Counted from the stretch's first letter, positions 1 through 64,000 are shown. The stretch: DNA of 64,000 bases from Deltaproteobacteria bacterium (GCA_020852715.1 JADZAE010000075.1:23960-87959); one strand, 5' to 3'. Notes: generated from the letters alone by a model not told the origin. Translations and numbers: made by a program.

Positions 1-191
1 ACATTATGAAATGCCGACAAGTAACCTCCAGCGTTCACATAAGACTTTAAATCAACCATGCCCTCAAGGCAAAGGTCAAAGCGTTTTAACTCGTAATATA
101 CAGCCATCAGCTGCACAAAATGCATTGATAATAATGCACTCTGACTAAATTTGGGACAAGGGTAGTCTATTTTGAGTTTTACTTTAGCCAT
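1..191 (-). CDS. Partial ORF running off the window start, unknown function (MAKVKLKIDYPCPKF...)
   Basis: The open frame on the minus strand has its ATG at 189-191 and continues beyond position 1. No domain was recognised. Confidence 0.3.
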   Translation of the reverse strand, partial: MAKVKLKIDYPCPKFSQSALLSMHFVQLMAVYYELKRFDLCLEGMVDLKSYVNAGGYLSAFHN

Positions 192-726
192 TTCGCGACG
201 TTCGACATCACCTAAAAGCGTCGCTATTTTTTTTAAATAACTCACGCTGACAACATTCGAGGGTTCAGCACTAGAATATTGGTAAGAAGTTAATAATAAA
301 TCTCACTGCTCTTTGAGCCGCGACTTTAGCTCCGGCTTAAGGGCCGAACAAAGAGCTTGATTCCAAAGTATAAATATCTGCTCAAATTTCCTTTCAGATT
401 TAACTGCGAAAATACTCTGTTCTGCTGTGAGGAAAGATAAAGCCTTAACTGCCTACTTCGTTGCGCCCAACATGAGAAGCGGTTTAATAGCTATTGCTGT
501 GGTAAAAAATATTGATCTCCCCTTATTGGTAGTATCAGCAAAGCTACCATCAGATTTCTGCTTGCCTATCAGCCAGTCAGCGGCATAATCAAACATAGCC
601 TTTATCCAATTTGTTGTTTCGAGAATTCATTATTTATACTTTCCTTTCGCCAGCAGTTGGCTCTCAATAACATAAGGGGCCATTGTCGCACGATGCTTAT
701 TTTTCATGCTAAAGCCTTAATTATCG

Positions 727-1536
727 CTTATGAAAATTGCTTTGATCATTTCCGGAATGTCCCGAACTTATAAACAGGCGTATGCCTCAATTTCTAAATA
801 TTTAATTCCGGATCTGGATTGCGATATTTACCTGCATAGCTAGAACATTGAAGGCAATATCACTTTTGCCTTAGAGGGCGATAAAGTGCAGAAAGGCGTT
901 ACGTGCGATTATACGACCACGGAAGACGAGCTAATTGCGGCCTATCATCCAAAAAAAATTATAGTCGAGCCATTTGCTCCTTTTGAGCAGGCCCATCAAG
1001 AAGTATCTGAAGGTTTAGCTAAGTTTAGTATTAGAAAATTTATCTCGATATTTTTGCAGTGACACAAAGTGAAACAAAACTTTGCTATGCTTGAGAATCC
1101 CGCGGATTATGATTTTATTATCCGCACACGCTTTGATTTAAAAATGTGTAATCCTTTCCCTTGGAAATTATTTTTAGGTAGCAAAAGGCTGCGCGGTAGC
1201 TTATGTTTTACCGAAATGCTTCAATATGGTTTTGATACGCTAAATTGCCAGGTTTGCGATCCGATTGCTATTGCTAATCCATATTACATGGATATCTATT
1301 CTTCGCTTTATGATGAAATGATGAACAATACTTATGCTCATCTTTACGAGGCGACCAAACCCGAGCTCTCCTCAGAATTTCTTTTAGCTTGGCATTTAAG
1401 GACAAATCATGTTCCGACTGTGGTATTACCCTTTAATTTTCAAATTGTCAGGCAAGAAAACCTTGCGCAAACAGCTAGCTATATCGAAACAAATAATTTC
1501 ATAAAAGAGTGGCGAGCATCTAACCCGATAAAATAG
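727..1536 (+). pseudogene. Glycosyltransferase-like (WavE/capsule-type) gene interrupted by in-frame TAG (838-840) and TGA (1060-1062)
   Basis: A single reading frame runs MKIALIISGMSRTYK...*...*...VKQNFAMLEN... through both stops. The 1069-1536 ORF in the track is in the same frame. Confidence 0.5.
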
Positions 1537-1537
1537 C

Positions 1538-2583
1538 ATGAAAAACAGCGATATTCTAACAATAATTATCCCTCTCATTAACGCGCATTCGTGCGCGAAT
1601 CTACTTACTTCTCTTAGTCAACAAACAAACTCTTCTTTTGCACTGATCATTATTGGCAATACGACTGAAATAGATAAAACGCTCCTCATTCATTATCGAG
1701 ATTGTAAAATTCTTCCATCTTCCGCTTCCACAATGAGCGCACTACTAGCTGAGGGCCTGGGTTACAGTTACACTGCTTATAGTACATCGCTTTTGCCAAT
1801 ATTTTATATAGCCTCTACTTTTGTAGCTAAAACCCTGGAGGCAATCGCTTCTAGTAAAAATAACTTCGACACACTCATGCCTGATCATGCGGTAATTGAA
1901 AATGATTGCTCAATGAAATATATCATCAAAAACGAGCATCTTGAGTACCGTGACCTGATCACAAATTTTAGTTTGTTTCCTTCCCTGATCAGTAAAACCA
2001 GAAATTGGCAGTCGTTTTTGCAGCACTTTTCACATACCAATTACTATATCTAAAATTGGTATTATGCTCTGAACCAGGCGAAAACTGCCGTACTGCTTCT
2101 TCTATCTGAGATGTTGCTATACCACCCGGAGCAACCTTTGAGCATAAGCTTTTATCTTATCAAAACAAGGAAGAGTTAAAGGCATTTGCTTTTGCTGATT
2201 TAGCAAAAAAATGCCTTTGCTCTAATCTGGATTTATATACTCGTGCTAATTATCTACTATCTGTTGCTTACTCCATTAATAACTCCAATCCATTTATTAC
2301 CTATATGTTAGCTTGCGTACGGGCTTTACTTAACAAAAAAGATGACGCCATAAAGATTATCGATAGTTTTCCTTTGAATTTAATTGAGAAAAAAGCTAGA
2401 GTTATTGAATCTATCATCACTTCTATTAATAATCTTTGCGCGAATAAAGCCAAAGGATTAAATAGTCTTGTCTTAAATGAAGAAGAACTTGGCGAACACG
2501 CCAATTGCCATGAATTTTTAGTATCACTCGAGAGAAGAACTTCAAGTTATCCGGATCCCTTAACTATAAATGACAAGGAATAG
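1538..2583 (+). pseudogene. GT2 glycosyltransferase with C-terminal TPR-like region, disrupted by an in-frame TAA and one frameshift
   Basis: The N-terminal IIIPLINAH... is a GT2-type start. The frame stays open after TAA at 2051-2053. A TPR-like helical segment continues to 2583 in another frame (…LCSNLDLYTRANYLLSVAYS…MLACVRALLNKKDDAIK…). Confidence 0.45.
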
Positions 2584-2586
2584 CTT

Positions 2587-3303
2587 ATGCCAACCGTAAC
2601 AAATAAACACATCTTAGACGTAGTCGGTGCCTTAACTAAAGAGCAATGGTATCTTTGGCTTCGCTATGGCTTAAATAATCGTCCTTACGAAACTCCTCCT
2701 ATTGTTGTGGAATACCCTGAGCTTGTTGTCTTACGTGGTGTTTATTTGCGTGAGTTGGCTGTTATGGCCCAAGCAAAGACTTTTTTGGAAATAGGAACTG
2801 CTCGCGGCTATCAAGCAATGAGCTGGGCAGATTATCTAAATTCCCAGCGCCTTATGGATGGTATCGTTTACACATTTGATATCGATGCTATGGATAAACG
2901 TATCTATAAGACACCGATGACAGGAGATCAGGTTTTTACCAGATCTGAACTATGGGAAAGCGAGGCTTGTGCTCGTTTTATCTGCTTTACGGACAGAACA
3001 AAGCAAAGCATTTCACAAACGATTAAACATAAAATTGATATGAGCTATATCGACGGACAACACGAGGAAGCACCGGTGATCGAAGATTTTGCCGAAGTCT
3101 TACCTTTTCTTCATCAAGATAGCATTGTTGTGTTCGATGATTGCGATGAACGCTTTTCCGGGGTGCAGAAGGCAGTTGCCGCTATTGCCGAGAAACTTCA
3201 AGCCCCGTATGAAATAGTTTCGTTTGAGCCTGCTGGTTACAAAATCGCCGTCATGCGTCTGGCTAATTGCGCCATTAAAGCTAATTTACCCAAGCGCAAC
3301 TAG
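2587..3303 (+). CDS. Class I SAM-dependent O-methyltransferase (CmcI/TylF-like, sugar-modifying)
   Basis: Motifs FLEIGTARGYQ and YIDGQHEE are typical of family 3 O-methyltransferases. Intact ORF. Confidence 0.7.
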   Translation: MPTVTNKHILDVVGALTKEQWYLWLRYGLNNRPYETPPIVVEYPELVVLRGVYLRELAVMAQAKTFLEIGTARGYQAMSWADYLNSQRLMDGIVYTFDIDAMDKRIYKTPMTGDQVFTRSELWESEACARFICFTDRTKQSISQTIKHKIDMSYIDGQHEEAPVIEDFAEVLPFLHQDSIVVFDDCDERFSGVQKAVAAIAEKLQAPYEIVSFEPAGYKIAVMRLANCAIKANLPKRN

Positions 3304-4076
3304 TTTTCCTGCTTTTCGCAGCTTTGACTATAATGCTGATGCTCTTCACTGTAGCCATGCATATTTAAGTGCGCTTCCTGATCACTTTTTTGTTCTAATG
3401 TCTGCGCAACGCTTAATACCTTACCACTAATCATTTCCTTACTTAGGCGGTGCAGCATGGTTTTGCCCAAATAAAAAAGCAGCAGGCTATAAGGATAGTG
3501 AAGCAGAGCCGCGATATTTAAAAATATTAGCGCGGTCAATATCTCTACTTTTTGCTGGTCAAGTTTAGAGACTTTTAGCCAATCTTTGAGATAATTTTCG
3601 CAATCAACTGAGTTCTGCTTACGGAGAAAATTGAATTCGATCACATTTAATCTATTGTTCTCATGGATCTTATTATCGTGAATCAATTCATGACAAATAA
3701 TAAAGCCGTGATTTAGCTTGGCCAGATCATAATACAGATCTCCATACTCGTAGATTCCCGCAAATTCCTGCCGTCAATCAAGAAGCGTAAAAGGCATTTA
3801 AGCTGTTCCACCGTTGACTAGAATATTCTCAAAATGAAGGTCTCCATGAAAGCGCACAGGCGACCCTTTGGCAATATATTCCCAATCAAGGCTATCGAGA
3901 ATAGTGCTGATCATTGGCACATGAACACCATTAATAATTTCCTCGGCATCAATCCGCTCATATCTAGTAAAAAACCGTTTAACTCGCTGGTAAGTTTTAT
4001 CTCGATAAAATTTAAGACAACTACTTTGAAAATTGGCACCTTGCTCAGCTACCAACTCTTTTTTCTGCCAAAAACC
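3300..4076 (-). pseudogene. APH/choline-kinase-like kinase domain (C-terminal half of the fused gene), interrupted by in-frame TAG, TAA and TGA
   Basis: The frame is the same as ORF 4077-5060: ...FFLECM*GFWQKKEL...[47 protein letters not shown].... It carries the Brenner motif HGDLHxxN, and the TGA sits where the conserved Trp of the LIDWE motif is expected. Confidence 0.6.
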
Positions 4077-5009
4077 CTACATACATTCGAGAAAGAATCG
4101 AAACGTAAACACGGACGGCATCTTAGAAAACACCTCGCTTTCGATTAAATTATAGCTATACATGTTCTCGGTTTGCGCGGTAATCTGCGGCACATAATTT
4201 CCTAAATACTTTGTGCGCTCCACCCGATCAGCAATGAATTTTTTATTAACTGAGTATTTTATTACCTTATTATTAACAAACCAGATCGCTTCATCCTCCT
4301 TTTCTAAAATATTATAACTCTCAGCGGCGCAGTTAAAATGCTCACGCGCACGATTTAAGGCTTCCAAATTCCCACTATCATACCAATCAAATTCCCGCTC
4401 TCCTATTCCCTGCGAAATTAAAAACTTCAGTCCATAGCTTTCCCCGATTTCAATGGAGCCTTCATTTTTCCCCTCTTCCATTGCCTGCCAAAAAGCCTGA
4501 TAATCCTTGATTCCCGCCAGTCCAATGTAAGGAGAAACATCACCGCTCGCCCCTTTCGAACAAATCTCTTTTACCAGACCACCTTCTTTAATTATCGAAC
4601 GATACGGGGACGTATCTTCCACCTGACAATAATGCCCCATCCAAATCTCTTCAGGCTCGGGGATAGATTCTGTGACCAGAGTATCATTGTAACAAAATAT
4701 AAAAGGGCACTGTAAAACATCTTTTGCACAAAGTAGCGAATATCCTAACCCACTTCCTTCCCCCTCGTATCGATCAACGTTGACAAAAGTAAATTTTCGA
4801 TCGGGATAAACCATTTGCAAAAAACCCATCACTGTTTCTTTCTTGTAGCCTATGGGAATAACGAGCTCGATATCAACCGGAAATTTTTCAATCACATAGG
4901 AGATGGCCGGCTTGTTGCCTATACTAACCAGTGCTTTCTTCACGTGTTTAGAAAGAGTCTTTAACCTTGCTTCTAACCCAGCAGTAGGAATAACAACTTT
5001 ATATTTCAT
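4077..5009 (-). CDS. Sugar-phosphate/phosphocholine nucleotidyltransferase domain (LicC/MurU-like), N-terminal half of a nucleotidyltransferase-kinase fusion
   Basis: KVVIPTAGLEARLKTL...KALVSIGNKPAI is the NTP-transferase signature. The likely start is MKYKVV at 5009. Alternative upstream starts are ATG at 5054 and TTG at 5060. Confidence 0.6.
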   Translation of the reverse strand: MKYKVVIPTAGLEARLKTLSKHVKKALVSIGNKPAISYVIEKFPVDIELVIPIGYKKETVMGFLQMVYPDRKFTFVNVDRYEGEGSGLGYSLLCAKDVLQCPFIFCYNDTLVTESIPEPEEIWMGHYCQVEDTSPYRSIIKEGGLVKEICSKGASGDVSPYIGLAGIKDYQAFWQAMEEGKNEGSIEIGESYGLKFLISQGIGEREFDWYDSGNLEALNRAREHFNCAAESYNILEKEDEAIWFVNNKVIKYSVNKKFIADRVERTKYLGNYVPQITAQTENMYSYNLIESEVFSKMPSVFTFRFFLECM

Positions 5010-5034
5010 AATATTAACCTTTTTAAACCCTGCA

Positions 5035-5377
5035 CTAAACTCGATTATAAGCATCAGCAATGCGCACTACATCTTCAAGCTGTGACGTCGAGCTTTCTAA
5101 ATATATAGAGTCCTCTAGCGACTCCATCTGGGACACTATAAATGGCTCAATTGTAATACAATCCCCGGCTACCAGGTCTTTCTGCTCTAAGGTATCCGCT
5201 GACTTCCCAATGTAAAGGTGTAGCGTTCCACTGAGAACATAAACGGTCTCTTTTTTTTTGCTCGTGATATTGAATGCTACACTTGTGCCCCTTATTCATG
5301 GTCAGTCTTTTAACTACATATTCGTTATTGTGCTCGAGCAATTCTTCCCGGCCCCATGGTTTCTCTGTAATTTTCAT
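5035..5377 (-). pseudogene. Small cupin (sugar isomerase/epimerase-like) with a frameshift in a 9-nt homopolymer (T9 on the plus strand, 5251-5259)
   Basis: The N-terminus is MKITEKPWGRE...GHKCSIQYHEQKK. Deleting one A from the A9 tract restores ...KKETVYVLSGTLHLYIGKSADTLEQKDLVAGDCITIEP...AYNRV*, a complete cupin. Confidence 0.6.
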
Positions 5378-5521
5378 AATGCCTCTTTTTTGAATTGATC
5401 ACATTAAAAGCGTTTAAGTATTTTATCAGCTTTTGTTCAATTGCTGACTTTAGAAAATCATCTAATGAAAATTTAAATTTGCGGGAAAGATACTCTTTGG
5501 CATCTTCTTTGATTTTTCGCG

Positions 5522-6559
5522 CTAGAGAATGGGGAAAATATAATATCCACAGATAATAGCTTTTTCGACGGCCGAAAGATTGCTCCCTTTAGCTTGCCAT
5601 TTTATCCAGCGGCCAGAATCAACGGCTAATTTTATAAATGCGTTAAAGGATTCGCTCAGTCCATATAGATTGAGGCAATATAGCAGAGCCTGAGTTTCCG
5701 CCACCCCTAATTCCCGAGCAATATTGGAGGCATGTATCTCTATACCGGGTCTAAGTAACAGGGCCTCATCGGGTAAATAATCAGTATTATATTCCTTCAG
5801 TAAGATTGTGCGTTGATTACAAATGTCTAGTGTCTTTTTATTATTATCTCGTAAACTTTGAACAGACTCGTAATCAGTAAGCTCTAAATTAAAGGCACCA
5901 ACATTACGCGTTTCAACAACTTTTGTTACGGTTTAAGCCACTACAAAAGTGGGCCGCGGATATTTATGTTGGCGACAGAATAAGTCAACTTTCTCTAAAA
6001 AATAAGCAAAGTGCTCGTGACATAGATACCCGCCTGATTGCTCTTCCGTGCCTAATTCAAATTCTATTGTCTTGTTATGTTGCTCAGCAAAGGAAACACA
6101 ATAAGAGTATAGCTCAAAAAGTCTGTCAAGAACGATATCTAAATCAAAATCTCGAGCATCGGAACTAATACTAGGGTCGATGTGAATAAATGAAAAGTCA
6201 GATAGTATATCCTCCTCATATGATTTCTTTGCCGTTGCTATAGCTTCTTCTGTGGCTAACTTTTGTTCATTAGCTCCTTGCCATGGACCACCATGGTCAC
6301 GAGCCATAAAAAGACATGGGCTAGCTAAAGATTTCACATAATCACTGAATTCTTCCGTGGAATAATTTTCTACATATCCTCCACCTAACTCTTGCGCATC
6401 AATCTGCCGTCGGCTAGCAATTAGAATCATCGGAATTTTATGATGGGCAGAAATTTGAGTACAAATATCAATGCTGTTTCTGCTCATTGGACCAAGGTAC
6501 GGCAAGGTGCAACGATTGGCCGCTATATAGCTACGAATGTATTCTCCTAGACTCCCCAT
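5522..6559 (-). pseudogene. GatZ/KbaZ-family (tagatose-bisphosphate aldolase accessory / tagatose-6-P kinase-like) gene with an in-frame TAA at 5933-5935
   Basis: IASRRQIDAQELGGGY...ARDHGGPW aligns to GatZ EATSNQVNQFGGYTG...GGDHLGPN. ORFs 5933-6559 and 5522-5704 are in the same frame, separated by TAA. Confidence 0.5.
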
Positions 6560-6594
6560 TTGCCACTAACCTTTATTGATAAGTTTGGTAGTTG

Positions 6595-7073
6595 TCACGG
6601 GTCATGAGGTTGGAAGAACTTTTCTAGAACGTGCAAACACGCTTCAGATACAGCACCATGACTGCCACTCGATTTTATTACATAAGAGGCAAATGGTTTG
6701 CTTACGGCATGAACATTAGCCGGAGCGATGGAGTAGCCGACTTCACGAAAAACATAGTGATCTAAAATGCCATCGCCCATATAGATGACACTCTTTGCTT
6801 CCCAATGTCTTTGATCCAATCTATGCGTTTGATTGTGCTGACAAGTTCCAGCGGAAATTTCATATCATCAACTACGCGCGCTTTGGTGATATCAAAACCT
6901 CTATGGTCCCCGGTGATAAAATGTATTTCTAAGTAAGGCTTGATTAGGCAAAGTGCATCATGGTCATCAGAGCCAAAAACTTTCATCACTTTGCCTTCTT
7001 TGATGTAATAGAAACGACCGTCGGTCAAAACGCCATCAACATCAAAGACAAATATTTTTGGCTCTACCTTCAT
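6595..7073 (-). pseudogene. KdsC-like HAD phosphatase (Kdo-8-P phosphatase family), frameshifted
   Basis: The N-terminal FVFDVDGVLTDG and C-terminal YMGDGILD...SSGSHGAVSEACLHVL segments match KdsC. They lie in different frames and overlap at 6762-6819. Confidence 0.55.
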
Positions 7074-7187
7074 AAAGACCTCTTAAAACCCTGTACTCGT
7101 TTGGATGACTTCCATGGCATAAGGATACCTGCTTATGCATCTATCTTGCTTCAACTTAAATAAAACTAAAATTGCCTTATTGTATCG

Positions 7188-7324
7188 TACGCAAGAAGTT
7201 AGTTGAACGGCATATTACTAAGTAATTAAGTTTTGCGTGCGGTATAAAGAAAAGCAAGGATGCTTTTCGCGGAAGCGAAACCCCGATTCGCGTCCGTAAA
7301 TGCCCATAAATAAGCCATTGATGG
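7188..7324 (-). repeat. Rep-A leader element, copy 3 (reverse orientation), ending about 115 bp upstream of the kdsC-like start
   Basis: The reverse complement matches 12312-12464 (GCCATCCATGGCTTCATTAAGAGCA...CGAATCGGGGTTTCGC...ATACCGCAC...GTGCGGTAT). Confidence 0.7.
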
Positions 7325-7440
7325 CCTATTTATGAGCAAAATGAAACTAAGCCCCATCCGGGCGGATTTTGCGAAGCAAAATCATGGGGCAGAAACTAAG
7401 CCTTCACATATTTAGTCGTTTTCGATTAGGAAATGTCAGA
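7325..7440 (+). repeat. Rep-B element, copy 1
   Basis: It shares the core ...TTTTGCGAAGCAAAA..ATGGGG...GACTAAGCCTTCACA..TTAGTCGTTT.CGAT with 28782-28865 and 38358-38440. Confidence 0.65.
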
Positions 7441-7636
7441 TTAATCATTAGTATTTTTATAATAGCGTTATTTGATTGCAATTTTTAACCATGTGAAGGT
7501 TTATCCATTTGCTTAGGGCAATGACAAAATGAATGCGCTATGGGTTTCTGCTCATATACTATGTATTAAAAATGGAAACTTATTGCATATTATATCATCC
7601 AAATTAACACTGCAGTGGAGGTTAAAAAGGAAACTA

Positions 7637-8527
7637 ATGAATAGGCCAATGAAGATATTAACTTTTTATGATGTCCAAGGTTGGGCCTGGTGGCACCGTT
7701 CCCACCATATTCAAGAAAATCTTTCTCCAGCCTTCCAATTGGATATCAAGCAAGACAAGGAAAAGTATAATCCCCTAGATTATGATATCGTCATGATCTT
7801 TGATTATTATTTTTTAACTTTAGATCATTTTACAGTACCGCCGCCGGATCGCTTGCTCATCGGCTGCAGCAACTCCCGATTAATAGATGAAATGATTTAT
7901 GTAGTTGAACAAAGCCACTGCTTGGCCGGTTTCATGAACAACTTTGGCGATTACAAAAAGATGACCGGACATCCCAATTACTTTTGCTGTCAAAACGGAG
8001 TAGATACCAGTCTATTCTATCCGCCTGCGCAACGGCCGGAAAAGTTTAAAGCTTGCTGGGTTGGCAGTCTTAACTCGATGTGTAACAAAGGCGGTGATCT
8101 AATCAAGGCCGCATGTGAAAAGGCCGGGGTGGAATTGATTTGCGTGGGAGTTGATCCCCGCTATGACAAGCTCCTCTCTCACGATCAGCTACGTGAGCAA
8201 GCATATCACCACGCTTCCGTCTTAATCTGCGCATCGGAATTTGAAGGCACCCCAAATCCAGCCTTAGAAGCTATGGCCTGCGGCGTCCCTGTTATTTCCA
8301 CCCGAGTAGGCAACATGCCGGAGCTTATTCGTGAAGGATACAACGGTATTTTAGTCAACCGTAGCGTTGACGAAATCGCTGACGCTATCAGAGTCATTGC
8401 CGCATTAGATAAGGAAACCTTAGCCATTAACTGTCGCCAATCAATCGAAAATGGTTGGACTTGGAAGCAACAAACAAAAAAGTATGAGACAATGTTTACA
8501 ACACTAGCAGCACGACGTGGCTTATAA
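7637..8527 (+). CDS. Glycosyltransferase family 1 (GT4-type)
   Basis: EFEGTPNPALEAMACGVPVIST is the E-X7-E motif. AAGGAA lies 4 nt before the ATG at 7637. The track ORF starts at 7529. Confidence 0.75.
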   Translation: MNRPMKILTFYDVQGWAWWHRSHHIQENLSPAFQLDIKQDKEKYNPLDYDIVMIFDYYFLTLDHFTVPPPDRLLIGCSNSRLIDEMIYVVEQSHCLAGFMNNFGDYKKMTGHPNYFCCQNGVDTSLFYPPAQRPEKFKACWVGSLNSMCNKGGDLIKAACEKAGVELICVGVDPRYDKLLSHDQLREQAYHHASVLICASEFEGTPNPALEAMACGVPVISTRVGNMPELIREGYNGILVNRSVDEIADAIRVIAALDKETLAINCRQSIENGWTWKQQTKKYETMFTTLAARRGL

Positions 8528-8556
8528 GAAACATCATAACGGGGTAAGTTAAAATC

Positions 8557-10056
8557 ATGACACTTTCAACACAGCCGAAAATAAGACAGTATCCCTGCGC
8601 AACGCTCTGTGACATTTCTGATTTTTTAGTACCACGAAACTCCGCATATTTAAAGATATGCAAACCAGGATTTACCCTCTCTACAAAAAGACGGCAGTGG
8701 GAATGGAACTTTATTGCCGAAAGTGCAGAAAACCTGGGGCTACTGGATGGAACAAAAATAGTGATGGGGGTAGGCACTGGTAACGAACCTCTGCTATTCT
8801 TTTTCGCTCGAACCTGCGCCGATGTGTTAGGTTCGGATCTTTATTCCGCAGATACAGATTGGAGTGTGGCGCGTTTTGAAAAGCATGAACAAATCTATAA
8901 TAGCGCTCCCTTTGATTTTCCCAAGGAAAGATTACATTTTGTCAATGCTGACATGAGGAAACTGCCGGTCGAGGATAATAGCTATGACTTTGTATGGTCC
9001 ACATCAACTATTGAGCATCCGGCATCCGCGCGTGAAGTTTACATGGCAATACAGGAAATGCTACGCGTCGTTAAGCCCGGTGGCTATGTTTTATTCACTA
9101 CTGAATACTGCGTTAGCGAGCCGCCCTATTTTCTACCGCACTTAAATACCCTAGACCCGTATTTATTCGGTAAGTATTTTTATAACAATCAGGGATTTGA
9201 AATAATCGGCGATGTCGATTTAGAATTTAACTGGCAGTCTATTACCAATGATATTTCGCTAAGAAGAAATGTTCCAATACCGTATTATAAACATTTTGAT
9301 CAGTTACAGTTTTATGCTCCGCAGAGCATAGTGCAAAGCTTAGGGTTTTCGTTGGTCGTACCAATTGGCATGGTTCTTCGCAAAATTGAAGGGAAAATGA
9401 AATCATGGGATAATTTAGGTCTCCCTCAGGTCTATCTGGATTATGCTAGCGCCGCGGAGGCATTTGACGAAAAAGAATTTAATAAATGTTATTCGTTAAT
9501 TATCAATTACGGTTTACACAACAGCCAAAGTCTCCCGCTGCAGTTTTATGCTCAGTTGGCTACCTTAATTTTACGAGCTAAGCTGGAAATAGGAAATCCG
9601 TATGACAATGAGGCGCTGCAAGTATATCAAAATGTTATTCAGCGTATCCCTTATGGATTACATCAGGATGCTGATCTACTTGATATCCTGGCCTATTACG
9701 CTTCCGGTATGGATAATAAGGAAGTCAGCTCTGAACTGTTATATTTGGTTGTTAATTCTACATCTTCCATTGCCCCTCATGCTATTTCTTGCTCACTAAG
9801 ACGAATGGAAATTCTCGCACAGCTGGGAAAAGAGGAGGAAGGAATTAATTTTGTAATCACTACCTATGGTGCCTATCTCAGCGAGGAAAAGGCTTCTGTC
9901 CCCTTTGCTAATATCATGCAAGAGATTATAAATAAATCTGCAACAAATCCTCTTTATCAAAAATTGCGTGAACGCTTAAAAGATTTACTCGAGAATCAAG
10001 TTAAAACAAGACGGCAAGAGTTAGCGGCTTTTGAACAAGCAACGAATAAGTATTAG
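8557..10056 (+). CDS. Class I SAM-dependent methyltransferase with a C-terminal TPR-like helical domain
   Basis: VMGVGTGNEPL...DNSYDFVWSTSTIEH...VVKPGGYVLF is a Methyltransf_11/23 fold. About 250 aa of helical repeats follow. Confidence 0.7.
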   Translation: MTLSTQPKIRQYPCATLCDISDFLVPRNSAYLKICKPGFTLSTKRRQWEWNFIAESAENLGLLDGTKIVMGVGTGNEPLLFFFARTCADVLGSDLYSADTDWSVARFEKHEQIYNSAPFDFPKERLHFVNADMRKLPVEDNSYDFVWSTSTIEHPASAREVYMAIQEMLRVVKPGGYVLFTTEYCVSEPPYFLPHLNTLDPYLFGKYFYNNQGFEIIGDVDLEFNWQSITNDISLRRNVPIPYYKHFDQLQFYAPQSIVQSLGFSLVVPIGMVLRKIEGKMKSWDNLGLPQVYLDYASAAEAFDEKEFNKCYSLIINYGLHNSQSLPLQFYAQLATLILRAKLEIGNPYDNEALQVYQNVIQRIPYGLHQDADLLDILAYYASGMDNKEVSSELLYLVVNSTSSIAPHAISCSLRRMEILAQLGKEEEGINFVITTYGAYLSEEKASVPFANIMQEIINKSATNPLYQKLRERLKDLLENQVKTRRQELAAFEQATNKY

Positions 10057-10213
10057 TTCCATTAATACTGTCCTCTCAACCATGTCTTAGCCAATTCAGC
10101 GTTATAATTTCTGGTCATGCTCAGCATGCCCCTACATCGTATCGCGGTTATTCATGCGGATGAAAATGTCGTGGCTACTGGGCTTATTATGAAGGAATAT
10201 GATTGGGCCCTTG

Positions 10214-12106
10214 CTATTGCTGCATGTAATCCTGTTTGTGATCAAGCAAATGTCTCCAGGCTTCCACCGTTTTATGCGCTACGTTATCCCAGGTAAAAAA
10301 TTTCGAGCGTTCATAACCGCGTTCAACCAAATCAGCCCTTAGCGTCTCATTAAACATCAGCGCAGTCATCGCTTCCACTAAATCCTCATATCTTCCCGGT
10401 TCAACATAAATGACACAATCGCCACCTACTTCCGGAATGGATCCGCGCGGGGAAGTTATAACTGCGCAGCGTTTGGCCATTGCTTCTAAGACCGGGAAAC
10501 CAAACCCTTCATATTCTGAGGGGAAAAGCAGTCCAGCTGCTCCTGCGTATAAGCACTCCAGCTCCTCTCGGCTTACGAAATCCGTAAACACAACTTCCTT
10601 GACCTCTTCTTTTTTTAGAACGTCTTGAAAAGTTACTTTATAAGGATCGTCTTTGATGCTGCCCGCGACAGCTAACATCGGTGGAAGAATTTTATCAGAA
10701 TCAGCAAATGTTCGATATAATGCTCGAGCGGATCTTAAGACAAATTCAAAGTTCTTATGCGGATCACAGGCGCCGACAGTAAGAAAATACGGTGGTCGTA
10801 AATTAAATTTCTTTAAAACATCTGCTATCTCCTGGGGCGTATAAATTCGTGGTTTATCCGGCTGATTTAGGCCGGCCATAATTACCGCAATTTTATTCGG
10901 ATCAACTCCACCATACCTGATTACATCCTGTCTAGTGCAATCAGAGATTGCCAGAATCTGAGTATTTGAGCTTATCACTTGTTCTAATCTTGAACGATAT
11001 GCGACTTTATTATCTTCTGGCCACTGATCATAGTGGTAATGCGCAGAAACCAAGGGAATTAAATCATAAAAAATTGACGAGGTTGGTAAATGATCGATGC
11101 AACGAAACGGAGAATCAAAGTTTGTTAAGATGGCCATCGGATCCAAAACGAAATAGAGATCGGAATCGGGGCGTGTTTTAGCGCTAAAAAATCCAAATTC
11201 AAATGCCTCTTGGGGTAAATGTTTACGTATTTGCTGGATTGGTGCGCGGGGCTCTACATAAAGCTTGAAACGAAAATTGGGGTATAGTTTATTTATTGTC
11301 TTTAGCAAGTTTACCGCATAATGCCCGATACCGCGTGATATCGATCCCCCAAATGCAAATGTTCGTGCATCAACAGCAATATGCAAGTTCTTCATTACTG
11401 ACATCTGCCAGGCAATTGTTTCAGCATTTGGCCAAACAAAAGTACTTTGCCCGACATCCAAAGAATTGCCTACCGGGATTACTTTCTCCAAACCAGCATC
11501 AGAAAAGGTGAGCAGATGCTCCTTCAAAGTTCCGCCTTTATTTTTTATTTTCTTAATATGTTCAATGAGCGATTTGATTAAGTTTTCTTCTTCCGAGAAG
11601 ATAATCTCTAATGTTTTCGTGGCCAAACCGTTCACCGCTATATAAGTCAAATCTTCCGAGCGGATTGACAGTTGCTGCCACTGTGCTTCATGATAAGGTG
11701 AAATAACTAGCGGGCAGCTGTGTCCATCAACTACTTTTAATATTTGTTCATCCCAAGCTTTAGAAAATGTCGCGCCAGGCTGAAGGAATACTACTAAATC
11801 ATCATTTTGTATCCAATTTAATTGGCCCAAAATATGATTATATATGGCACAAATGCTTTGCGTGGATTCGCTACGCATAAAGCCTTCCGTAAATTCCTCT
11901 AGTTGCTGGAGCCATTCTGTTGTGCCATCGCTGGAGCCATTATCAATCAAGATTAAATTATATGGACAGTAGGCACTGTGATAGAAAGATTCTAAAGTAT
12001 CGGCTAATTTCATCAGACAGTTTGTCGCCACCAAGACAATGGTTAGACGGCGACGCTTTTGCAGCATTTCTTTAACCGCCTGTAGTGAGAATGGTATCTT
12101 ATTCAT
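10214..12106 (-). CDS. Bifunctional glycosyltransferase (N-terminal GT2 domain + C-terminal GT1/GT4 domain)
   Basis: LTIVLVATNC...ILIDNGSSDGT is GT2. The C-terminal FPSEYEGFGFPVLEAMAKRCAVITS is the GT4 E-X7-E motif. Confidence 0.75.
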   Translation of the reverse strand: MNKIPFSLQAVKEMLQKRRRLTIVLVATNCLMKLADTLESFYHSAYCPYNLILIDNGSSDGTTEWLQQLEEFTEGFMRSESTQSICAIYNHILGQLNWIQNDDLVVFLQPGATFSKAWDEQILKVVDGHSCPLVISPYHEAQWQQLSIRSEDLTYIAVNGLATKTLEIIFSEEENLIKSLIEHIKKIKNKGGTLKEHLLTFSDAGLEKVIPVGNSLDVGQSTFVWPNAETIAWQMSVMKNLHIAVDARTFAFGGSISRGIGHYAVNLLKTINKLYPNFRFKLYVEPRAPIQQIRKHLPQEAFEFGFFSAKTRPDSDLYFVLDPMAILTNFDSPFRCIDHLPTSSIFYDLIPLVSAHYHYDQWPEDNKVAYRSRLEQVISSNTQILAISDCTRQDVIRYGGVDPNKIAVIMAGLNQPDKPRIYTPQEIADVLKKFNLRPPYFLTVGACDPHKNFEFVLRSARALYRTFADSDKILPPMLAVAGSIKDDPYKVTFQDVLKKEEVKEVVFTDFVSREELECLYAGAAGLLFPSEYEGFGFPVLEAMAKRCAVITSPRGSIPEVGGDCVIYVEPGRYEDLVEAMTALMFNETLRADLVERGYERSKFFTWDNVAHKTVEAWRHLLDHKQDYMQQ

Positions 12107-12233
12107 TGTGTTGCTGGCTCAACCATTTTAACTAAGCTCCACACCGGAGTAGCTGATAATTTAGACAATTACTTATAAGTATTTGATGCGATTTAGATCA
12201 GTAAAGTTGCAAAGTAGATACCATTACTAAAAA

Positions 12234-12464
12234 CTAAATTAACTTTTGAGCTGAAAAGCATAAATGCTTTCTATCTTTGTCCTAAGGTAATGGTATATTT
12301 TTGTTCGGCTCTTACTTCAGCCATCCATGGCTTCATTAAGAGCATTTTCGGAGGCGAATCGGGGTTTCGCCCCCGAGGAAACCATCCTTGGTTTCCTCCA
12401 TACCGCACTCAAAAATAGTATTACCTAGTAAAGCATCGTTTAATTTAGTTTTTGTGTGCGGTAT
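12234..12464 (+). repeat. Rep-A composite element, copy 1: palindromic operator, extended -10-like box, then structured leader ending in a 16-bp inverted-repeat hairpin
   Basis: The sequence is AAATTAACTTTTGAGCTGAAAAGCATAAATGCTTTCTATC..TGGTATATT..GCCATCCATGGCTTC...ATACCGCACTCAAAAA...TTTTTGTGTGCGGTAT. It ends 109 bp before the ATG at 12573. Confidence 0.8.
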
Positions 12465-12572
12465 ATAACGACTATTGCCATAATATCACTAGCAAATATC
12501 CGATTTGCTAAATTTGAATCAACTCACCTTAGAAATTAATCTTATTAAACAGACAATTATCCAGGGGAAGCA

Positions 12573-15029
12573 ATGAGCAATTTAATGTCATTTATTATTT
12601 GTACTGACTCCTACTATCAGGAAGCCGAGTTAGTCAGTGTACTGATTTCCAGTCAGCAGCAAAGCATAGCCGATTTAGAGGTTATCTGTTTGTGCGACAA
12701 TGATCGTTTGGCCGAGCTTAAAAACATTGCCGCCGACTTCACTGTTCCCGTCAATATTATTTTGACCGATGGAAAAAATGCGAACCAAGGCAAAAATTTG
12801 GCCCTGAAACAAGCTCAGGGAGAATATATTGTTATCCTTGAGCGAGGTTATTTCCCTCAACCTGACTGCTGTAAAAGAATCATAGAAATCTTTCGCAATA
12901 ACCCAACAATTGGAATGATCTACTCATCCACAGATATTATCGGTTCTGACCCTAGTGATCCAAATAGAACGTTTACCTGTCTGCGAGAAACTCCCGGGCC
13001 GCTAATCAAAGCTAACATCCTTTACCGGCCTTTTTTTCCTGCACATACAGCTTTCAAAAAATCGTTATTGCGTCCAGAGATAACCTTTTCCGACCGCATG
13101 AATGACGCCAATAGAATTTTCTTCAACTCCTTATTTATTGAAGCAAGAGAACAAGCTTTTTATCATTCACGGCCTTTGTTTAAAAAATATGTAACGCAGC
13201 TTGATCTGATTAACGATGTCCAGTCCAGCAATCATTTATCTTTGGTCGATTCTGTTAGAAATTGTCCCGGACTGTATTCCCCGGAATTGTATCAGGGATA
13301 TGAAACTTTCCAGCAATTATTTAAGGATAGTATGAGCAAACCGCTGCTCATTTATATTCCTCAGCCGAAAATTGGTGCTGATAATCTTATTGGTGAGGCT
13401 TCATGGCGCTACATTCAATGCATTTATGACATTTGGGATTTCATAATTCTCCAAGTTCCGATCAGTGACCCAGAACAAATGATTGATGGTTTGGTTAATG
13501 GCATGTTTTATTCTCGCTTTTACACTCAGAATATCGATGATACACTCAATCGTATTTGTTCCTTCGGAAAAAAAATTGTCCTAATAGCCGAAGAAAATCC
13601 TGCCCTTTTGATGGCTTCTAAAACCCGCCATCAAGTTATTGTAAGAATACTCTGCACGGCCAATCCTTTTACCTATGAGGATTTTGATCAAATAGATTTG
13701 GTGATCAAGGCCAGCGAATATACCCCGGTTCAGCTAAACAACACAGCATGCTTAGATACATCAATTCGCGAACTAACTGGCGATCCGGCGGTTCAAAGTG
13801 CCCTTGCGCAGCTATTTTATGAAAAAGAAAGTGAGCGCGATACAAATTTAAAAGCATTGGCTCTAAAACTAAAGACAGCTAAACAATATTTGCGTAATTA
13901 TAAAGCCCCTAACCAGGACGAACTTTCATTATCGGTCATTATTGGTTGTCGCAATGTCCAACTGGAATGCCTAGAACGCTGCGTAGCCTCGTTACGTCAG
14001 CAAGATCACGTCTCGGCTATTGACATCATTTTATCTGACTATGGATCAGATAATCTTCACAGGGAGGAGTTAAAAGCTTTAGCCGATCGCTACCAGGCAA
14101 AGCATGTCTATACACCTTCGACGAACTGTTGGTCTCGTTCGATTGCGCTTAATATTGGTATCCAATCAGCAACTAAAAAATGGGTGTTAACAACCGACGC
14201 CGATATGCTTTTTAGTCGCGGTTTTATCTCGATGCTCTCGGCCTATCTTAAAGCTTTCGGCGAAAAGTGCGTATTCTATGCACAACCTTTAAAGCTACTA
14301 CCGGTGCGATTGCCCAAGGATTGGAACAACAGCCTTTATGATCAATATGCACAACGAAGTTGGCTCTTTGACAAAATCGGCAAAGGTGGCTGTCAGGTAG
14401 CGACACGAGAACTATTAATGAAGGTACGCGGCTTTAACGAGATTTATTCCGTTTGGGGTCAAGAAGATCACGATATGTATGAGCGCCTAGGCTGGGCCGG
14501 GCTAGAACGAGTATGGATTGAACCCTGCTGGTATCTGCATCAATGGCATCTGTCGAATATTAACTACGCCGCAGCTAACAACGCCAATACCGAAGCTTAC
14601 TTAGAGTTAAAAAAGATTCCCAAAGTAATAGTCAACCGTCCGTTTTGGGGAAAAAGTTCACCAGCAGCTTTCATGAAAGCGCAAAATTCACATACTTCGT
14701 TTGCTTCTACCGGGCTTAATAAAAATGACTTGGAAAGAGACATTCTCGAAAATGATTTTGATCCTGTAATGCAGAAACAAATTCTTACCGGTATTGTTCG
14801 GACACTCATTGAACTTGAGCAGTACGGTTCAGCATTACAAACGCTGGAAGATATCTGTCAGCTTGATAGCCGAGATTATGAGGCGTTTACTCTCAGGGCC
14901 CAAATTACTTCCATGTTAGGCGATCACTGTTTTGCCCGAATTCTTATCGATCAGGCTTTGGAAGCTAATTCTTATCACCAGCAGGCTCTTGATCTGAGTA
15001 ATATGTTAATCCAGCGCTACGGATTATAG
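12573..15029 (+). CDS. Tandem GT2 glycosyltransferase (two GT2 domains) with a C-terminal TPR domain
   Basis: The two GT2 cores are VICLCDNDRL...EYIVILERG and LSVIIGCRN...ILSDYGSDN...TTDADMLF. The C-terminal region (ILTGIVRTLIELEQYGSALQTLEDICQLD...) is TPR-like. Confidence 0.75.
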   Translation: MSNLMSFIICTDSYYQEAELVSVLISSQQQSIADLEVICLCDNDRLAELKNIAADFTVPVNIILTDGKNANQGKNLALKQAQGEYIVILERGYFPQPDCCKRIIEIFRNNPTIGMIYSSTDIIGSDPSDPNRTFTCLRETPGPLIKANILYRPFFPAHTAFKKSLLRPEITFSDRMNDANRIFFNSLFIEAREQAFYHSRPLFKKYVTQLDLINDVQSSNHLSLVDSVRNCPGLYSPELYQGYETFQQLFKDSMSKPLLIYIPQPKIGADNLIGEASWRYIQCIYDIWDFIILQVPISDPEQMIDGLVNGMFYSRFYTQNIDDTLNRICSFGKKIVLIAEENPALLMASKTRHQVIVRILCTANPFTYEDFDQIDLVIKASEYTPVQLNNTACLDTSIRELTGDPAVQSALAQLFYEKESERDTNLKALALKLKTAKQYLRNYKAPNQDELSLSVIIGCRNVQLECLERCVASLRQQDHVSAIDIILSDYGSDNLHREELKALADRYQAKHVYTPSTNCWSRSIALNIGIQSATKKWVLTTDADMLFSRGFISMLSAYLKAFGEKCVFYAQPLKLLPVRLPKDWNNSLYDQYAQRSWLFDKIGKGGCQVATRELLMKVRGFNEIYSVWGQEDHDMYERLGWAGLERVWIEPCWYLHQWHLSNINYAAANNANTEAYLELKKIPKVIVNRPFWGKSSPAAFMKAQNSHTSFASTGLNKNDLERDILENDFDPVMQKQILTGIVRTLIELEQYGSALQTLEDICQLDSRDYEAFTLRAQITSMLGDHCFARILIDQALEANSYHQQALDLSNMLIQRYGL

Positions 15030-15071
15030 CTACTAGAGGGCTAGGGATTTTCTATACCACTCCCAAGAAAT

Positions 15072-15491
15072 AAATTAACTTTTAAGCTGAAAAGCATAAA
15101 TGCTTTCTATCTTCGTCCTATGGGAATGGTACATTTTTGTTTCGCTCTTAATCCTAAAAAAATCAGTCGAGGCGATAGGAAGCCTCAAAAAAATAAAAAA
15201 TCGCGCCCACTTACCTTAGAATTTGAAAATTACCAGCGGGTGGCGCGATTTTTTATTTTTTTGAGGGCTACCTAAAGAGATTCACTGAGTTTTTGGGATT
15301 GATAAAACGGCTACTGCCGTTTTTAGGTTAATTTAGCCATCCATGGCTTCATTAAGAGCAGATGCGGGAGCGAATCAGGGTTTCGCTCCCGAAGAAAGCA
15401 TCCTTGCTTTCCTTTATACCGTACACAAAAATAGTATTACCTGGTAAAGCACCGTTCAAGGTCTTTGTTTCAACTTTTTTGTGTACGGTAT
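15072..15491 (+). repeat. Rep-A composite element, copy 2, carrying a ~185-bp insertion (15150-15333) that holds a terminator cassette
   Basis: Identical blocks are AAATTAACTTTTAAGCTGAAAAGCATAAATGCTTTCTATC and GCCATCCATGGCTTCATTAAGAGCA...ATACCGTACACAAAAA...TTTTTTGTGTACGGTAT. The element ends 146 bp before the ATG at 15637. Confidence 0.8.
15236..15330. terminator. Repeated terminator cassette (hairpins AAAAAATCGCGCCCAC/GTGGCGCGATTTTTT and AAAACGGCTACTGCCGTTTTT), also present at the window end
   Basis: These are GC stem-loops flanked by A/T runs on both sides. The reverse complement matches 63928-64000. Confidence 0.6.
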
Positions 15492-15636
15492 AAATATTAC
15501 GCCTTTGATTGGGCTCGCGTCTCATTATTGTTCAATAGTAAATTCTTGCGGCAATATAAACAGAATGCTAGTAATTCCTATCGGCCCTTAGTTAAATAGA
15601 TAGCCTACTAATATGACATTTTTACCTGGTTGTTAA

Positions 15637-17214
15637 ATGAGCTCGTTAATCGCATTGGAGATAGAAAAGGGAAACATCGCTTTTGTTAAAGCCTATTCCT
15701 CCAATGACGGCCAATTTCTCGTATCTGAAATAGGTTCGCTTCCTCTTCCGCCGGAAGATCTTCCCGAGGAAAATTTAACAGCAAATGGGGAAACGGTGGA
15801 GACCTCTACGGAAAGCATCATTCCCGAATCTACCATTGATGACGAATCTAGCGAAGAAGATAGCCTACCTTTTGATTTAACCATCGCCCCGGCTCTTGTT
15901 GCTGATGGTTTTTTGGGCGTAATCAATCACGAATTTGTATCTACGCATAATATTAGCTTACCCTTCGGAGACAGAAAAAAAATAGAGCAGGTGGCACCAC
16001 TACAAATTCAGGATGTCGTGCCCTTTGATATCGATGACTACATTCTCGATACGATAATTTCCAGCGGACAGGATAATGTTTACGACATCTGTGCTGCCTT
16101 AGCTCCAAGTTTTCAAATTCGGAGCATGCTTCAATCGTTACGGCATTTGCAAATCAATCCTAAAATTATCTCGACCAAAGCATCGGCCGTCTCCGCTTGG
16201 TCAACCTTTTTTCCGGAAGTAATCAGCAGCAACGGGCATTTGCTATCCTTTACCGAGAAAAGCTTCTTTGACTGCCTTTATGTTAACGGCCAACTACAGT
16301 TAATGCGCGAGGTTGATTTCCCCAAAAAAACGCTTGATTTAAAATTTGTGGCCACACAACTTTTGATGACTAATGCTAAATATGCTCGCGATAACAAGGT
16401 AACAATCTCCGATGCTTATTTATTGGGGCACAAAGATCTTGCCTATCAACTTAGCACTATGACAAAAGGCCGGGTCATCTCCTTGGATTTATCCGAATAT
16501 TATAAGGTTTCCTCGGATCTTAATGTTAATGGAGATAATTATGCTTGGGCACTGGGGTTGATGCTTCATGAAAACATCAGGGGGAAAAAAACAGCGCTCA
16601 TTAATTTTCGCCGTGGCCCTTTTGCTTACAAGCAATTCTTTACTGACATCATTAACGCCGCAAAAGAACAAATAGATTATTATTTTTATGCTGTGGCCGC
16701 TGTTGCTATTTGGATTTTCATTTCCATTTACACCACATCATTAGCGTTAGCCAAAATCAACGAGACAATCGATGAGCGAATGAAGCAGGTGTTACCTAAT
16801 GAATTTATTGATGAGGGCAAAGAAATTACTTTACTTTCGCGCAAACTAGAGACGATAAACGATGAGCTCAAGGATTTAGGGCCACCAACAACAATTACCA
16901 CGTTAGAATCAATTTTATTACTTTCATCAATTATCACCAAAGAAGTCGATACAAAAATTGAGACCCTAAGCATCGGTCCAGCCGGAATTCTTTTTCAGGG
17001 TTCGGTATCGGACTTAGCCAAGATTGGCAAATTACAATCGATACTGGAAAACAATCGAAGCCGGTTTTGTGAGGTAAAAGAGGACTCTTGCAAAATTAGT
17101 GTCGAACCAAAGGGACAACTTCCCGGTTCAAATAGAACAAAATTTTCCGCAGAAATCGTCACGATGGACTTAAAAGATAAGGGATTAGAACGGAATAACA
17201 ATGAATTGGAGTAA
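15637..17214 (+). CDS. GspL / PilM-PilN-like inner-membrane platform protein (actin-like cytoplasmic domain, one TM helix, periplasmic coiled-coil domain), divergent
   Basis: The N-terminus MSSLIALEIEKGNIAFVKA...EIGSLPLPP resembles PilM (LLGIDISSTSVKLL...VEPLPP). A TM helix lies near residue 345 (YFYAVAAVAIWIFISIY). An acidic low-complexity insert follows the N-terminus. Confidence 0.45.
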   Translation: MSSLIALEIEKGNIAFVKAYSSNDGQFLVSEIGSLPLPPEDLPEENLTANGETVETSTESIIPESTIDDESSEEDSLPFDLTIAPALVADGFLGVINHEFVSTHNISLPFGDRKKIEQVAPLQIQDVVPFDIDDYILDTIISSGQDNVYDICAALAPSFQIRSMLQSLRHLQINPKIISTKASAVSAWSTFFPEVISSNGHLLSFTEKSFFDCLYVNGQLQLMREVDFPKKTLDLKFVATQLLMTNAKYARDNKVTISDAYLLGHKDLAYQLSTMTKGRVISLDLSEYYKVSSDLNVNGDNYAWALGLMLHENIRGKKTALINFRRGPFAYKQFFTDIINAAKEQIDYYFYAVAAVAIWIFISIYTTSLALAKINETIDERMKQVLPNEFIDEGKEITLLSRKLETINDELKDLGPPTTITTLESILLLSSIITKEVDTKIETLSIGPAGILFQGSVSDLAKIGKLQSILENNRSRFCEVKEDSCKISVEPKGQLPGSNRTKFSAEIVTMDLKDKGLERNNNELE

Positions 17215-17740
17215 GATACTAAACTCTTTTACGAACCTGAATAAAAGGGAACGCCTATTTGTGGTCATCGCTTCCGCCGGCGTCGTATTTTTTGTCCTCT
17301 TCACCCTGAGTGATTATTTATATTCGCTTGGTGACCAAAAGGTCGAGATTGCAAAAAGGCGCGATGAGTTAAAGCAAATAAGCCGCTTATTGCAGGTTTA
17401 TCAGGCACGACAGACTCGTCATAAAATGGTTTTAGATATGCTTGCTCAATCGCAAATAAGTGCCGAACAAGCCTACAGTAACCTTGATAACATTGTAAAA
17501 AAAATCGGGTCTGAGAAATATGATCTTAAGCCTAAAGGTGAAGCTAAAAGACGTGGCGCTGATTATGAAGCCAAAGATTATACTTTAAAAATATCTTCAT
17601 TAAAAAGAGAACAGCTAGTAAATCTTCTTTTTGAAATCGAACAAAGCAAGGGCCTATTTCTAAAAAAGGTCGATATTCTTAGCCGGGCCGGGGGTAATTT
17701 TGAGGCCACCTTGGAGATTTACAGTATTACAAAATCTTAG
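17201..17740 (+). CDS. GspM/PilO-like protein (N-terminal TM + periplasmic domain)
   Basis: 179 aa with a single TM helix (LFVVIASAGVVFFVLF). It overlaps the upstream gene by 14 nt, consistent with an operon. Confidence 0.4.
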   Translation: MNWSKILNSFTNLNKRERLFVVIASAGVVFFVLFTLSDYLYSLGDQKVEIAKRRDELKQISRLLQVYQARQTRHKMVLDMLAQSQISAEQAYSNLDNIVKKIGSEKYDLKPKGEAKRRGADYEAKDYTLKISSLKREQLVNLLFEIEQSKGLFLKKVDILSRAGGNFEATLEIYSITKS

Positions 17741-17751
17741 GTTACGTTCTA

Positions 17752-18639
17752 ATGCTCAAGCAGCGAAAACTATATTTTCTGATAGCTGTTTTGTTCGGCT
17801 TGTTTTTATTTTCGGCTTTGATCGTTCGTCAAAGCGGACTTTCTTTATATCAATCGCTAAAGGATTCAGCTAGCGCACAGGATACGCAGTTTTCTGGATC
17901 TACCCCTACTTTCTCCCTGCCGTTAGTCTTTAAAATTGAGAACCTAATTGTTTCATTACCAACTAAACCAATACGTCTACCAATTGAGCTTAAGAATAAT
18001 AAACTTCGGCTATCTTTACTGAACCTGCTTTTAGCGCGAGTGCGCGCTAGTTCCAATTCCGATTTTTATGAAGGAAAGGTAATTGGAGAAATAACCGGCC
18101 CGTCGTTTTCAGCTCCCGACAATTTCATGCTTAAGGGATCTAATATTTTGCTTGAACAATATCCGCTTTTACAAATGCTTAGATTAAGTGGCAAACTGGG
18201 CTTTGAACTTGAGGTTAATCAAGTGTTGGTTAAGAAGATAAAACAAAATAATTTTCGGCTAGAGGCCGAAATTAACGAGGGGTCTTATCAAGGGAATTAT
18301 AAGATTCAAGGACTTTTTCCTATTCCTAGCATAAAAACTTATAACCTCAAGTTATCAGCTAGTGGAAAAGGTCGCTTTAGCACGCTAAAACTCTTAGACT
18401 TCAGATCGGATTTAGGCGACGTTAAGGTCAAGGGGACAGCGAATTTTAGTGAAGATTATCACAAGCTAAATGGCAGCATCTCTGGTAAAATCACCCTGAC
18501 TCCGAAGGGCCAAAAAGAATTAGGAGACTATTTGAGAATGGCAGCAAAAAGCTCCCCCTCTGAATCCGGGGATGGATATGATTTCAACATTATGTTTGAT
18601 GAAAAAAAGATCACCGATTTTACTGTAACTCCGGAATAG
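17752..18639 (+). CDS. GspN-like (or GspC-like) membrane-anchored periplasmic protein
   Basis: 295 aa with an N-terminal TM helix. Its position after the L and M homologues follows the canonical gspL-gspM-gspN order. No PDZ domain was recognised. Confidence 0.3.
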   Translation: MLKQRKLYFLIAVLFGLFLFSALIVRQSGLSLYQSLKDSASAQDTQFSGSTPTFSLPLVFKIENLIVSLPTKPIRLPIELKNNKLRLSLLNLLLARVRASSNSDFYEGKVIGEITGPSFSAPDNFMLKGSNILLEQYPLLQMLRLSGKLGFELEVNQVLVKKIKQNNFRLEAEINEGSYQGNYKIQGLFPIPSIKTYNLKLSASGKGRFSTLKLLDFRSDLGDVKVKGTANFSEDYHKLNGSISGKITLTPKGQKELGDYLRMAAKSSPSESGDGYDFNIMFDEKKITDFTVTPE

Positions 18640-18684
18640 TTTAGCAATACTTATAACTTTAGATAGAAAAGATTAGGCAGTAAT

Positions 18685-19368
18685 ATGGAAATAAATTTAT
18701 CATTGTTTCTGGTTATCGTAGTTGTCGTTTTAATTGTGGGCTGCTTGGCTATTATTAAACTACCAAAGTTCCTTTCCCATATCATCGCTCGACATATTAC
18801 CAAAGACGCTGGTGACCTGGGAGCAGCAATAGTAGAATTAGATGACATAATTAACGATCTGCGTTCTCGCTTAGCTAAGATGGTGCCCAATCAACAATAC
18901 GAGGAAATTAAAGCGAAAATTCCACAAATGGAAACCCAGCTTAAAACATTGCAAAACACTCTTGCCCAAGTGGAAAGAGAGCTGGCTACACAAAAAGGAA
19001 TAATTAATAATAAGGAATCTCTACATAACGAAATCAAAAAGGGACGAGCAGAAAGTATAAAATTAGCCGACGAGTTGATTGCTAACAAAGAGATTTTATT
19101 AAATGAAATGAGTCTTCTCCAGGATCAGTTAGCCGATTCCAAGGCTCAGTTAGACTCCTTAAATGAAGAAGTGGAGCTTACTGATGCACAAAAATCTGCT
19201 TTGGCTGATATCAAAACATCTTTAGATTCGACAGTAGGACAGTTAAACGAACTAGCCGTGGCTTACGGCCAAATCTCGAAGAGCTTCGTTACCCTAGAAG
19301 GACAATACAAAGAATTAGAGAAAGAATATCGTAGGTTAATTGAAGTCGAACTGAGCCGCCACCAGTAG
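18685..19368 (+). CDS. Membrane-anchored coiled-coil protein of unknown function
   Basis: An N-terminal TM helix (LSLFLVIVVVVLIVGCLAII) is followed by about 170 aa of heptad-rich sequence. Confidence 0.4.
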   Translation: MEINLSLFLVIVVVVLIVGCLAIIKLPKFLSHIIARHITKDAGDLGAAIVELDDIINDLRSRLAKMVPNQQYEEIKAKIPQMETQLKTLQNTLAQVERELATQKGIINNKESLHNEIKKGRAESIKLADELIANKEILLNEMSLLQDQLADSKAQLDSLNEEVELTDAQKSALADIKTSLDSTVGQLNELAVAYGQISKSFVTLEGQYKELEKEYRRLIEVELSRHQ

Positions 19369-19475
19369 AGCCTACCCGGACCAGTCAGAATCTTGCCTTT
19401 TTCTAATGAATCTGGTATTAAATGCCCCGCGCTTGGATGTCCAAGCAGAAATAAAAACCTATATAAATAAAAGCT

Positions 19476-19757
19476 ATGCAGAAGGTTAAAAGAAATCTGA
19501 TTTCCAAATCTGAGTACGCTGTACTTAACAACCTGAATCAAAAATATCATTACAACAAGCTAAACCCTGTATCCGATATAAGTCAGATCTCCATTGAAAC
19601 TGGAATTCGTAATAATGACGAAGTATTACGTGCCCTTTATACACTTGAAGGGAAAAGCCTTGTTTCCCCCGAACCGAAAGGGTCGTTTACGAGCAATATC
19701 TGGAAAATTACAGATATTGGACTTAAGGCTGTAGAGCTAGTCGAGCAGCAAAAGTAA
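19476..19757 (+). CDS. Small winged-helix-like putative DNA-binding protein
   Basis: 93 aa. ISIETGIRNNDEVLRALYTLEGKSLVS...WKITDIGLKAVE looks like a wHTH. Weak. Confidence 0.3.
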   Translation: MQKVKRNLISKSEYAVLNNLNQKYHYNKLNPVSDISQISIETGIRNNDEVLRALYTLEGKSLVSPEPKGSFTSNIWKITDIGLKAVELVEQQK

Positions 19758-19824
19758 TGAGCTTTCTCGATTTCGGCTGACCACTGAGTCAAACTTCGCG
19801 GGTCGAGAGCGTTAATAATTGATT

Positions 19825-21159
19825 TCAGCCAATGTGGTGCTGCAATTCTTGGACAAGCTTATAGTTATCCGAATGACCTGTCATGCGGGCTCTCAATTTC
19901 CCCTGTAACGGCCGGCCTATCAGGAACAAATCCCCTATCGCATCAAGTATCTTATGGCGTGCCAATTCTTCCGGGAAACGTAATTCTGTATTGATTACTT
20001 TATCTTCTCCAATCAAGATAAAATTATTAAGACGTCCACCAGCAGCTAACCCGGCCTTTTGCAGTTTTTCGATATCTTTCATGAAGCCAAATGTACGTGC
20101 CGGAGCTATCTCCGATTTAAAGGTATCTTTGCCATTGAGCTTAAACTCGAAAAGCAGACGTCCTACCGGAGCGGGGTAAATTAACTCATATACGATAGTT
20201 AACCCGTCCTCCGCAGAAGGCTCTAAGCATAGGCTTTCTCCCATTTTGGCCTCGGAGAAATTTAATTCTATCTTCTCCTGCACAGCCAACTCGAACCACT
20301 GACCACCCTGCTCAACGATGCCAATCTCATCAAGCCTGTTACAAATTGTGCTTCCCGAGCCATCAAAAATGGGGACTTCATCATTACATTTAACCAACAG
20401 ATTGGTAATGCGATAAGCGTGTAGCACCGCCATTAAGTGTTCAATCGTTGATACTGTGGCACGATTAGAGCTAAGTGCTGTAGCAAATGCAGTTGTATCA
20501 ACATAATCAACAAATGCCGGAATGGTCTGGGTTTCCCCAATTTTTGAAAAATGGATACCGGAATTTATCGGTAGCGGTTCAAGTACCAATCCGCTTTTCT
20601 GACCGGAGTGTAGACACTGCCCATATAATATTGTGCTTTTAGCAATAGTTCTTTGCCCAAGATTTTTCCCCTTCCATCCGGTGGATAAAACACCACGGTG
20701 ATTCAACAAGCCTAACTTGCCAGAATCATCACCGGATAAATTAATTTCTTTGTGCTTGTTACGTTTCTTCTCTAACGCACGCGAGGCAGAAAATATTACA
20801 CTTTCAATATCAAAGGGTTTTTCGATAAAGTCAAACGCACCGCGTTTCGTGGCTTCTAATGCATTGGAAATAGTGGCGTGACCGGAAATCATGATCACTT
20901 CCGTATCTGGAGAGACCTGTTTAATTTTTTCTAAGGTCTCCACGCCATCCCAACCGGGCATCCAAATATCTAAAAAAACAAGATCAGGATTGTGTTTTTT
21001 AACAGCTTCCAGAGCTGCCTGGCCATCATGAGCGGATAGTGTATCATAACTTTCATCGCGCAGAACACTACTTAGAGAGGTGCAAATACTATCCTCGTCA
21101 TCGACAACTAAAATCAACGGCATTTTTATTTCTGTGGAAGCATTTTCCAGTCTATCCAT
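19825..21159 (-). CDS. lpxC: Response-regulator receiver (NtrC-type REC) domain fused to UDP-3-O-acyl-N-acetylglucosamine deacetylase LpxC
   Basis: The REC domain runs ILVVDDEDS...VFLDIWMPGWDG...IMISGHAT...FDFIEKPFD, with D, S/T and K all present. The LpxC part has TILYGQCLHSGQKSGLVLEPLP, ARTFGFMKDIEKLQKAGLAAGG and HKILDAIGDLFL. GAGG lies 5 nt before the ATG at 21159. Confidence 0.8.
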   Translation of the reverse strand: MDRLENASTEIKMPLILVVDDEDSICTSLSSVLRDESYDTLSAHDGQAALEAVKKHNPDLVFLDIWMPGWDGVETLEKIKQVSPDTEVIMISGHATISNALEATKRGAFDFIEKPFDIESVIFSASRALEKKRNKHKEINLSGDDSGKLGLLNHRGVLSTGWKGKNLGQRTIAKSTILYGQCLHSGQKSGLVLEPLPINSGIHFSKIGETQTIPAFVDYVDTTAFATALSSNRATVSTIEHLMAVLHAYRITNLLVKCNDEVPIFDGSGSTICNRLDEIGIVEQGGQWFELAVQEKIELNFSEAKMGESLCLEPSAEDGLTIVYELIYPAPVGRLLFEFKLNGKDTFKSEIAPARTFGFMKDIEKLQKAGLAAGGRLNNFILIGEDKVINTELRFPEELARHKILDAIGDLFLIGRPLQGKLRARMTGHSDNYKLVQELQHHIG

Positions 21160-21173
21160 GTTACCTCACTCCA

Positions 21174-22487
21174 TTACTTAGTTAGCCCAAAAATCTCTCT
21201 GACGTGGTTGGAATATACTATTGTTTGGGATCTCTCCGGACCAATAGAAAAACCCGATAAAGAACAGCCCATGTATTGTTCAATTTTTTGCAAGTATGTT
21301 TGTGCATTTACCGGCAGATCAAACAAAGAAGTAGCTTTACTGATGTCTTCCTTCCAACCGAGAAATTCCTCATATACTACTTGCACTTTCTCTAAATCGG
21401 TATCCCAATCCGGTTCCACCATTGTTCGACCTTGATATTCATAATGCGTAGCGACTTTTAAAATATCAATTCCGGTTAAAACATCCAATTTGGTTAACAA
21501 TATACTATCAACCCCATTTAAGCGAATAGCGCGACGAAGAAGGGGCAAATCAATCCAACCACAGCGACGAGGGCGTCCCGTCACCGTACCAAATTCATTA
21601 CCCGTAGTCCTAATCTGATCACCGGTTTTGCCCATCTCCTCGGTTGGAAACGGCCCGCCCCCTACTCTTGTACAATAGGCCTTAGAGATTCCCAATACAT
21701 AATCAATGGACTTAGTTCCAATTCCGGCACTAACGCAAGCTTCCGGAGCAATCGTGTGGGAAGATGTAACAAAAGGATAAGTGCCATGCGCAACATCCAA
21801 TAACGTGCCCTGCGCCCCTTCAAAAACAATTGTTTTCTTTGCTGCTATCGCCGCAGTAAGCTCGCGGCTGACGTCGCAAACAAATGGTCTAAGTTTTTGT
21901 GCAATCTGGAGTAACTGCTCTATCTGCTCTTGCGCATTAATATCAAAATTAGTTTCTAAAACTTTACTGCAATATTCCTTGGCATGTTTAATATTACGCT
22001 CAACCAGCGCCCGTAGTTTCGCCTGATCAAATAGATCGCAGACTCTAATCCCGTGACGTCCAACACTGTCCTCATAAGCAGGACCAATCCCCTTTCGTGT
22101 CGTCCCTATCTTTTTCGCGCCACGTTGATTTTCCCGCGCTTCATCAATAGCTTGATGATAAGGCAATATGAGCTGAACTTCAGGAGCAAGCTTCAACCTA
22201 TTTGGCTTTATCTCAATGCCGGTCTTTTCAATGTCCGCGATTTCACTAAGAAAAGCCCAGGGATTTACCACAACGGAGCTTGCTAAAAGACAACAAACAT
22301 TTTCTCTTAAAATACCGGAAGGGATTAGTCGTAAGGCGAATTTTTTACCATCAACAACGACAGTGTGGCCGGCGTTATTTCCACCCTGAAAACGCACCAC
22401 GTATTGGGCATTTTGTGTTAAATAATCTACTACTTTGCCTTTACCTTCATCGCCCCATTGAATGCCGACTATAACACCTACAGACAT
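21174..22487 (-). CDS. purA: Adenylosuccinate synthetase
   Basis: QWGDEGKGK and GIGPAYEDS match, and the full-length alignment is good. Confidence 0.9.
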   Translation of the reverse strand: MSVGVIVGIQWGDEGKGKVVDYLTQNAQYVVRFQGGNNAGHTVVVDGKKFALRLIPSGILRENVCCLLASSVVVNPWAFLSEIADIEKTGIEIKPNRLKLAPEVQLILPYHQAIDEARENQRGAKKIGTTRKGIGPAYEDSVGRHGIRVCDLFDQAKLRALVERNIKHAKEYCSKVLETNFDINAQEQIEQLLQIAQKLRPFVCDVSRELTAAIAAKKTIVFEGAQGTLLDVAHGTYPFVTSSHTIAPEACVSAGIGTKSIDYVLGISKAYCTRVGGGPFPTEEMGKTGDQIRTTGNEFGTVTGRPRRCGWIDLPLLRRAIRLNGVDSILLTKLDVLTGIDILKVATHYEYQGRTMVEPDWDTDLEKVQVVYEEFLGWKEDISKATSLFDLPVNAQTYLQKIEQYMGCSLSGFSIGPERSQTIVYSNHVREIFGLTK

Positions 22488-22508
22488 GCTATTCCTGTAA
22501 ATCAGCTA

Positions 22509-22847
22509 TCACTTATCTTTCTCCGTCACGCGCATTTTTTCTTTTTCTTCGTCAGAGTAACCAACGGCGACTTTCTCATTTAAAGCGACATAATCTTTCC
22601 ATTGATCAGGCATATCTTCATCTTCAAATATAGCCTCTACCGGACACTCTGGTTCACAGGCCCCGCAATGAATGCATTCATCAGGATTGATAATGAGCAT
22701 ACCAATATCCCCGGCGGTTTTCGGGGCCTTTCCTGTTTTCGTGTTTAACTCTTCATTGGGATAGTTATAGAAGCAGTCCACAGGACACACTTCCACACAT
22801 GAACGATCTTTAGATCCAATACATGGCGCAGCGATTACATAAGGCAT
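22509..22847 (-). CDS. fdxA: FdxA-type (7Fe-like) ferredoxin with a ~20-aa insertion
   Basis: [19 protein letters not shown] ... [14 protein letters not shown] match, with an [17 protein letters not shown] loop inserted. Confidence 0.75.
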
Positions 22848-22872
22848 ATGAACTCCAACGTTATAGTAAATT

Positions 22873-22946
<74 letters not shown>

Positions 22947-23026
22947 ATAAAGACTTAACTCTCAATGGACTCATAGCTACTGCCATATAATAGTTAATAA
23001 ATAAATAGCAGTTTTTTGGTAGCTTA

Positions 23027-24067
23027 TTATTTTTTATATGCCTTGACCGCCGAACGTAGCGGCGCCGGATAACCTTCAATAGTTTTGCAACTATCGTTTT
23101 TATCCAGATAATCAGCCAGACTTTTCACCGATCCATAACAAGTAGAACGTTGCTCGGCTGTTGTAAGTTGCACTTCCGAAAATATTTGAGCATCAACAAA
23201 TCCTGATCGTTCCAACCATGCCTTAATACACTGTGCAGATGGGAGATAATATACATTTCTCATTTGAGCGTAGCGATCGAAAGGGAATAAAGCAAGAGGT
23301 AAATCAGAACTAATTCCCTGACTTTCGACTATAATCAGACCACCGCTAGCCATAGAGTCATAGATATTTCTCAGCATCTCTAGCGGATCTTTCTGATGAT
23401 AGATAATCCCCATACAAAGAACCACATCAAAAAATTGAGGAAACAGATTTATGTCTTCTACGCCTAGGCGTAAAAAAGATAACCTTTTATCTAACAAATA
23501 CTTTTGCGCTAAATGATAAGCGAAGTAAAAACTTTCATATGGTTCAAAACCGACAATAGATTCCGGGTCTAAGGATAGAGCCCTAAACATATAGTAACCG
23601 TTACCACATCCAAGGTCGGCAATTTTTTTACCACGGATATTTTGCAGTTCCGGCACTATGCGTGCCCATTTCATATCGCTACGCCATTCCGCATCCACTT
23701 CTTCTCCAAAATATCGAAATGGCCCTTTGCGCCAGGGCTTTAGTTGGAGAAGCACTTGGATTAAAGCCTTCTGTTCCTCGGCCGTTAAGTCTCCCTCATT
23801 GCCAATAGAAACAATGGACTGGAGATAATCATGATTACAGGAATTACGGGCATTAAGTAGAGAACCATCAGGCAAAGCAGAAAAACTCTCCAATAGATGG
23901 TCCCAAATACCGCGGCCTAAATCATTAACTAAGGGCAAAGCTTTTGCGACAATGGCATCATAATCCAATTGATCATGGTATTTGAGTAGCAAATTAAAAT
24001 CATCGATAATTTGATTTCCTAGGTTAGCGAGCAGCTTTTGGTTGATGTCATTATTGATTAAAGCCAT
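23027..24067 (-). CDS. cmoB: tRNA U34 carboxymethyltransferase
   Basis: LKPWRKGPF and ADLGCGNGYY are CmoB signatures. The length matches. Confidence 0.85.
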   Translation of the reverse strand: MALINNDINQKLLANLGNQIIDDFNLLLKYHDQLDYDAIVAKALPLVNDLGRGIWDHLLESFSALPDGSLLNARNSCNHDYLQSIVSIGNEGDLTAEEQKALIQVLLQLKPWRKGPFRYFGEEVDAEWRSDMKWARIVPELQNIRGKKIADLGCGNGYYMFRALSLDPESIVGFEPYESFYFAYHLAQKYLLDKRLSFLRLGVEDINLFPQFFDVVLCMGIIYHQKDPLEMLRNIYDSMASGGLIIVESQGISSDLPLALFPFDRYAQMRNVYYLPSAQCIKAWLERSGFVDAQIFSEVQLTTAEQRSTCYGSVKSLADYLDKNDSCKTIEGYPAPLRSAVKAYKK

Positions 24068-24238
24068 AAAAATTCAAAAATAGTGAAGGGATACGTTTAA
24101 ACGGTGTCCTTCCGCGGATATCAGCACGCGATCAACGGTATCATGTTAGCAGTTTACAAAGTTAAGCAAACTACTTAATATCCTGATAGCCTTGAGCAGC
24201 GAATATTGCTTGTTAGGGGTTAACAACAAGAGTCTTTA

Positions 24239-24901
24239 TTGTCAAAAACGCACTTTCCGCTAAGGGACGGCTTTCCTATGCATTTAAGGTCATCGCTTAT
24301 TTGTATCTTCGCTATGCTTATAGTCTTCCTCTATGGTTATAAGGGCAATGCTATTTATTCTTTTGCGTCAAAAACGCTCGGTAATGTTCCTACTCAGGTG
24401 ATGACCTACGCCAATTCAGCGCTCTCGGCAGTAGGTCTTTCCAAAACTGAACCGGAATCCACGACCACTGAGATAAAACAACCTCCGTCAACGAAGCCTT
24501 TTGCTCAACAGAAACCCAATGTAGCTGAAAACCGTTTTTCTAATCTGCATGGTACTCCCCCCAAGAACGCAGCTGATAAACAAGGGTTATATTTTGATCG
24601 CTTACGCGAGCAGCTTCGCGAAAGACAAGCAACCGCCAGTGAAGATGAGATGATGGATAACGAACCGGAAGAAGATACCCCACAGGATAACGACGAAACG
24701 GTTGAACCGGTTGCTGATCCATATGCACAATTTAAGAGACCGGCAGAAGCCAACAATCAAAATCCCCAACCTTTTATTGATGCCGAGGACACAGAACCTG
24801 AAGAACTTCAAGAAGATACAGAACCAGACATGGAACCGGAAACAGGAGACGATGAGGTGCAAGAAGAGCCTATCGATAATATAGAAAATGAAGATCTATA
24901 G
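24239..24901 (+). CDS. Membrane-anchored protein with a long disordered acidic (D/E-rich) C-terminal tail
   Basis: A TM helix (LICIFAMLIVFLYGY) is followed by a low-complexity acidic tail ending ...DDEVQEEPIDNIENEDL. Confidence 0.4.
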   Translation: MSKTHFPLRDGFPMHLRSSLICIFAMLIVFLYGYKGNAIYSFASKTLGNVPTQVMTYANSALSAVGLSKTEPESTTTEIKQPPSTKPFAQQKPNVAENRFSNLHGTPPKNAADKQGLYFDRLREQLRERQATASEDEMMDNEPEEDTPQDNDETVEPVADPYAQFKRPAEANNQNPQPFIDAEDTEPEELQEDTEPDMEPETGDDEVQEEPIDNIENEDL

Positions 24902-24918
24902 TCAATCAGGAGAAAATT

Positions 24919-25380
24919 ATGTTTAAAAAACTATCCGGCTTGAGCCACGATGAGATTCGCTTGGATGTTGATAGCAGCGGAAATCCTACCGAAGAAGATT
25001 TGTTAATTGCCACCGGTGTATTGCTGCTACAAATGGCCGGCAGCGATTCCGATTACGCGGCTGAAGAGGTAAAAGCTATTTTCGCCATCATGAAAAATGA
25101 ATTCAATATCCTAGATAATGACGTTAAGCACTTCTTAGGTCAGGCTAATCAACTAAGAAACGACAAGGCCCGAATTGATGAGTTCGTTCAAGTAATCAAT
25201 ACACATTTTTCCACAAAACAACGTATTCGTGTTTTAGCTATGCTCTGGCGAGTAATTTTGGCGGACGGTAAAGTTGATAAATTTGAAACTAACTTTGCTA
25301 TAAAAATGAAGTTTTCTTTAATGCTTACTGACCAAGAAGCAGAACAAGCCAGACAACTAGCATTACAAAAAATGGTCTAA
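24919..25380 (+). CDS. TerB-family (tellurite-resistance TerB-like) protein
   Basis: The length and helical pattern fit TerB (LLIATGVLLLQMAGSDSDYAAEEVKAIF...). Moderate. Confidence 0.5.
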   Translation: MFKKLSGLSHDEIRLDVDSSGNPTEEDLLIATGVLLLQMAGSDSDYAAEEVKAIFAIMKNEFNILDNDVKHFLGQANQLRNDKARIDEFVQVINTHFSTKQRIRVLAMLWRVILADGKVDKFETNFAIKMKFSLMLTDQEAEQARQLALQKMV

Positions 25381-25385
25381 ATATA

Positions 25386-25444
25386 CCTTACACAAAAAGT
25401 TTGAACGGTGTCTTACTGGGTATTACTATTTTTGTGTGCGGTAT
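25386..25444 (-). repeat. Partial Rep-A hairpin copy (CCTTACACAAAAA...TTTTTGTGTGCGGTAT) between convergent genes
   Basis: Its loop is the reverse complement of the copy-2 loop (ATAGTAATACCCAGTAAGACACCGTTCAAAC). Confidence 0.6.
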
Positions 25445-25470
25445 AAAATACATTGCCGAAGAGTACATAA

Positions 25471-25497
25471 GAAAGGGGGCTAACCGCCCCCTTTCTT
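25471..25497. terminator. Rho-independent terminator hairpin (AAGGGGGC-TAAC-CGCCCCCTTTCTTT)
   Basis: A GC-rich perfect stem is followed by a T-run on the minus-strand reading, 20 bp beyond the glgA-like stop. Confidence 0.7.
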
Positions 25498-25516
25498 TAT
25501 CGCCTATTTCTTTCGA

Positions 25517-28189
25517 TTAGGCGCGAGTATTGTTCACGACATCTACTCTACCCCGCAAGAAAGGATATTTACTACCATCTGATAACACGCCGGCAATATG
25601 CTGAAAAACCGCTAGATACCGAGGTATGCGGTGGCTCCAATCATGCTCAGCATGAGCAGCTTCTAACATCAATGATCGGCGAAAATCTGTGCTTCGAGTT
25701 CTTTCGATTGCCCAACAAATCGTATTACGTAACGCTGTGCTGGAATAATCATCAAACAAGAATCCATTGCCTTTACCCGTCTGATCATTAAAGCGATTCA
25801 AGGTAGCCGAAATACCGCCGACATTTCTAGCGATAACTAAATTTCCCGCAGCCAAGGCCTCAAGCTGGGTTAATCCACCCGGTTCAAACCGCGAAGGCAT
25901 TAATGCAAAATCACTGGCTGTAAACACCTCCATAGCAAAGTCATGCGGCATAAAATCAAATATGCCTACTACTCTGCCCGGGAAGCAGCGGCGCAAGTGA
26001 TCGACCATGCCACAAAAATGTTCAGACATATTATCACCATCAACACGTGGCCCGGCAACAATGATCTGCGTATCGCCAAAACGCCTGAGCATATATTCCA
26101 TTACGCTGCAGTTATCTCCCGCAGCATTACCCATCAGTAGCTGAATCCCTTTTTGTTCGACCAATCGACCAACAAGAGAAAGAACTATTTTATTGCCATC
26201 CTGATGCAAGCCAAAATTCTTTTGCATACGAATTTTTGCTGCGTTCTTGTAGCTTAGAAGCTGTTCAAAATAATGCGCTGCATCTTCTGAGCTACCTGCG
26301 GTTACCGTGCGACCAAGATCACGTAAAGCACCTTTCCCTATACGTGTTACAACACGGCGTAAGTCGCGCTGATCAACCCCATTGCTGATACCAAACAAGG
26401 CGTCGCGTTGTTTCCAAATTAAATGGCTTAATCCATCGCTGCCTTCATTGGATAATAACTGTTGTGCATAAGGTTTACTAACTGCGATTACCGCTCCATT
26501 TAAGTGATGAATGGCGGCGGCCGTCATGTTAAAGAAATTTTTCTGATTTGGATCCATCAATCCTTCATAATGGATCGGGTTTAATTCCAACATCGGAAAC
26601 AGACTCTGATTATCATGATGATTGGGGAATCTGCCATGATAATCACGGCCACAATTATGAATTAAGTGAATGGTTTTACAACCACGCAGTTGGTCATTCT
26701 CGCTGTATCTTTGATCAAGCTTTAAGAAAACGGGAATCAAAGCACCGATCCAGTCATTTGACAAGATCAGCTGCGGCTTAATACCATAGGTAGGATTTTT
26801 CATCACCTCCAAGGCACCGCGACAGAGGAAAATTGCACGACGCAATTGCTCATCACCAAGTAAACGCGGATAGAGACGATCTGCGTAGCGACAATGACGA
26901 ATCAAAACAACACGAATCAGTCCGCGCTCAGCAATATAAATATTGGCTCTTACTGAATGCGGCTGTTGTGCCCATTGAGTGGTATTAGCTCTATGCGTTG
27001 GACCAAAAGGGATTTCAATTTCACCGGCATATTTTGGACGAACCAATTCACCGTTAATCATCACCCCCCGACGTAAAGTTGTCTGCGCATCGGCGTGCTT
27101 ATTCCCTTGATTTTGCTCATAAAGCGGGCCAATAAAAGTAACGGGAATTTGGCTTGCTGAAAAGGCATTAAGAAATCCTTCCATTACCTGTGCAATGCCA
27201 CCGAATGTCGCTTGCGGTCCTTCGGGTGATACTAAGACTACTTCACCGACACCGATATTATTGATCGCCGCCGCCAGCACGTTAGCACGCTCTGCCTCTT
27301 TAGATCCGGCGACTGAAGCTGATTGGCGCTTTAAGGCCTCATCATATACTCGCCCCAAAGACTCACAAAGCTTTTCGTTATCTTTAGTCGCCTCAAAAAG
27401 GATTCGGCTTAAATCACGCTTTGGACCATTAAGATACATTTCATGAACTTGGCTCTCCAGCTGACGATAATTGTGAATCTGTCTAACAATCAGCTGCGTG
27501 GCATCAAAGAAATGCTTTTCCCTGACCACGTGTGTCCTTTCAAATAATTCACGGCTATCTTCGTTGATGCGAAATTTCGCATCATGGGTAAAACCATTTC
27601 CCTGCCAAATTTCCTTACCATCACGTGTATCGCGAGCATAACAAGTAGCTCCATACCAACCACGCCTTAAAGGTGGTAAAGACTTTTTAACGTAATAATG
27701 GCCCTCTTCGATGGTGACAATATCATCGGCGGTAATAGACAAATCTTCCCAATTTTCGGGAATATCATCATAGCTACCCCAGCGAACAATCAATTCGGTT
27801 TTACTGAAAATATCTTTATCAATGAAAAAATTTATGTAGTAAATAGCGTCGCTGCCACTGACATTAACATGTCCGTGATCTTCAAAGCGAAAGGCTTCCC
27901 TTAACGCGGGCAAAGCTTTAACGGGCTTTACTCGTTTCCGAGTTAAGGCGCTAATATTGCTTTCTAGCTCGTTCTCGCCTTCAATTACCTTATCAACTAT
28001 GATCTTTACGATTTTCTTTTCGGTAATCGAATCTACTAACGGAGAATCCTCATACATTGCCTTAAGCAAATTCGTATTAACGTGGATATCCTTCTCTATA
28101 ACCTTCGCCGTATTTTCTTGCTTAGACGGATTAAATTCGTTTACGCAAATTGTAATGGCCATGAATTCCTCAAAAATGGCATTCGACAA
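25517..28189 (-). CDS. glgA: Glycogen/starch synthase (GT5) with a ~290-aa N-terminal extension (possible carbohydrate-binding module)
   Basis: The C-terminal FALMPSRFEPGGLTQLEALAAGNLVIARNVGGISATL is the GT5 signature. The KTGGL box is replaced by ATFGGI. Confidence 0.7.
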   Translation of the reverse strand: MSNAIFEEFMAITICVNEFNPSKQENTAKVIEKDIHVNTNLLKAMYEDSPLVDSITEKKIVKIIVDKVIEGENELESNISALTRKRVKPVKALPALREAFRFEDHGHVNVSGSDAIYYINFFIDKDIFSKTELIVRWGSYDDIPENWEDLSITADDIVTIEEGHYYVKKSLPPLRRGWYGATCYARDTRDGKEIWQGNGFTHDAKFRINEDSRELFERTHVVREKHFFDATQLIVRQIHNYRQLESQVHEMYLNGPKRDLSRILFEATKDNEKLCESLGRVYDEALKRQSASVAGSKEAERANVLAAAINNIGVGEVVLVSPEGPQATFGGIAQVMEGFLNAFSASQIPVTFIGPLYEQNQGNKHADAQTTLRRGVMINGELVRPKYAGEIEIPFGPTHRANTTQWAQQPHSVRANIYIAERGLIRVVLIRHCRYADRLYPRLLGDEQLRRAIFLCRGALEVMKNPTYGIKPQLILSNDWIGALIPVFLKLDQRYSENDQLRGCKTIHLIHNCGRDYHGRFPNHHDNQSLFPMLELNPIHYEGLMDPNQKNFFNMTAAAIHHLNGAVIAVSKPYAQQLLSNEGSDGLSHLIWKQRDALFGISNGVDQRDLRRVVTRIGKGALRDLGRTVTAGSSEDAAHYFEQLLSYKNAAKIRMQKNFGLHQDGNKIVLSLVGRLVEQKGIQLLMGNAAGDNCSVMEYMLRRFGDTQIIVAGPRVDGDNMSEHFCGMVDHLRRCFPGRVVGIFDFMPHDFAMEVFTASDFALMPSRFEPGGLTQLEALAAGNLVIARNVGGISATLNRFNDQTGKGNGFLFDDYSSTALRNTICWAIERTRSTDFRRSLMLEAAHAEHDWSHRIPRYLAVFQHIAGVLSDGSKYPFLRGRVDVVNNTRA

Positions 28190-28744
28190 GCATTAATGCT
28201 ATTTCGGAAATGCTGCAAGCTCTGCCGTTAAGAACTCAGTAGCGAATTTGCTTCATGAACCACAACAAACGCAACATCCCACTTCTTCAATCTGACAGTG
28301 CAAAGCAACTCTTTCCTTACTACCCAACGAACTTATAGACGCGCTTTTCAAACCAAAGGGTTCAAAAAAATGCCTATTGAATAAGAAAAAAGTTATCGCA
28401 CCAACTTCGACTACCCCCAGCTAAACAAGGTCAGAAAACTCGAGCATCGTTCCCATAAAAAACCAGTATTTCCTTAGGGCGGATACTACGTTAGTTTGTT
28501 TGCAAACAAAATAGCATTTACAAAACTTTTACATCTTTTTGTTACAAAAACCGACCTCTAGCTGTCAACATGATAGTCCTTAGTTCTTGTACTCACAGAT
28601 TTAGAGAGAATTAAGATCCCTAACTGCGATGGCAATCTATTACCTTTACTTCGGTAGTAATAGCTGGGTGTAAAGTTAAGCTCTCTAAATAGCTATCATT
28701 TAAGCCTTAAGAGGGTTTTAATGTATCCGTTCACGACCTTTACT

Positions 28745-28937
28745 GAGTTTCTATTCAAAAGCCTCCAGAGGAAGCAAGTTTTGCGAAGCAAAACTATGGA
28801 GGGGACGAAGACTAAGCCTTCACAAGATTAGTTGTTTCCGATTATAAAACGACAATAAATAACTATAAATGTTCATATTTGCAATACCTCAGGAACGCTA
28901 TTAGTAATAATCCGTGAAGGCTTACGTTTTAGCTTCG
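28745..28937 (+). repeat. Rep-B element, copy 2 (with distal inverted repeat TAAGCCTTCACAAG / CCGTGAAGGCTTAC)
   Basis: It matches 38316-38520 over about 190 bp and contains the hairpin GTTTTGCGAAGCAAAAC. Confidence 0.75.
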
Positions 28938-29191
28938 TTATCCACAGCTTTACAAATTATATGATTGCTCAAGCGCCAAGCTTTAGTTAATTAAGCCGAA
29001 AGTCTAGCTGGGGATAGCAACATATCTTCCTTAGCGGGATAAGTTATTTAATAAAACAAGGGTATTTGCATATATGCTAATCGATAGTATTTATTGGGCT
29101 TCCCTGATCAAGAATGGCTAATCTGGGAAAGCTTAGTTTTTAGTGATGCACAGCTTTTCCTTCAGAAATATTTGAACTTATTAGGTTATTT

Positions 29192-30562
29192 ATGACAAAC
29201 AAACTAAGACTTGCCAGTTTGAAAAATTGTTCCCCCAGGTTAATTAAAGCAAATTTAGAATTTCCTCGTTTCTTGAAAGTCTTCGTTATCTTTGTTTTAT
29301 CTCTGCTCTTGTGCTTGCTCATCGCATGCCCCGACCAATCTTTGGCTGAAACTAGAAAGAAAAACACCTCACAGCAAAAACCCGTTAAAAGCGCTAAAAA
29401 ACAGCAGAATGTAAAGACGGTGAAACGTAGCACCAAGGCGGCTAAAGCCGCCAAAGCCAATGAGGAAAATATAAAGCGCCTCACCTCCAATGAAGTCGCT
29501 TCCAGCTGTCGATCAAGTATCCTCATCAACGCCGATAACGGAGAAGTCATTTTTGAAGAAAATTCTGCCGAGTCATTACCGCCGGCATCAATGATAAAAA
29601 TGATGACTGTGTATGTAGTAATGAAAAAAATCGAATCCGGGCAAGCTCATCTTGATGACAAAATAACCGTCTCTCCCCATGCCTCGAAGATAGGAGGTTC
29701 GCAAGTTTACTTAAAACAAGGGGAACAATTTACGCTCGAAGAGTTACTAGAGGCTGTCATCGTACAAAGTGCCAATGATGCTGCCACCGTAATTGCTGAG
29801 CACTTAGCTGGTGATGTATCCGGTTTTGTGACAATGATGAATGAAGAAGCAAAATTGCTAGGCTTAAAGAACACTATAATAAGAACTCCGCATGGCCTAC
29901 CTCCGGCAAAGTATCAAGAGCCGGATTTAACGTCTGCAAAAGATTTAGCTGCTATGGGAGCAGCTCTTATCAAGCGTTTCCCGGCTGTAATTGCTTACAC
30001 ATCTAAGCTCACTTCCACTTTCCGCAACGGCTCATTTACGATGACTAGTAGCAACCATTTATTAAAAACGTTTCCCGGCTGTGATGGTCTTAAAACAGGT
30101 TATACAATACAGGCCGGGTTTGGCGTAACAGCCACTGCCAAACGTGACGGGGTAAGAATGATTGCCGTGGTAATGGGTTGCGATAACGGGAAAAAACGCT
30201 TTAATGAAACGGCCCGCTTACTAAATATTGGTTTTAGTCATTATCGCTCAGTCAAAATTGTTCAGGCCGGTAAGTCAGCAAAGGCTGTTGTCCCGGTAAA
30301 ACATGGGGAGAATGCCCAAACTTCATTAATTACCGCTACTGACCTGACTGTCACTACGAAGGCTGCTGACACTGAGAAAATTGTGGAAAGAGAGGATACC
30401 TGCAATGAGCTGGAAGCTCCTGTAAAAAAAGGAACTAGCTGTGGCTCAATTACCTATTTAATAGGAGACACCGAGATCGGCAAGGTAAGCTTGATTGTTC
30501 CCCAAGATATTCCTGCACTTAAAGGTTACGGGAAAATTTTGCGAGCACTTAACGTGAAGTAA
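29192..30562 (+). CDS. dacC: D-alanyl-D-alanine carboxypeptidase (PBP5/6, peptidase S11) with a Lys-rich N-terminal extension
   Basis: The SxxK (SMIKMMT), SxN (SANDAA) and KTG (LKTGYT) motifs are present. A signal peptide and a ~60-aa K-rich low-complexity segment precede the catalytic domain. Confidence 0.8.
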   Translation: MTNKLRLASLKNCSPRLIKANLEFPRFLKVFVIFVLSLLLCLLIACPDQSLAETRKKNTSQQKPVKSAKKQQNVKTVKRSTKAAKAAKANEENIKRLTSNEVASSCRSSILINADNGEVIFEENSAESLPPASMIKMMTVYVVMKKIESGQAHLDDKITVSPHASKIGGSQVYLKQGEQFTLEELLEAVIVQSANDAATVIAEHLAGDVSGFVTMMNEEAKLLGLKNTIIRTPHGLPPAKYQEPDLTSAKDLAAMGAALIKRFPAVIAYTSKLTSTFRNGSFTMTSSNHLLKTFPGCDGLKTGYTIQAGFGVTATAKRDGVRMIAVVMGCDNGKKRFNETARLLNIGFSHYRSVKIVQAGKSAKAVVPVKHGENAQTSLITATDLTVTTKAADTEKIVEREDTCNELEAPVKKGTSCGSITYLIGDTEIGKVSLIVPQDIPALKGYGKILRALNVK

Positions 30563-30564
30563 CC

Positions 30565-31257
30565 CTATTCATTTAAGTAATTAATCAGCGACTTAAAAAA
30601 CATTAGCCCGTCAGTAAGCCCAAGCAAGGAATCTGTAGCTAAATCGATTCTGGGCATCAGACCCAAAACATTACCTTCCTTGTTGGTTACGCCGGCCAAA
30701 GAGTGCAGCGAACTTAGAAAACCATTGTATAAATCTACTTCGCCATATTGATCATAATATCGCAGAGCCACACGCTTGGCGTCTTCTAAATCTTTAATCG
30801 TTCTTTTATCTGTATAAAAGGACCCATAATAGCAGGCCATCGGCAGCCGCATCATTGTGTCTTCAGGTATATACTTAGTGAAGGGGCTGCCATGGCTTTC
30901 TACTCGCACATTGGCCTCTTCATTACAGAACTTCATGCTTGGATTTTGCAATAAAACACCTGGCAAAATTCCTATCTCGCAAAGAATTTGAAAACCATTT
31001 CCAATCCCCAAAACCGGCTTGCCATCATTAGCATAGCGTTTAACCAATCCTGTTACCGGGGTGCCTTTAACCAGCGCCCCCGGACGTAAATAATCGCCAA
31101 AAGAAAAACCACCGGGAATAATAATCGCAGCTGCTTCTTTGGCCGACTCGGCTCGATAATTGAGCAAAAAAGCATCCTGATCCAAATTTTTAAGGATGCG
31201 AACGACCTCCGCTGATGAATTTGATCCGGGAAAATCGACAACTGCAATCTTAGCCAT
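30565..31257 (-). CDS. purQ: Phosphoribosylformylglycinamidine synthase subunit PurQ (glutaminase)
   Basis: MAKIAVVDFPGSN...; a GATase-type catalytic Cys region is present. Adjacent to purS. Confidence 0.85.
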   Translation of the reverse strand: MAKIAVVDFPGSNSSAEVVRILKNLDQDAFLLNYRAESAKEAAAIIIPGGFSFGDYLRPGALVKGTPVTGLVKRYANDGKPVLGIGNGFQILCEIGILPGVLLQNPSMKFCNEEANVRVESHGSPFTKYIPEDTMMRLPMACYYGSFYTDKRTIKDLEDAKRVALRYYDQYGEVDLYNGFLSSLHSLAGVTNKEGNVLGLMPRIDLATDSLLGLTDGLMFFKSLINYLNE

Positions 31258-31259
31258 AA

Positions 31260-31508
31260 CTATTTTTTCTCTTCGAAGAGAACAGTAAAATTCTCAATAT
31301 CAGGATTAATCAATAAACGATCGCACATTTGGCTAATACGCTCACGCGTCCCCTCTTGATCCGCTGATTCGATATCTAGCTCTATTAACTTGCCAATTCT
31401 GGCAGCACGCACTTCGGCAAAACCAAGCTCTACCAACCGTTGCTTTAAAACTCTGCCGGCAGCATCGATAACATCTTCGTTTAAACGAATAAGTACATTG
31501 GCTTTCAT
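31260..31508 (-). CDS. purS: Phosphoribosylformylglycinamidine synthase subunit PurS
   Basis: 82 aa, PurS-like, immediately upstream of purQ. Confidence 0.8.
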   Translation of the reverse strand: MKANVLIRLNEDVIDAAGRVLKQRLVELGFAEVRAARIGKLIELDIESADQEGTRERISQMCDRLLINPDIENFTVLFEEKK

Positions 31509-31641
31509 AAATCATTCCTTTTCTTCCACTAGGAAATTTTAAGCAAAACACTAAATCACTACATATAACGGTTAATTCATAACTGGGCTTTAATCCTAAG
31601 ACAAGAAACATTTCCCCTTAAATAGGGGAAATGCCTAGTTC

Positions 31642-32499
31642 TCAGTTCTGGCCAACGACTTGGGCATATAAAGTCTCACTGACTAACTCAATTTCCGAAC
31701 GGCCACTAAGCTCGGCAACTGAGAACAGCTCTGTGGCTACCGCTACTCCGGCCACAACAAAATTCGGCTTAGCCTTGACCTCTCCCCAGGCACGATGAAA
31801 TTCTTCGACAACCAATTCCGGGGTATTTGATTTCTCGCTGATATGCGCCGCTACGACAATCTGCAAGCGGCAATTTTCCTCAGCTCCGATTTCGGCTACC
31901 AAAGACGCCGCACACTGATTACTTAAATGGCCTTTATTGCCTTTGATTCGCTGTTTCAGTTCCCAAGGATAAGCACATTCTAAAAGCATATCCGGATCAT
32001 GATTAAACTCTAAAACCAAAGCATCAGCAGCAGCCAAATAGTGTTTTAATGTACTGCTCACCCGCCCGACATCCGTAACTACGACCAACGACTGCTCTCC
32101 CAACGTAATTTTATACCCTACCGGGTCAATAGCATCGTGATCGATACTGAAAGCCTCAATTTCAAAATCTGCAATATTAAATGCTGCTCCCTTCTCCACT
32201 TCCACAGCATTTACATTTGACCAAGAGTAATTATCTTGAATCACACTTAGAGTATTAGAATTAACATAAACAGGAATCTCGTATTTTTTTGCCAGTTTTG
32301 CCACACCGGACACATGGTCACCATGCTCATGAGTGATCAAAATGCCAGCAATATCTTCTGTCCGAGCACCGAGCCCTTCTATTCTTTTTGTCGCCTCGCG
32401 TAGGCTCAAGCCGCAGTCAACCAGAACAGATTTCTGTCCATCAGAGACAAAAGTGCCATTTGCTTTGCTGCCGCTTGACAATACAGAAAAATACAGCAT
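31642..32499 (-). CDS. MBL-fold metallo-hydrolase
   Basis: HEHGDH is the HxHxDH motif. The N-terminal VLVDCG pattern fits. Confidence 0.7.
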   Translation of the reverse strand: MLYFSVLSSGSKANGTFVSDGQKSVLVDCGLSLREATKRIEGLGARTEDIAGILITHEHGDHVSGVAKLAKKYEIPVYVNSNTLSVIQDNYSWSNVNAVEVEKGAAFNIADFEIEAFSIDHDAIDPVGYKITLGEQSLVVVTDVGRVSSTLKHYLAAADALVLEFNHDPDMLLECAYPWELKQRIKGNKGHLSNQCAASLVAEIGAEENCRLQIVVAAHISEKSNTPELVVEEFHRAWGEVKAKPNFVVAGVAVATELFSVAELSGRSEIELVSETLYAQVVGQN

Positions 32500-32590
32500 G
32501 TTATTTGCTATTCCTTTATTCTCTTTTTCTTTTAAAGCCGCTATAGGACTAATCTATCCAAAGCAAAAAGGCAATTTATTTTAAACAGCA

Positions 32591-33208
32591 ATGAAATATC
32601 GATTATTCTTATTTAGTTTATTTTGCATAACCAATATTGCGGTTGCGCAACAAACGTGTATGCCACCTACTATCACTGAAGAATTAGAAAAAGTAATTGC
32701 TTCGGCTAACCCCTTTTACAATTCGATTAATGCTCAAGGATCTTTAAGTTACGAATCCCAACGATTGCTTGCTGAGGCGCAGATTTTAAAACAAACCCAC
32801 ACAGCAAAAAGCAAATGCACCGATTCCTGTCTCCTGGCAAAAGATGTTGATATTTTATTCACTACTGTTCCTAATAAATTACAAAGCAATTATGCTGAGA
32901 GAAATAAATGCTTAGAGATGCAGAATAAAACAACAGCATCTCCTTTCTTATTTACTCCCGAATCATTTGAAGACACTGAGGCCTTCGGGGCCTGGTTTTC
33001 AGACTTTTCCCGCGGTAACGGCCAGGATGGGAAAAAGCTATACGAACTCTGCCCGGGTGCTTGCAGCCCCCGTTACAGCACACTGATTAGGCCAATAAAC
33101 CAAAAGCTAAAAGCTGAGGTAAGCGTCATTTGCGGAGAAGCCCGCGATAAAATGGATAATAAATATCAGCTAGGAATTGCCTTACAGTGGACATGCCGAC
33201 GGCAGTAA
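32591..33208 (+). CDS. Secreted Cys-containing protein of unknown function
   Basis: It has an N-terminal signal peptide (MKYRLFLFSLFCITNIAVAQQ). No homology was recognised. Confidence 0.4.
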   Translation: MKYRLFLFSLFCITNIAVAQQTCMPPTITEELEKVIASANPFYNSINAQGSLSYESQRLLAEAQILKQTHTAKSKCTDSCLLAKDVDILFTTVPNKLQSNYAERNKCLEMQNKTTASPFLFTPESFEDTEAFGAWFSDFSRGNGQDGKKLYELCPGACSPRYSTLIRPINQKLKAEVSVICGEARDKMDNKYQLGIALQWTCRRQ

Positions 33209-33402
33209 CCTTGTAAACGTAGCTAATCAGTGCTAAAGCCCGTTGTTCTTTCTAAAAGCATTTCTAGTGTAGATCCGAGACTTTCTCTCCTAGACACAAG
33301 ACTCAAATCGAACTGATCGAGGAAATCTTCTGTGTAGGAGGAAGGCATTTAGGTTTTTCGGGGCCTTGCACTGGTCAAAAATATTTCCGAAAGGAGGCTA
33401 AA

Positions 33403-34035
33403 ATGGAGACAGCATTACCCTCTCCTTTCGTAGCCGCAAACGGCATCAAATTGTTTCACATAGAAAACAATGTTTACCTTAGCTTAGAGACTGAGGAGAG
33501 CAATAAGTGGTATCGCTGCGTCCTTGAAAAAAGCTATCATGGTTCATGCGGAGTTGATGAAAAAGGTCACTCTATCCCTATTTGGGAGGAGACTATCAAC
33601 CTCATTAGGGATAATGAACCGCTGGTTGTCAATTCTGGTCCCAAAGTTGAGTCTATGCAATTTGTCCAAGGTGATGTTGATAATATTATTTTTTGGGCCT
33701 GGCACTGCCGTAAAGACAAACTCTTTGTTTCAGCCCTGCGCCTGCATGGCGATGTAGAAAAAGGAGCTCGCATCGCGAGGATATTCGGACAACTTATCGC
33801 AGCTTGCATCACCTTGATTGTTATTACTTTCCTTGGCCTGTCGAACTTTTATTTGTACCTACAAGCCATTCCTTACGGACTGGGTAATATTGGCGCCTGG
33901 ACATTTACGACCTGCTTATTTTTGTTTTTGCAGTTTTTTTTGGGCGAGACATTTCAAATAAGAGCATTGATGCTTTATGCTCAGAACTTTTGGCTTGTAG
34001 AGCAGGAGGGTCGCCCTGTTTTTATTCCAATATAA
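33403..34035 (+). CDS. Membrane protein of unknown function (soluble N-domain + 2 C-terminal TM helices)
   Basis: The hydrophobic C-terminus is IAACITLIVITFLGL...WTFTTCLFLFLQFFLG. Confidence 0.35.
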   Translation: METALPSPFVAANGIKLFHIENNVYLSLETEESNKWYRCVLEKSYHGSCGVDEKGHSIPIWEETINLIRDNEPLVVNSGPKVESMQFVQGDVDNIIFWAWHCRKDKLFVSALRLHGDVEKGARIARIFGQLIAACITLIVITFLGLSNFYLYLQAIPYGLGNIGAWTFTTCLFLFLQFFLGETFQIRALMLYAQNFWLVEQEGRPVFIPI

Positions 34036-34205
34036 AACTCTGCCGACCTATTGGTTTTGTCGCTGCGGGACAGCATTTATGTCCCGCAGCAGAAACGGTT
34101 TGATGCCTTCTCCGCAAAAAGTTTACTTTCCCGGTAAATTGACCATTAAAAGAAAACACTCCTGACTTTTTATCTGTTGTCTTAAGTAAGCGGCCGGCCT
34201 AAGGG

Positions 34206-35924
34206 TTACCATCCGCCACCACCGCCGCCGCCTCCTCCGCCTCCAGAACTACCACCTGAACCACTACTACGGCCGGGAGCATTACCCGCAGCAATAATTG
34301 CATTACTTAAGTTTACCCCAATGGCTTTATCCACAAAGTCAGCCGAACTCCAAATGCCATTTCCAATATGCCAACCAGGATGATAGTGCGAAAAATCCTT
34401 CCCCTGAGCTATTAAACTAGCTTCAAATTTTTTCGTCCAGTTAGAAGCTACATCCAAAGCTACTGCATAAGGCAGATGCTTTTCAAACATCTCAGTAGTA
34501 ATATTTTCGGCTTTAGCTAAGGCTATATCTTGAGACTCGGCAGTAGCTAAATACATTTTATAACCTTCGATGTGATCCATCAACGCACGGCCTTCCACTG
34601 TCGGAGTTTTTAGCAAATACAAAAACAACGCTGTTAGAGCTGCTCCCAAAGGTAAAAATAATGCTAGAACTACCGGTAGAGAATCCGATTGCAAAGCAAA
34701 CGTGAGCCCAACAAGCCCAAGGGCAGCAATCGTCGGCGGAATCACATATTGATAATTCAAAGCAAATATTTTCTCTTTGTAGTTGTCCCTTAAGGTGTTT
34801 TTTAATATCCGGCGCACACTATAAAAAATACGGTGATTTTCGTTACTCGGTTTAAGTATGATCATATCTTGATTAGCAAACAAAGTCGTCCAAATCATGT
34901 TCTCAACATCAGATAGCTTACTTAGCTCACCCTCTTTTCTCTTTAACAGAATATTAGTTTGATCAAATAAGCCTCCAAGCTTAGCCTCAGTATGTTCTGA
35001 AATCTCAATAAAACCTTTAATGGCTAGCTGCGAAATTGCCGCCAGGAGGCACTTATTATGGTACCCCATCGACATTATATATTTCACCGCCGCCGGCTCT
35101 AATTGCTCCGGCGCCTCATACTGTGGGATTATCGTTCCTTTCTTCGGATCTCTCCCCACTTTCCTCCAAACCACTAAATAATAGATAGCTAAAACAATGA
35201 CGAGCAACAGGGCAAAAGCAACTCCTTCAAAAACCGGACTAGCCGGACTGGATTGGCTGATATTGCCTTTAGGCCAGCTAACAAAGACGGTTAAACCCTC
35301 GTGTGCTCGCAATGGTGCTGTCGTTTCAAATTGAATGATATTCGAAGCCAATAGACGCGCTGAATAGTTACTTCCGCGCACTTCCTGCGGCCCGGTAAAC
35401 GCCTTATAATCATTAATTTTTATCTCTGTCGGTAATGTAATTCTTGCATAAGCGTATCTAATTGGGAAAATCCAACCCGTGCCTACTGTGTTAAAATATA
35501 ATTCATCATGATCAGCAAAATACCCCAATTGTCTGTTTGTCTTAAAAACTAGCTCATAAGAATATATCCCTTTGGCCAAATAAACCTTGGCATCTCCGAT
35601 ATACACTCGCGTTCCATTGCTTATTGACTCCGTATGCCACTTTTCACTTTGTCCATCCCGTTTAACTGAGAGAACTTTAAAATCAACCGAAATAGTATGG
35701 CCACTGCCATCTTGGTATTTTGTCGGAAAATCGCGATAAATACCCCGCTTAATATCAACCTGTTGACAGTTGACCTTAATCTTTTCAGTAATTATCAGCT
35801 CTCCGTTTTTTTGCACCTCGATTTCTGAGCCATAAGATAATATCTCCTCAATCTGAGCAGCAGCAGAAGAGACAAGCAAGCTGGCAGAAAGGATTAATAG
35901 TCCAAAAAATAATTGTATTTTCAT
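34206..35924 (-). CDS. DUF2207-family membrane protein with a Gly-rich C-terminal tail
   Basis: It has a signal peptide, TM helices and a C-terminal GRSSGSGGSSGGGGGGGGGGGW tail. It is paired with a LemA gene, as is typical for the family. Confidence 0.7.
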   Translation of the reverse strand: MKIQLFFGLLILSASLLVSSAAAQIEEILSYGSEIEVQKNGELIITEKIKVNCQQVDIKRGIYRDFPTKYQDGSGHTISVDFKVLSVKRDGQSEKWHTESISNGTRVYIGDAKVYLAKGIYSYELVFKTNRQLGYFADHDELYFNTVGTGWIFPIRYAYARITLPTEIKINDYKAFTGPQEVRGSNYSARLLASNIIQFETTAPLRAHEGLTVFVSWPKGNISQSSPASPVFEGVAFALLLVIVLAIYYLVVWRKVGRDPKKGTIIPQYEAPEQLEPAAVKYIMSMGYHNKCLLAAISQLAIKGFIEISEHTEAKLGGLFDQTNILLKRKEGELSKLSDVENMIWTTLFANQDMIILKPSNENHRIFYSVRRILKNTLRDNYKEKIFALNYQYVIPPTIAALGLVGLTFALQSDSLPVVLALFLPLGAALTALFLYLLKTPTVEGRALMDHIEGYKMYLATAESQDIALAKAENITTEMFEKHLPYAVALDVASNWTKKFEASLIAQGKDFSHYHPGWHIGNGIWSSADFVDKAIGVNLSNAIIAAGNAPGRSSGSGGSSGGGGGGGGGGGW

Positions 35925-36448
35925 AAGCTGACCTTGGGTGCTTCTTTTTCTGTGGCTAACGTTAATTCAAAAAATGGCGAGATTTGATGATGACTGATAC
36001 CGGCAACAAGGTTACTAGGAAAGCTCTCAATGAGAGTATTATAATTGCGCACACAACCATTGTAATAACGACGGGCACTTTCCAAATCATCTTCGATCTC
36101 AACCAAGCTGGTTTGCAATTGAATAAAATTCTGGCTTGCTTTTAAGTCCGGATAGGCTTCGGCCAAAGCAAAGATCTGCTTGAAGCTGTTTGTTAAATTA
36201 TTTTCTATCTGTGCCGCTTCCTGCAAATTGCCCGCGCGCGCAAGCGCCCCATCTTTAAAAGTGCTGCTTTCATGCTTAGTATATCCTTTAACACTCTCCA
36301 CTAAAGTAGGCAGCAAGTCATGGCGCTTCTTTAGCTGTACATCAACATCACTCCAAGCCTCATTATATAAATTTTTAAATTTGACGAGTTTATTAGAGAC
36401 GTAAACAAAGTAAGCTACGATTAAGACAATGATAATCAAAAAAAGCAT
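35921..36448 (-). CDS. lemA: LemA family protein
   Basis: N-terminal TM + ...RHDLLPTLVESVKGYTKHESS...RRYYNGCVRNYN is the LemA signature. Confidence 0.8.
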   Translation of the reverse strand: MLFLIIIVLIVAYFVYVSNKLVKFKNLYNEAWSDVDVQLKKRHDLLPTLVESVKGYTKHESSTFKDGALARAGNLQEAAQIENNLTNSFKQIFALAEAYPDLKASQNFIQLQTSLVEIEDDLESARRYYNGCVRNYNTLIESFPSNLVAGISHHQISPFFELTLATEKEAPKVSL

Positions 36449-36670
36449 ATTAAGAATTTTCCTTGCTAAAATTGGACATTTAGTCTGTTAACCATAAGTC
36501 ACGGTTTTCATATCCTAAGACCACTACTTTTGTATGTCTCGAAATTAAGGATCCGGCTTGGCGTTTTCTTGGTCTATCCGCCTTTCTGTTCACTTCCAAA
36601 ACGCCCTTATCGCACTCTCCATAAATAAGCTAATTTATGCTCGGAAAAGACTTTGGATTTTTATTCGCTG

Positions 36671-36700
36671 CTCTTAAGGGATGGTATTTTTTGTTTGGCT
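36671..36700 (+). repeat. Fragment of the Rep-A promoter-like module (CTCTTAAGGGATGGTATTTTTTGTTTGGCT)
   Basis: It matches the Rep-A block TCCTAAGGTAATGGTATATTTTTGTTCGGCTCTT. Confidence 0.45.
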
Positions 36701-36801
36701 ATCAATAACATTTACGAAGACAAAGATGTTTCAGGTGCGAAGTGGAAATTATTATCTTACAGAAGGATAAGTGATGTTATTTTAGGGAACTAAACGCGAA
36801 A

Positions 36802-36839
36802 TCGCCCCCTAAACTGATATCTTGCTGTTTAGGGGGCGA
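36802..36839. terminator. Strong rho-independent terminator (13-bp perfect stem TCGCCCCCTAAAC / GTTTAGGGGGCGA)
   Basis: A perfect inverted repeat with a 12-nt loop lies just downstream of the minus-strand gene ending at 36864. Confidence 0.7.
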
Positions 36840-36863
36840 TCTGCAAACTTTATTTAAGCTTCC

Positions 36864-38165
36864 TTAAGTTAAAGCTGCGCCGCAAGCTGCATTAGCACTA
36901 TTGATTATATTTGATATAAGCACCTTAGCTTTAGCTGCAGTTGCTGTGTGAACATTGCCACGTATTTGCGAATAAGACCTTCCGATGCTCATGAAGTATT
37001 CACACCATACCACTCTAGACATGATATCAGGTCCACCTACTCCCGAAATATCACATGACTTACTGTAAGTTGATGTATAGGTAGTGAGGTAAGAACTTGA
37101 GCTTGGAGCAATTCCGGAGCAGGCATTATAAGTATTCTCTCCTCTCCAATTATTCCGAACATTTGGGCCCAAATCATTCCATTGCTCTTCAGCATTCTCC
37201 AAAGCTGAGATACTGCTTGAGTTACCATTAAATGAATAAACGCAGTCATTGCCTATAGTGCGAACGTAGCTTATAATATCACGCGAGCAGCTAAAGCCAA
37301 CTTGTGGATCTAGAAACTCATATGTAGTGACTCGACGAAAACCTAGCTTTACCACGGCCGATTCCGGCACACGCACTTGAGCAGAATCAACTTTTCTAAG
37401 AACATGTGCTACCAAAGTCCCTGCTGAATTCAACTTCGTAAGACTAGCTTCTGACTTAAATGGCAGAAGAATAGCACCTGTCGTGGCATTTATGATTTCG
37501 CCTTCCTCGCAATTCTCCTTGGCCATTGCTAAAACTGATCCATAATCTTCCACAGTCTGAAATAGCTTATCTCCTTCTTGCAAGCACTTATCACACATCG
37601 GAGAAGTTCCTGACTTAAGAGCTAATTTTTGCTGTAATAGTTTAGCTGCCGTAAGGTTATTAGTAAAAGTAGTTAAACCAGTAACAGCAAGTGGGTGAGC
37701 AATATTCAAGGGAGGATACTCTCTTAACTGACCCAAAGGTTTTAATGCCACCACCGGAGAAATATTGGGGCTATAACTAGCATATGTCCTTGCCGTTGGA
37801 CGATAAGGCTTCAATTATGTGCTGATGTTATATGCTAGCATGTAAATATCCAATTCCAAATCACGAAATCCCCTATCTGATTTTTGATAAGATTTTACCT
37901 TCCAAGTTTGGAGAGTGGTATTAAAATAAATATCCGAGTCCTTAGCAAAAACGATAGACACATCCTTACCGTTATAAAAAGCAACTCTACCCGGTAAGAG
38001 CGCATTATACGCGGGGCACATAGCCACAGCAAAAGAGCAAGTTGCACTTCCTACAGTTAGAACAGTATTAAAGCAGGCTCGAAAATTGGGGATAACATAG
38101 GGAGCGGGAGTGGCAGTTTGGGCAGATGCCGCAGAAAACATCGAAAGAGCCAATGTTGCTCCCAA
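36864..38165 (-). pseudogene. Secreted protein of unknown function with a single in-frame TAA (37815-37817)
   Basis: ORFs 37815-38165 and 36864-37814 share one frame (...YNIST*LKPYRPTART...). There is a signal-peptide-like N-terminus (...LGATLALSMFSAASA/QTA). The start codon is uncertain: TTG at 38165, with an open frame upstream. Confidence 0.5.
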
Positions 38166-38315
38166 ACCAACAGTTCGTAAACTTTTTAATATGGAAGTGT
38201 GGGGATATTTCTTTTTACCTCTTTAATAACCTTCATTAATAAGCCAAACCAAACCTCATAACCTGGAGATACCTTGACTAATCAGGCCTTCCGGCTCAAC
38301 TGCTTCGGTAAAATG

Positions 38316-38520
38316 AATCCATTCACGATTTTTACTGAGTTTCTATCCAAAAGCCCCAAGAGGGGGCAAGTTTTGCGAAGCAAAACTATGGGGGGATGAA
38401 GACTAAGCCTTCACAAGATTAGTCGTTTCCGATGAGGAAACGTCAATAAAATTAAAAATATCCATTTTTTATAATACCCCCAAATTTTTAATAAATCTTA
38501 TCCCGTGAAGGCTTACGGTA
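38316..38520 (+). repeat. Rep-B element, copy 3
   Basis: It matches 28745-28937. Confidence 0.75.
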
Positions 38521-38639
38521 AAATTTAAAATGACAACTTAGCCTAAGCTTTTCCGCCACTTACCCCAAGACAGTGCAACCTCCTTCGCACACAAGTAAAG
38601 CTTGGTTATGATTTTTCAAACGCACATAATTAATCGTGG

Positions 38640-39190
38640 CAGACACGAAGTGGGAACGTGCGCAGCGTGAGTGTTTCAAAAAGAATCTAGCGCCAGCTTC
38701 ACGAACTTCCAAATTGCCAAGGCGTTTTTATGGAACGCGGACCCACATTGAGAGCGAGAGCGAACAACTGGGTCGCCTACGCTACAAAGGCACACGATGG
38801 TTGGCGGAACCACAAACCACGCTTGCCGGCATTCTCACCGCCGGCGACCCAGACTCGGCTACGCCGAGGTCATGGGTCGCGTTCCACAGCGTATGCGGAA
38901 TTTTCACTCGTCCATGGCGCTTACACGTTACGCACAAAATAATTCGGATCTTTTTCGAGTCGCGATGGCCAACGACAAAATTGCCCGAAATCGCACCCAG
39001 CTTATGTTTAGGAGAAGAGCAAGTTTGAGCCGGAGACTAGGAAGACAAGCGGCGAGCCCCAATCGGAAGCCTCCGAGCGGCTTCCGGCCCTGTAACTCTT
39101 CATACCTAACGCTAGTAAATTAAAACAAGCTCACAAACTCCCACAGTGTAGGAAACTACATGCGGAGCCGCGCAGTCTGACAGCGTATCC
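38640..39190. repeat. Rep-C: GC-rich (about 55% by eye) MITE-like element, copy A, with terminal inverted repeats TGGAACGCGGACCCA ... TGGGTCGCGTTCCA
   Basis: The island contrasts with the AT-rich flank and carries only spurious overlapping ORFs. Its conserved ends are shared with 48840-49200. Confidence 0.6.
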
Positions 39191-39209
39191 GGCCAAAATT
39201 GCTCTTCTC

Positions 39210-41957
39210 CTAGCGACGCAGCATTTTTTCGATCGCTACTACCGGCAAAATAATCATTCCCATCAAGGCCGCCATCCCCCAATCCTTTAAATCAATGGGG
39301 GTGGTGGAAAATATCTTACTCATCCACGGTAGGTAAATCACAGCGGCTTGCGCGAGAAGCACCCCGAGAATACCGAGGTAGATTGTCCAGTTGCTAAGTA
39401 AACCTATTTCCAAAACGGAGTTTTTTAAGGAGCGACAGTTGAGCATGTAAAATATCTGGAACATGATGACTGTGGTTAGCGCCATAGTTTGAGCTTTGGA
39501 GAGGGCTATTTTGGAATCCATGCCTAGTTGCTGAGCGCTGGAGTACTCCATCTTAAAAAGGACGATTGCGCCGATGGTCATTAAAATCGAAGCGATAATA
39601 GTGCGGGTGACAAGGAACTTATTAAAAATAGGAGCGTTGGGGCTACGTGGATGGCGAGTCATGATGTCCGGCTCCATGTGCTCAAAAGCTAAGGGCAAGG
39701 CAAGAGCCACTGTCATAATCAGGTTAATCCATAATAGCTGTGCGGGCTGCATGGGAAGCAGTAAGTCCTTGGTGGCAAAGTCAAAGGGGAAGAAAATCAC
39801 GGCATAAACCAAAATAAGAGCAAGACCAATGTTGGTGGGAAGAACAAAGGCGAGAGATTTGATTAAGTTATCATAAACGCGACGGCCTTCTTCGACGGCG
39901 GCGGTGATAGTGGCAAAGTTATCGTCGGTAAGCACGATGTCGGCAGCAGCTTTGGATACGGAGGTGCCGGTAATGCCCATGGCCACGCCGATGTTAGCTT
40001 GTTTAAGAGCGGGAGCGTCGTTGACGCCATCGCCTGTCATGGCGGCAATGTGGTTGTTTTTCTGAAGCGCAGAAACTAGCCTTAGTTTGTGCTCAGGCGC
40101 GACGCGGGCAAAAACATTGGTTTCGTCAACGATGTGGCGAAGCTGTTCGTTGTCAGCTTGTTCAATCTGCGCGCCGGTGACAACAGTATGATCTTTGATT
40201 AAGCCTAGCTGAATACCAATAGCTTGAGCGGTTAGGCGGTGGTCACCGGTTATCATCTTTACTGTCACACCGGCGGCTTGGCATTCTTTAATGGCCGCAA
40301 TCGCTTCTTGGCGTGGAGGATCTATCATGCCGACCAGCCCCAGAAATACGATTTCGTCCTTGATGTCAGGCATATCCAAAGACTTCTTGGTAGAAGCAAA
40401 GCGCTTCTCAGCAATGGCCAAAACGCGCATACCGATAGAAGCCATGGTTTCGATACCGGAGAGCACGCGCCTTTCATCTATGGCTTGGCCGTCAGCGAAG
40501 AAGCGGCAGCGCTTTAGAATAACTTCAGGAGCGCCTTTAACAAAAGCGACAGCTTCGCCATTTGGGTCTTGGACAAATGTTGCCATAAATTGGTTTTCGG
40601 ATTCAAAGGGGATAGCGTCAATCAGGCGATACGAGGAGCGCAGCTGCTCAGCGACCAATCCTAGTTTTCGTGCGGCTACGACAAGCGCAGCCTCTGTCGG
40701 ATCGCCTGTTATCGTCCAGCTTTGCCTGTCTTGAATCAAAGTTGAATCGTTACAAACAGTCGCTGCTGTAAGTAGGCGCTCTAGGTATGGAGGCTTTATT
40801 GTCAGCACTTGTTCGGCAGAGAGGATATCGCCTACCGGCTCATAGCCCACGCCCTTAAATTCATAAGACCCTGAAGGCGTCCAAACGGACTGAACTGTCA
40901 TCTCGTTTTTGGTAAGCGTGCCTGTTTTGTCTGAGCAAATAACAGTAGTGCTACCCAGGGTTTCTACGGCCGGGAGCTTACGCACAATGGCTTTTCTTTT
41001 AGCCATTCTCTGCACGCCCACGCCCAGAGCAATAGTCATAATAGCGGGAAGCCCTTCGGGGATAGCGGCGACAGCTAAGGCCACAGCGAAAATCATCATT
41101 TCGATTAGCGCCTTATCCAGCGGAAAGCCGTTTGCTGTTACGCGAAAGGTTCCGACGGCTACGATTAAAATGGTGATAACCAAGATAGCAAAAGTTATAT
41201 ATTTAGCGACGACCTTTAGCGACGAGGTAAGTGGCGTTTCTAAATTAACTGCTTCGTTAAGTAAGCGCGAGATTTTCCCTAGTTCTGTGCGCATGCCCGT
41301 GCCCGTAACCACAGCCATAGCGGTGCCGTAAGTTACCATGGTGCCGCTAAATACCATGCACAGCCTATCGCCTATGCCCGCATCTTCCCTCACCGCGTGA
41401 ATATTCTTCTGCGCCGGCACAGATTCTCCTGTCAGCGCCGCTTCTTCGACTTGCAAATTTTTATGTGACACAAGGCGCATATCGGCTGGAACCCTATCGC
41501 CGGAAGTAAGCATGACAATATCGCCGGGCACTAATTCGGCAGCGGGCAGGGTAATCTTGTGCCCGTCCCGAATAACCGTTGTGTTTTCAGGCACCATCTC
41601 GATAAGCGCTTCAATCGCTTTACCTGCTTTAAACTCTTGAATGAAGCCAATAATCGAATTGAGTATGACAACGGCCAACACAGTAGAGCCGTCAATCAGC
41701 TTTCCCAGGGCCATGGCTAAAGCCGCTGAACCCAGCAGCACCCAAATGAGCGGGCTATTGATTTGCCGCCAAAGTAAGACCAAGGGGCTGTCTCCTTTTG
41801 CGCGCGGAATTGAGTTTGGCCCATACTCGCCGCGGCGCTCAACAACTTCGGCCTCAGTAAGCCCGGAAAGACTAACCCTCAATTGCTTTAGAACTTCTTC
41901 CACGCCTAAAGCGAACCAGCATAAGCCTTCAGTTTTGGATTTCACATCATTGACCAC
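39210..41957 (-). CDS. P-type cation-transporting ATPase (type IIA, Ca2+/PacL-like)
   Basis: TGES, DKTGTLT and GDGVNDAPAL motifs are present, with about 10 TM helices. Confidence 0.85.
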   Translation of the reverse strand: MVNDVKSKTEGLCWFALGVEEVLKQLRVSLSGLTEAEVVERRGEYGPNSIPRAKGDSPLVLLWRQINSPLIWVLLGSAALAMALGKLIDGSTVLAVVILNSIIGFIQEFKAGKAIEALIEMVPENTTVIRDGHKITLPAAELVPGDIVMLTSGDRVPADMRLVSHKNLQVEEAALTGESVPAQKNIHAVREDAGIGDRLCMVFSGTMVTYGTAMAVVTGTGMRTELGKISRLLNEAVNLETPLTSSLKVVAKYITFAILVITILIVAVGTFRVTANGFPLDKALIEMMIFAVALAVAAIPEGLPAIMTIALGVGVQRMAKRKAIVRKLPAVETLGSTTVICSDKTGTLTKNEMTVQSVWTPSGSYEFKGVGYEPVGDILSAEQVLTIKPPYLERLLTAATVCNDSTLIQDRQSWTITGDPTEAALVVAARKLGLVAEQLRSSYRLIDAIPFESENQFMATFVQDPNGEAVAFVKGAPEVILKRCRFFADGQAIDERRVLSGIETMASIGMRVLAIAEKRFASTKKSLDMPDIKDEIVFLGLVGMIDPPRQEAIAAIKECQAAGVTVKMITGDHRLTAQAIGIQLGLIKDHTVVTGAQIEQADNEQLRHIVDETNVFARVAPEHKLRLVSALQKNNHIAAMTGDGVNDAPALKQANIGVAMGITGTSVSKAAADIVLTDDNFATITAAVEEGRRVYDNLIKSLAFVLPTNIGLALILVYAVIFFPFDFATKDLLLPMQPAQLLWINLIMTVALALPLAFEHMEPDIMTRHPRSPNAPIFNKFLVTRTIIASILMTIGAIVLFKMEYSSAQQLGMDSKIALSKAQTMALTTVIMFQIFYMLNCRSLKNSVLEIGLLSNWTIYLGILGVLLAQAAVIYLPWMSKIFSTTPIDLKDWGMAALMGMIILPVVAIEKMLRR

Positions 41958-42149
41958 AGAATCACCCTCAAATAAAAATTTTTGCTGACTATAGCAGAGG
42001 AGAAGCGTTTTAAGAAATAGCCTTATTTGAGATAAAGTAAACGAATTGGGCGCTGCGCCAACTGGAGCAGAAAAGCAAAACGCCCCGGCATAGATGATTT
42101 CTTACTATGCCGAGGCGTTTTACAGGGAAATTAAGTGAGCTCTTTTAGC

Positions 42150-44750
42150 CTAGTCCTCAAATCCCTTTGGCGCTATTTTGGATTTCTTAATTGCCCAAAC
42201 AACTAAGCCGATACAAACTACCACAACAGCAATCCAAACTCCGTCAATGCCCTTAGTCTGCATAGCAAGGACAGGTGCGAAGTCATTCTGCAACTCAGCT
42301 GGCAATGCGCGCACACCAGCTTTTACTGTATCCACGACCTTCTTGTCATAAGCAATCATCAAAGGCACACCCAGCACCGACACCATATTCATTACTTTTA
42401 ACAGTGGATTTACGGCTGGTCCTGCCGTATCCTTCAACGGATCGCCTACCGTGTCGCCGGTAACAGCCGCTTTATGCTTTTCGCTACCTTTACCTGTGTT
42501 CTTCTCTAAGTCGCGCGGTTCATCTTCGACCATCTTCTTGGCATTATCCCAAGAACCGCCGGAGTTACACATAAAAGAAGCCATGAGCTGACCGACAACA
42601 ATTGAGCCACCGAGGAAACCGGCTAAGCCAATAGGGCCTAGTAAGTAACCAACGCCAATCGGCATAAGCACGCCAAGCATAGCCGGTCCGACTAACTCTT
42701 TTTGTGCCGAGCCTGTGCAAATATCTACTACGCGGCCGTAATCCGGTTTCTTGGTGCCTGCCCAGATTTCTTTGTCGCGGAACTGCACACGGCATTCTTT
42801 CACAATTAAGAACGCAGCTCTACCAACAGCACGAATTAACATGGAGCTAAACATCATCGGAACAGCACCACCGATTAGCATACCGATTAGCAGCTTTGGA
42901 TCGGAAATGCTCAGTAAGCCCGCTACCCTTTCAAAAAGGTCAATAGGCAAAGGCTTATCTTCGCTGCCACCGCCAGAGCCGATAACTGTAATAAAAGAAG
43001 CAAACAAAGACACAGCAGCAATTACCGCTGAACCAATGGCCACACCTTTAGTAACAGCTTTAGTGGTATTACCTACAGCGTCAAGGTCAGCTAAGATTTG
43101 GCGCGACTCCTTATATTTAGCTTCGCCCATCTCTTCCTTTTCAAAGCCCATCTCAGCAATACCGTTTGCGTTATCGGCCACAGGACCAAAAACGTCCATG
43201 GATATGGTGTTACCGGTTAAGGTCAACATACCGATACCGCACATAGCCACGCCATAAGCAATGAAGATAGCGTTTGTGCCGGCATAAATACCAACGGAAG
43301 CAAAGATAGCTATACAAAGCGCAATCGCTGTCCAAACAGCCGACTCATAGCCAACAGAAAAGCCTTCGATAATCGCTGTGCCATGGCCGGTTTCGCATGA
43401 ACGTTGAACGCCTTTAGTCGGCGAATACTCTGTGCCTGTAAAATACTCAGTGATGCGATTAAGCGCTATGCAAAGTATAATACCGATAAAGCAAGTATAA
43501 GCAGGGCGCATGTCTAAGCCAACTTGACCAAAATTCGCCCAGTAACCAAGACTTGCAATACTGTCCCAAGCACCTTGGCTGAGCTGACCAAGAGCAACCA
43601 TGCCTTGATCAAAGCGCAGATAGAAAGCGCCTAAAATCATGAAGCCAACTACTGATATCAATGAACCTAGGATAAAGCCTTTGTTAATCTGCTTTAGAGC
43701 TTCGGCTACATTTCCCTTATCTCCGGCACGTACTGTGTATGTGCTGATAATAGAACCAAACACACCGATAGCACGAACAAGTAGTGGGAAAATTACGCCT
43801 TTGTGACCAAAAGAAGCATAGCCTAAAATCATGGCCGCAACGATAGTTACCTCATAAGACTCGAAAATATCAGCCGCCATACCAGCGCAATCGCCAACAT
43901 TATCACCAACGTTATCCGCAATCGTAGCAGCATTACGCGGGTCATCTTCGGGGATATCCTTTTCGATTTTACCAACTAAGTCAGCACCGACGTCAGCAGC
44001 CTTGGTGTAAATTCCACCACCCACGCGCATGAATAGCGCCAGCAAAGTGCCGCCAAAACCAAAGCCCAACAGAGCTTCGTAAGCGCGCTCACCGTAAACC
44101 ATAAAAATCAAAGTGCCACCTAGTAAGCCTAAGCCGTCGGTGAGCATACCGGTAATTGTTCCTGTGCGGTACCCGAGCATTAACGCGCGACCGAACCCAA
44201 CTCGCGCACCAGCGGCTACGCGTAAGTTACCTGCCGTAGCTAAACGCATCCCAACAAAACCAACCAAGCCGGAGAAAATAGCGCCCATTAAAAATGCCCC
44301 CGCACGCCCAAGTGCAAATGGGTCATTTATACCAAGCGGAGATGACATAGCCTTGGAAAAGAAAAGAATAAAAACAAGAGCTACGATAAGATAAGCAACT
44401 GTAGTCAGCTGCTTTCTTAGATAAGCATCAGCGCCCTCACGAACAGCAGCTGCAATATCTTGCATTTTCTTTGTGCCGGTGTCCGCTCTGTAAACTTGGC
44501 CAACCAGCATCCACGCATAAAGAAGCGCGCAGATGGCTACGACCACGCAAATAATCAACCCTGTCTTTTCATAGCCCAAGAAATGGGGGCTAGTAAAAAC
44601 TGAGAAATATTCAAAGTGATGCTCTGCGCCTGTGCTCGCACCGGCAATGCCGGACAGCATGCTTGTTCCAAACAATCCGCCAAACATCAACATTAATGTA
44701 AAGAGCGCCCAAGAAGGTAACCCTTTTCGTTGATTGCTATTATTATTCAT
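42150..44750 (-). CDS. hppA: Membrane-bound H+-translocating pyrophosphatase, K+-independent type
   Basis: It aligns to V-PPases over its full length. The GNTTKA motif carries the Lys that marks K+-independent enzymes. The likely start is MNNNS (GGAG 6 nt upstream). It has N- and C-terminal extensions with an extra predicted TM helix. Confidence 0.85.
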   Translation of the reverse strand: MNNNSNQRKGLPSWALFTLMLMFGGLFGTSMLSGIAGASTGAEHHFEYFSVFTSPHFLGYEKTGLIICVVVAICALLYAWMLVGQVYRADTGTKKMQDIAAAVREGADAYLRKQLTTVAYLIVALVFILFFSKAMSSPLGINDPFALGRAGAFLMGAIFSGLVGFVGMRLATAGNLRVAAGARVGFGRALMLGYRTGTITGMLTDGLGLLGGTLIFMVYGERAYEALLGFGFGGTLLALFMRVGGGIYTKAADVGADLVGKIEKDIPEDDPRNAATIADNVGDNVGDCAGMAADIFESYEVTIVAAMILGYASFGHKGVIFPLLVRAIGVFGSIISTYTVRAGDKGNVAEALKQINKGFILGSLISVVGFMILGAFYLRFDQGMVALGQLSQGAWDSIASLGYWANFGQVGLDMRPAYTCFIGIILCIALNRITEYFTGTEYSPTKGVQRSCETGHGTAIIEGFSVGYESAVWTAIALCIAIFASVGIYAGTNAIFIAYGVAMCGIGMLTLTGNTISMDVFGPVADNANGIAEMGFEKEEMGEAKYKESRQILADLDAVGNTTKAVTKGVAIGSAVIAAVSLFASFITVIGSGGGSEDKPLPIDLFERVAGLLSISDPKLLIGMLIGGAVPMMFSSMLIRAVGRAAFLIVKECRVQFRDKEIWAGTKKPDYGRVVDICTGSAQKELVGPAMLGVLMPIGVGYLLGPIGLAGFLGGSIVVGQLMASFMCNSGGSWDNAKKMVEDEPRDLEKNTGKGSEKHKAAVTGDTVGDPLKDTAGPAVNPLLKVMNMVSVLGVPLMIAYDKKVVDTVKAGVRALPAELQNDFAPVLAMQTKGIDGVWIAVVVVCIGLVVWAIKKSKIAPKGFED

Positions 44751-44948
44751 TTTCATCTCCAATCGTTTAGGAAAATACAAAGTAAAAATCCTTAAGGTTT
44801 GCCAGCTGCGCTTAGACAAAACTTGTAGGGGTAGCTTTGCACTTGAATAGACTAAACCGTCAATAGAATAATTAACTAAGGCGTGAGGATAGATTAGTTA
44901 AGCACAATTACTATAACTAAGATGAACCACAGAAGAAATAAACAAAAC

Positions 44949-45476
44949 CTAACATGAGGGTTCTACTACTTCAGCATGGTGAGCTTCATGCTTTTTATTT
45001 CTTAGCCTTACCGCAGACCAATACTGCAGCTTCCGTACAACAAACGCTACAAACTCAATGACCAAAAAAGCCATAAACCCGGCAAAAGCGATACCCGGAT
45101 GATTAAAACCGCAGCCCATACCGATAGCGCCAGCGAGCCAAATCAAAGCTGCCGTAGTAATCCCCTCAACATGATTGCCGGTTTTGAAAATCACACCGCC
45201 ACCCACAAAGCCGATACCAGTAACAATCTGCGCAGCGACTCTAGTCACGTCATGTGGATTGCTACCACCAGCCATACCTTCCATGGACAATATAGTATAG
45301 AGGCAGCTACCAGTGGCGATAATGGCAAAAGTCCTATAGGAAGCCACTTTTTTATGCCAACCGCGCTCAGCACCAATAATCAAACCAAAAACAACGGCAA
45401 GCATAATCTGCTTAACATAAGCCTGTATGAGAATAGGCTCACCAAATAAATAAATAGTCGAATCTATAAAACCCAT
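44949..45476 (-). CDS. mgtC: MgtC/SapB family membrane protein
   Basis: GLIIGAERGWHKKVASYRTF is the MgtC signature. Confidence 0.75.
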   Translation of the reverse strand: MGFIDSTIYLFGEPILIQAYVKQIMLAVVFGLIIGAERGWHKKVASYRTFAIIATGSCLYTILSMEGMAGGSNPHDVTRVAAQIVTGIGFVGGGVIFKTGNHVEGITTAALIWLAGAIGMGCGFNHPGIAFAGFMAFLVIEFVAFVVRKLQYWSAVRLRNKKHEAHHAEVVEPSC

Positions 45477-45484
45477 ATCCCCTC

Positions 45485-46423
45485 TTATCTTGAGGCTATT
45501 TGACGCGCATAATGAGCCGCCCCTACTAATCCGATATCGTCATGGCTAATCAATTTAACCGGCATCATCGCAAGAACGCTGTGATAAGCTGAGGATCGGC
45601 AGAAGGTTTCAATAAATAAAGGATTATTTACCAAAAGGGGATTTTTAGCCGCCAGTCCGCCAGAAATGTACAGTCCGCCGGTGGCTAAAACATCAAGTGC
45701 AAAATTTCTAGCCGCCACCGCATAGAGTTTCGTCGCGATATGAAAAGTTTCGGATTTTCCATCTAAATGAAGGGCAACTTCTGTGGGAGTGAGCTGTTTC
45801 CCTGTCACGAACTCGTGAATCAAAGAGAGCCCCGAACCCGACACCAAGTGCTCCATCACCACATAAGGGGCATTAAGTTTTTGCCTGACAAATTCCTGAA
45901 GCTCAAACTCTTCCTTCGTCTCAGAAACAAAATTGACATGGCCGCCTTCACAAGGGAAAGCCCGCCGGATACCATTAGTGTCACTTATGACAAATGCTTT
46001 ACCCAGTCCCGTGCCCGCACCAATCACCGCCGCAGTTCCCGACTCCGCAGCCCTGCCAGCTTGAATCTCAATCGTCTCTTGCGCATTTACGCTGCCATAA
46101 GCCTGAGCCACAAAATCATTAATTAGCTCAACGCGTGCAGAGCGAGGAAACTTTTCCAAATCAATCACACAATCAGCATTAGTTAGCTTACAATATTTCC
46201 CACCAATAATCGGCCCCGCCACAGCTAATGCTACAAAGTCATAATTAGGCCACGACAACTCCGCACAACTCTCTATCAGCTCCAGCAAATCCTCACTTGA
46301 CCTAATACCGGCTGTCGGCAGATTGACCAACTTACTCAAAACCGGAAACTCTTCGGTTCCAACCGTAAACTCCCCCAAACGCAGATTAGTCCCACCAATA
46401 TCACCAGCTAAAATTCTCATCAT
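45485..46423 (-). CDS. glk: Glucokinase
   Basis: The N-terminus ILAGDIGGTNLRLG fits the Glk family (PF02685). Confidence 0.8.
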   Translation of the reverse strand: MMRILAGDIGGTNLRLGEFTVGTEEFPVLSKLVNLPTAGIRSSEDLLELIESCAELSWPNYDFVALAVAGPIIGGKYCKLTNADCVIDLEKFPRSARVELINDFVAQAYGSVNAQETIEIQAGRAAESGTAAVIGAGTGLGKAFVISDTNGIRRAFPCEGGHVNFVSETKEEFELQEFVRQKLNAPYVVMEHLVSGSGLSLIHEFVTGKQLTPTEVALHLDGKSETFHIATKLYAVAARNFALDVLATGGLYISGGLAAKNPLLVNNPLFIETFCRSSAYHSVLAMMPVKLISHDDIGLVGAAHYARQIASR

Positions 46424-46689
46424 TTTCTCATCCAGTTATTACTCAGCAGCAAGCAACGGCATCTATTGATACATAAAACTTTCTTTCTCAGCTGGCAATC
46501 AGAAAGGCAGAACACCAAGGACAGGAAACAGGAAAGTAAATCAATAATCACAACAAGAATTGAAGCAAAATTGACATTATCTATCGCAAAATGGATTAAA
46601 ACTTATCCCCTTACATAAAGAGAAAACAAAAATCGCCCTCAAGCGCTCATTGAAAGATAATAAGTTTGGAGGTTATCCCTGAGAAGGTT

Positions 46690-47340
46690 GTAATAAAGAT
46701 ATCAGAACCAATAAAGATTGAACCATCTTCAGCTCCTCCGTCAGTAATGTCTCCGTCCCAATTAAAGTCAACGTTGTCACCACTATCAAGCTTCCCTATT
46801 AAGTTAATCCCCCATTAGGAGCAACAATTACAGACCTGCCCAAGTCATTGCCATATTGTGTCACTCTTTTGGCATATTCCCAATTTCCCGCTGAATCAAA
46901 AACGCTTACAAAAGCACCTGCTCCACTATTACTTTCCGCACCACCATCAGTATAATCACCATCGCCGTTCATATCAGCATTGCCAGTAATAGAACCCGTA
47001 ACAATAACAGAATTTGCAGAATTCACGGCTACCCCATATCCAATATCTGCACCTGTCCCTCCTAAGCGTTTAGCCCATTGCCTTGAGCCCGCGGAACTAA
47101 ATACCGAAATGAAGGCATCAGTGTCGGCATATCCCGTAGAACTCTCAGCCCCCACCAGCTGCGCTAGCATCACCGTTCATATCTGCCGCACCACTTACCT
47201 TACCAGCAACCATTATATTTCCAGCGACATCTACTGAAACAGCATTGGCATAATCGGCACTTGTGCTACCTAAACGCCTTGCCCAGCGCCAAACAGCGCC
47301 GGAATCAAACACTGTCACAAAAGCAATGAGCATATTGCGC
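46690..47340 (-). pseudogene. Fragments of a beta-propeller (SBBP-repeat) protein gene, multiply disrupted
   Basis: WAKRLGGTGADIGYGVAVNSANSVIVTG and WRWARRLGSTSADYANAVSVDVAGNIMVAG are SBBP repeats. They are split over several frames. Confidence 0.45.
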
Positions 47341-48802
47341 TTATGCCTGATGGTAGTGGCAATGTCGGTATCGGCACAACAGACCCGCTACAACAGCTAG
47401 CGCTAAGCAAATCAATTAGGCTAGAAGAAACTACAGCGTCTGATATTGGGGTTGTGTATAAGGGGAGCAATCGTTTCATTCATGACTTCCGAGCTTAGGA
47501 AACTGATGGCCAAAATATATTTGTTGGTCTTAACACTGGTAATTTCACATTGACCGGAACGATGAACCAGAGTGACAGTAGTTACAACACCGCGCTCGGT
47601 TATAGTGCTCTTACCGCTCTAGAAACAGGAAGCTATAATACCGCAATTGGGCATACTGCATTAACAGCTAATACTACTGGAACTGATAACACAGCTATCG
47701 GTGCAATGGCTCTTGGTATAAATACGGAAGGAGCAGCGAATGTGGCTATTGGATCGGGGGCTTTATCCTTAGTAACAACAGGGTCAGATAATGAGGCCAT
47801 CGGTACTGGCACGGGAGCAAACTTAGTAAGTGGCTCTAACAACACTTTTATCGACAAGCAAGCGGGGGTAGAGATTAACGGTTCGGGAAACGTTTTTATT
47901 GGTTACAGCGCCGGATTTTACGAGACAGGAAGCAATAAACTGTTCATCGACGCACCCTTACGACTAGGCCGCTAATCTATGGCGACTTTAGCACCGATAG
48001 GTTAATTATTAATAACACCATACAGCTCGGTAGCAATAGTGCTGACGGAAGTTTTACAATATTCTCAGAGCAAGGAGGAACCGATTATACTGTTGCCTTT
48101 TCTCCTCATGCTACAATGACGCAAAACGTAACTTATACATTGCCGGCGAATGATGGCGATGCGGGACAAGTATTACAGACAGATGGTAGTGGATCTCTGA
48201 GCTGGGCAACAGCAGCCTCGACGGCGCATGATCATAATGCTAACTATATTGCCTCGCTTGCTCATAATCACGATACGAACTATGCAGCCGCAGCACACGC
48301 TCACTCCGATTATTTAACGTCATTGGCACATAATCATGATGCTGAATATATCACGTCTTTAGCTCACGATCACGATAGCGATTATGTCGCCGCAGCGCAT
48401 GCTCACTCTGATTACTTGAGCTCGCTGGCACATAATCACAGTGGGGATAACTCACTTCCTTAGCACATAACCACGCCGCTGATTATTTGGCTAAAGGCGG
48501 GGACACAATGACAAGAAGCTTGACCTTCTCCGGTGTGGGAGGTTCCTTATGCGATTACTATCCGTAACATAAAAGTCCTTACTGTCGGCGGCTTTGACGA
48601 AACAGATAGTAATGGTGGAACTGTTGTCGCCGTGGATAGCGACATTACTGCTACTGCCGGCACTAGAGCTTCGGACGACGGATCGCTTACTAACCCGACA
48701 ATCGCCGCCAACAATAATGTCTATTGGCATACAACTTCGATCTTCGGCTCACCAACCACTATTATTGTAACTTTCTACGACACAGTTGATTCCGTGAACT
48801 AA
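47340..48802 (+). pseudogene. Phage tail-fibre-like gene remnant (NTAIG repeats, YTLPANDGDAGQVLQTDGSGSLSW motif, His-rich SLAHNHDxxY repeats), frameshifted at least twice
   Basis: ORFs 47550-47975, 48116-48463 and 48533-48802 are contiguous in shifted frames. The motifs are characteristic of tail-fibre / short-fibre proteins. Confidence 0.5.
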
Positions 48803-48839
48803 TCAGCTAGTCCGTAATCTAATCATACGTTTTTATGGT

Positions 48840-49200
48840 TAGGGCACGTGCAACGCTTAAGTCTTATGGCCAATTCTCCGATGCGTGTATTTATTGCTGT
48901 TAAAGAGATCTCACGAACTTGTAAATAACCGTTGCGTTTTTGTGGAGCGCGACCCATCTGGGAGCGGCAGCGGACAGTAGGTCGCCTACGTGTCGGTTTC
49001 CCAATGGCCTTAAGGTGTGAGGCGGCTAGGGCCGAGAAATGCTTTTTTTACGCGATCCTCAGGCAACCCAGTCGCTCCGCAACATGGTTCGCGTTCCACA
49101 GGTACCACGACTCTTGTTGCATTAGCCCACTTTATCCCAAAATAAAAATCCGATATTCTTAATGGGCAACTTGTGTATAAGACTCCCGTGCAACGTATTC
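48840..49200. repeat. Rep-C GC-rich MITE-like element, copy B
   Basis: It shares with copy A the conserved left end (TGGAGCGCGACCCA...GAGCGGCAGCGGACAGTAGGTCGCCTACG) and right end (CATGGTTCGCGTTCCACAG), plus the flanking TCACGAACTT block. Confidence 0.6.
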
Positions 49201-49360
49201 CTACAACATAGCATCGTAATTTAGAAGTTTTGTAATTTGTGTATAATACTTTGCTCGTCTATACTCCTTTTGCTCACAAACAAATACCTCAAGGCTAGAT
49301 GTAGGCAAGCAAAGATAAATTTGCTATTGTCAGCAGAGATAGAAATTTAATTAAAAAGAC

Positions 49361-49675
49361 ATGACAAACCCTTTTTCCGAACATAAAGAAGATACTTTAG
49401 TTGAAGATGAAATCGAAACTAAAGAGCCGAGTATGTATAAAGTCATTTTATTAAATGATAATTATACGACTATGGATTTTGTGGTCTTGGTTTTAGAACA
49501 GATTTTTAAGAAAATGCCTGCAGAAGCACAGCAAATAATGCTTAATGTTCATGAGCAAGGTGCAGGACTGGCGGGAATTTACACAAAAGATGTAGCGGAA
49601 ACAAAGGTTGCTTTAGTTCATAAATTCGCCCGGGACAGAGAGTTTCCGCTTAAATGCACAATGGAGGCAGTTTAG
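49361..49675 (+). CDS. clpS: ATP-dependent Clp protease adaptor ClpS
   Basis: YKVILLNDNYTTMDFVVLVLEQIF is the ClpS core. It sits immediately upstream of clpA. Confidence 0.85.
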   Translation: MTNPFSEHKEDTLVEDEIETKEPSMYKVILLNDNYTTMDFVVLVLEQIFKKMPAEAQQIMLNVHEQGAGLAGIYTKDVAETKVALVHKFARDREFPLKCTMEAV

Positions 49676-51946
49676 ATGTTTAATCAAGAACTAGAATGGA
49701 CCCTGATTGCGGCAGAACGTGAAGCTCAAAGCCGCGGGCATGAATGCGTATGCGCCGAGCATTTGTTATTTGCGCTGTTACATAACAACGAAGCGCTGGG
49801 TGTATTGGCAGAGTTGAGTGCCGATGTGGATCTATTAAAACAACAGTTGGAAGAGTTTTTTACCACTAAACTAGAGATTCTCCCGCCGCAAAAACAAACT
49901 CAAGTCTACTACAGCATGGGCTACGAACGGATAATAAATCGAGCAATTTTGCACAGCAAATATTCGAACTCAGAGAATATTACTGCCGGGGATATTTTGA
50001 TCGCTCTGCTTAATGAAGCAGAAAGCCATGCTGTGTTTTTTCTACAAGCGCAAGGGATAACGAAGCTCGCAGTGCTAGAAACTATCTCCCATAGAGATTT
50101 GGAAACTCCCGGCTTCAAAAACACGAAAGCTGAGGAAGATAAGGCTACCAACAACAAAGCTAGCACCACTGCGAGCATCGACGATTATTTAACTAACTTG
50201 GTAGCTAAAGCCAAAGAAGGGAAACTAGATCCGCTCATTGGACGCGATGAAGAGATTTCTCGTCTTGTCCATATACTGTGCCGACGAAACAAAAATAATC
50301 CGCTCTTGGTAGGCGATCAAGGCGTTGGAAAAACTGCCGTAGCCGAGGGTCTCGCTATACGCATAGCTGAGAAACAAGTTCCGGAGCGCTTGTTTTTCTC
50401 TCTCATATTTTCACTGGATTTAGGGGCGATTTTAGCAGGCACAAAATATCGTGGCGATTTTGAAGCGCGTATCAAAAAAGTAATCAAGCATTTGGAGCAA
50501 ATTCCTAACGCAATTCTTTTTATTGATGAGATACACACTATCATTGGAGCTGGCTCTACTTCCGGCGGAACTTTAGATGCAGCGAATATGTTAAAGCCCG
50601 TTTTAACTAATGGAGAGATACGGGTTATTGGCAGCACTACTTACGAAGAATACAAAAATCACTTTCAAAAGGATCGTGCTTTGGCCCGACGCTTCTCTAA
50701 AATTGATATCAATGAGCCTTCTGTTTCGGAAACAGTGAAAATTCTTCAAGGATTAAAATCCCGCTTTGAAGAGCATCATCATGTTACTTACCCTGACGCA
50801 GCAATTAGTGCCGCCGCCGAGCTGGCGGCTAAATATATTAATGACAGATTTTTGCCGGACAAAGCCATTGATATAGTTGACGAGGCTGGGGCCGAGGTAA
50901 GCTTGGCGGCTAAAGGTTCTGAAGAGCAGGAAGTAAGCATAGAGCAAATTGAGAAAGTTATTGCAAAAATTGCCAAAATACCAACCAAGACAGTCAGCAC
51001 TTCGGATAAAGAAAAGCTGGTTGTCTTGGAGCAAGAGCTACGCAATGTTATCTTTGGCCAAGACGAAGCCTTAGCCGTCCTCTGCAAAGCAATACGCAGG
51101 TCGCGTTCTGGTTTGGGTAGCGAGGGCAAACCAATTGGCTCATTTTTGTTTGCCGGCCCCACCGGCGTGGGCAAAACCGAAGTGGCCAAACAGTGTGCGA
51201 AAGTTTTGGGATTAGATCTGCTACGCTTTGATATGAGCGAATATATGGAAAAGCATGCGGTCAGCCGCTTAGTGGGAGCTCCTCCCGGATATGTTGGGTA
51301 TGAGCAGGGCGGATTGCTCACGGATGCTATTATCCGAACCCCTTACACAGTGTTACTGTTAGATGAAATCGAAAAGGCTCATCCGGATATTTATAATATT
51401 CTTCTGCAGGTAATGGATCACGCCACGCTTACTGATACAAACGGGCGCAAAGCAGATTTTCGTAATGTAATTATATTTATGACGACCAATGTGGGTTCGG
51501 AAGAAATGTATGGTCAGGCTATCGGTTTTGCTACCGGCGGCACAACGGTGGGTCAGGGAAAAATTGATAAGGCGTTTCGACCGGAGTTTCGCAATCGCTT
51601 AACGGCAATAGTGAAATTTAATCCGCTTTCAACAAAAGTGGTGGAACAAGTAGTCGATAAATTTATTACTGAAATAGATGTCCAGTTGGGGTCTAAAAAT
51701 TCAACCATTTCAATTAGCGGTGCTGCGCGTTCCTGGTTGGCTCAAAATGGATTTAGCAACGAATTTGGAGCTCGTTCGCTATATCGCTTGATTCAGAAAG
51801 AAATCCAAGATCCCTTAGCCGACAGCTTGCTATTTGGGGAGTTGACCCAGGGAGGAAGCGTGTACGTGGATATAGTAGGTGGTAAAATCAACTTAAACTT
51901 TAGTAAAAAATGCGATAACCCCATGCCTACATTAGTAACTACTTGA
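49676..51946 (+). CDS. clpA: ATP-dependent Clp protease ATP-binding subunit ClpA
   Basis: Two AAA+ modules are present (GDQGVGKT, GPTGVGKT), with a Clp N-domain. The clpS-clpA synteny is preserved. Confidence 0.9.
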   Translation: MFNQELEWTLIAAEREAQSRGHECVCAEHLLFALLHNNEALGVLAELSADVDLLKQQLEEFFTTKLEILPPQKQTQVYYSMGYERIINRAILHSKYSNSENITAGDILIALLNEAESHAVFFLQAQGITKLAVLETISHRDLETPGFKNTKAEEDKATNNKASTTASIDDYLTNLVAKAKEGKLDPLIGRDEEISRLVHILCRRNKNNPLLVGDQGVGKTAVAEGLAIRIAEKQVPERLFFSLIFSLDLGAILAGTKYRGDFEARIKKVIKHLEQIPNAILFIDEIHTIIGAGSTSGGTLDAANMLKPVLTNGEIRVIGSTTYEEYKNHFQKDRALARRFSKIDINEPSVSETVKILQGLKSRFEEHHHVTYPDAAISAAAELAAKYINDRFLPDKAIDIVDEAGAEVSLAAKGSEEQEVSIEQIEKVIAKIAKIPTKTVSTSDKEKLVVLEQELRNVIFGQDEALAVLCKAIRRSRSGLGSEGKPIGSFLFAGPTGVGKTEVAKQCAKVLGLDLLRFDMSEYMEKHAVSRLVGAPPGYVGYEQGGLLTDAIIRTPYTVLLLDEIEKAHPDIYNILLQVMDHATLTDTNGRKADFRNVIIFMTTNVGSEEMYGQAIGFATGGTTVGQGKIDKAFRPEFRNRLTAIVKFNPLSTKVVEQVVDKFITEIDVQLGSKNSTISISGAARSWLAQNGFSNEFGARSLYRLIQKEIQDPLADSLLFGELTQGGSVYVDIVGGKINLNFSKKCDNPMPTLVTT

Positions 51947-52119
51947 TATATATAGCAAATAAAAATACTTAATATTGATATAGATTATTAAGTAAACAGC
52001 CAGAAATGCCGAGTTTAGTACTAGGAAATGCGAGAATTAGAAGTTTACTAACGGGAAATAAGGACCAATAGAAAACAGCTACGGTTTTTTATCTGATCCT
52101 TCAAGCAGGGATAAGGCTT

Positions 52120-52938
52120 ATGGCAATTACTATAAACAATAATATTCCTTCGTTACAGGCTAACCGTCAGATCAATAAACAATCTAAAGAAATCGGCGAT
52201 AGCTTTGATAAGTTATCGAGCGGGTTAAGAATCAATAAGGCCTCGGCTGATCCGGCAGGGTTAGCGGTGGCTTTAGATTTATTAGCAACCGCCGACATTA
52301 GCTCTGTGGCCTCACGAAATATCAGTGATGGGGTATCGCTCACCGCTATTGCCGACGGCGCACTTGAGAGCGCCGGAGAAATCACGGGTCGCATGTCCGA
52401 GTTGGCAACGCAAGCCGCTAACGGCACATTAAGTGATGAGCAGCGGACTGCTCTCAACAATGAATATCAGCAGCTAAAAAGTGAACTTGATCGTATCGCG
52501 CAAACAACCGAATTCAACGATCAAAAACTCTTGGCTCAAGATAATACTATCAGTTTACAAGCAGGAACTTCGGGGAATGGCAGCTCTCAAGTAGTTCTCA
52601 GTTTGCCCGGAGTTTCCTCTTCTAGTTTGGGTATGCCAGCCAACATATCTTCGCAGGCTAATGCACAATCGGCGATAGATCAAATCGCTACAGCTAGAGA
52701 TAATATATCCCAAGCAAGGGGGGCAATTGGTGCCTCGGCTAGCCGTTTTGAAACAGCGTATAACAATCTGCAAACTTCGGAAATTAACCAGAGAGAGGCA
52801 GCTAGCCGCATTAGAGACGTCGATGTCGCACAAGAAAGTTCTAATCTGGTAGCCAATCGTATTAGAGAACAGATGTCGGCAGCAATGAGTTCACAAGCCA
52901 ATTTACTGCCAAATCTGGCGCTAAAACTGTTAGGTTAG
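52120..52938 (+). CDS. fliC: Flagellin (short, D0/D1-only type, 272 aa)
   Basis: The N-terminal LSSGLRINKASADPAGLAVA...SRNISDGVSL matches the flagellin N-domain (RINSAKDDAAGQAIA...SRNANDGIS). The C-terminal SRIRDVDVAQESSNLVANRI...SQANLLPNLALKLL matches the flagellin C-domain. Confidence 0.75.
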   Translation: MAITINNNIPSLQANRQINKQSKEIGDSFDKLSSGLRINKASADPAGLAVALDLLATADISSVASRNISDGVSLTAIADGALESAGEITGRMSELATQAANGTLSDEQRTALNNEYQQLKSELDRIAQTTEFNDQKLLAQDNTISLQAGTSGNGSSQVVLSLPGVSSSSLGMPANISSQANAQSAIDQIATARDNISQARGAIGASASRFETAYNNLQTSEINQREAASRIRDVDVAQESSNLVANRIREQMSAAMSSQANLLPNLALKLLG

Positions 52939-53837
52939 CTGTTAAGCGTTGCTAGTTTCTTTGTGCAGATTACTCCATTCCCACTATCGTTATAGTTGAC
53001 GCTGTCGAATATCTTTGAAATAAGCACAATTCCGCGGCCACTAAATTTGCCCTCATTGGCAATTTCCTGTGCCGTAGTTCGGTAAGCACGCCAATTAAAT
53101 CCTTTGCCCGAATCGTGAATAATACAGGTTAGAAGGTCCTCGGCTAATTCTATTTTAACTTTGATAACTTTGTTTTCTCGTTCAGCAATGCGACTTTGCT
53201 CGGTGACAAATTCATCAAATTTTCCCGCCTCGCACAAACTAGTTTTAGTTTCATAATCAATACCTAAATTCCCATGCTCCAGCGAATTGCGCAGTAGCTC
53301 TTGAATACCAAGCTCTATTCTTGCCAGCTCCGATCCGATACAGGCAGAAGTCAAAAAATTAGAAATAATAGCTCCTCCATGCCTAATGGCTTCCACCGAG
53401 CTTTTTAAGACCATTTCTAAATGAGCGCTGTTAAATAAATGAGCATGAAACTTTTTGCTGCTGCGCCGAGCAATTATATTGCAAAAACGAGATACGACGA
53501 GGAACAATTCGTCTTCGCTTATCGGGCGCGGAATAAAATCACTTGCTCCCGCTTTAAGACAATTAATAATTTTTTCATCCTGATATCTACCCGTGACCAC
53601 GATTAAAACTTCGCGATTTTCATAGCATAAGACGCGGATAAAATCCTCAGTAGATAAATTTTGTGGACGGGTATCAACTATTACTATTTGGGGGAATTGC
53701 TTCTTGTAGTAGCTAAGCGCATCAGTAGTGGTAGTGGCGCTCATCACATTACTGCAAGTTCGAGCAAGCACGGCACCGGCTACGGCACTGTCATGAGCAT
53801 CTAAACCAACAATTAAAGCTCTTATTGTTTCATCCAT
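52935..53837 (-). CDS. Atypical receiver domain fused to an RsbW/SpoIIAB-like GHKL serine-kinase (HATPase_c_2) domain
   Basis: The REC-like N-terminus (VIVDTRPQ...) has the conserved Lys replaced by Arg. The C-terminus has the N-box ELLRNSLEHGN, the G1 box DSGKGF and the G2 box GRGIVLI. Confidence 0.6.
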   Translation of the reverse strand: MDETIRALIVGLDAHDSAVAGAVLARTCSNVMSATTTTDALSYYKKQFPQIVIVDTRPQNLSTEDFIRVLCYENREVLIVVTGRYQDEKIINCLKAGASDFIPRPISEDELFLVVSRFCNIIARRSSKKFHAHLFNSAHLEMVLKSSVEAIRHGGAIISNFLTSACIGSELARIELGIQELLRNSLEHGNLGIDYETKTSLCEAGKFDEFVTEQSRIAERENKVIKVKIELAEDLLTCIIHDSGKGFNWRAYRTTAQEIANEGKFSGRGIVLISKIFDSVNYNDSGNGVICTKKLATLNS

Positions 53838-54019
53838 CGCCGCCTCTCTTTTCTAACCGGCAATACCTTTCAATTAGGCTTGTTTGATCATTTAGCCATA
53901 GGTTTAGATGAACATCGGTGCGCAATAGTTTCAACAGCAAATCATCGATTAAATTTCATTTCGTGCTAAGCATAATAATCTATGGATTATTAAAATATGC
54001 CTAGATTTAGAGAAAATGA

Positions 54020-54093
54020 TCGGGGTGAGAGGATTTGAACCTCCGACTCCTTGATCCCAAATCAAGTGCGCTACCAGGCTGCGCTACACCCCG
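54020..54093 (-). tRNA. tRNA-Pro (TGG), no encoded CCA
   Basis: The reverse complement CGGGGTGTAGCGCAGCCTGGTAGCGCACTTGATTTGGGATCAAGGAGTCGGAGGTTCAAATCCTCTCACCCCGA folds as a cloverleaf with anticodon TGG. Confidence 0.85.
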
Positions 54094-54215
54094 TAAATAA
54101 AACTTCAGGCGTCAAAGAAAGCGCCCCTATCTATTCAAAGCTATATAAATTGTCAAATTAACACTGTTTTTATTGGGGAAGATTGGGGATCTTCTGATGG
54201 AAAAGAGATATCAAA

Positions 54216-55397
54216 TCACGACTTAACTAGGGGAAATTTTATCTCAACTATAGTGCCCCCATCCTCTGGAGTATGAAAGTGGATGAATCCATTGTTAAGT
54301 ATTAGGTATTTGCTAACTATCGCTAGCCCCAAACCACATCCTTGCTGCTCTTTGGTTTCTCTATCGATCTGAGTGAACATTCCACATACTTCATTAACTG
54401 CAGAAGCTGATATTCCCTGACCATGATCTCGGATGAATAAAGAGGCATCTTCGGAAGTTGCTTGTATATTTAATTCAATAGAACCTGAGCGACCACCAAA
54501 CTTTAGGGCATTGGATAATAAACGATGAATAACTTCTGATATCTGTGGTTCACATACCATAATATGAAATTTAATACTTTTATCAAAGATTGGCTGGCTG
54601 ATGCGTTGAAAATCTTTAACCGCAATCTCATCTTCAAATGACCTCATCGAACGTTGCAGCAATTCTACAAAATTAATTTCCTTTTTATAGCGCTTAGCAA
54701 CTATCTCTGCATGACCGGAGTCGATTTGTTGAATAGTAATAAAATCTTCAACTAGGTGCTGTAGGCGCTGCCCACCGTGTTGTATTGATTCTATCAAGTC
54801 AAATAATACTTTGCGATCCAACTTATCTAATTGATCACGTAATAACTCAGTGCCGGTATTCACCGCTACGAGCGGTGTCCTAAATTCATGCGATAAAGTG
54901 TGAATAACCCGTTTTCGGAAGCTTTCCATGCGATGATCTAATATGCCATGAAACTCTTCAGATCTTTTTAATTTTCCACGAACTAGGCTTAATAGATCCT
55001 GCGTGTCGAATGGTTTAAACATATACTCATCGATGCCCAATTCCTGCGCTTCCCTTACCTTTTCCGAGTCAGTGACTCCTGTTAAGAAAATGAAGGGGAT
55101 CTGTGCTAATTCGTGGCTCTTCCGCAAAAGCTGATGTAAGGCACCACCATCTTCATTGGGCATTACGATGTCGGATATTATTAGATCAGGAATCATGGAG
55201 TTAAGAATTTGGCGAGCTTCATCAACGCTGGTGGAGGTGACTACTTCATAGCCATGGTGAACCAATATATCCTTGATCACTGAGAGGATAGGAAGATCAT
55301 CATCCACGACAAGAATACGGTAGCTCTTTTTTTGCTCCGCTTGTCCTTGATCACCATTGATTTGAAAACTACTAGGATGCAACTTCTTAACTTCCAA
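54216..55397 (-). CDS. Hybrid sensor kinase: N-terminal receiver + HisKA + HATPase_c, no recognisable sensor domain
   Basis: The REC domain is ILVVDDDLPIL...DLIISDIVMP...KPF. The H-box is LSHEFRTPL, the N-box RLLSNALKFG, and G1/G2 are RDHGQGI/GCGLGLAIV. Confidence 0.8.
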   Translation of the reverse strand: MEVKKLHPSSFQINGDQGQAEQKKSYRILVVDDDLPILSVIKDILVHHGYEVVTSTSVDEARQILNSMIPDLIISDIVMPNEDGGALHQLLRKSHELAQIPFIFLTGVTDSEKVREAQELGIDEYMFKPFDTQDLLSLVRGKLKRSEEFHGILDHRMESFRKRVIHTLSHEFRTPLVAVNTGTELLRDQLDKLDRKVLFDLIESIQHGGQRLQHLVEDFITIQQIDSGHAEIVAKRYKKEINFVELLQRSMRSFEDEIAVKDFQRISQPIFDKSIKFHIMVCEPQISEVIHRLLSNALKFGGRSGSIELNIQATSEDASLFIRDHGQGISASAVNEVCGMFTQIDRETKEQQGCGLGLAIVSKYLILNNGFIHFHTPEDGGTIVEIKFPLVKS

Positions 55398-55662
55398 AAA
55401 CTACGCAAACTTCAAATATACGGACGGAGCCTATAGCTATAGCCGTATAAGATTTATCGACTAAAAAATGTATCCACTTAAGAGAGAAGTTTAAATTAGA
55501 GGTCAAATTACAATTGTTGGCTATTTTTATAACTAGCTGTTATTCCTCAATAAACAGCATTTTATTATTATTTTGGTCATTGTTGGCTTCCTTTAATCAT
55601 ATATTGCTGGTAGCTGAGAAGGCTCGATTAGAGGACTTGAGACGTATTGAATGGGGGAGGAT

Positions 55663-56580
55663 ATGAAGATTGCTGGTGTGTTTCCAGGGCAGGGTTCGCA
55701 GAAAATAGGAATGGGGAAAGAGCTCTTTGAAGAGAGTGGGTTAGCTAAAGAACTGTTCAAGCGAGCAGATAATGCATTGGACTTTTCTTTAAGCTCTCTA
55801 TGTTTTAATGGCCCCGAAGAAACGCTTCGATTAACGGAAAACACGCAGCCTGCCCTACTTGTCGTTTCGTATATAGCTTACAAATTAGCGGAAATTGAAC
55901 TTAGCTGCGCGGCTGGCCATAGCTTAGGAGAGTATTCAGCGCTACTGGCCGCCGATGTGTTCGATTTTGAGGATGCTGTTACTTTAGTCCATAAACGTGG
56001 TCGCTATATGCAGGATGCCGTTCCTCCTGGAGCTGGTAAGATGGTTGCCGTAATGGGTCCAACAGAAGCGCAAATTCGTGGCGTTATTGCTGAAATTTCA
56101 TCGGGCACTGTAGAAATCGCCAATCTTAATTCACCCGGTCAAACCGTCATTGCCGGCGATATCGTAGGCATAGATACTTTTATCAATTTGGCTCCTTCGA
56201 TTAATGCAAAGGTTATTCCGCTAAATGTTAGCGCGCCATTTCACTGCCGCTTGATGCAGCCGGCCGCCGACAAATTAGCCAAGGATCTTGATAAAATCAT
56301 ATTTAGAGATCCTAAATTCCCTGTTTACTCGAATGTCTCAGCAACTATCATTAAGACCGGAGACGAAGCCAGAAAATATCTTAAGGAGCAAGTATGTTCT
56401 TCTGTTCGTTGGACGGATTTATTTGTTAACATGTGCAATGAACAGAGCATCACTCATACCATAGAGTTCGGCCCGAGCGGAGTGCTTACAAAGCTAATCA
56501 AAAGAATCAATGAAAATATTGTTCGTTGCGAAATATCTGATACTCAAACACTTGCTAAAACCAAGCAGGAATTGATCTAA
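55663..56580 (+). CDS. fabD: Malonyl CoA-ACP transacylase
   Basis: FPGQGSQKIGMG and GHSLGEYSAL are FabD signatures. Confidence 0.9.
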   Translation: MKIAGVFPGQGSQKIGMGKELFEESGLAKELFKRADNALDFSLSSLCFNGPEETLRLTENTQPALLVVSYIAYKLAEIELSCAAGHSLGEYSALLAADVFDFEDAVTLVHKRGRYMQDAVPPGAGKMVAVMGPTEAQIRGVIAEISSGTVEIANLNSPGQTVIAGDIVGIDTFINLAPSINAKVIPLNVSAPFHCRLMQPAADKLAKDLDKIIFRDPKFPVYSNVSATIIKTGDEARKYLKEQVCSSVRWTDLFVNMCNEQSITHTIEFGPSGVLTKLIKRINENIVRCEISDTQTLAKTKQELI

Positions 56581-56849
56581 GAGCCACAACGACTAAAGTT
56601 TCACACATCTAAGCCTTCCCAGATCGGGTGAGAAATACTGATTACTATATTAGTAATGGTTTTCTTGTCTTAAATTTACCCCGCAAGGCCTAAGGATGCT
56701 CCCTTGTAAATATTTTAATTCCATTAATTTCAGGTAGATAGCTCGTAAAAATTTTACCGGCCAAGAGTATCCACCTTCTAGCTGATGCCCATAACATGGG
56801 TGCTGCAGCAGGTCATTGATTGGGGGAGGTTCTTTAACTTAATACTTTT

Positions 56850-57425
56850 ATGAAAACCTTATCTAATATTTTATTCGTCGTCGGTTTGGGCTTTGTCTTA
56901 TTATCTTCAACTGAAGTCCAAGCGCAAAGTTCATACAAAAATGCAAAATTGGGACGTCTGCCACGATATGAATGTGATGGTAAACTTTATGCTGAGCCCT
57001 GTAAGCAAAATAAGAAAATGATTCAAAAGAAGCCAGCTCAGCCTAAAGAAAAACGTGAAAAAACCATAGATCCAGACCAAATGACAGAAGACGAAAAACA
57101 AGCACTAGCAATTAGGGAATTTGATGAACAAAGGGCGATGACGACAAAAAAGCGGGCGCTGGTGGCTGGATTTGATGAACATTTGCAGTATTATCAGAAA
57201 ACTTATAACATCCTTCCTCGCGAAGCAAAGGAAGTAAAATCTTACTGCATGGTTCCGCAAGTTACGATTCAGCAGTGCCGGGATAAATTGTCGGATGTTA
57301 AAGTTTTACTGACTGATTATGAGGTGAAGTATCACTTAAATAAGGGCGAGTATTTCCAACCATATGATAAAAAGTGGAAACAATACCGGGAGAAGAAGAA
57401 ACTTTCTCAATCACATACGTTCTAA
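56850..57425 (+). CDS. Secreted Lys-rich protein of unknown function
   Basis: It has a signal peptide (MKTLSNILFVVGLGFVLLSSTEVQA). No homology was recognised. Confidence 0.4.
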   Translation: MKTLSNILFVVGLGFVLLSSTEVQAQSSYKNAKLGRLPRYECDGKLYAEPCKQNKKMIQKKPAQPKEKREKTIDPDQMTEDEKQALAIREFDEQRAMTTKKRALVAGFDEHLQYYQKTYNILPREAKEVKSYCMVPQVTIQQCRDKLSDVKVLLTDYEVKYHLNKGEYFQPYDKKWKQYREKKKLSQSHTF

Positions 57426-58395
57426 TGTTAATGCTTACATTTTTTTTATCGCATTTATTGTTCTTATTGCTCGTATCCCGTTCTGCGCCGCTGAGAATTC
57501 CGTTAATATTGGAGAAATAGCCGATGTTTTTCCCTTCTCTGCTTATCATTTAAGCACTGCCCCAACTACGGCAAGAATAGCAGATCAAGGTAACTTTCGT
57601 CTCTCTCAACAGCTACTTATAAGCAATTCTTATACTAATGAAACACCGAGCTACTTAGTGGACATTGAGCAATACTCCTTGGTTTCCGCAATTAGATACG
57701 GCTATTCGGAAAATCTAGAAGTGGGGGCTAAATTCAATATTGATTGGCAAGGCGGTGGCTTTCTCGATCATAGTGTCAACCAGTGGCATGACTTTTTTGG
57801 ACTACCGCAAGGAGGTAGAGAAAATATCGAAGATAATCAAAACACTGTTTCCTTTCAAAATAAGAATGATGAGATCAGCAATATCGATGCTCATGGGTAT
57901 AGTTTCGGTAAATTATCTTTGGAAGCTAAATATCTACTCTCCGATTTACGGACAAAAAACACAAAAACAACTATTCACTCAATCTTGCTGTTGCCTGTGG
58001 CCAGTGATTATTATCAACAGGATAGTTTTGATATCGCTTTAGGCCCTGTTTTTGAATATCAAGCGAGTAATTTTACTATCACCTCCGGCCTTTATTACAC
58101 TTATATTAATGATACGTTTGAAGATGGTATTAAGTTTAACCAGCATCAGGTTTCTTCATTCGTTAACTTTGATATCCCCCTTTATGAAAACTTATCGTTA
58201 ACAACCTCTCTCTGGAGTGCCTCTTCTAACGTGCAAAATGTGCCCAAATTGCCTGATTACCAAACTTATTTAGATATAGCCTTGAGCTTTCCTATAAGCA
58301 CTACTAATTTTGTCGTTGGATTTCGAGAAAATCCCATTCCTGATGATGGAACAACAGACATCACCTTTTTCCTGCAAATGGCTGAGAATTTGTAA
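57364..58395 (+). CDS. Putative outer-membrane beta-barrel-like protein (start uncertain)
   Basis: The C-terminal region shows an alternating hydrophobic pattern and there is a signal-like segment FIVLIARIPFCAAENS. The ORF overlaps the preceding gene, so the true start is probably a non-ATG codon further in. Confidence 0.3.
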   Translation: MIKSGNNTGRRRNFLNHIRSNVNAYIFFIAFIVLIARIPFCAAENSVNIGEIADVFPFSAYHLSTAPTTARIADQGNFRLSQQLLISNSYTNETPSYLVDIEQYSLVSAIRYGYSENLEVGAKFNIDWQGGGFLDHSVNQWHDFFGLPQGGRENIEDNQNTVSFQNKNDEISNIDAHGYSFGKLSLEAKYLLSDLRTKNTKTTIHSILLLPVASDYYQQDSFDIALGPVFEYQASNFTITSGLYYTYINDTFEDGIKFNQHQVSSFVNFDIPLYENLSLTTSLWSASSNVQNVPKLPDYQTYLDIALSFPISTTNFVVGFRENPIPDDGTTDITFFLQMAENL

Positions 58396-58540
58396 AATAA
58401 AGAGTTTGGTCTTGCTTTAAAAGAAATTATCAACAACGCAGAATCCTCCCGTTTCTTAAAAAACAATGGATTTTGATGACAACTTAGTCTTTGAAAGTTG
58501 AGTATTATTTTTATTTACTATATATATCACGGCCTTAGTG

Positions 58541-58617
58541 CGGGGTGTAGCGCAGCCTGGTAGCGCGTACGGTTCGGGACCGTGAGGTCGGAGGTTCAAA
58601 TCCTCTCACCCCGACCA
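58541..58617 (+). tRNA. tRNA-Pro (CGG), CCA encoded
   Basis: CGGGGTGTAGCGCAGCCTGGTAGCGCGTACGGTTCGGGACCGTGAGGTCGGAGGTTCAAATCCTCTCACCCCGACCA. The backbone is nearly identical to the tRNA-Pro(TGG). Confidence 0.85.
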
Positions 58618-58739
58618 TATTTTATTCTCTGTGTTCACAACAAACGCCAAACGATTCCCTGCTACGCACTGTCAGCTGGGAAATTGTTCAATGGTGAATT
58701 GAATTGTGACACAGCATGGAAGCGCGGGATTAGGTATTT

Positions 58740-59345
58740 ATGTTTCTTCCTTTTGTATTTTTGCTGCTGGCTTTCTTTGTCGGCGCTATTCCTACTGGCT
58801 ATCTCATCGGAAAATATTACAGCATTGATATTAGAAAAGTAGGTAGCGGGAATACGGGCGCAACCAATGTCAAACGAGCATGCGGGAAGAAAGCCGGCCT
58901 TCTGACGTTGATATGTGATATATTAAAAGGCTCTTTTGCTGTTGTAATCCTATCCAATCTTTACGGAAACAGAGTCTCCCTTGCTGATGGTTCTGAATTT
59001 TCAGCATTTATTGGATTAGCCGCTATTTTAGGGCACTGTTTTTCTCCTTTCCTCGGCTTTAAAGGCGGGAAAGGAGTGGCTACTAGTTTAGGAGTCTTTC
59101 TTGTACTAAGCCCCTACTCCGCAGTTATTGCGTTAATTTGTTATGCAGTGGTAAAGAAAGGATTTGGATTTGTTTCCCTTGGCTCGCTAATTTCCGCAAT
59201 CAGTATCCCCGTCGCCAATTATTTATTTATATCTCGTTACGGCCTTAATGTCTTTTGGATATCAGTTATCGCTGCATTACTTATAATTATTCGCCACAAA
59301 GAAAATATTAGGCGTCTTCTTAATAAGGAAGAATTACGCGCCTGA
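58740..59345 (+). CDS. plsY: Glycerol-3-phosphate acyltransferase PlsY
   Basis: GSGNTGATN is the PlsY motif. The multi-TM topology fits. Confidence 0.85.
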
Positions 59346-59352
59346 TTCCTTT

Positions 59353-59565
59353 TTAAACTTTCTGCAAGGCATCAGGAACAAAGTGCGATACTGTGCCATT
59401 ATCCCAAAGGACAGTTATTGCTACCCCCGGGGGTTCAGCACCCTCTTGCTTCACTGAGGCACGCACTGTTTCAATTCTCACATTTTGCACTGTGCCCACC
59501 GGCCCATTAACGCCAGGGCGAGTTACCCGGTCCCCTTGTTTAAAAGCAACTTCAATATTTTTCAC
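59353..59565 (-). CDS. DUF2158 (YodC-like) small protein
   Basis: FKQGDRVTRPGVNGPVGTV...VLWDNGTVSHFVPDALQKV matches DUF2158. The GTG start at 59565 is preceded by GGAGGAG. Confidence 0.5.
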   Translation of the reverse strand: MKNIEVAFKQGDRVTRPGVNGPVGTVQNVRIETVRASVKQEGAEPPGVAITVLWDNGTVSHFVPDALQKV

Positions 59566-59663
59566 GTTTATATATCTCCTCCAAAACCCTACTAAGCAGG
59601 GCTTTACATCTGCTAGTGGCAAATACTATCTTAAGACAACTCTAGATAGCAATAAATCAGCTT

Positions 59664-60239
59664 ATGAACAACGGGATTTCTTATAAAATTATCAGTAGAT
59701 ATCTTGCTGCTTGCTGTTTTTTTGTAATTATTGTCGCACTTTTATGGGGACGAAAATTACAAAATACTTTTCCTGCCGGCATTGACTACTTTACTGAGCT
59801 AGGGGTTGTTTGCTTATTAAGTGTTATCATCATCGCCTACTACCATTTTCGTTATCAACTCTCCCTGGTTAGACCTTTCTTTTTGTTGTTCGTCCTAACA
59901 TTATTTTTTGCACTTATTACGTTATCGGCATATTTAGTTATTAGTATTTTCGTTCAGACCGATATTGAGCAAATGCATTTAGTTAAATATGGATTTTTTG
60001 CTTTCTTTATATTTTATGGTCACTCCTCCCCATCTAAATGGAAGCGTTTTATCGTCGCTATGTCTTTGTCCTCTTTAGTTGGAATCTCAGAAGAAGTTCT
60101 GCAAATTTGGGTTCCGGAAAGAGTTTTTGACTACAAAGATATAAGGTTTAACCTAGTCTCCTGTTTTATCGGCTCAAGTTTTGCTTTATTCTTCACACTG
60201 CTAAAAAACAAACTTGTTATGAAAATCCAGCCCAGCTAA
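59664..60239 (+). CDS. VanZ-family membrane protein
   Basis: LVGISEEVLQIWVPERVFDYKDI is the conserved EExxQ motif, with 4-5 TM helices. Confidence 0.55.
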   Translation: MNNGISYKIISRYLAACCFFVIIVALLWGRKLQNTFPAGIDYFTELGVVCLLSVIIIAYYHFRYQLSLVRPFFLLFVLTLFFALITLSAYLVISIFVQTDIEQMHLVKYGFFAFFIFYGHSSPSKWKRFIVAMSLSSLVGISEEVLQIWVPERVFDYKDIRFNLVSCFIGSSFALFFTLLKNKLVMKIQPS

Positions 60240-60527
60240 GTCATTAAAGAGGGTAATAATTTTTGCTTTCCTAGCTAGGGTTAAGATAAAAGGAACTACT
60301 CGTTTTGTTGAAATTTTGCGTTCAAGTTTAGCCGTTGACTCTCCGATTAATATTTATATCCTGAAACTTTCAGTATTTGCGTATACTTAACCAGACCCTA
60401 ACATTTTTGAAGTAAAACTACGCACATGCTCATCTAACTGAGTATAGTTAAGTTTTCGGGGGTAGGAAGGCTTCGATTATATCGATTCCCAATTGGTAGG
60501 ATTTATTAGGTTTTTTTGAGGTTAGCA

Positions 60528-61790
60528 GTGATTAACAAAAACGACAAATACTTAAAGCAAACGACTTTATATTGTTCCTTTTGCGGCAAGCACCAGGATG
60601 ATGTGCGAAAATTGGTAGCCGGTCCGAGTGTTTATATTTGTGATGAATGCGTAAGTCTTTGCAATGATATTTTAACAGAAGAGCTAGAAGTTAAGGCTGG
60701 CGAAAAAAAGCAAGGCAAGTTGTTAACGCCTCAGGAAATTAAAGATCACTTAGACCAATATATTATCGGCCAAGAACATGCCAAAAAGATTTTATCAGTT
60801 GCCGTACATAATCATTATAAGCGCATAGAGAAGGGGAGTTTAAAATTACCTGATGCAATTGAAATTCAAAAATCAAATATCCTACTTCTCGGCCCCACCG
60901 GCTCAGGAAAAACGCTTCTTGCCCAAACCTTGGCGAAACTACTAGATGTGCCTTTTACAATAGCTGATGCTACCAATTTAACCGAGGCCGGATATGTCGG
61001 CGAAGATGTCGAGAACATTATTTCCAACTTATTACAAGCTGCTGACTATGATGTCGAACGCGCGCAACGTGGCATAATATACATTGATGAGATAGATAAA
61101 ATTTCCAGAAAATCTGACAGCCCCTCTGTGACACGTGATGTTTCCGGAGAAGGAGTGCAGCAGGCATTACTAAAGATTATCGAAGGCACAGTGGCTCATG
61201 TTCCACCAAAAGGCGGACGCAAACATCCGCAGCAAGAAATGTTAGATGTGGATACTACTAACATCTTGTTTATTTGCGGCGGTGCCTTTGCCGGGCTAGA
61301 AAAGATCATTAATAAACGCATGGGTTCAAATAAGATCGGTTTTGGCGAAAATGTTGTAAAAATCAACGAGCACAAAGAAAACGCCCTTAATGAGGTTGAG
61401 ACCAAAGATTTGCTCGGTTATGGTTTGATTCCGGAATTAATCGGGCGTTTGCCAATTGTCGCTACGCTAAATGAATTAGCAGAAGCAGACCTTGTACGCG
61501 TACTTCTCGAGCCAAAAAACGCTTTAATTAAGCAGTATCAGCATCTATTTAGCTACAGCAATGTTCTGCTAAGTTTTACTGATAATGCGATTAAAGAAAT
61601 AGCTCGCCTGGCTATCAAGCGCAGTTGTGGAGCACGTGGCCTAAGGGCAATTATTGAAAACGCTATGCTGGACACCATGTTCGATATTCCAAGTAAAAAG
61701 GATATTCGTGAAGTGGTTATTTCTGACAAAGTAATAACCGGCGCAGAAAAACCATTGCTGATACCAGAAAATCAAGTAGCTAATCACTAA
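60528..61790 (+). CDS. clpX: ATP-dependent Clp protease ATP-binding subunit ClpX
   Basis: The zinc-binding region is LYCSFCGK...[13 protein letters not shown], with Walker A GPTGSGKT. The GTG start at 60528 has GAGG 6 nt upstream. No clpP is adjacent. Confidence 0.9.
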
Positions 61791-61891
61791 CTTAAGCTCA
61801 GCTATAAAAAAGTCCCCTATCGTTTCCTTCTGTATCTCGAGATGCTATAAGCTGTTCCGACTTAGCGCATTTTTTACGATGGGTTTAATAA

Positions 61892-62458
61892 ATGATTAAT
61901 TCACCAAAACTACTTCCAATTTATCCTAATCCTTGGAAAACTCTGAGCAGTAAAATTATTTACTCCAACCCCTGGATGCAGATCAGAGAAGACCAAGTGA
62001 TTAGACCTGATGGCAACTCGGGAATTTATGGGTTGGTGGAAGCGCGCACAGCAACAGGAGTAGTAGCTGTAACCGAACAAAATGAAATTATTCTTGTTGG
62101 TCAATATCGTTATCCTACCGAACGTTATTCTTGGGAAATCATTGAGGGTGGTTCTGAAAAAGGCGAATCTTCGCTCAGCGCAGCGCAAAGGGAATTAAAA
62201 GAGGAAGCAGGAATCATTGCTCAGAATTGGTTACAACTTGGCGGAGATGTACAGCTTAGTAACTGTTTTACAAACGAAATAGGACATCTTTTTCTAGCAT
62301 GTAATTTAACTTTTATTGAATCTGCGCCTGAAGGCACTGAGGTTTTAGAAGTAAGAAAAGTTACCATTGATACTTGCAGGGAAATGCTCCAAAGTGGGGA
62401 AATTGAGGACGCGATGAGCATTATTGGGCTTTACCGATATTTGGACTTAGTTCGCTAG
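61892..62458 (+). CDS. NUDIX hydrolase (ADP-ribose pyrophosphatase-like)
   Basis: The Nudix box is GGSEKGESSLSAAQRELKEEAGI. Confidence 0.75.
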   Translation: MINSPKLLPIYPNPWKTLSSKIIYSNPWMQIREDQVIRPDGNSGIYGLVEARTATGVVAVTEQNEIILVGQYRYPTERYSWEIIEGGSEKGESSLSAAQRELKEEAGIIAQNWLQLGGDVQLSNCFTNEIGHLFLACNLTFIESAPEGTEVLEVRKVTIDTCREMLQSGEIEDAMSIIGLYRYLDLVR

Positions 62459-63188
62459 GCTGCTTCTCAATTTTTTTGCTCAATTCTGCCTTATGTCGCA
62501 TACGAATGTTTAACACTTCAATCCCCAGGGAAAAGGCCATAGCAAAATACACATAATTACGATCTAAATGCTTTCCGAAGCCCTCAGCTAAGAGCAATAC
62601 CCCAACCAGTAACAAGAAAGATAAAGCTAAAATTTTCAAGGTCGGGTGGTTCTCGATAAACTTAGAAATGGTTCCGGCAAAAAATAACATTACGGTAACT
62701 GCAACAACAATCGCAGCAATCATAATGGAAATTTGCTGGGCCATGCCGATGGCCGTAATAACCGAATCCAACGAAAATACTATGTCCAAAAGCACAATCT
62801 GGATAATAACCGAGAGGAAAGTCCCCTTTTCATGCACTGGCGCCTTATGTGCTTCGTGAGCTTCTACGTTGTGGTGTATTTCCATTGTCGCCTTGGCTAA
62901 TAAAAATAAGCCCCCTAGTAGCAAGATTAAATCTCGACCGCTAATTTCTTTCCCGAGGACAGAAAATAAAGGGGCTGTCAGTTGTATCAACCATGATATA
63001 ATCAGTAATAAACCTATGCGCAAAAACATTGCTAGCCCAATGCCTAGTTGTCTGGCTCTGGTTCTGTATGGTTCTTGTAATCGCTGTGCAGTAACGGCCG
63101 TAAAAACTATATTGTCTATACCTAAAACAATTTCTATCGCTGTGAGCGATAGAAATGCACTGAGCATGTCAATTGATAAAATTTCCAT
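62421..63188 (-). CDS. terC: TerC-family integral membrane protein
   Basis: LGIDNIVFTAV... is the TerC/Alx signature, with multiple TM helices. Confidence 0.7.
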   Translation of the reverse strand: MEILSIDMLSAFLSLTAIEIVLGIDNIVFTAVTAQRLQEPYRTRARQLGIGLAMFLRIGLLLIISWLIQLTAPLFSVLGKEISGRDLILLLGGLFLLAKATMEIHHNVEAHEAHKAPVHEKGTFLSVIIQIVLLDIVFSLDSVITAIGMAQQISIMIAAIVVAVTVMLFFAGTISKFIENHPTLKILALSFLLLVGVLLLAEGFGKHLDRNYVYFAMAFSLGIEVLNIRMRHKAELSKKIEKQPSELSPNIGKAQ

Positions 63189-63278
63189 TAGTCATCCCTG
63201 CTTGTCTGGCCTGCTATTATCCGTTGCCTTACAGGAGCCAATACTGCATAAGAATTGTGCATAAGTAAAGGATCAATA

Positions 63279-63926
63279 ATGGAATATAAATATCAAATTA
63301 TCATCTATGACCTTGACAGCACCCTTATTGATTCTCAGTGGGACATTGCTGATTCTTTAGTCTATGTGTTGAACGAGCTTAAAATAAACTGCCCTGAATA
63401 TTCTCAGATAGTCATGGGGCATCGTAATGGCGCTCTTGCTTACTTAAAAACCCTGCTTACTTCCGAGGTAACTTTTGAGCGAGCGGCAATTCTTTTTAAA
63501 AAACACTTACTCGCTAACCTCACCAATAAAACATGCCCATTTCCTCACGTTACCGAAACCCTCAGCTCGCTAAGGCGCGATATTAAGCAAGTTATTCTAA
63601 CTGATAAGCCTAGCGAGTTTACTACCCCAACAATAGCTAGCCTAAAAATAGAAGGGTATTTTGATGCTATATATTCCGGAGACTCGTTTACCGAAAAGAA
63701 GCCTAGTGCTCAACCGGTGTTGGAAATTCTAACAACTTTTAATATTCCTAAAGAGAAAGCACTTATTGTCGGTGATTCAATAAAAGATATTTTATGCGGT
63801 AAAAACGCAGGTATCGATACCTGCGGAGTAACTTACGGGACTAGCGAAAGGGAGGCACTGGAAGCATTATCCCCTACTTATGTCATTGAAGATTTTGCGG
63901 AATTATCTGTGCTTGCTAGAGCTTAA
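63279..63926 (+). CDS. HAD-family hydrolase (phosphoglycolate phosphatase-like)
   Basis: IIIYDLDSTLIDS is the DxD motif I. The C-terminal GDSxxD motif is present. The start MEYKYQ is inferred. Confidence 0.7.
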   Translation: MEYKYQIIIYDLDSTLIDSQWDIADSLVYVLNELKINCPEYSQIVMGHRNGALAYLKTLLTSEVTFERAAILFKKHLLANLTNKTCPFPHVTETLSSLRRDIKQVILTDKPSEFTTPTIASLKIEGYFDAIYSGDSFTEKKPSAQPVLEILTTFNIPKEKALIVGDSIKDILCGKNAGIDTCGVTYGTSEREALEALSPTYVIEDFAELSVLARA

Positions 63927-63927
63927 A

Positions 63928-64000
63928 GCAAAAAACGGCAGTAGCCGTTTTATTAACCCTAAAAAACTCAATCTATCTCTTTAGGTAGCCCTCAAAAAAT
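63928..64000. terminator. Terminator cassette (AAAAAACGGCAGTAGCCGTTTTATT...) identical to 15236-15330 in reverse orientation
   Basis: The hairpin AACGGCAGTAGCCGTT followed by a T-run sits immediately after the HAD stop. The flanking sequence CTCTTTAGGTAGCCCTCAAAAAA is conserved. Confidence 0.65.

Follow-up and report, generated by a model that had tools for sequence, protein, structure and literature searches.

Why does a flagellin gene stand apart from every other flagellar gene in a 64,000-nucleotide stretch of deltaproteobacterial DNA (the whole stretch analysed, hereafter the window), and does the gene that converges on it take part in its control? The answer that best accommodates the evidence, with a probability of roughly three in four, is that an ordinary fliC gene, in a lineage whose flagellar genes are dispersed, is followed on its 3' side by a separate signalling unit resembling LvrB and LvrC of Leptospira. 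The features on which this answer is built are collected in Table 1.

Table 1. Features of the fliC locus, numbered from the first nucleotide of the window.
Feature	Position	Strand	Basis
Glucokinase gene (glk), upstream synteny anchor	45485..46423	-	Pfam Glucokinase, E=2.4e-60
clpS, Clp adaptor	49361..49675	+	Pfam ClpS, E=5.4e-34
clpA, AAA+ unfoldase	49676..51946	+	Pfam Clp_N, AAA, AAA_lid_9, AAA_2, ClpB_D2-small
Candidate sigma-28-type promoter, TAAG-N15-GCCGAGTT, 131 nt before the ATG	51989..52015	+	weak call
fliC, 272-aa flagellin with D0/D1 only	52120..52938	+	Pfam Flagellin_N and Flagellin_C
LvrC-type Rec-regulated anti-sigma factor, 300 aa	52935..53837	-	Pfam Response_reg and HATPase_c_2
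tRNA-Pro(UGG), between the kinase and anti-sigma genes	54020..54093	-	ARAGORN and Rfam
Rec-controlled histidine kinase, 393 aa, REC-DHp-CA (LvrB-type)	54216..55397	-	Pfam

The 272-aa ORF had been recognised from the sequence as a flagellin with N- and C-terminal D0/D1 regions and no variable domain, and domain searches bear this out. Flagellin_N matches residues 5-143 of the product (E=1.1e-36, profile positions 1-139 of 139) and Flagellin_C matches residues 186-271 (E=4.5e-17, profile positions 1-86 of 86), so that both profiles are covered in full; since the linker between them is only 42 aa, there is no D2/D3 domain. NCBIfam flagellin models align with the product from end to end at 155-175 bits, and its whole length is conserved in a comparison among 72 relatives. 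The matches in the PDB are all flagellins, among them proteins of 270-282 aa that build solved flagellar filaments, and the alignment with solved filament flagellins of 271-272 aa runs from end to end. The identical protein is annotated at NCBI as 'MAG: flagellin FliC [Deltaproteobacteria bacterium]', and, among the matches listed, the nearest named relatives belong to Bdellovibrionales/Bdellovibrionota MAGs.

The chromosomal site of the gene is also conserved, in relatives with 54-69% identity. Positional fliC orthologues with 54-65% identity are found at the related loci L001, L002, L003/L004, L005, and L024, where they follow either glk or the array glk-clpS-clpA-yggX-arginase, and glk lies upstream of clpS or fliC at L001, L003, L005, and L024 as it does in the window. 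The sequence-only reading had placed the flagellin immediately 3' of clpA, and the placement is correct, with 173 nt between the end of clpA and the start of fliC, but the adjacency is not conserved among relatives. ClpA at L001, L002, L003, and L005 is 57-64% identical to that of the window; clpSA is missing from the fliC site in L024, and in other relatives two genes, yggX and an arginase-family gene, separate clpA from fliC. A functional link between clpA and the flagellin was rejected on these grounds; the adjacency is lineage noise, and clpA is a neighbour with no functional tie to fliC.

The isolation of fliC from other flagellar genes, another feature claimed from the sequence, stood up to Pfam scans. 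None was found among all 46 window ORFs of at least 150 aa (E<=1e-5), with unannotated ORFs rescanned at E<=0.05 and small intergenic ORFs checked by eye, nor in ~125 kb of flanks at seven related loci, and the flagellin is unlinked from fliD, fliS, and flaG at every locus examined. Such isolation has a precedent in Bdellovibrio bacteriovorus, which possesses six flagellins, FliC1-FliC6, of ~29-31 kDa, all of which are components of the filament (Iida et al. 2009, PMC2791853). The flagellin genes of this organism are scattered, and its flagellar genes lie two or three to a cluster (PMC2791853). Like FliC1-FliC6, the window flagellin is short and without an outer domain, and is encoded away from other flagellar genes, as are the Bdellovibrio genes singly or in pairs; the difference is that it belongs to an uncultured lineage and is ~50-52% identical to named Bdellovibrionales MAG proteins. 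The 272-aa ORF is thus a conventional short flagellin at a site conserved in its lineage, and the label of an orphan or unusual flagellin is not supported, since flagellins of ~270 aa form normal filaments, lone and scattered fliC genes are usual in Bdellovibrio (PMC2791853), and the site is shared with relatives. By itself the flagellin adds nothing new, as flagellin genes that are short and dispersed are already well documented.

The gene that converges on fliC, the two 3' ends overlapping by 4 nt in the window, is of greater interest. [quoted passage not shown] In Pfam searches HATPase_c_2 is assigned at E=3.2e-12 and Response_reg at 35.8 bits, just above its cut-off of 30.2, while phmmer aligns residues 37-300, and hence both domains, with the LvrC structure 9QIH (E=2.8e-20). 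A profile of the anti-sigma domain finds 9QIH at 5.6e-20 and RsbW at 1.4e-3. The AF2 model of the protein (pLDDT 89.4) retrieves 9QIH as its top Foldseek match (5.5e-21), followed by SpoIIAB and RsbW, and the predicted fold of the C-terminal domain reaches TM 0.75-0.85 when normalised to SpoIIAB/RsbW. In the family alignment D55, N184, D242xGxG246, and G267xG269 do not vary, D55 across 42 homologues; the L001 orthologue has lost the DxGxG motif.

Earlier described as a degenerate receiver fused to an anti-sigma-type GHKL kinase and convergent with fliC, this gene does show the fusion and the orientation, but its receiver departs little from the norm. It retains Thr82 and the acceptor Asp55, has Arg in place of Lys104, and shows GLD where the N-terminal acidic pair is expected; because Arg stands for a nearly invariant Lys and there is no DD pair, phosphorylation of this receiver is not certain. 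The order of domains, an N-terminal receiver (with D55 aligned to D53 of LvrC) before an RsbW/SpoIIAB-like Bergerat domain, and the length (300 versus 304 aa) are those of Leptospira LvrC. The two differ in that identity is ~23-30%, in the Arg and missing DD pair of the window receiver, in the tail-to-tail arrangement with a flagellin gene, and in the existence among relatives of a 170-aa form without a receiver; in addition, Leptospira lvrC, lic11110, is not beside lvrB, whereas the window gene adjoins a Rec-kinase gene. With Bacillus SpoIIAB and RsbW the protein shares the C-terminal fold and the conserved N, G1, and G2 ATP-binding motifs. Partner-switching systems also include SypE, HsbR, and CrsR. 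The window differs from SpoIIAB/RsbW partner switching in that no gene for a STAS antagonist or PP2C phosphatase lies nearby, and control would pass through the fused receiver.

Upstream of the anti-sigma gene, and on the same strand, lies a gene for a Rec-controlled histidine kinase, an arrangement found in both the window and L024, where the kinase orthologue is 60% identical. The tRNA-Pro that had been noted, which lies between the kinase and anti-sigma genes, was recovered by both programs (Table 1); in L024 and L003 the anti-sigma gene likewise has this tRNA-Pro beside it, and the Rfam scan of the window returned three tRNAs and nothing else. The kinase comprises Response_reg (28-139), HisKA (161-228), and HATPase_c (284-390) with no other Pfam domain, and retains Asp76 in the receiver and His170 in the DHp domain. 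It had been termed a sensor-less hybrid kinase; the domain content agrees, but the protein is not an oddity, as it falls in an established class of kinases that take their input through the receiver. LvrB (lic11708) and other Rec-controlled histidine kinases, for instance Ralstonia PhcR, have the same REC-DHp-CA order with no further sensor domain. The 60 best PDB sequence matches of the window kinase include no LvrB chain, so that the two are of one class and not orthologues; in the absence of a close sequence relationship, the analogy with the LvrB-LvrC pathway rests on architecture and adjacency. On that analogy the kinase is likely to be the phosphodonor for the receiver of the anti-sigma factor.

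The module in which a receiver-controlled histidine kinase signals to an anti-sigma factor that is itself under receiver control was published in 2026 (PMC13269768). In Leptospira, where the pathway was defined, lvrB and lvrC are unlinked, and the partners were matched by phosphotransfer profiling. The kinase and anti-sigma genes of the window would form a signalling unit of this known type, separate from fliC and following the logic of LvrB to LvrC. An upstream kinase, the counterpart of LvrA, would phosphorylate the receiver of the Rec-kinase and so activate it; the Rec-kinase would then autophosphorylate at His170 and hand the phosphoryl group on to Asp55 in the neighbouring Rec-anti-sigma protein, whose RsbW/SpoIIAB-like domain may hold or release a sigma factor. 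The host, in turn, would be an uncultured Bdellovibrionota-like 'Deltaproteobacteria' MAG lineage with flagellar genes dispersed as in Bdellovibrio, and fliC a monocistronic late gene at the lineage-conserved site mgtC-glk-[clpS-clpA]-fliC. Its product is probably exported by a flagellar type III apparatus whose genes lie elsewhere, and then polymerised into a filament.

The alternative that survives best is that the two units are functionally coupled. Here, the LvrC-type factor would regulate a FliA/sigma-28-like group-3 sigma factor that transcribes fliC, with the phosphorelay gating flagellin synthesis beside FlgM or in its place, and the conserved overlap of the two 3' ends might bring antisense or transcriptional interference as well. 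The convergent pair of fliC and anti-sigma gene, the latter with or without REC, occurs in at least seven lineages of the flagellin clade, the window included (the others are L024, contig 3541, L001/L048, L003/L004, contig 37009, and contig 1663), and loci that keep it have anti-sigma identities down to 24-39%. In the case of contig 37009, the pair persists with both outer flanks changed (bioB/bioF upstream and NUDIX downstream). In three cases the two genes share 4-12 nt at their 3' ends, and no convincing terminator is predicted after fliC. Anti-sigma factors of the RsbW/SpoIIAB type act on group-3 sigma factors, the group to which sigma-28 belongs, and the HptB-HsbR-HsbA partner switch of Pseudomonas aeruginosa, which acts on FlgM/FliA, offers a parallel. 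In Leptospira, lvr mutants have raised chemotaxis and flagellar transcripts (PMC5863495), and the sigma target of LvrC is still unknown (PMC13269768).

Several observations argue against coupling. The pair is restricted to a single clade, so that common descent may account for it, and in two members of that clade, L002 and L005, the anti-sigma gene is absent from the position next to fliC. Distant members of the anti-sigma family are not linked to flagellin, as a profile search and a metagenome scan found: P0129, the next-closest family member examined (41%), has no adjoining flagellin, and of 23 metagenome relatives 22 lack a neighbouring flagellin, the remaining relative being from the same organism as L001. 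P0130 is uninformative on this point because its contig ends just past the gene. The genes are convergent and not co-transcribed, and no sigma factor or STAS gene was found in the window; in L002 and L003, divergent group-3 sigma-like genes in tandem, scoring below all NCBIfam cut-offs, lie 3.5-8 kb from fliC. The proposal that the flagellin is under sigma or partner-switching control has some support, in that an LvrC homologue does adjoin it in a pairing conserved across the clade.

Regulatory coupling of the anti-sigma gene to fliC, for example through anti-sigma-28 activity, is possible as judged from sequence, and the full scheme set out above is rather unlikely. A more specific version, in which the tail-to-tail arrangement with fliC predates the diversification of the clade and has been retained because the anti-sigma protein sequesters FliA/sigma-28 or a divergent group-3 sigma factor, and in which the fused receiver of the window's subclade, fed by the adjacent Rec-kinase, puts flagellin synthesis under phosphorelay control, is slightly more doubtful again. 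If true, it would point to a class of sigma factor as the candidate target of LvrC-type anti-sigma factors. The pairing thereby provides a concrete and cheap hypothesis, a sigma-28 target, for a family that lacks a known sigma partner.

Promoter sequences bear on this question and on that of a flagellar regulon. Scored against an a-priori sigma-28 consensus, the candidate upstream of the window fliC has p ~0.22 per 300-nt segment and so is not significant alone, and across the window the sigma-28 pattern occurs at chance level. The L003 orthologue alone has a significant match, TAAA-N15-GCCGATTA at -146 (p ~0.001); a flagellar regulon is therefore implied in that relative. Of 9 clade flagellins, 6 have the pattern [TC][TA]A[AG]-N15-G[CT]CGA upstream, where 0.02 would be expected; the comparison is circular, as the motif was set post hoc.

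Very unlikely, and less probable than coupling, is a true orphan, in which a lineage without a flagellum has kept a flagellin homologue for some other role, for example on the surface, in secreted form, or as the substrate of another secretion system. The lack of further flagellar genes in the window and the related flanks, and of any linkage to fliD, fliS, or flaG, would suit such a role, but both D0 and D1 are complete and conserved throughout, which is needed for assembly of a filament and for fT3SS export. The close similarity to filament-forming flagellins of the same size, the normality of dispersed fliC genes in the nearest named group (PMC2791853), and the strong promoter of the L003 orthologue likewise point away from it. 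The non-motility role suggested by the sequence-only reading finds no support, in that the protein is a positional orthologue conserved over its full length, and flagellins of similar size form solved filaments. That the ORF encodes the hook-filament junction protein FlgL, with which flagellin has the N-terminal domain in common, can be practically dismissed, as the FlgL model TIGR02550 matches only residues 7-133 at 92.4 bits, below its cut-off of 127.2, whereas flagellin models span the product and reach 175 bits, and no PDB match is other than a flagellin.

A link between fliC and a TPR glycosyltransferase in the glycosyltransferase/methyltransferase cluster at 2.5-15 kb is without support. 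An FlmG-type enzyme acting on the flagellin had been put forward as a speculation and was rejected: the cluster encodes GT1, GT2, and methyltransferase domains only (Pfam), with no TPR at E<=1e-5, nor at E<=0.05 in the N-terminal parts of two large glycosyltransferases, and it lies >37 kb from fliC and is absent from related fliC loci. Closer to the gene, the predicted fold of the fliC leader is not significant (z=0.35). A leader of the CsrA/FliW type was considered in view of its GGA motifs and is offered as a lead only. The window and L024 leaders have in common a block near the Shine-Dalgarno sequence, GCA(A/G)GGAUAAGGCU.

The ORF downstream of clpA encodes a protein that covers the whole of both Pfam flagellin profiles (Flagellin_N, residues 5-143, E=1.1e-36; Flagellin_C, residues 186-271, E=4.5e-17), the two domains being joined by a 42-residue linker without an outer domain. 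NCBIfam flagellin models align with the full length of the product and score up to 175 bits, whereas the FlgL model scores 92 bits, below its cut-off, and thus FlgL is ruled out in favour of a flagellin. An identical protein in NCBI is annotated 'MAG: flagellin FliC [Deltaproteobacteria bacterium]', and among the matches listed the closest are all metagenome flagellins of 265-276 aa (50-69% identity), with MAGs of the Bdellovibrionales/Bdellovibrionota as the nearest named relatives. Its size is not unusual, since many filament structures in the PDB are built of 270-282 aa flagellins that can be aligned with it from end to end. In addition, conservation spans the entire length of the protein in 72 relatives, as would be expected for a polymerising, exported subunit. 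A much larger form occurs in one relative (L006, GCA_964612555.1): a 693-aa 'giant' flagellin (4214-6295) whose Flagellin_N and Flagellin_C domains are separated by a PD40-like insert. At a distance of 4 kb from it, L006 also encodes a 269-aa flagellin with 50% identity to the window protein.

The sequence-only reading had noted that the window holds no further flagellar gene, and none was found beyond fliC among the 46 ORFs of at least 150 aa scanned in the 64 kb, among the small intergenic ORFs inspected, or when unannotated ORFs were scanned again for flagellar families at a permissive threshold. By analogy with Bdellovibrio bacteriovorus, whose six flagellins (29-31 kDa), encoded as two pairs and two single genes, are all part of one filament (PMC2791853), such dispersed placement would not be unusual. 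The suggestion of an orphan flagellin recruited to a non-motility role is unsupported, given the ordinary size, full-length conservation, conserved site and dispersed fliC as in Bdellovibrio; the gene is most plausibly a typical representative of a known family, in an equally typical dispersed arrangement.

The gene order glk, clpSA, fliC is a variant of a conserved arrangement, (mgtC)-glk-clpS-clpA-yggX-arginase-fliC, present in the relatives L001, L002, L003/L004 and L005, and the window gene is the positional orthologue of their fliC. Of the relatives with available DNA the closest is L024, where fliC directly follows glk without clpSA. The proximity to clpA that had been pointed out is real, but because clpSA is missing in L024, and yggX and arginase intervene elsewhere, a functional link was dropped in favour of a local variant of a housekeeping neighbourhood. 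Between glk and clpS the window carries 3 kb without a long ORF (46424-49360), with gene fragments resembling a phage tail-fibre or virion-structural gene on the plus strand (ORF 47550-47975, which matches phrog_6002 with 7e-24 and a tail spike PHROG with 3e-15; ORF 48116-48463, with repeated HxH motifs) and SBBP-like fragments on the minus strand. This segment looks like a decayed insertion, since glk directly adjoins clpS in L003 and L005.

Features of the flagellin locus, in window coordinates
Feature	Position	Strand	Remarks
clpS + clpA	49361-51946	+	end 173 nt upstream of fliC
fliC flagellin	52120-52938	+	272 aa; Pfam Flagellin_N + Flagellin_C
receiver + HATPase_c_2 anti-sigma gene	52935-53837	-	300 aa; convergent with fliC
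tRNA-Pro(UGG)	54020-54093	-	between Rec-kinase gene and anti-sigma gene
Rec-kinase	54216-55397	-	393 aa; REC-HisKA-HATPase_c, no further domain

The layout and domain assignments of the sequence-only reading were accurate throughout this locus, with the three protein architectures confirmed in Pfam. The anti-sigma ORF overlaps the flagellin 3' end by 4 nt. Its receiver, which scores weakly in Pfam and had been called degenerate, does have Arg at Lys104 and GLD for the acidic pair, but it retains the acceptor Asp55 and Thr82 and is merely mildly atypical. Residues 37-300 can be aligned with PDB 9QIH (E=2.8e-20), which is also the best structural match (5.5e-21) of the protein's AlphaFold model (pLDDT 89.4), followed, for the C-terminal domain, by SpoIIAB and RsbW. 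This entry is LvrC of Leptospira interrogans, published in 2026, in which a receiver is fused to a Bergerat-fold anti-sigma domain and for which no sigma target is named (PMC13269768). Proteins that combine REC and HATPase_c_2 in about 300 aa occur widely, and the ATP-binding motifs are invariant in an alignment of 42 of them.

Directly upstream of the anti-sigma gene, and on its strand, is the Rec-kinase gene, an adjacency kept in L024 (orthologue 60% identical). The kinase has the architecture of LvrB, the Leptospira Rec-controlled histidine kinase, and retains Asp76 and His170; in sequence it is not close to LvrB, and so is assigned to the Rec-controlled kinase class rather than as an orthologue. 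Given the match to LvrC, the LvrB architecture and the adjacency, the two neighbours are best read as one putative two-step module, from Rec-kinase to Rec-anti-sigma factor, and would add new members to a type of signalling pair that was defined recently. In three lineages (window 53838-54093; L003 11329-11426; L024 5548-5865), the tRNA-Pro(UGG) gene closely precedes the anti-sigma gene in the same orientation. In the case of L003, only 20 nt separate it from the anti-sigma start codon, which suggests co-transcription. In L001, the anti-sigma orthologue is receiver-less and has lost the DxGxG ATP-binding motif, and its start is overlapped by a gene for a 151-aa J-domain (DnaJ-like) membrane protein (11332-11787; L048 5501-5956).

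Within the flagellin clade, at least seven lineages pair fliC tail-to-tail with an anti-sigma gene, in a receiver-fused form (the window, L024 and contig 3541) or a receiver-less form of 158-171 aa (L001/L048, L003/L004, contig 37009 and contig 1663), with anti-sigma identity dropping to 24-39%. On contig 37009, the pair is kept although the genes on both outer flanks differ. On a flagellin tree the pairs are scattered through the clade, with L002 and L005 as apparent losses and outgroups lacking the pair. However, P0129 (41%), the closest examinable family member outside the clade, has no adjoining flagellin, nor do 22 of 23 metagenome relatives, the lone exception being the L001 organism again; the contig of the other one, P0130, stops just beyond the anti-sigma gene and is uninformative. 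It is thus more economical to explain the pairing by inherited synteny, the two genes being convergent and overlapping.

RsbW/SpoIIAB-type factors act on group-3 sigmas, a group that includes sigma-28, and regulation of a FliA-like sigma by the anti-sigma factor is a live minority hypothesis, to which the over-expression of motility genes in Leptospira lvr mutants also lends weight (PMC5863495). The same unlinked relatives argue against a general functional rule, and the sigma control proposed earlier is possible but unproven. L003 (14829-17011, followed by a 112-aa ORF without a family match) and L002 (11800-13986) each have, 3.5-8 kb away from fliC, a tandem pair of divergent group-3 sigma-like genes (267-282 aa). 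These show partial FliA/WhiG and SigB/F/G matches, all under curated cut-offs, and can be regarded as candidate partners of the anti-sigma factor.

Promoter evidence for fliC is mixed. The window gene is preceded, at a distance of 131 nt, by the sigma-28-like element TAAG-N15-GCCGAGTT, which is not significant alone against an a-priori consensus (p ~0.22); in the L003 orthologue the element is TAAA-N15-GCCGATTA, a near-perfect one (p ~0.001). No significant structure was found in the fliC leader or 3' end.

Elsewhere in the window, the glycosyltransferase/methyltransferase cluster (2.5-15 kb), in which the sequence-only reading had placed TPR-containing glycosyltransferases, yielded no TPR domain. 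It is directly followed by four successive same-strand ORFs of 525, 179, 295 and 227 aa (15637-19368, plus strand) without a Pfam family, the fourth being coiled-coil-like. Genes for a P-type cation ATPase (39210-41957) and an H+-pyrophosphatase (42150-44819) are richer in GC (0.47-0.50) than the remainder (about 0.40), and the 1.4 kb at 37815-39209 contains neither a convincing ORF nor an Rfam match. Finally, a 444-aa protein (19825-21159, minus strand) joins a receiver (residues 16-120, E=3.7e-31) to a complete LpxC deacetylase (169-440, E=1.2e-72), an unusual fusion that looks like receiver control of the first committed step of lipid A synthesis.
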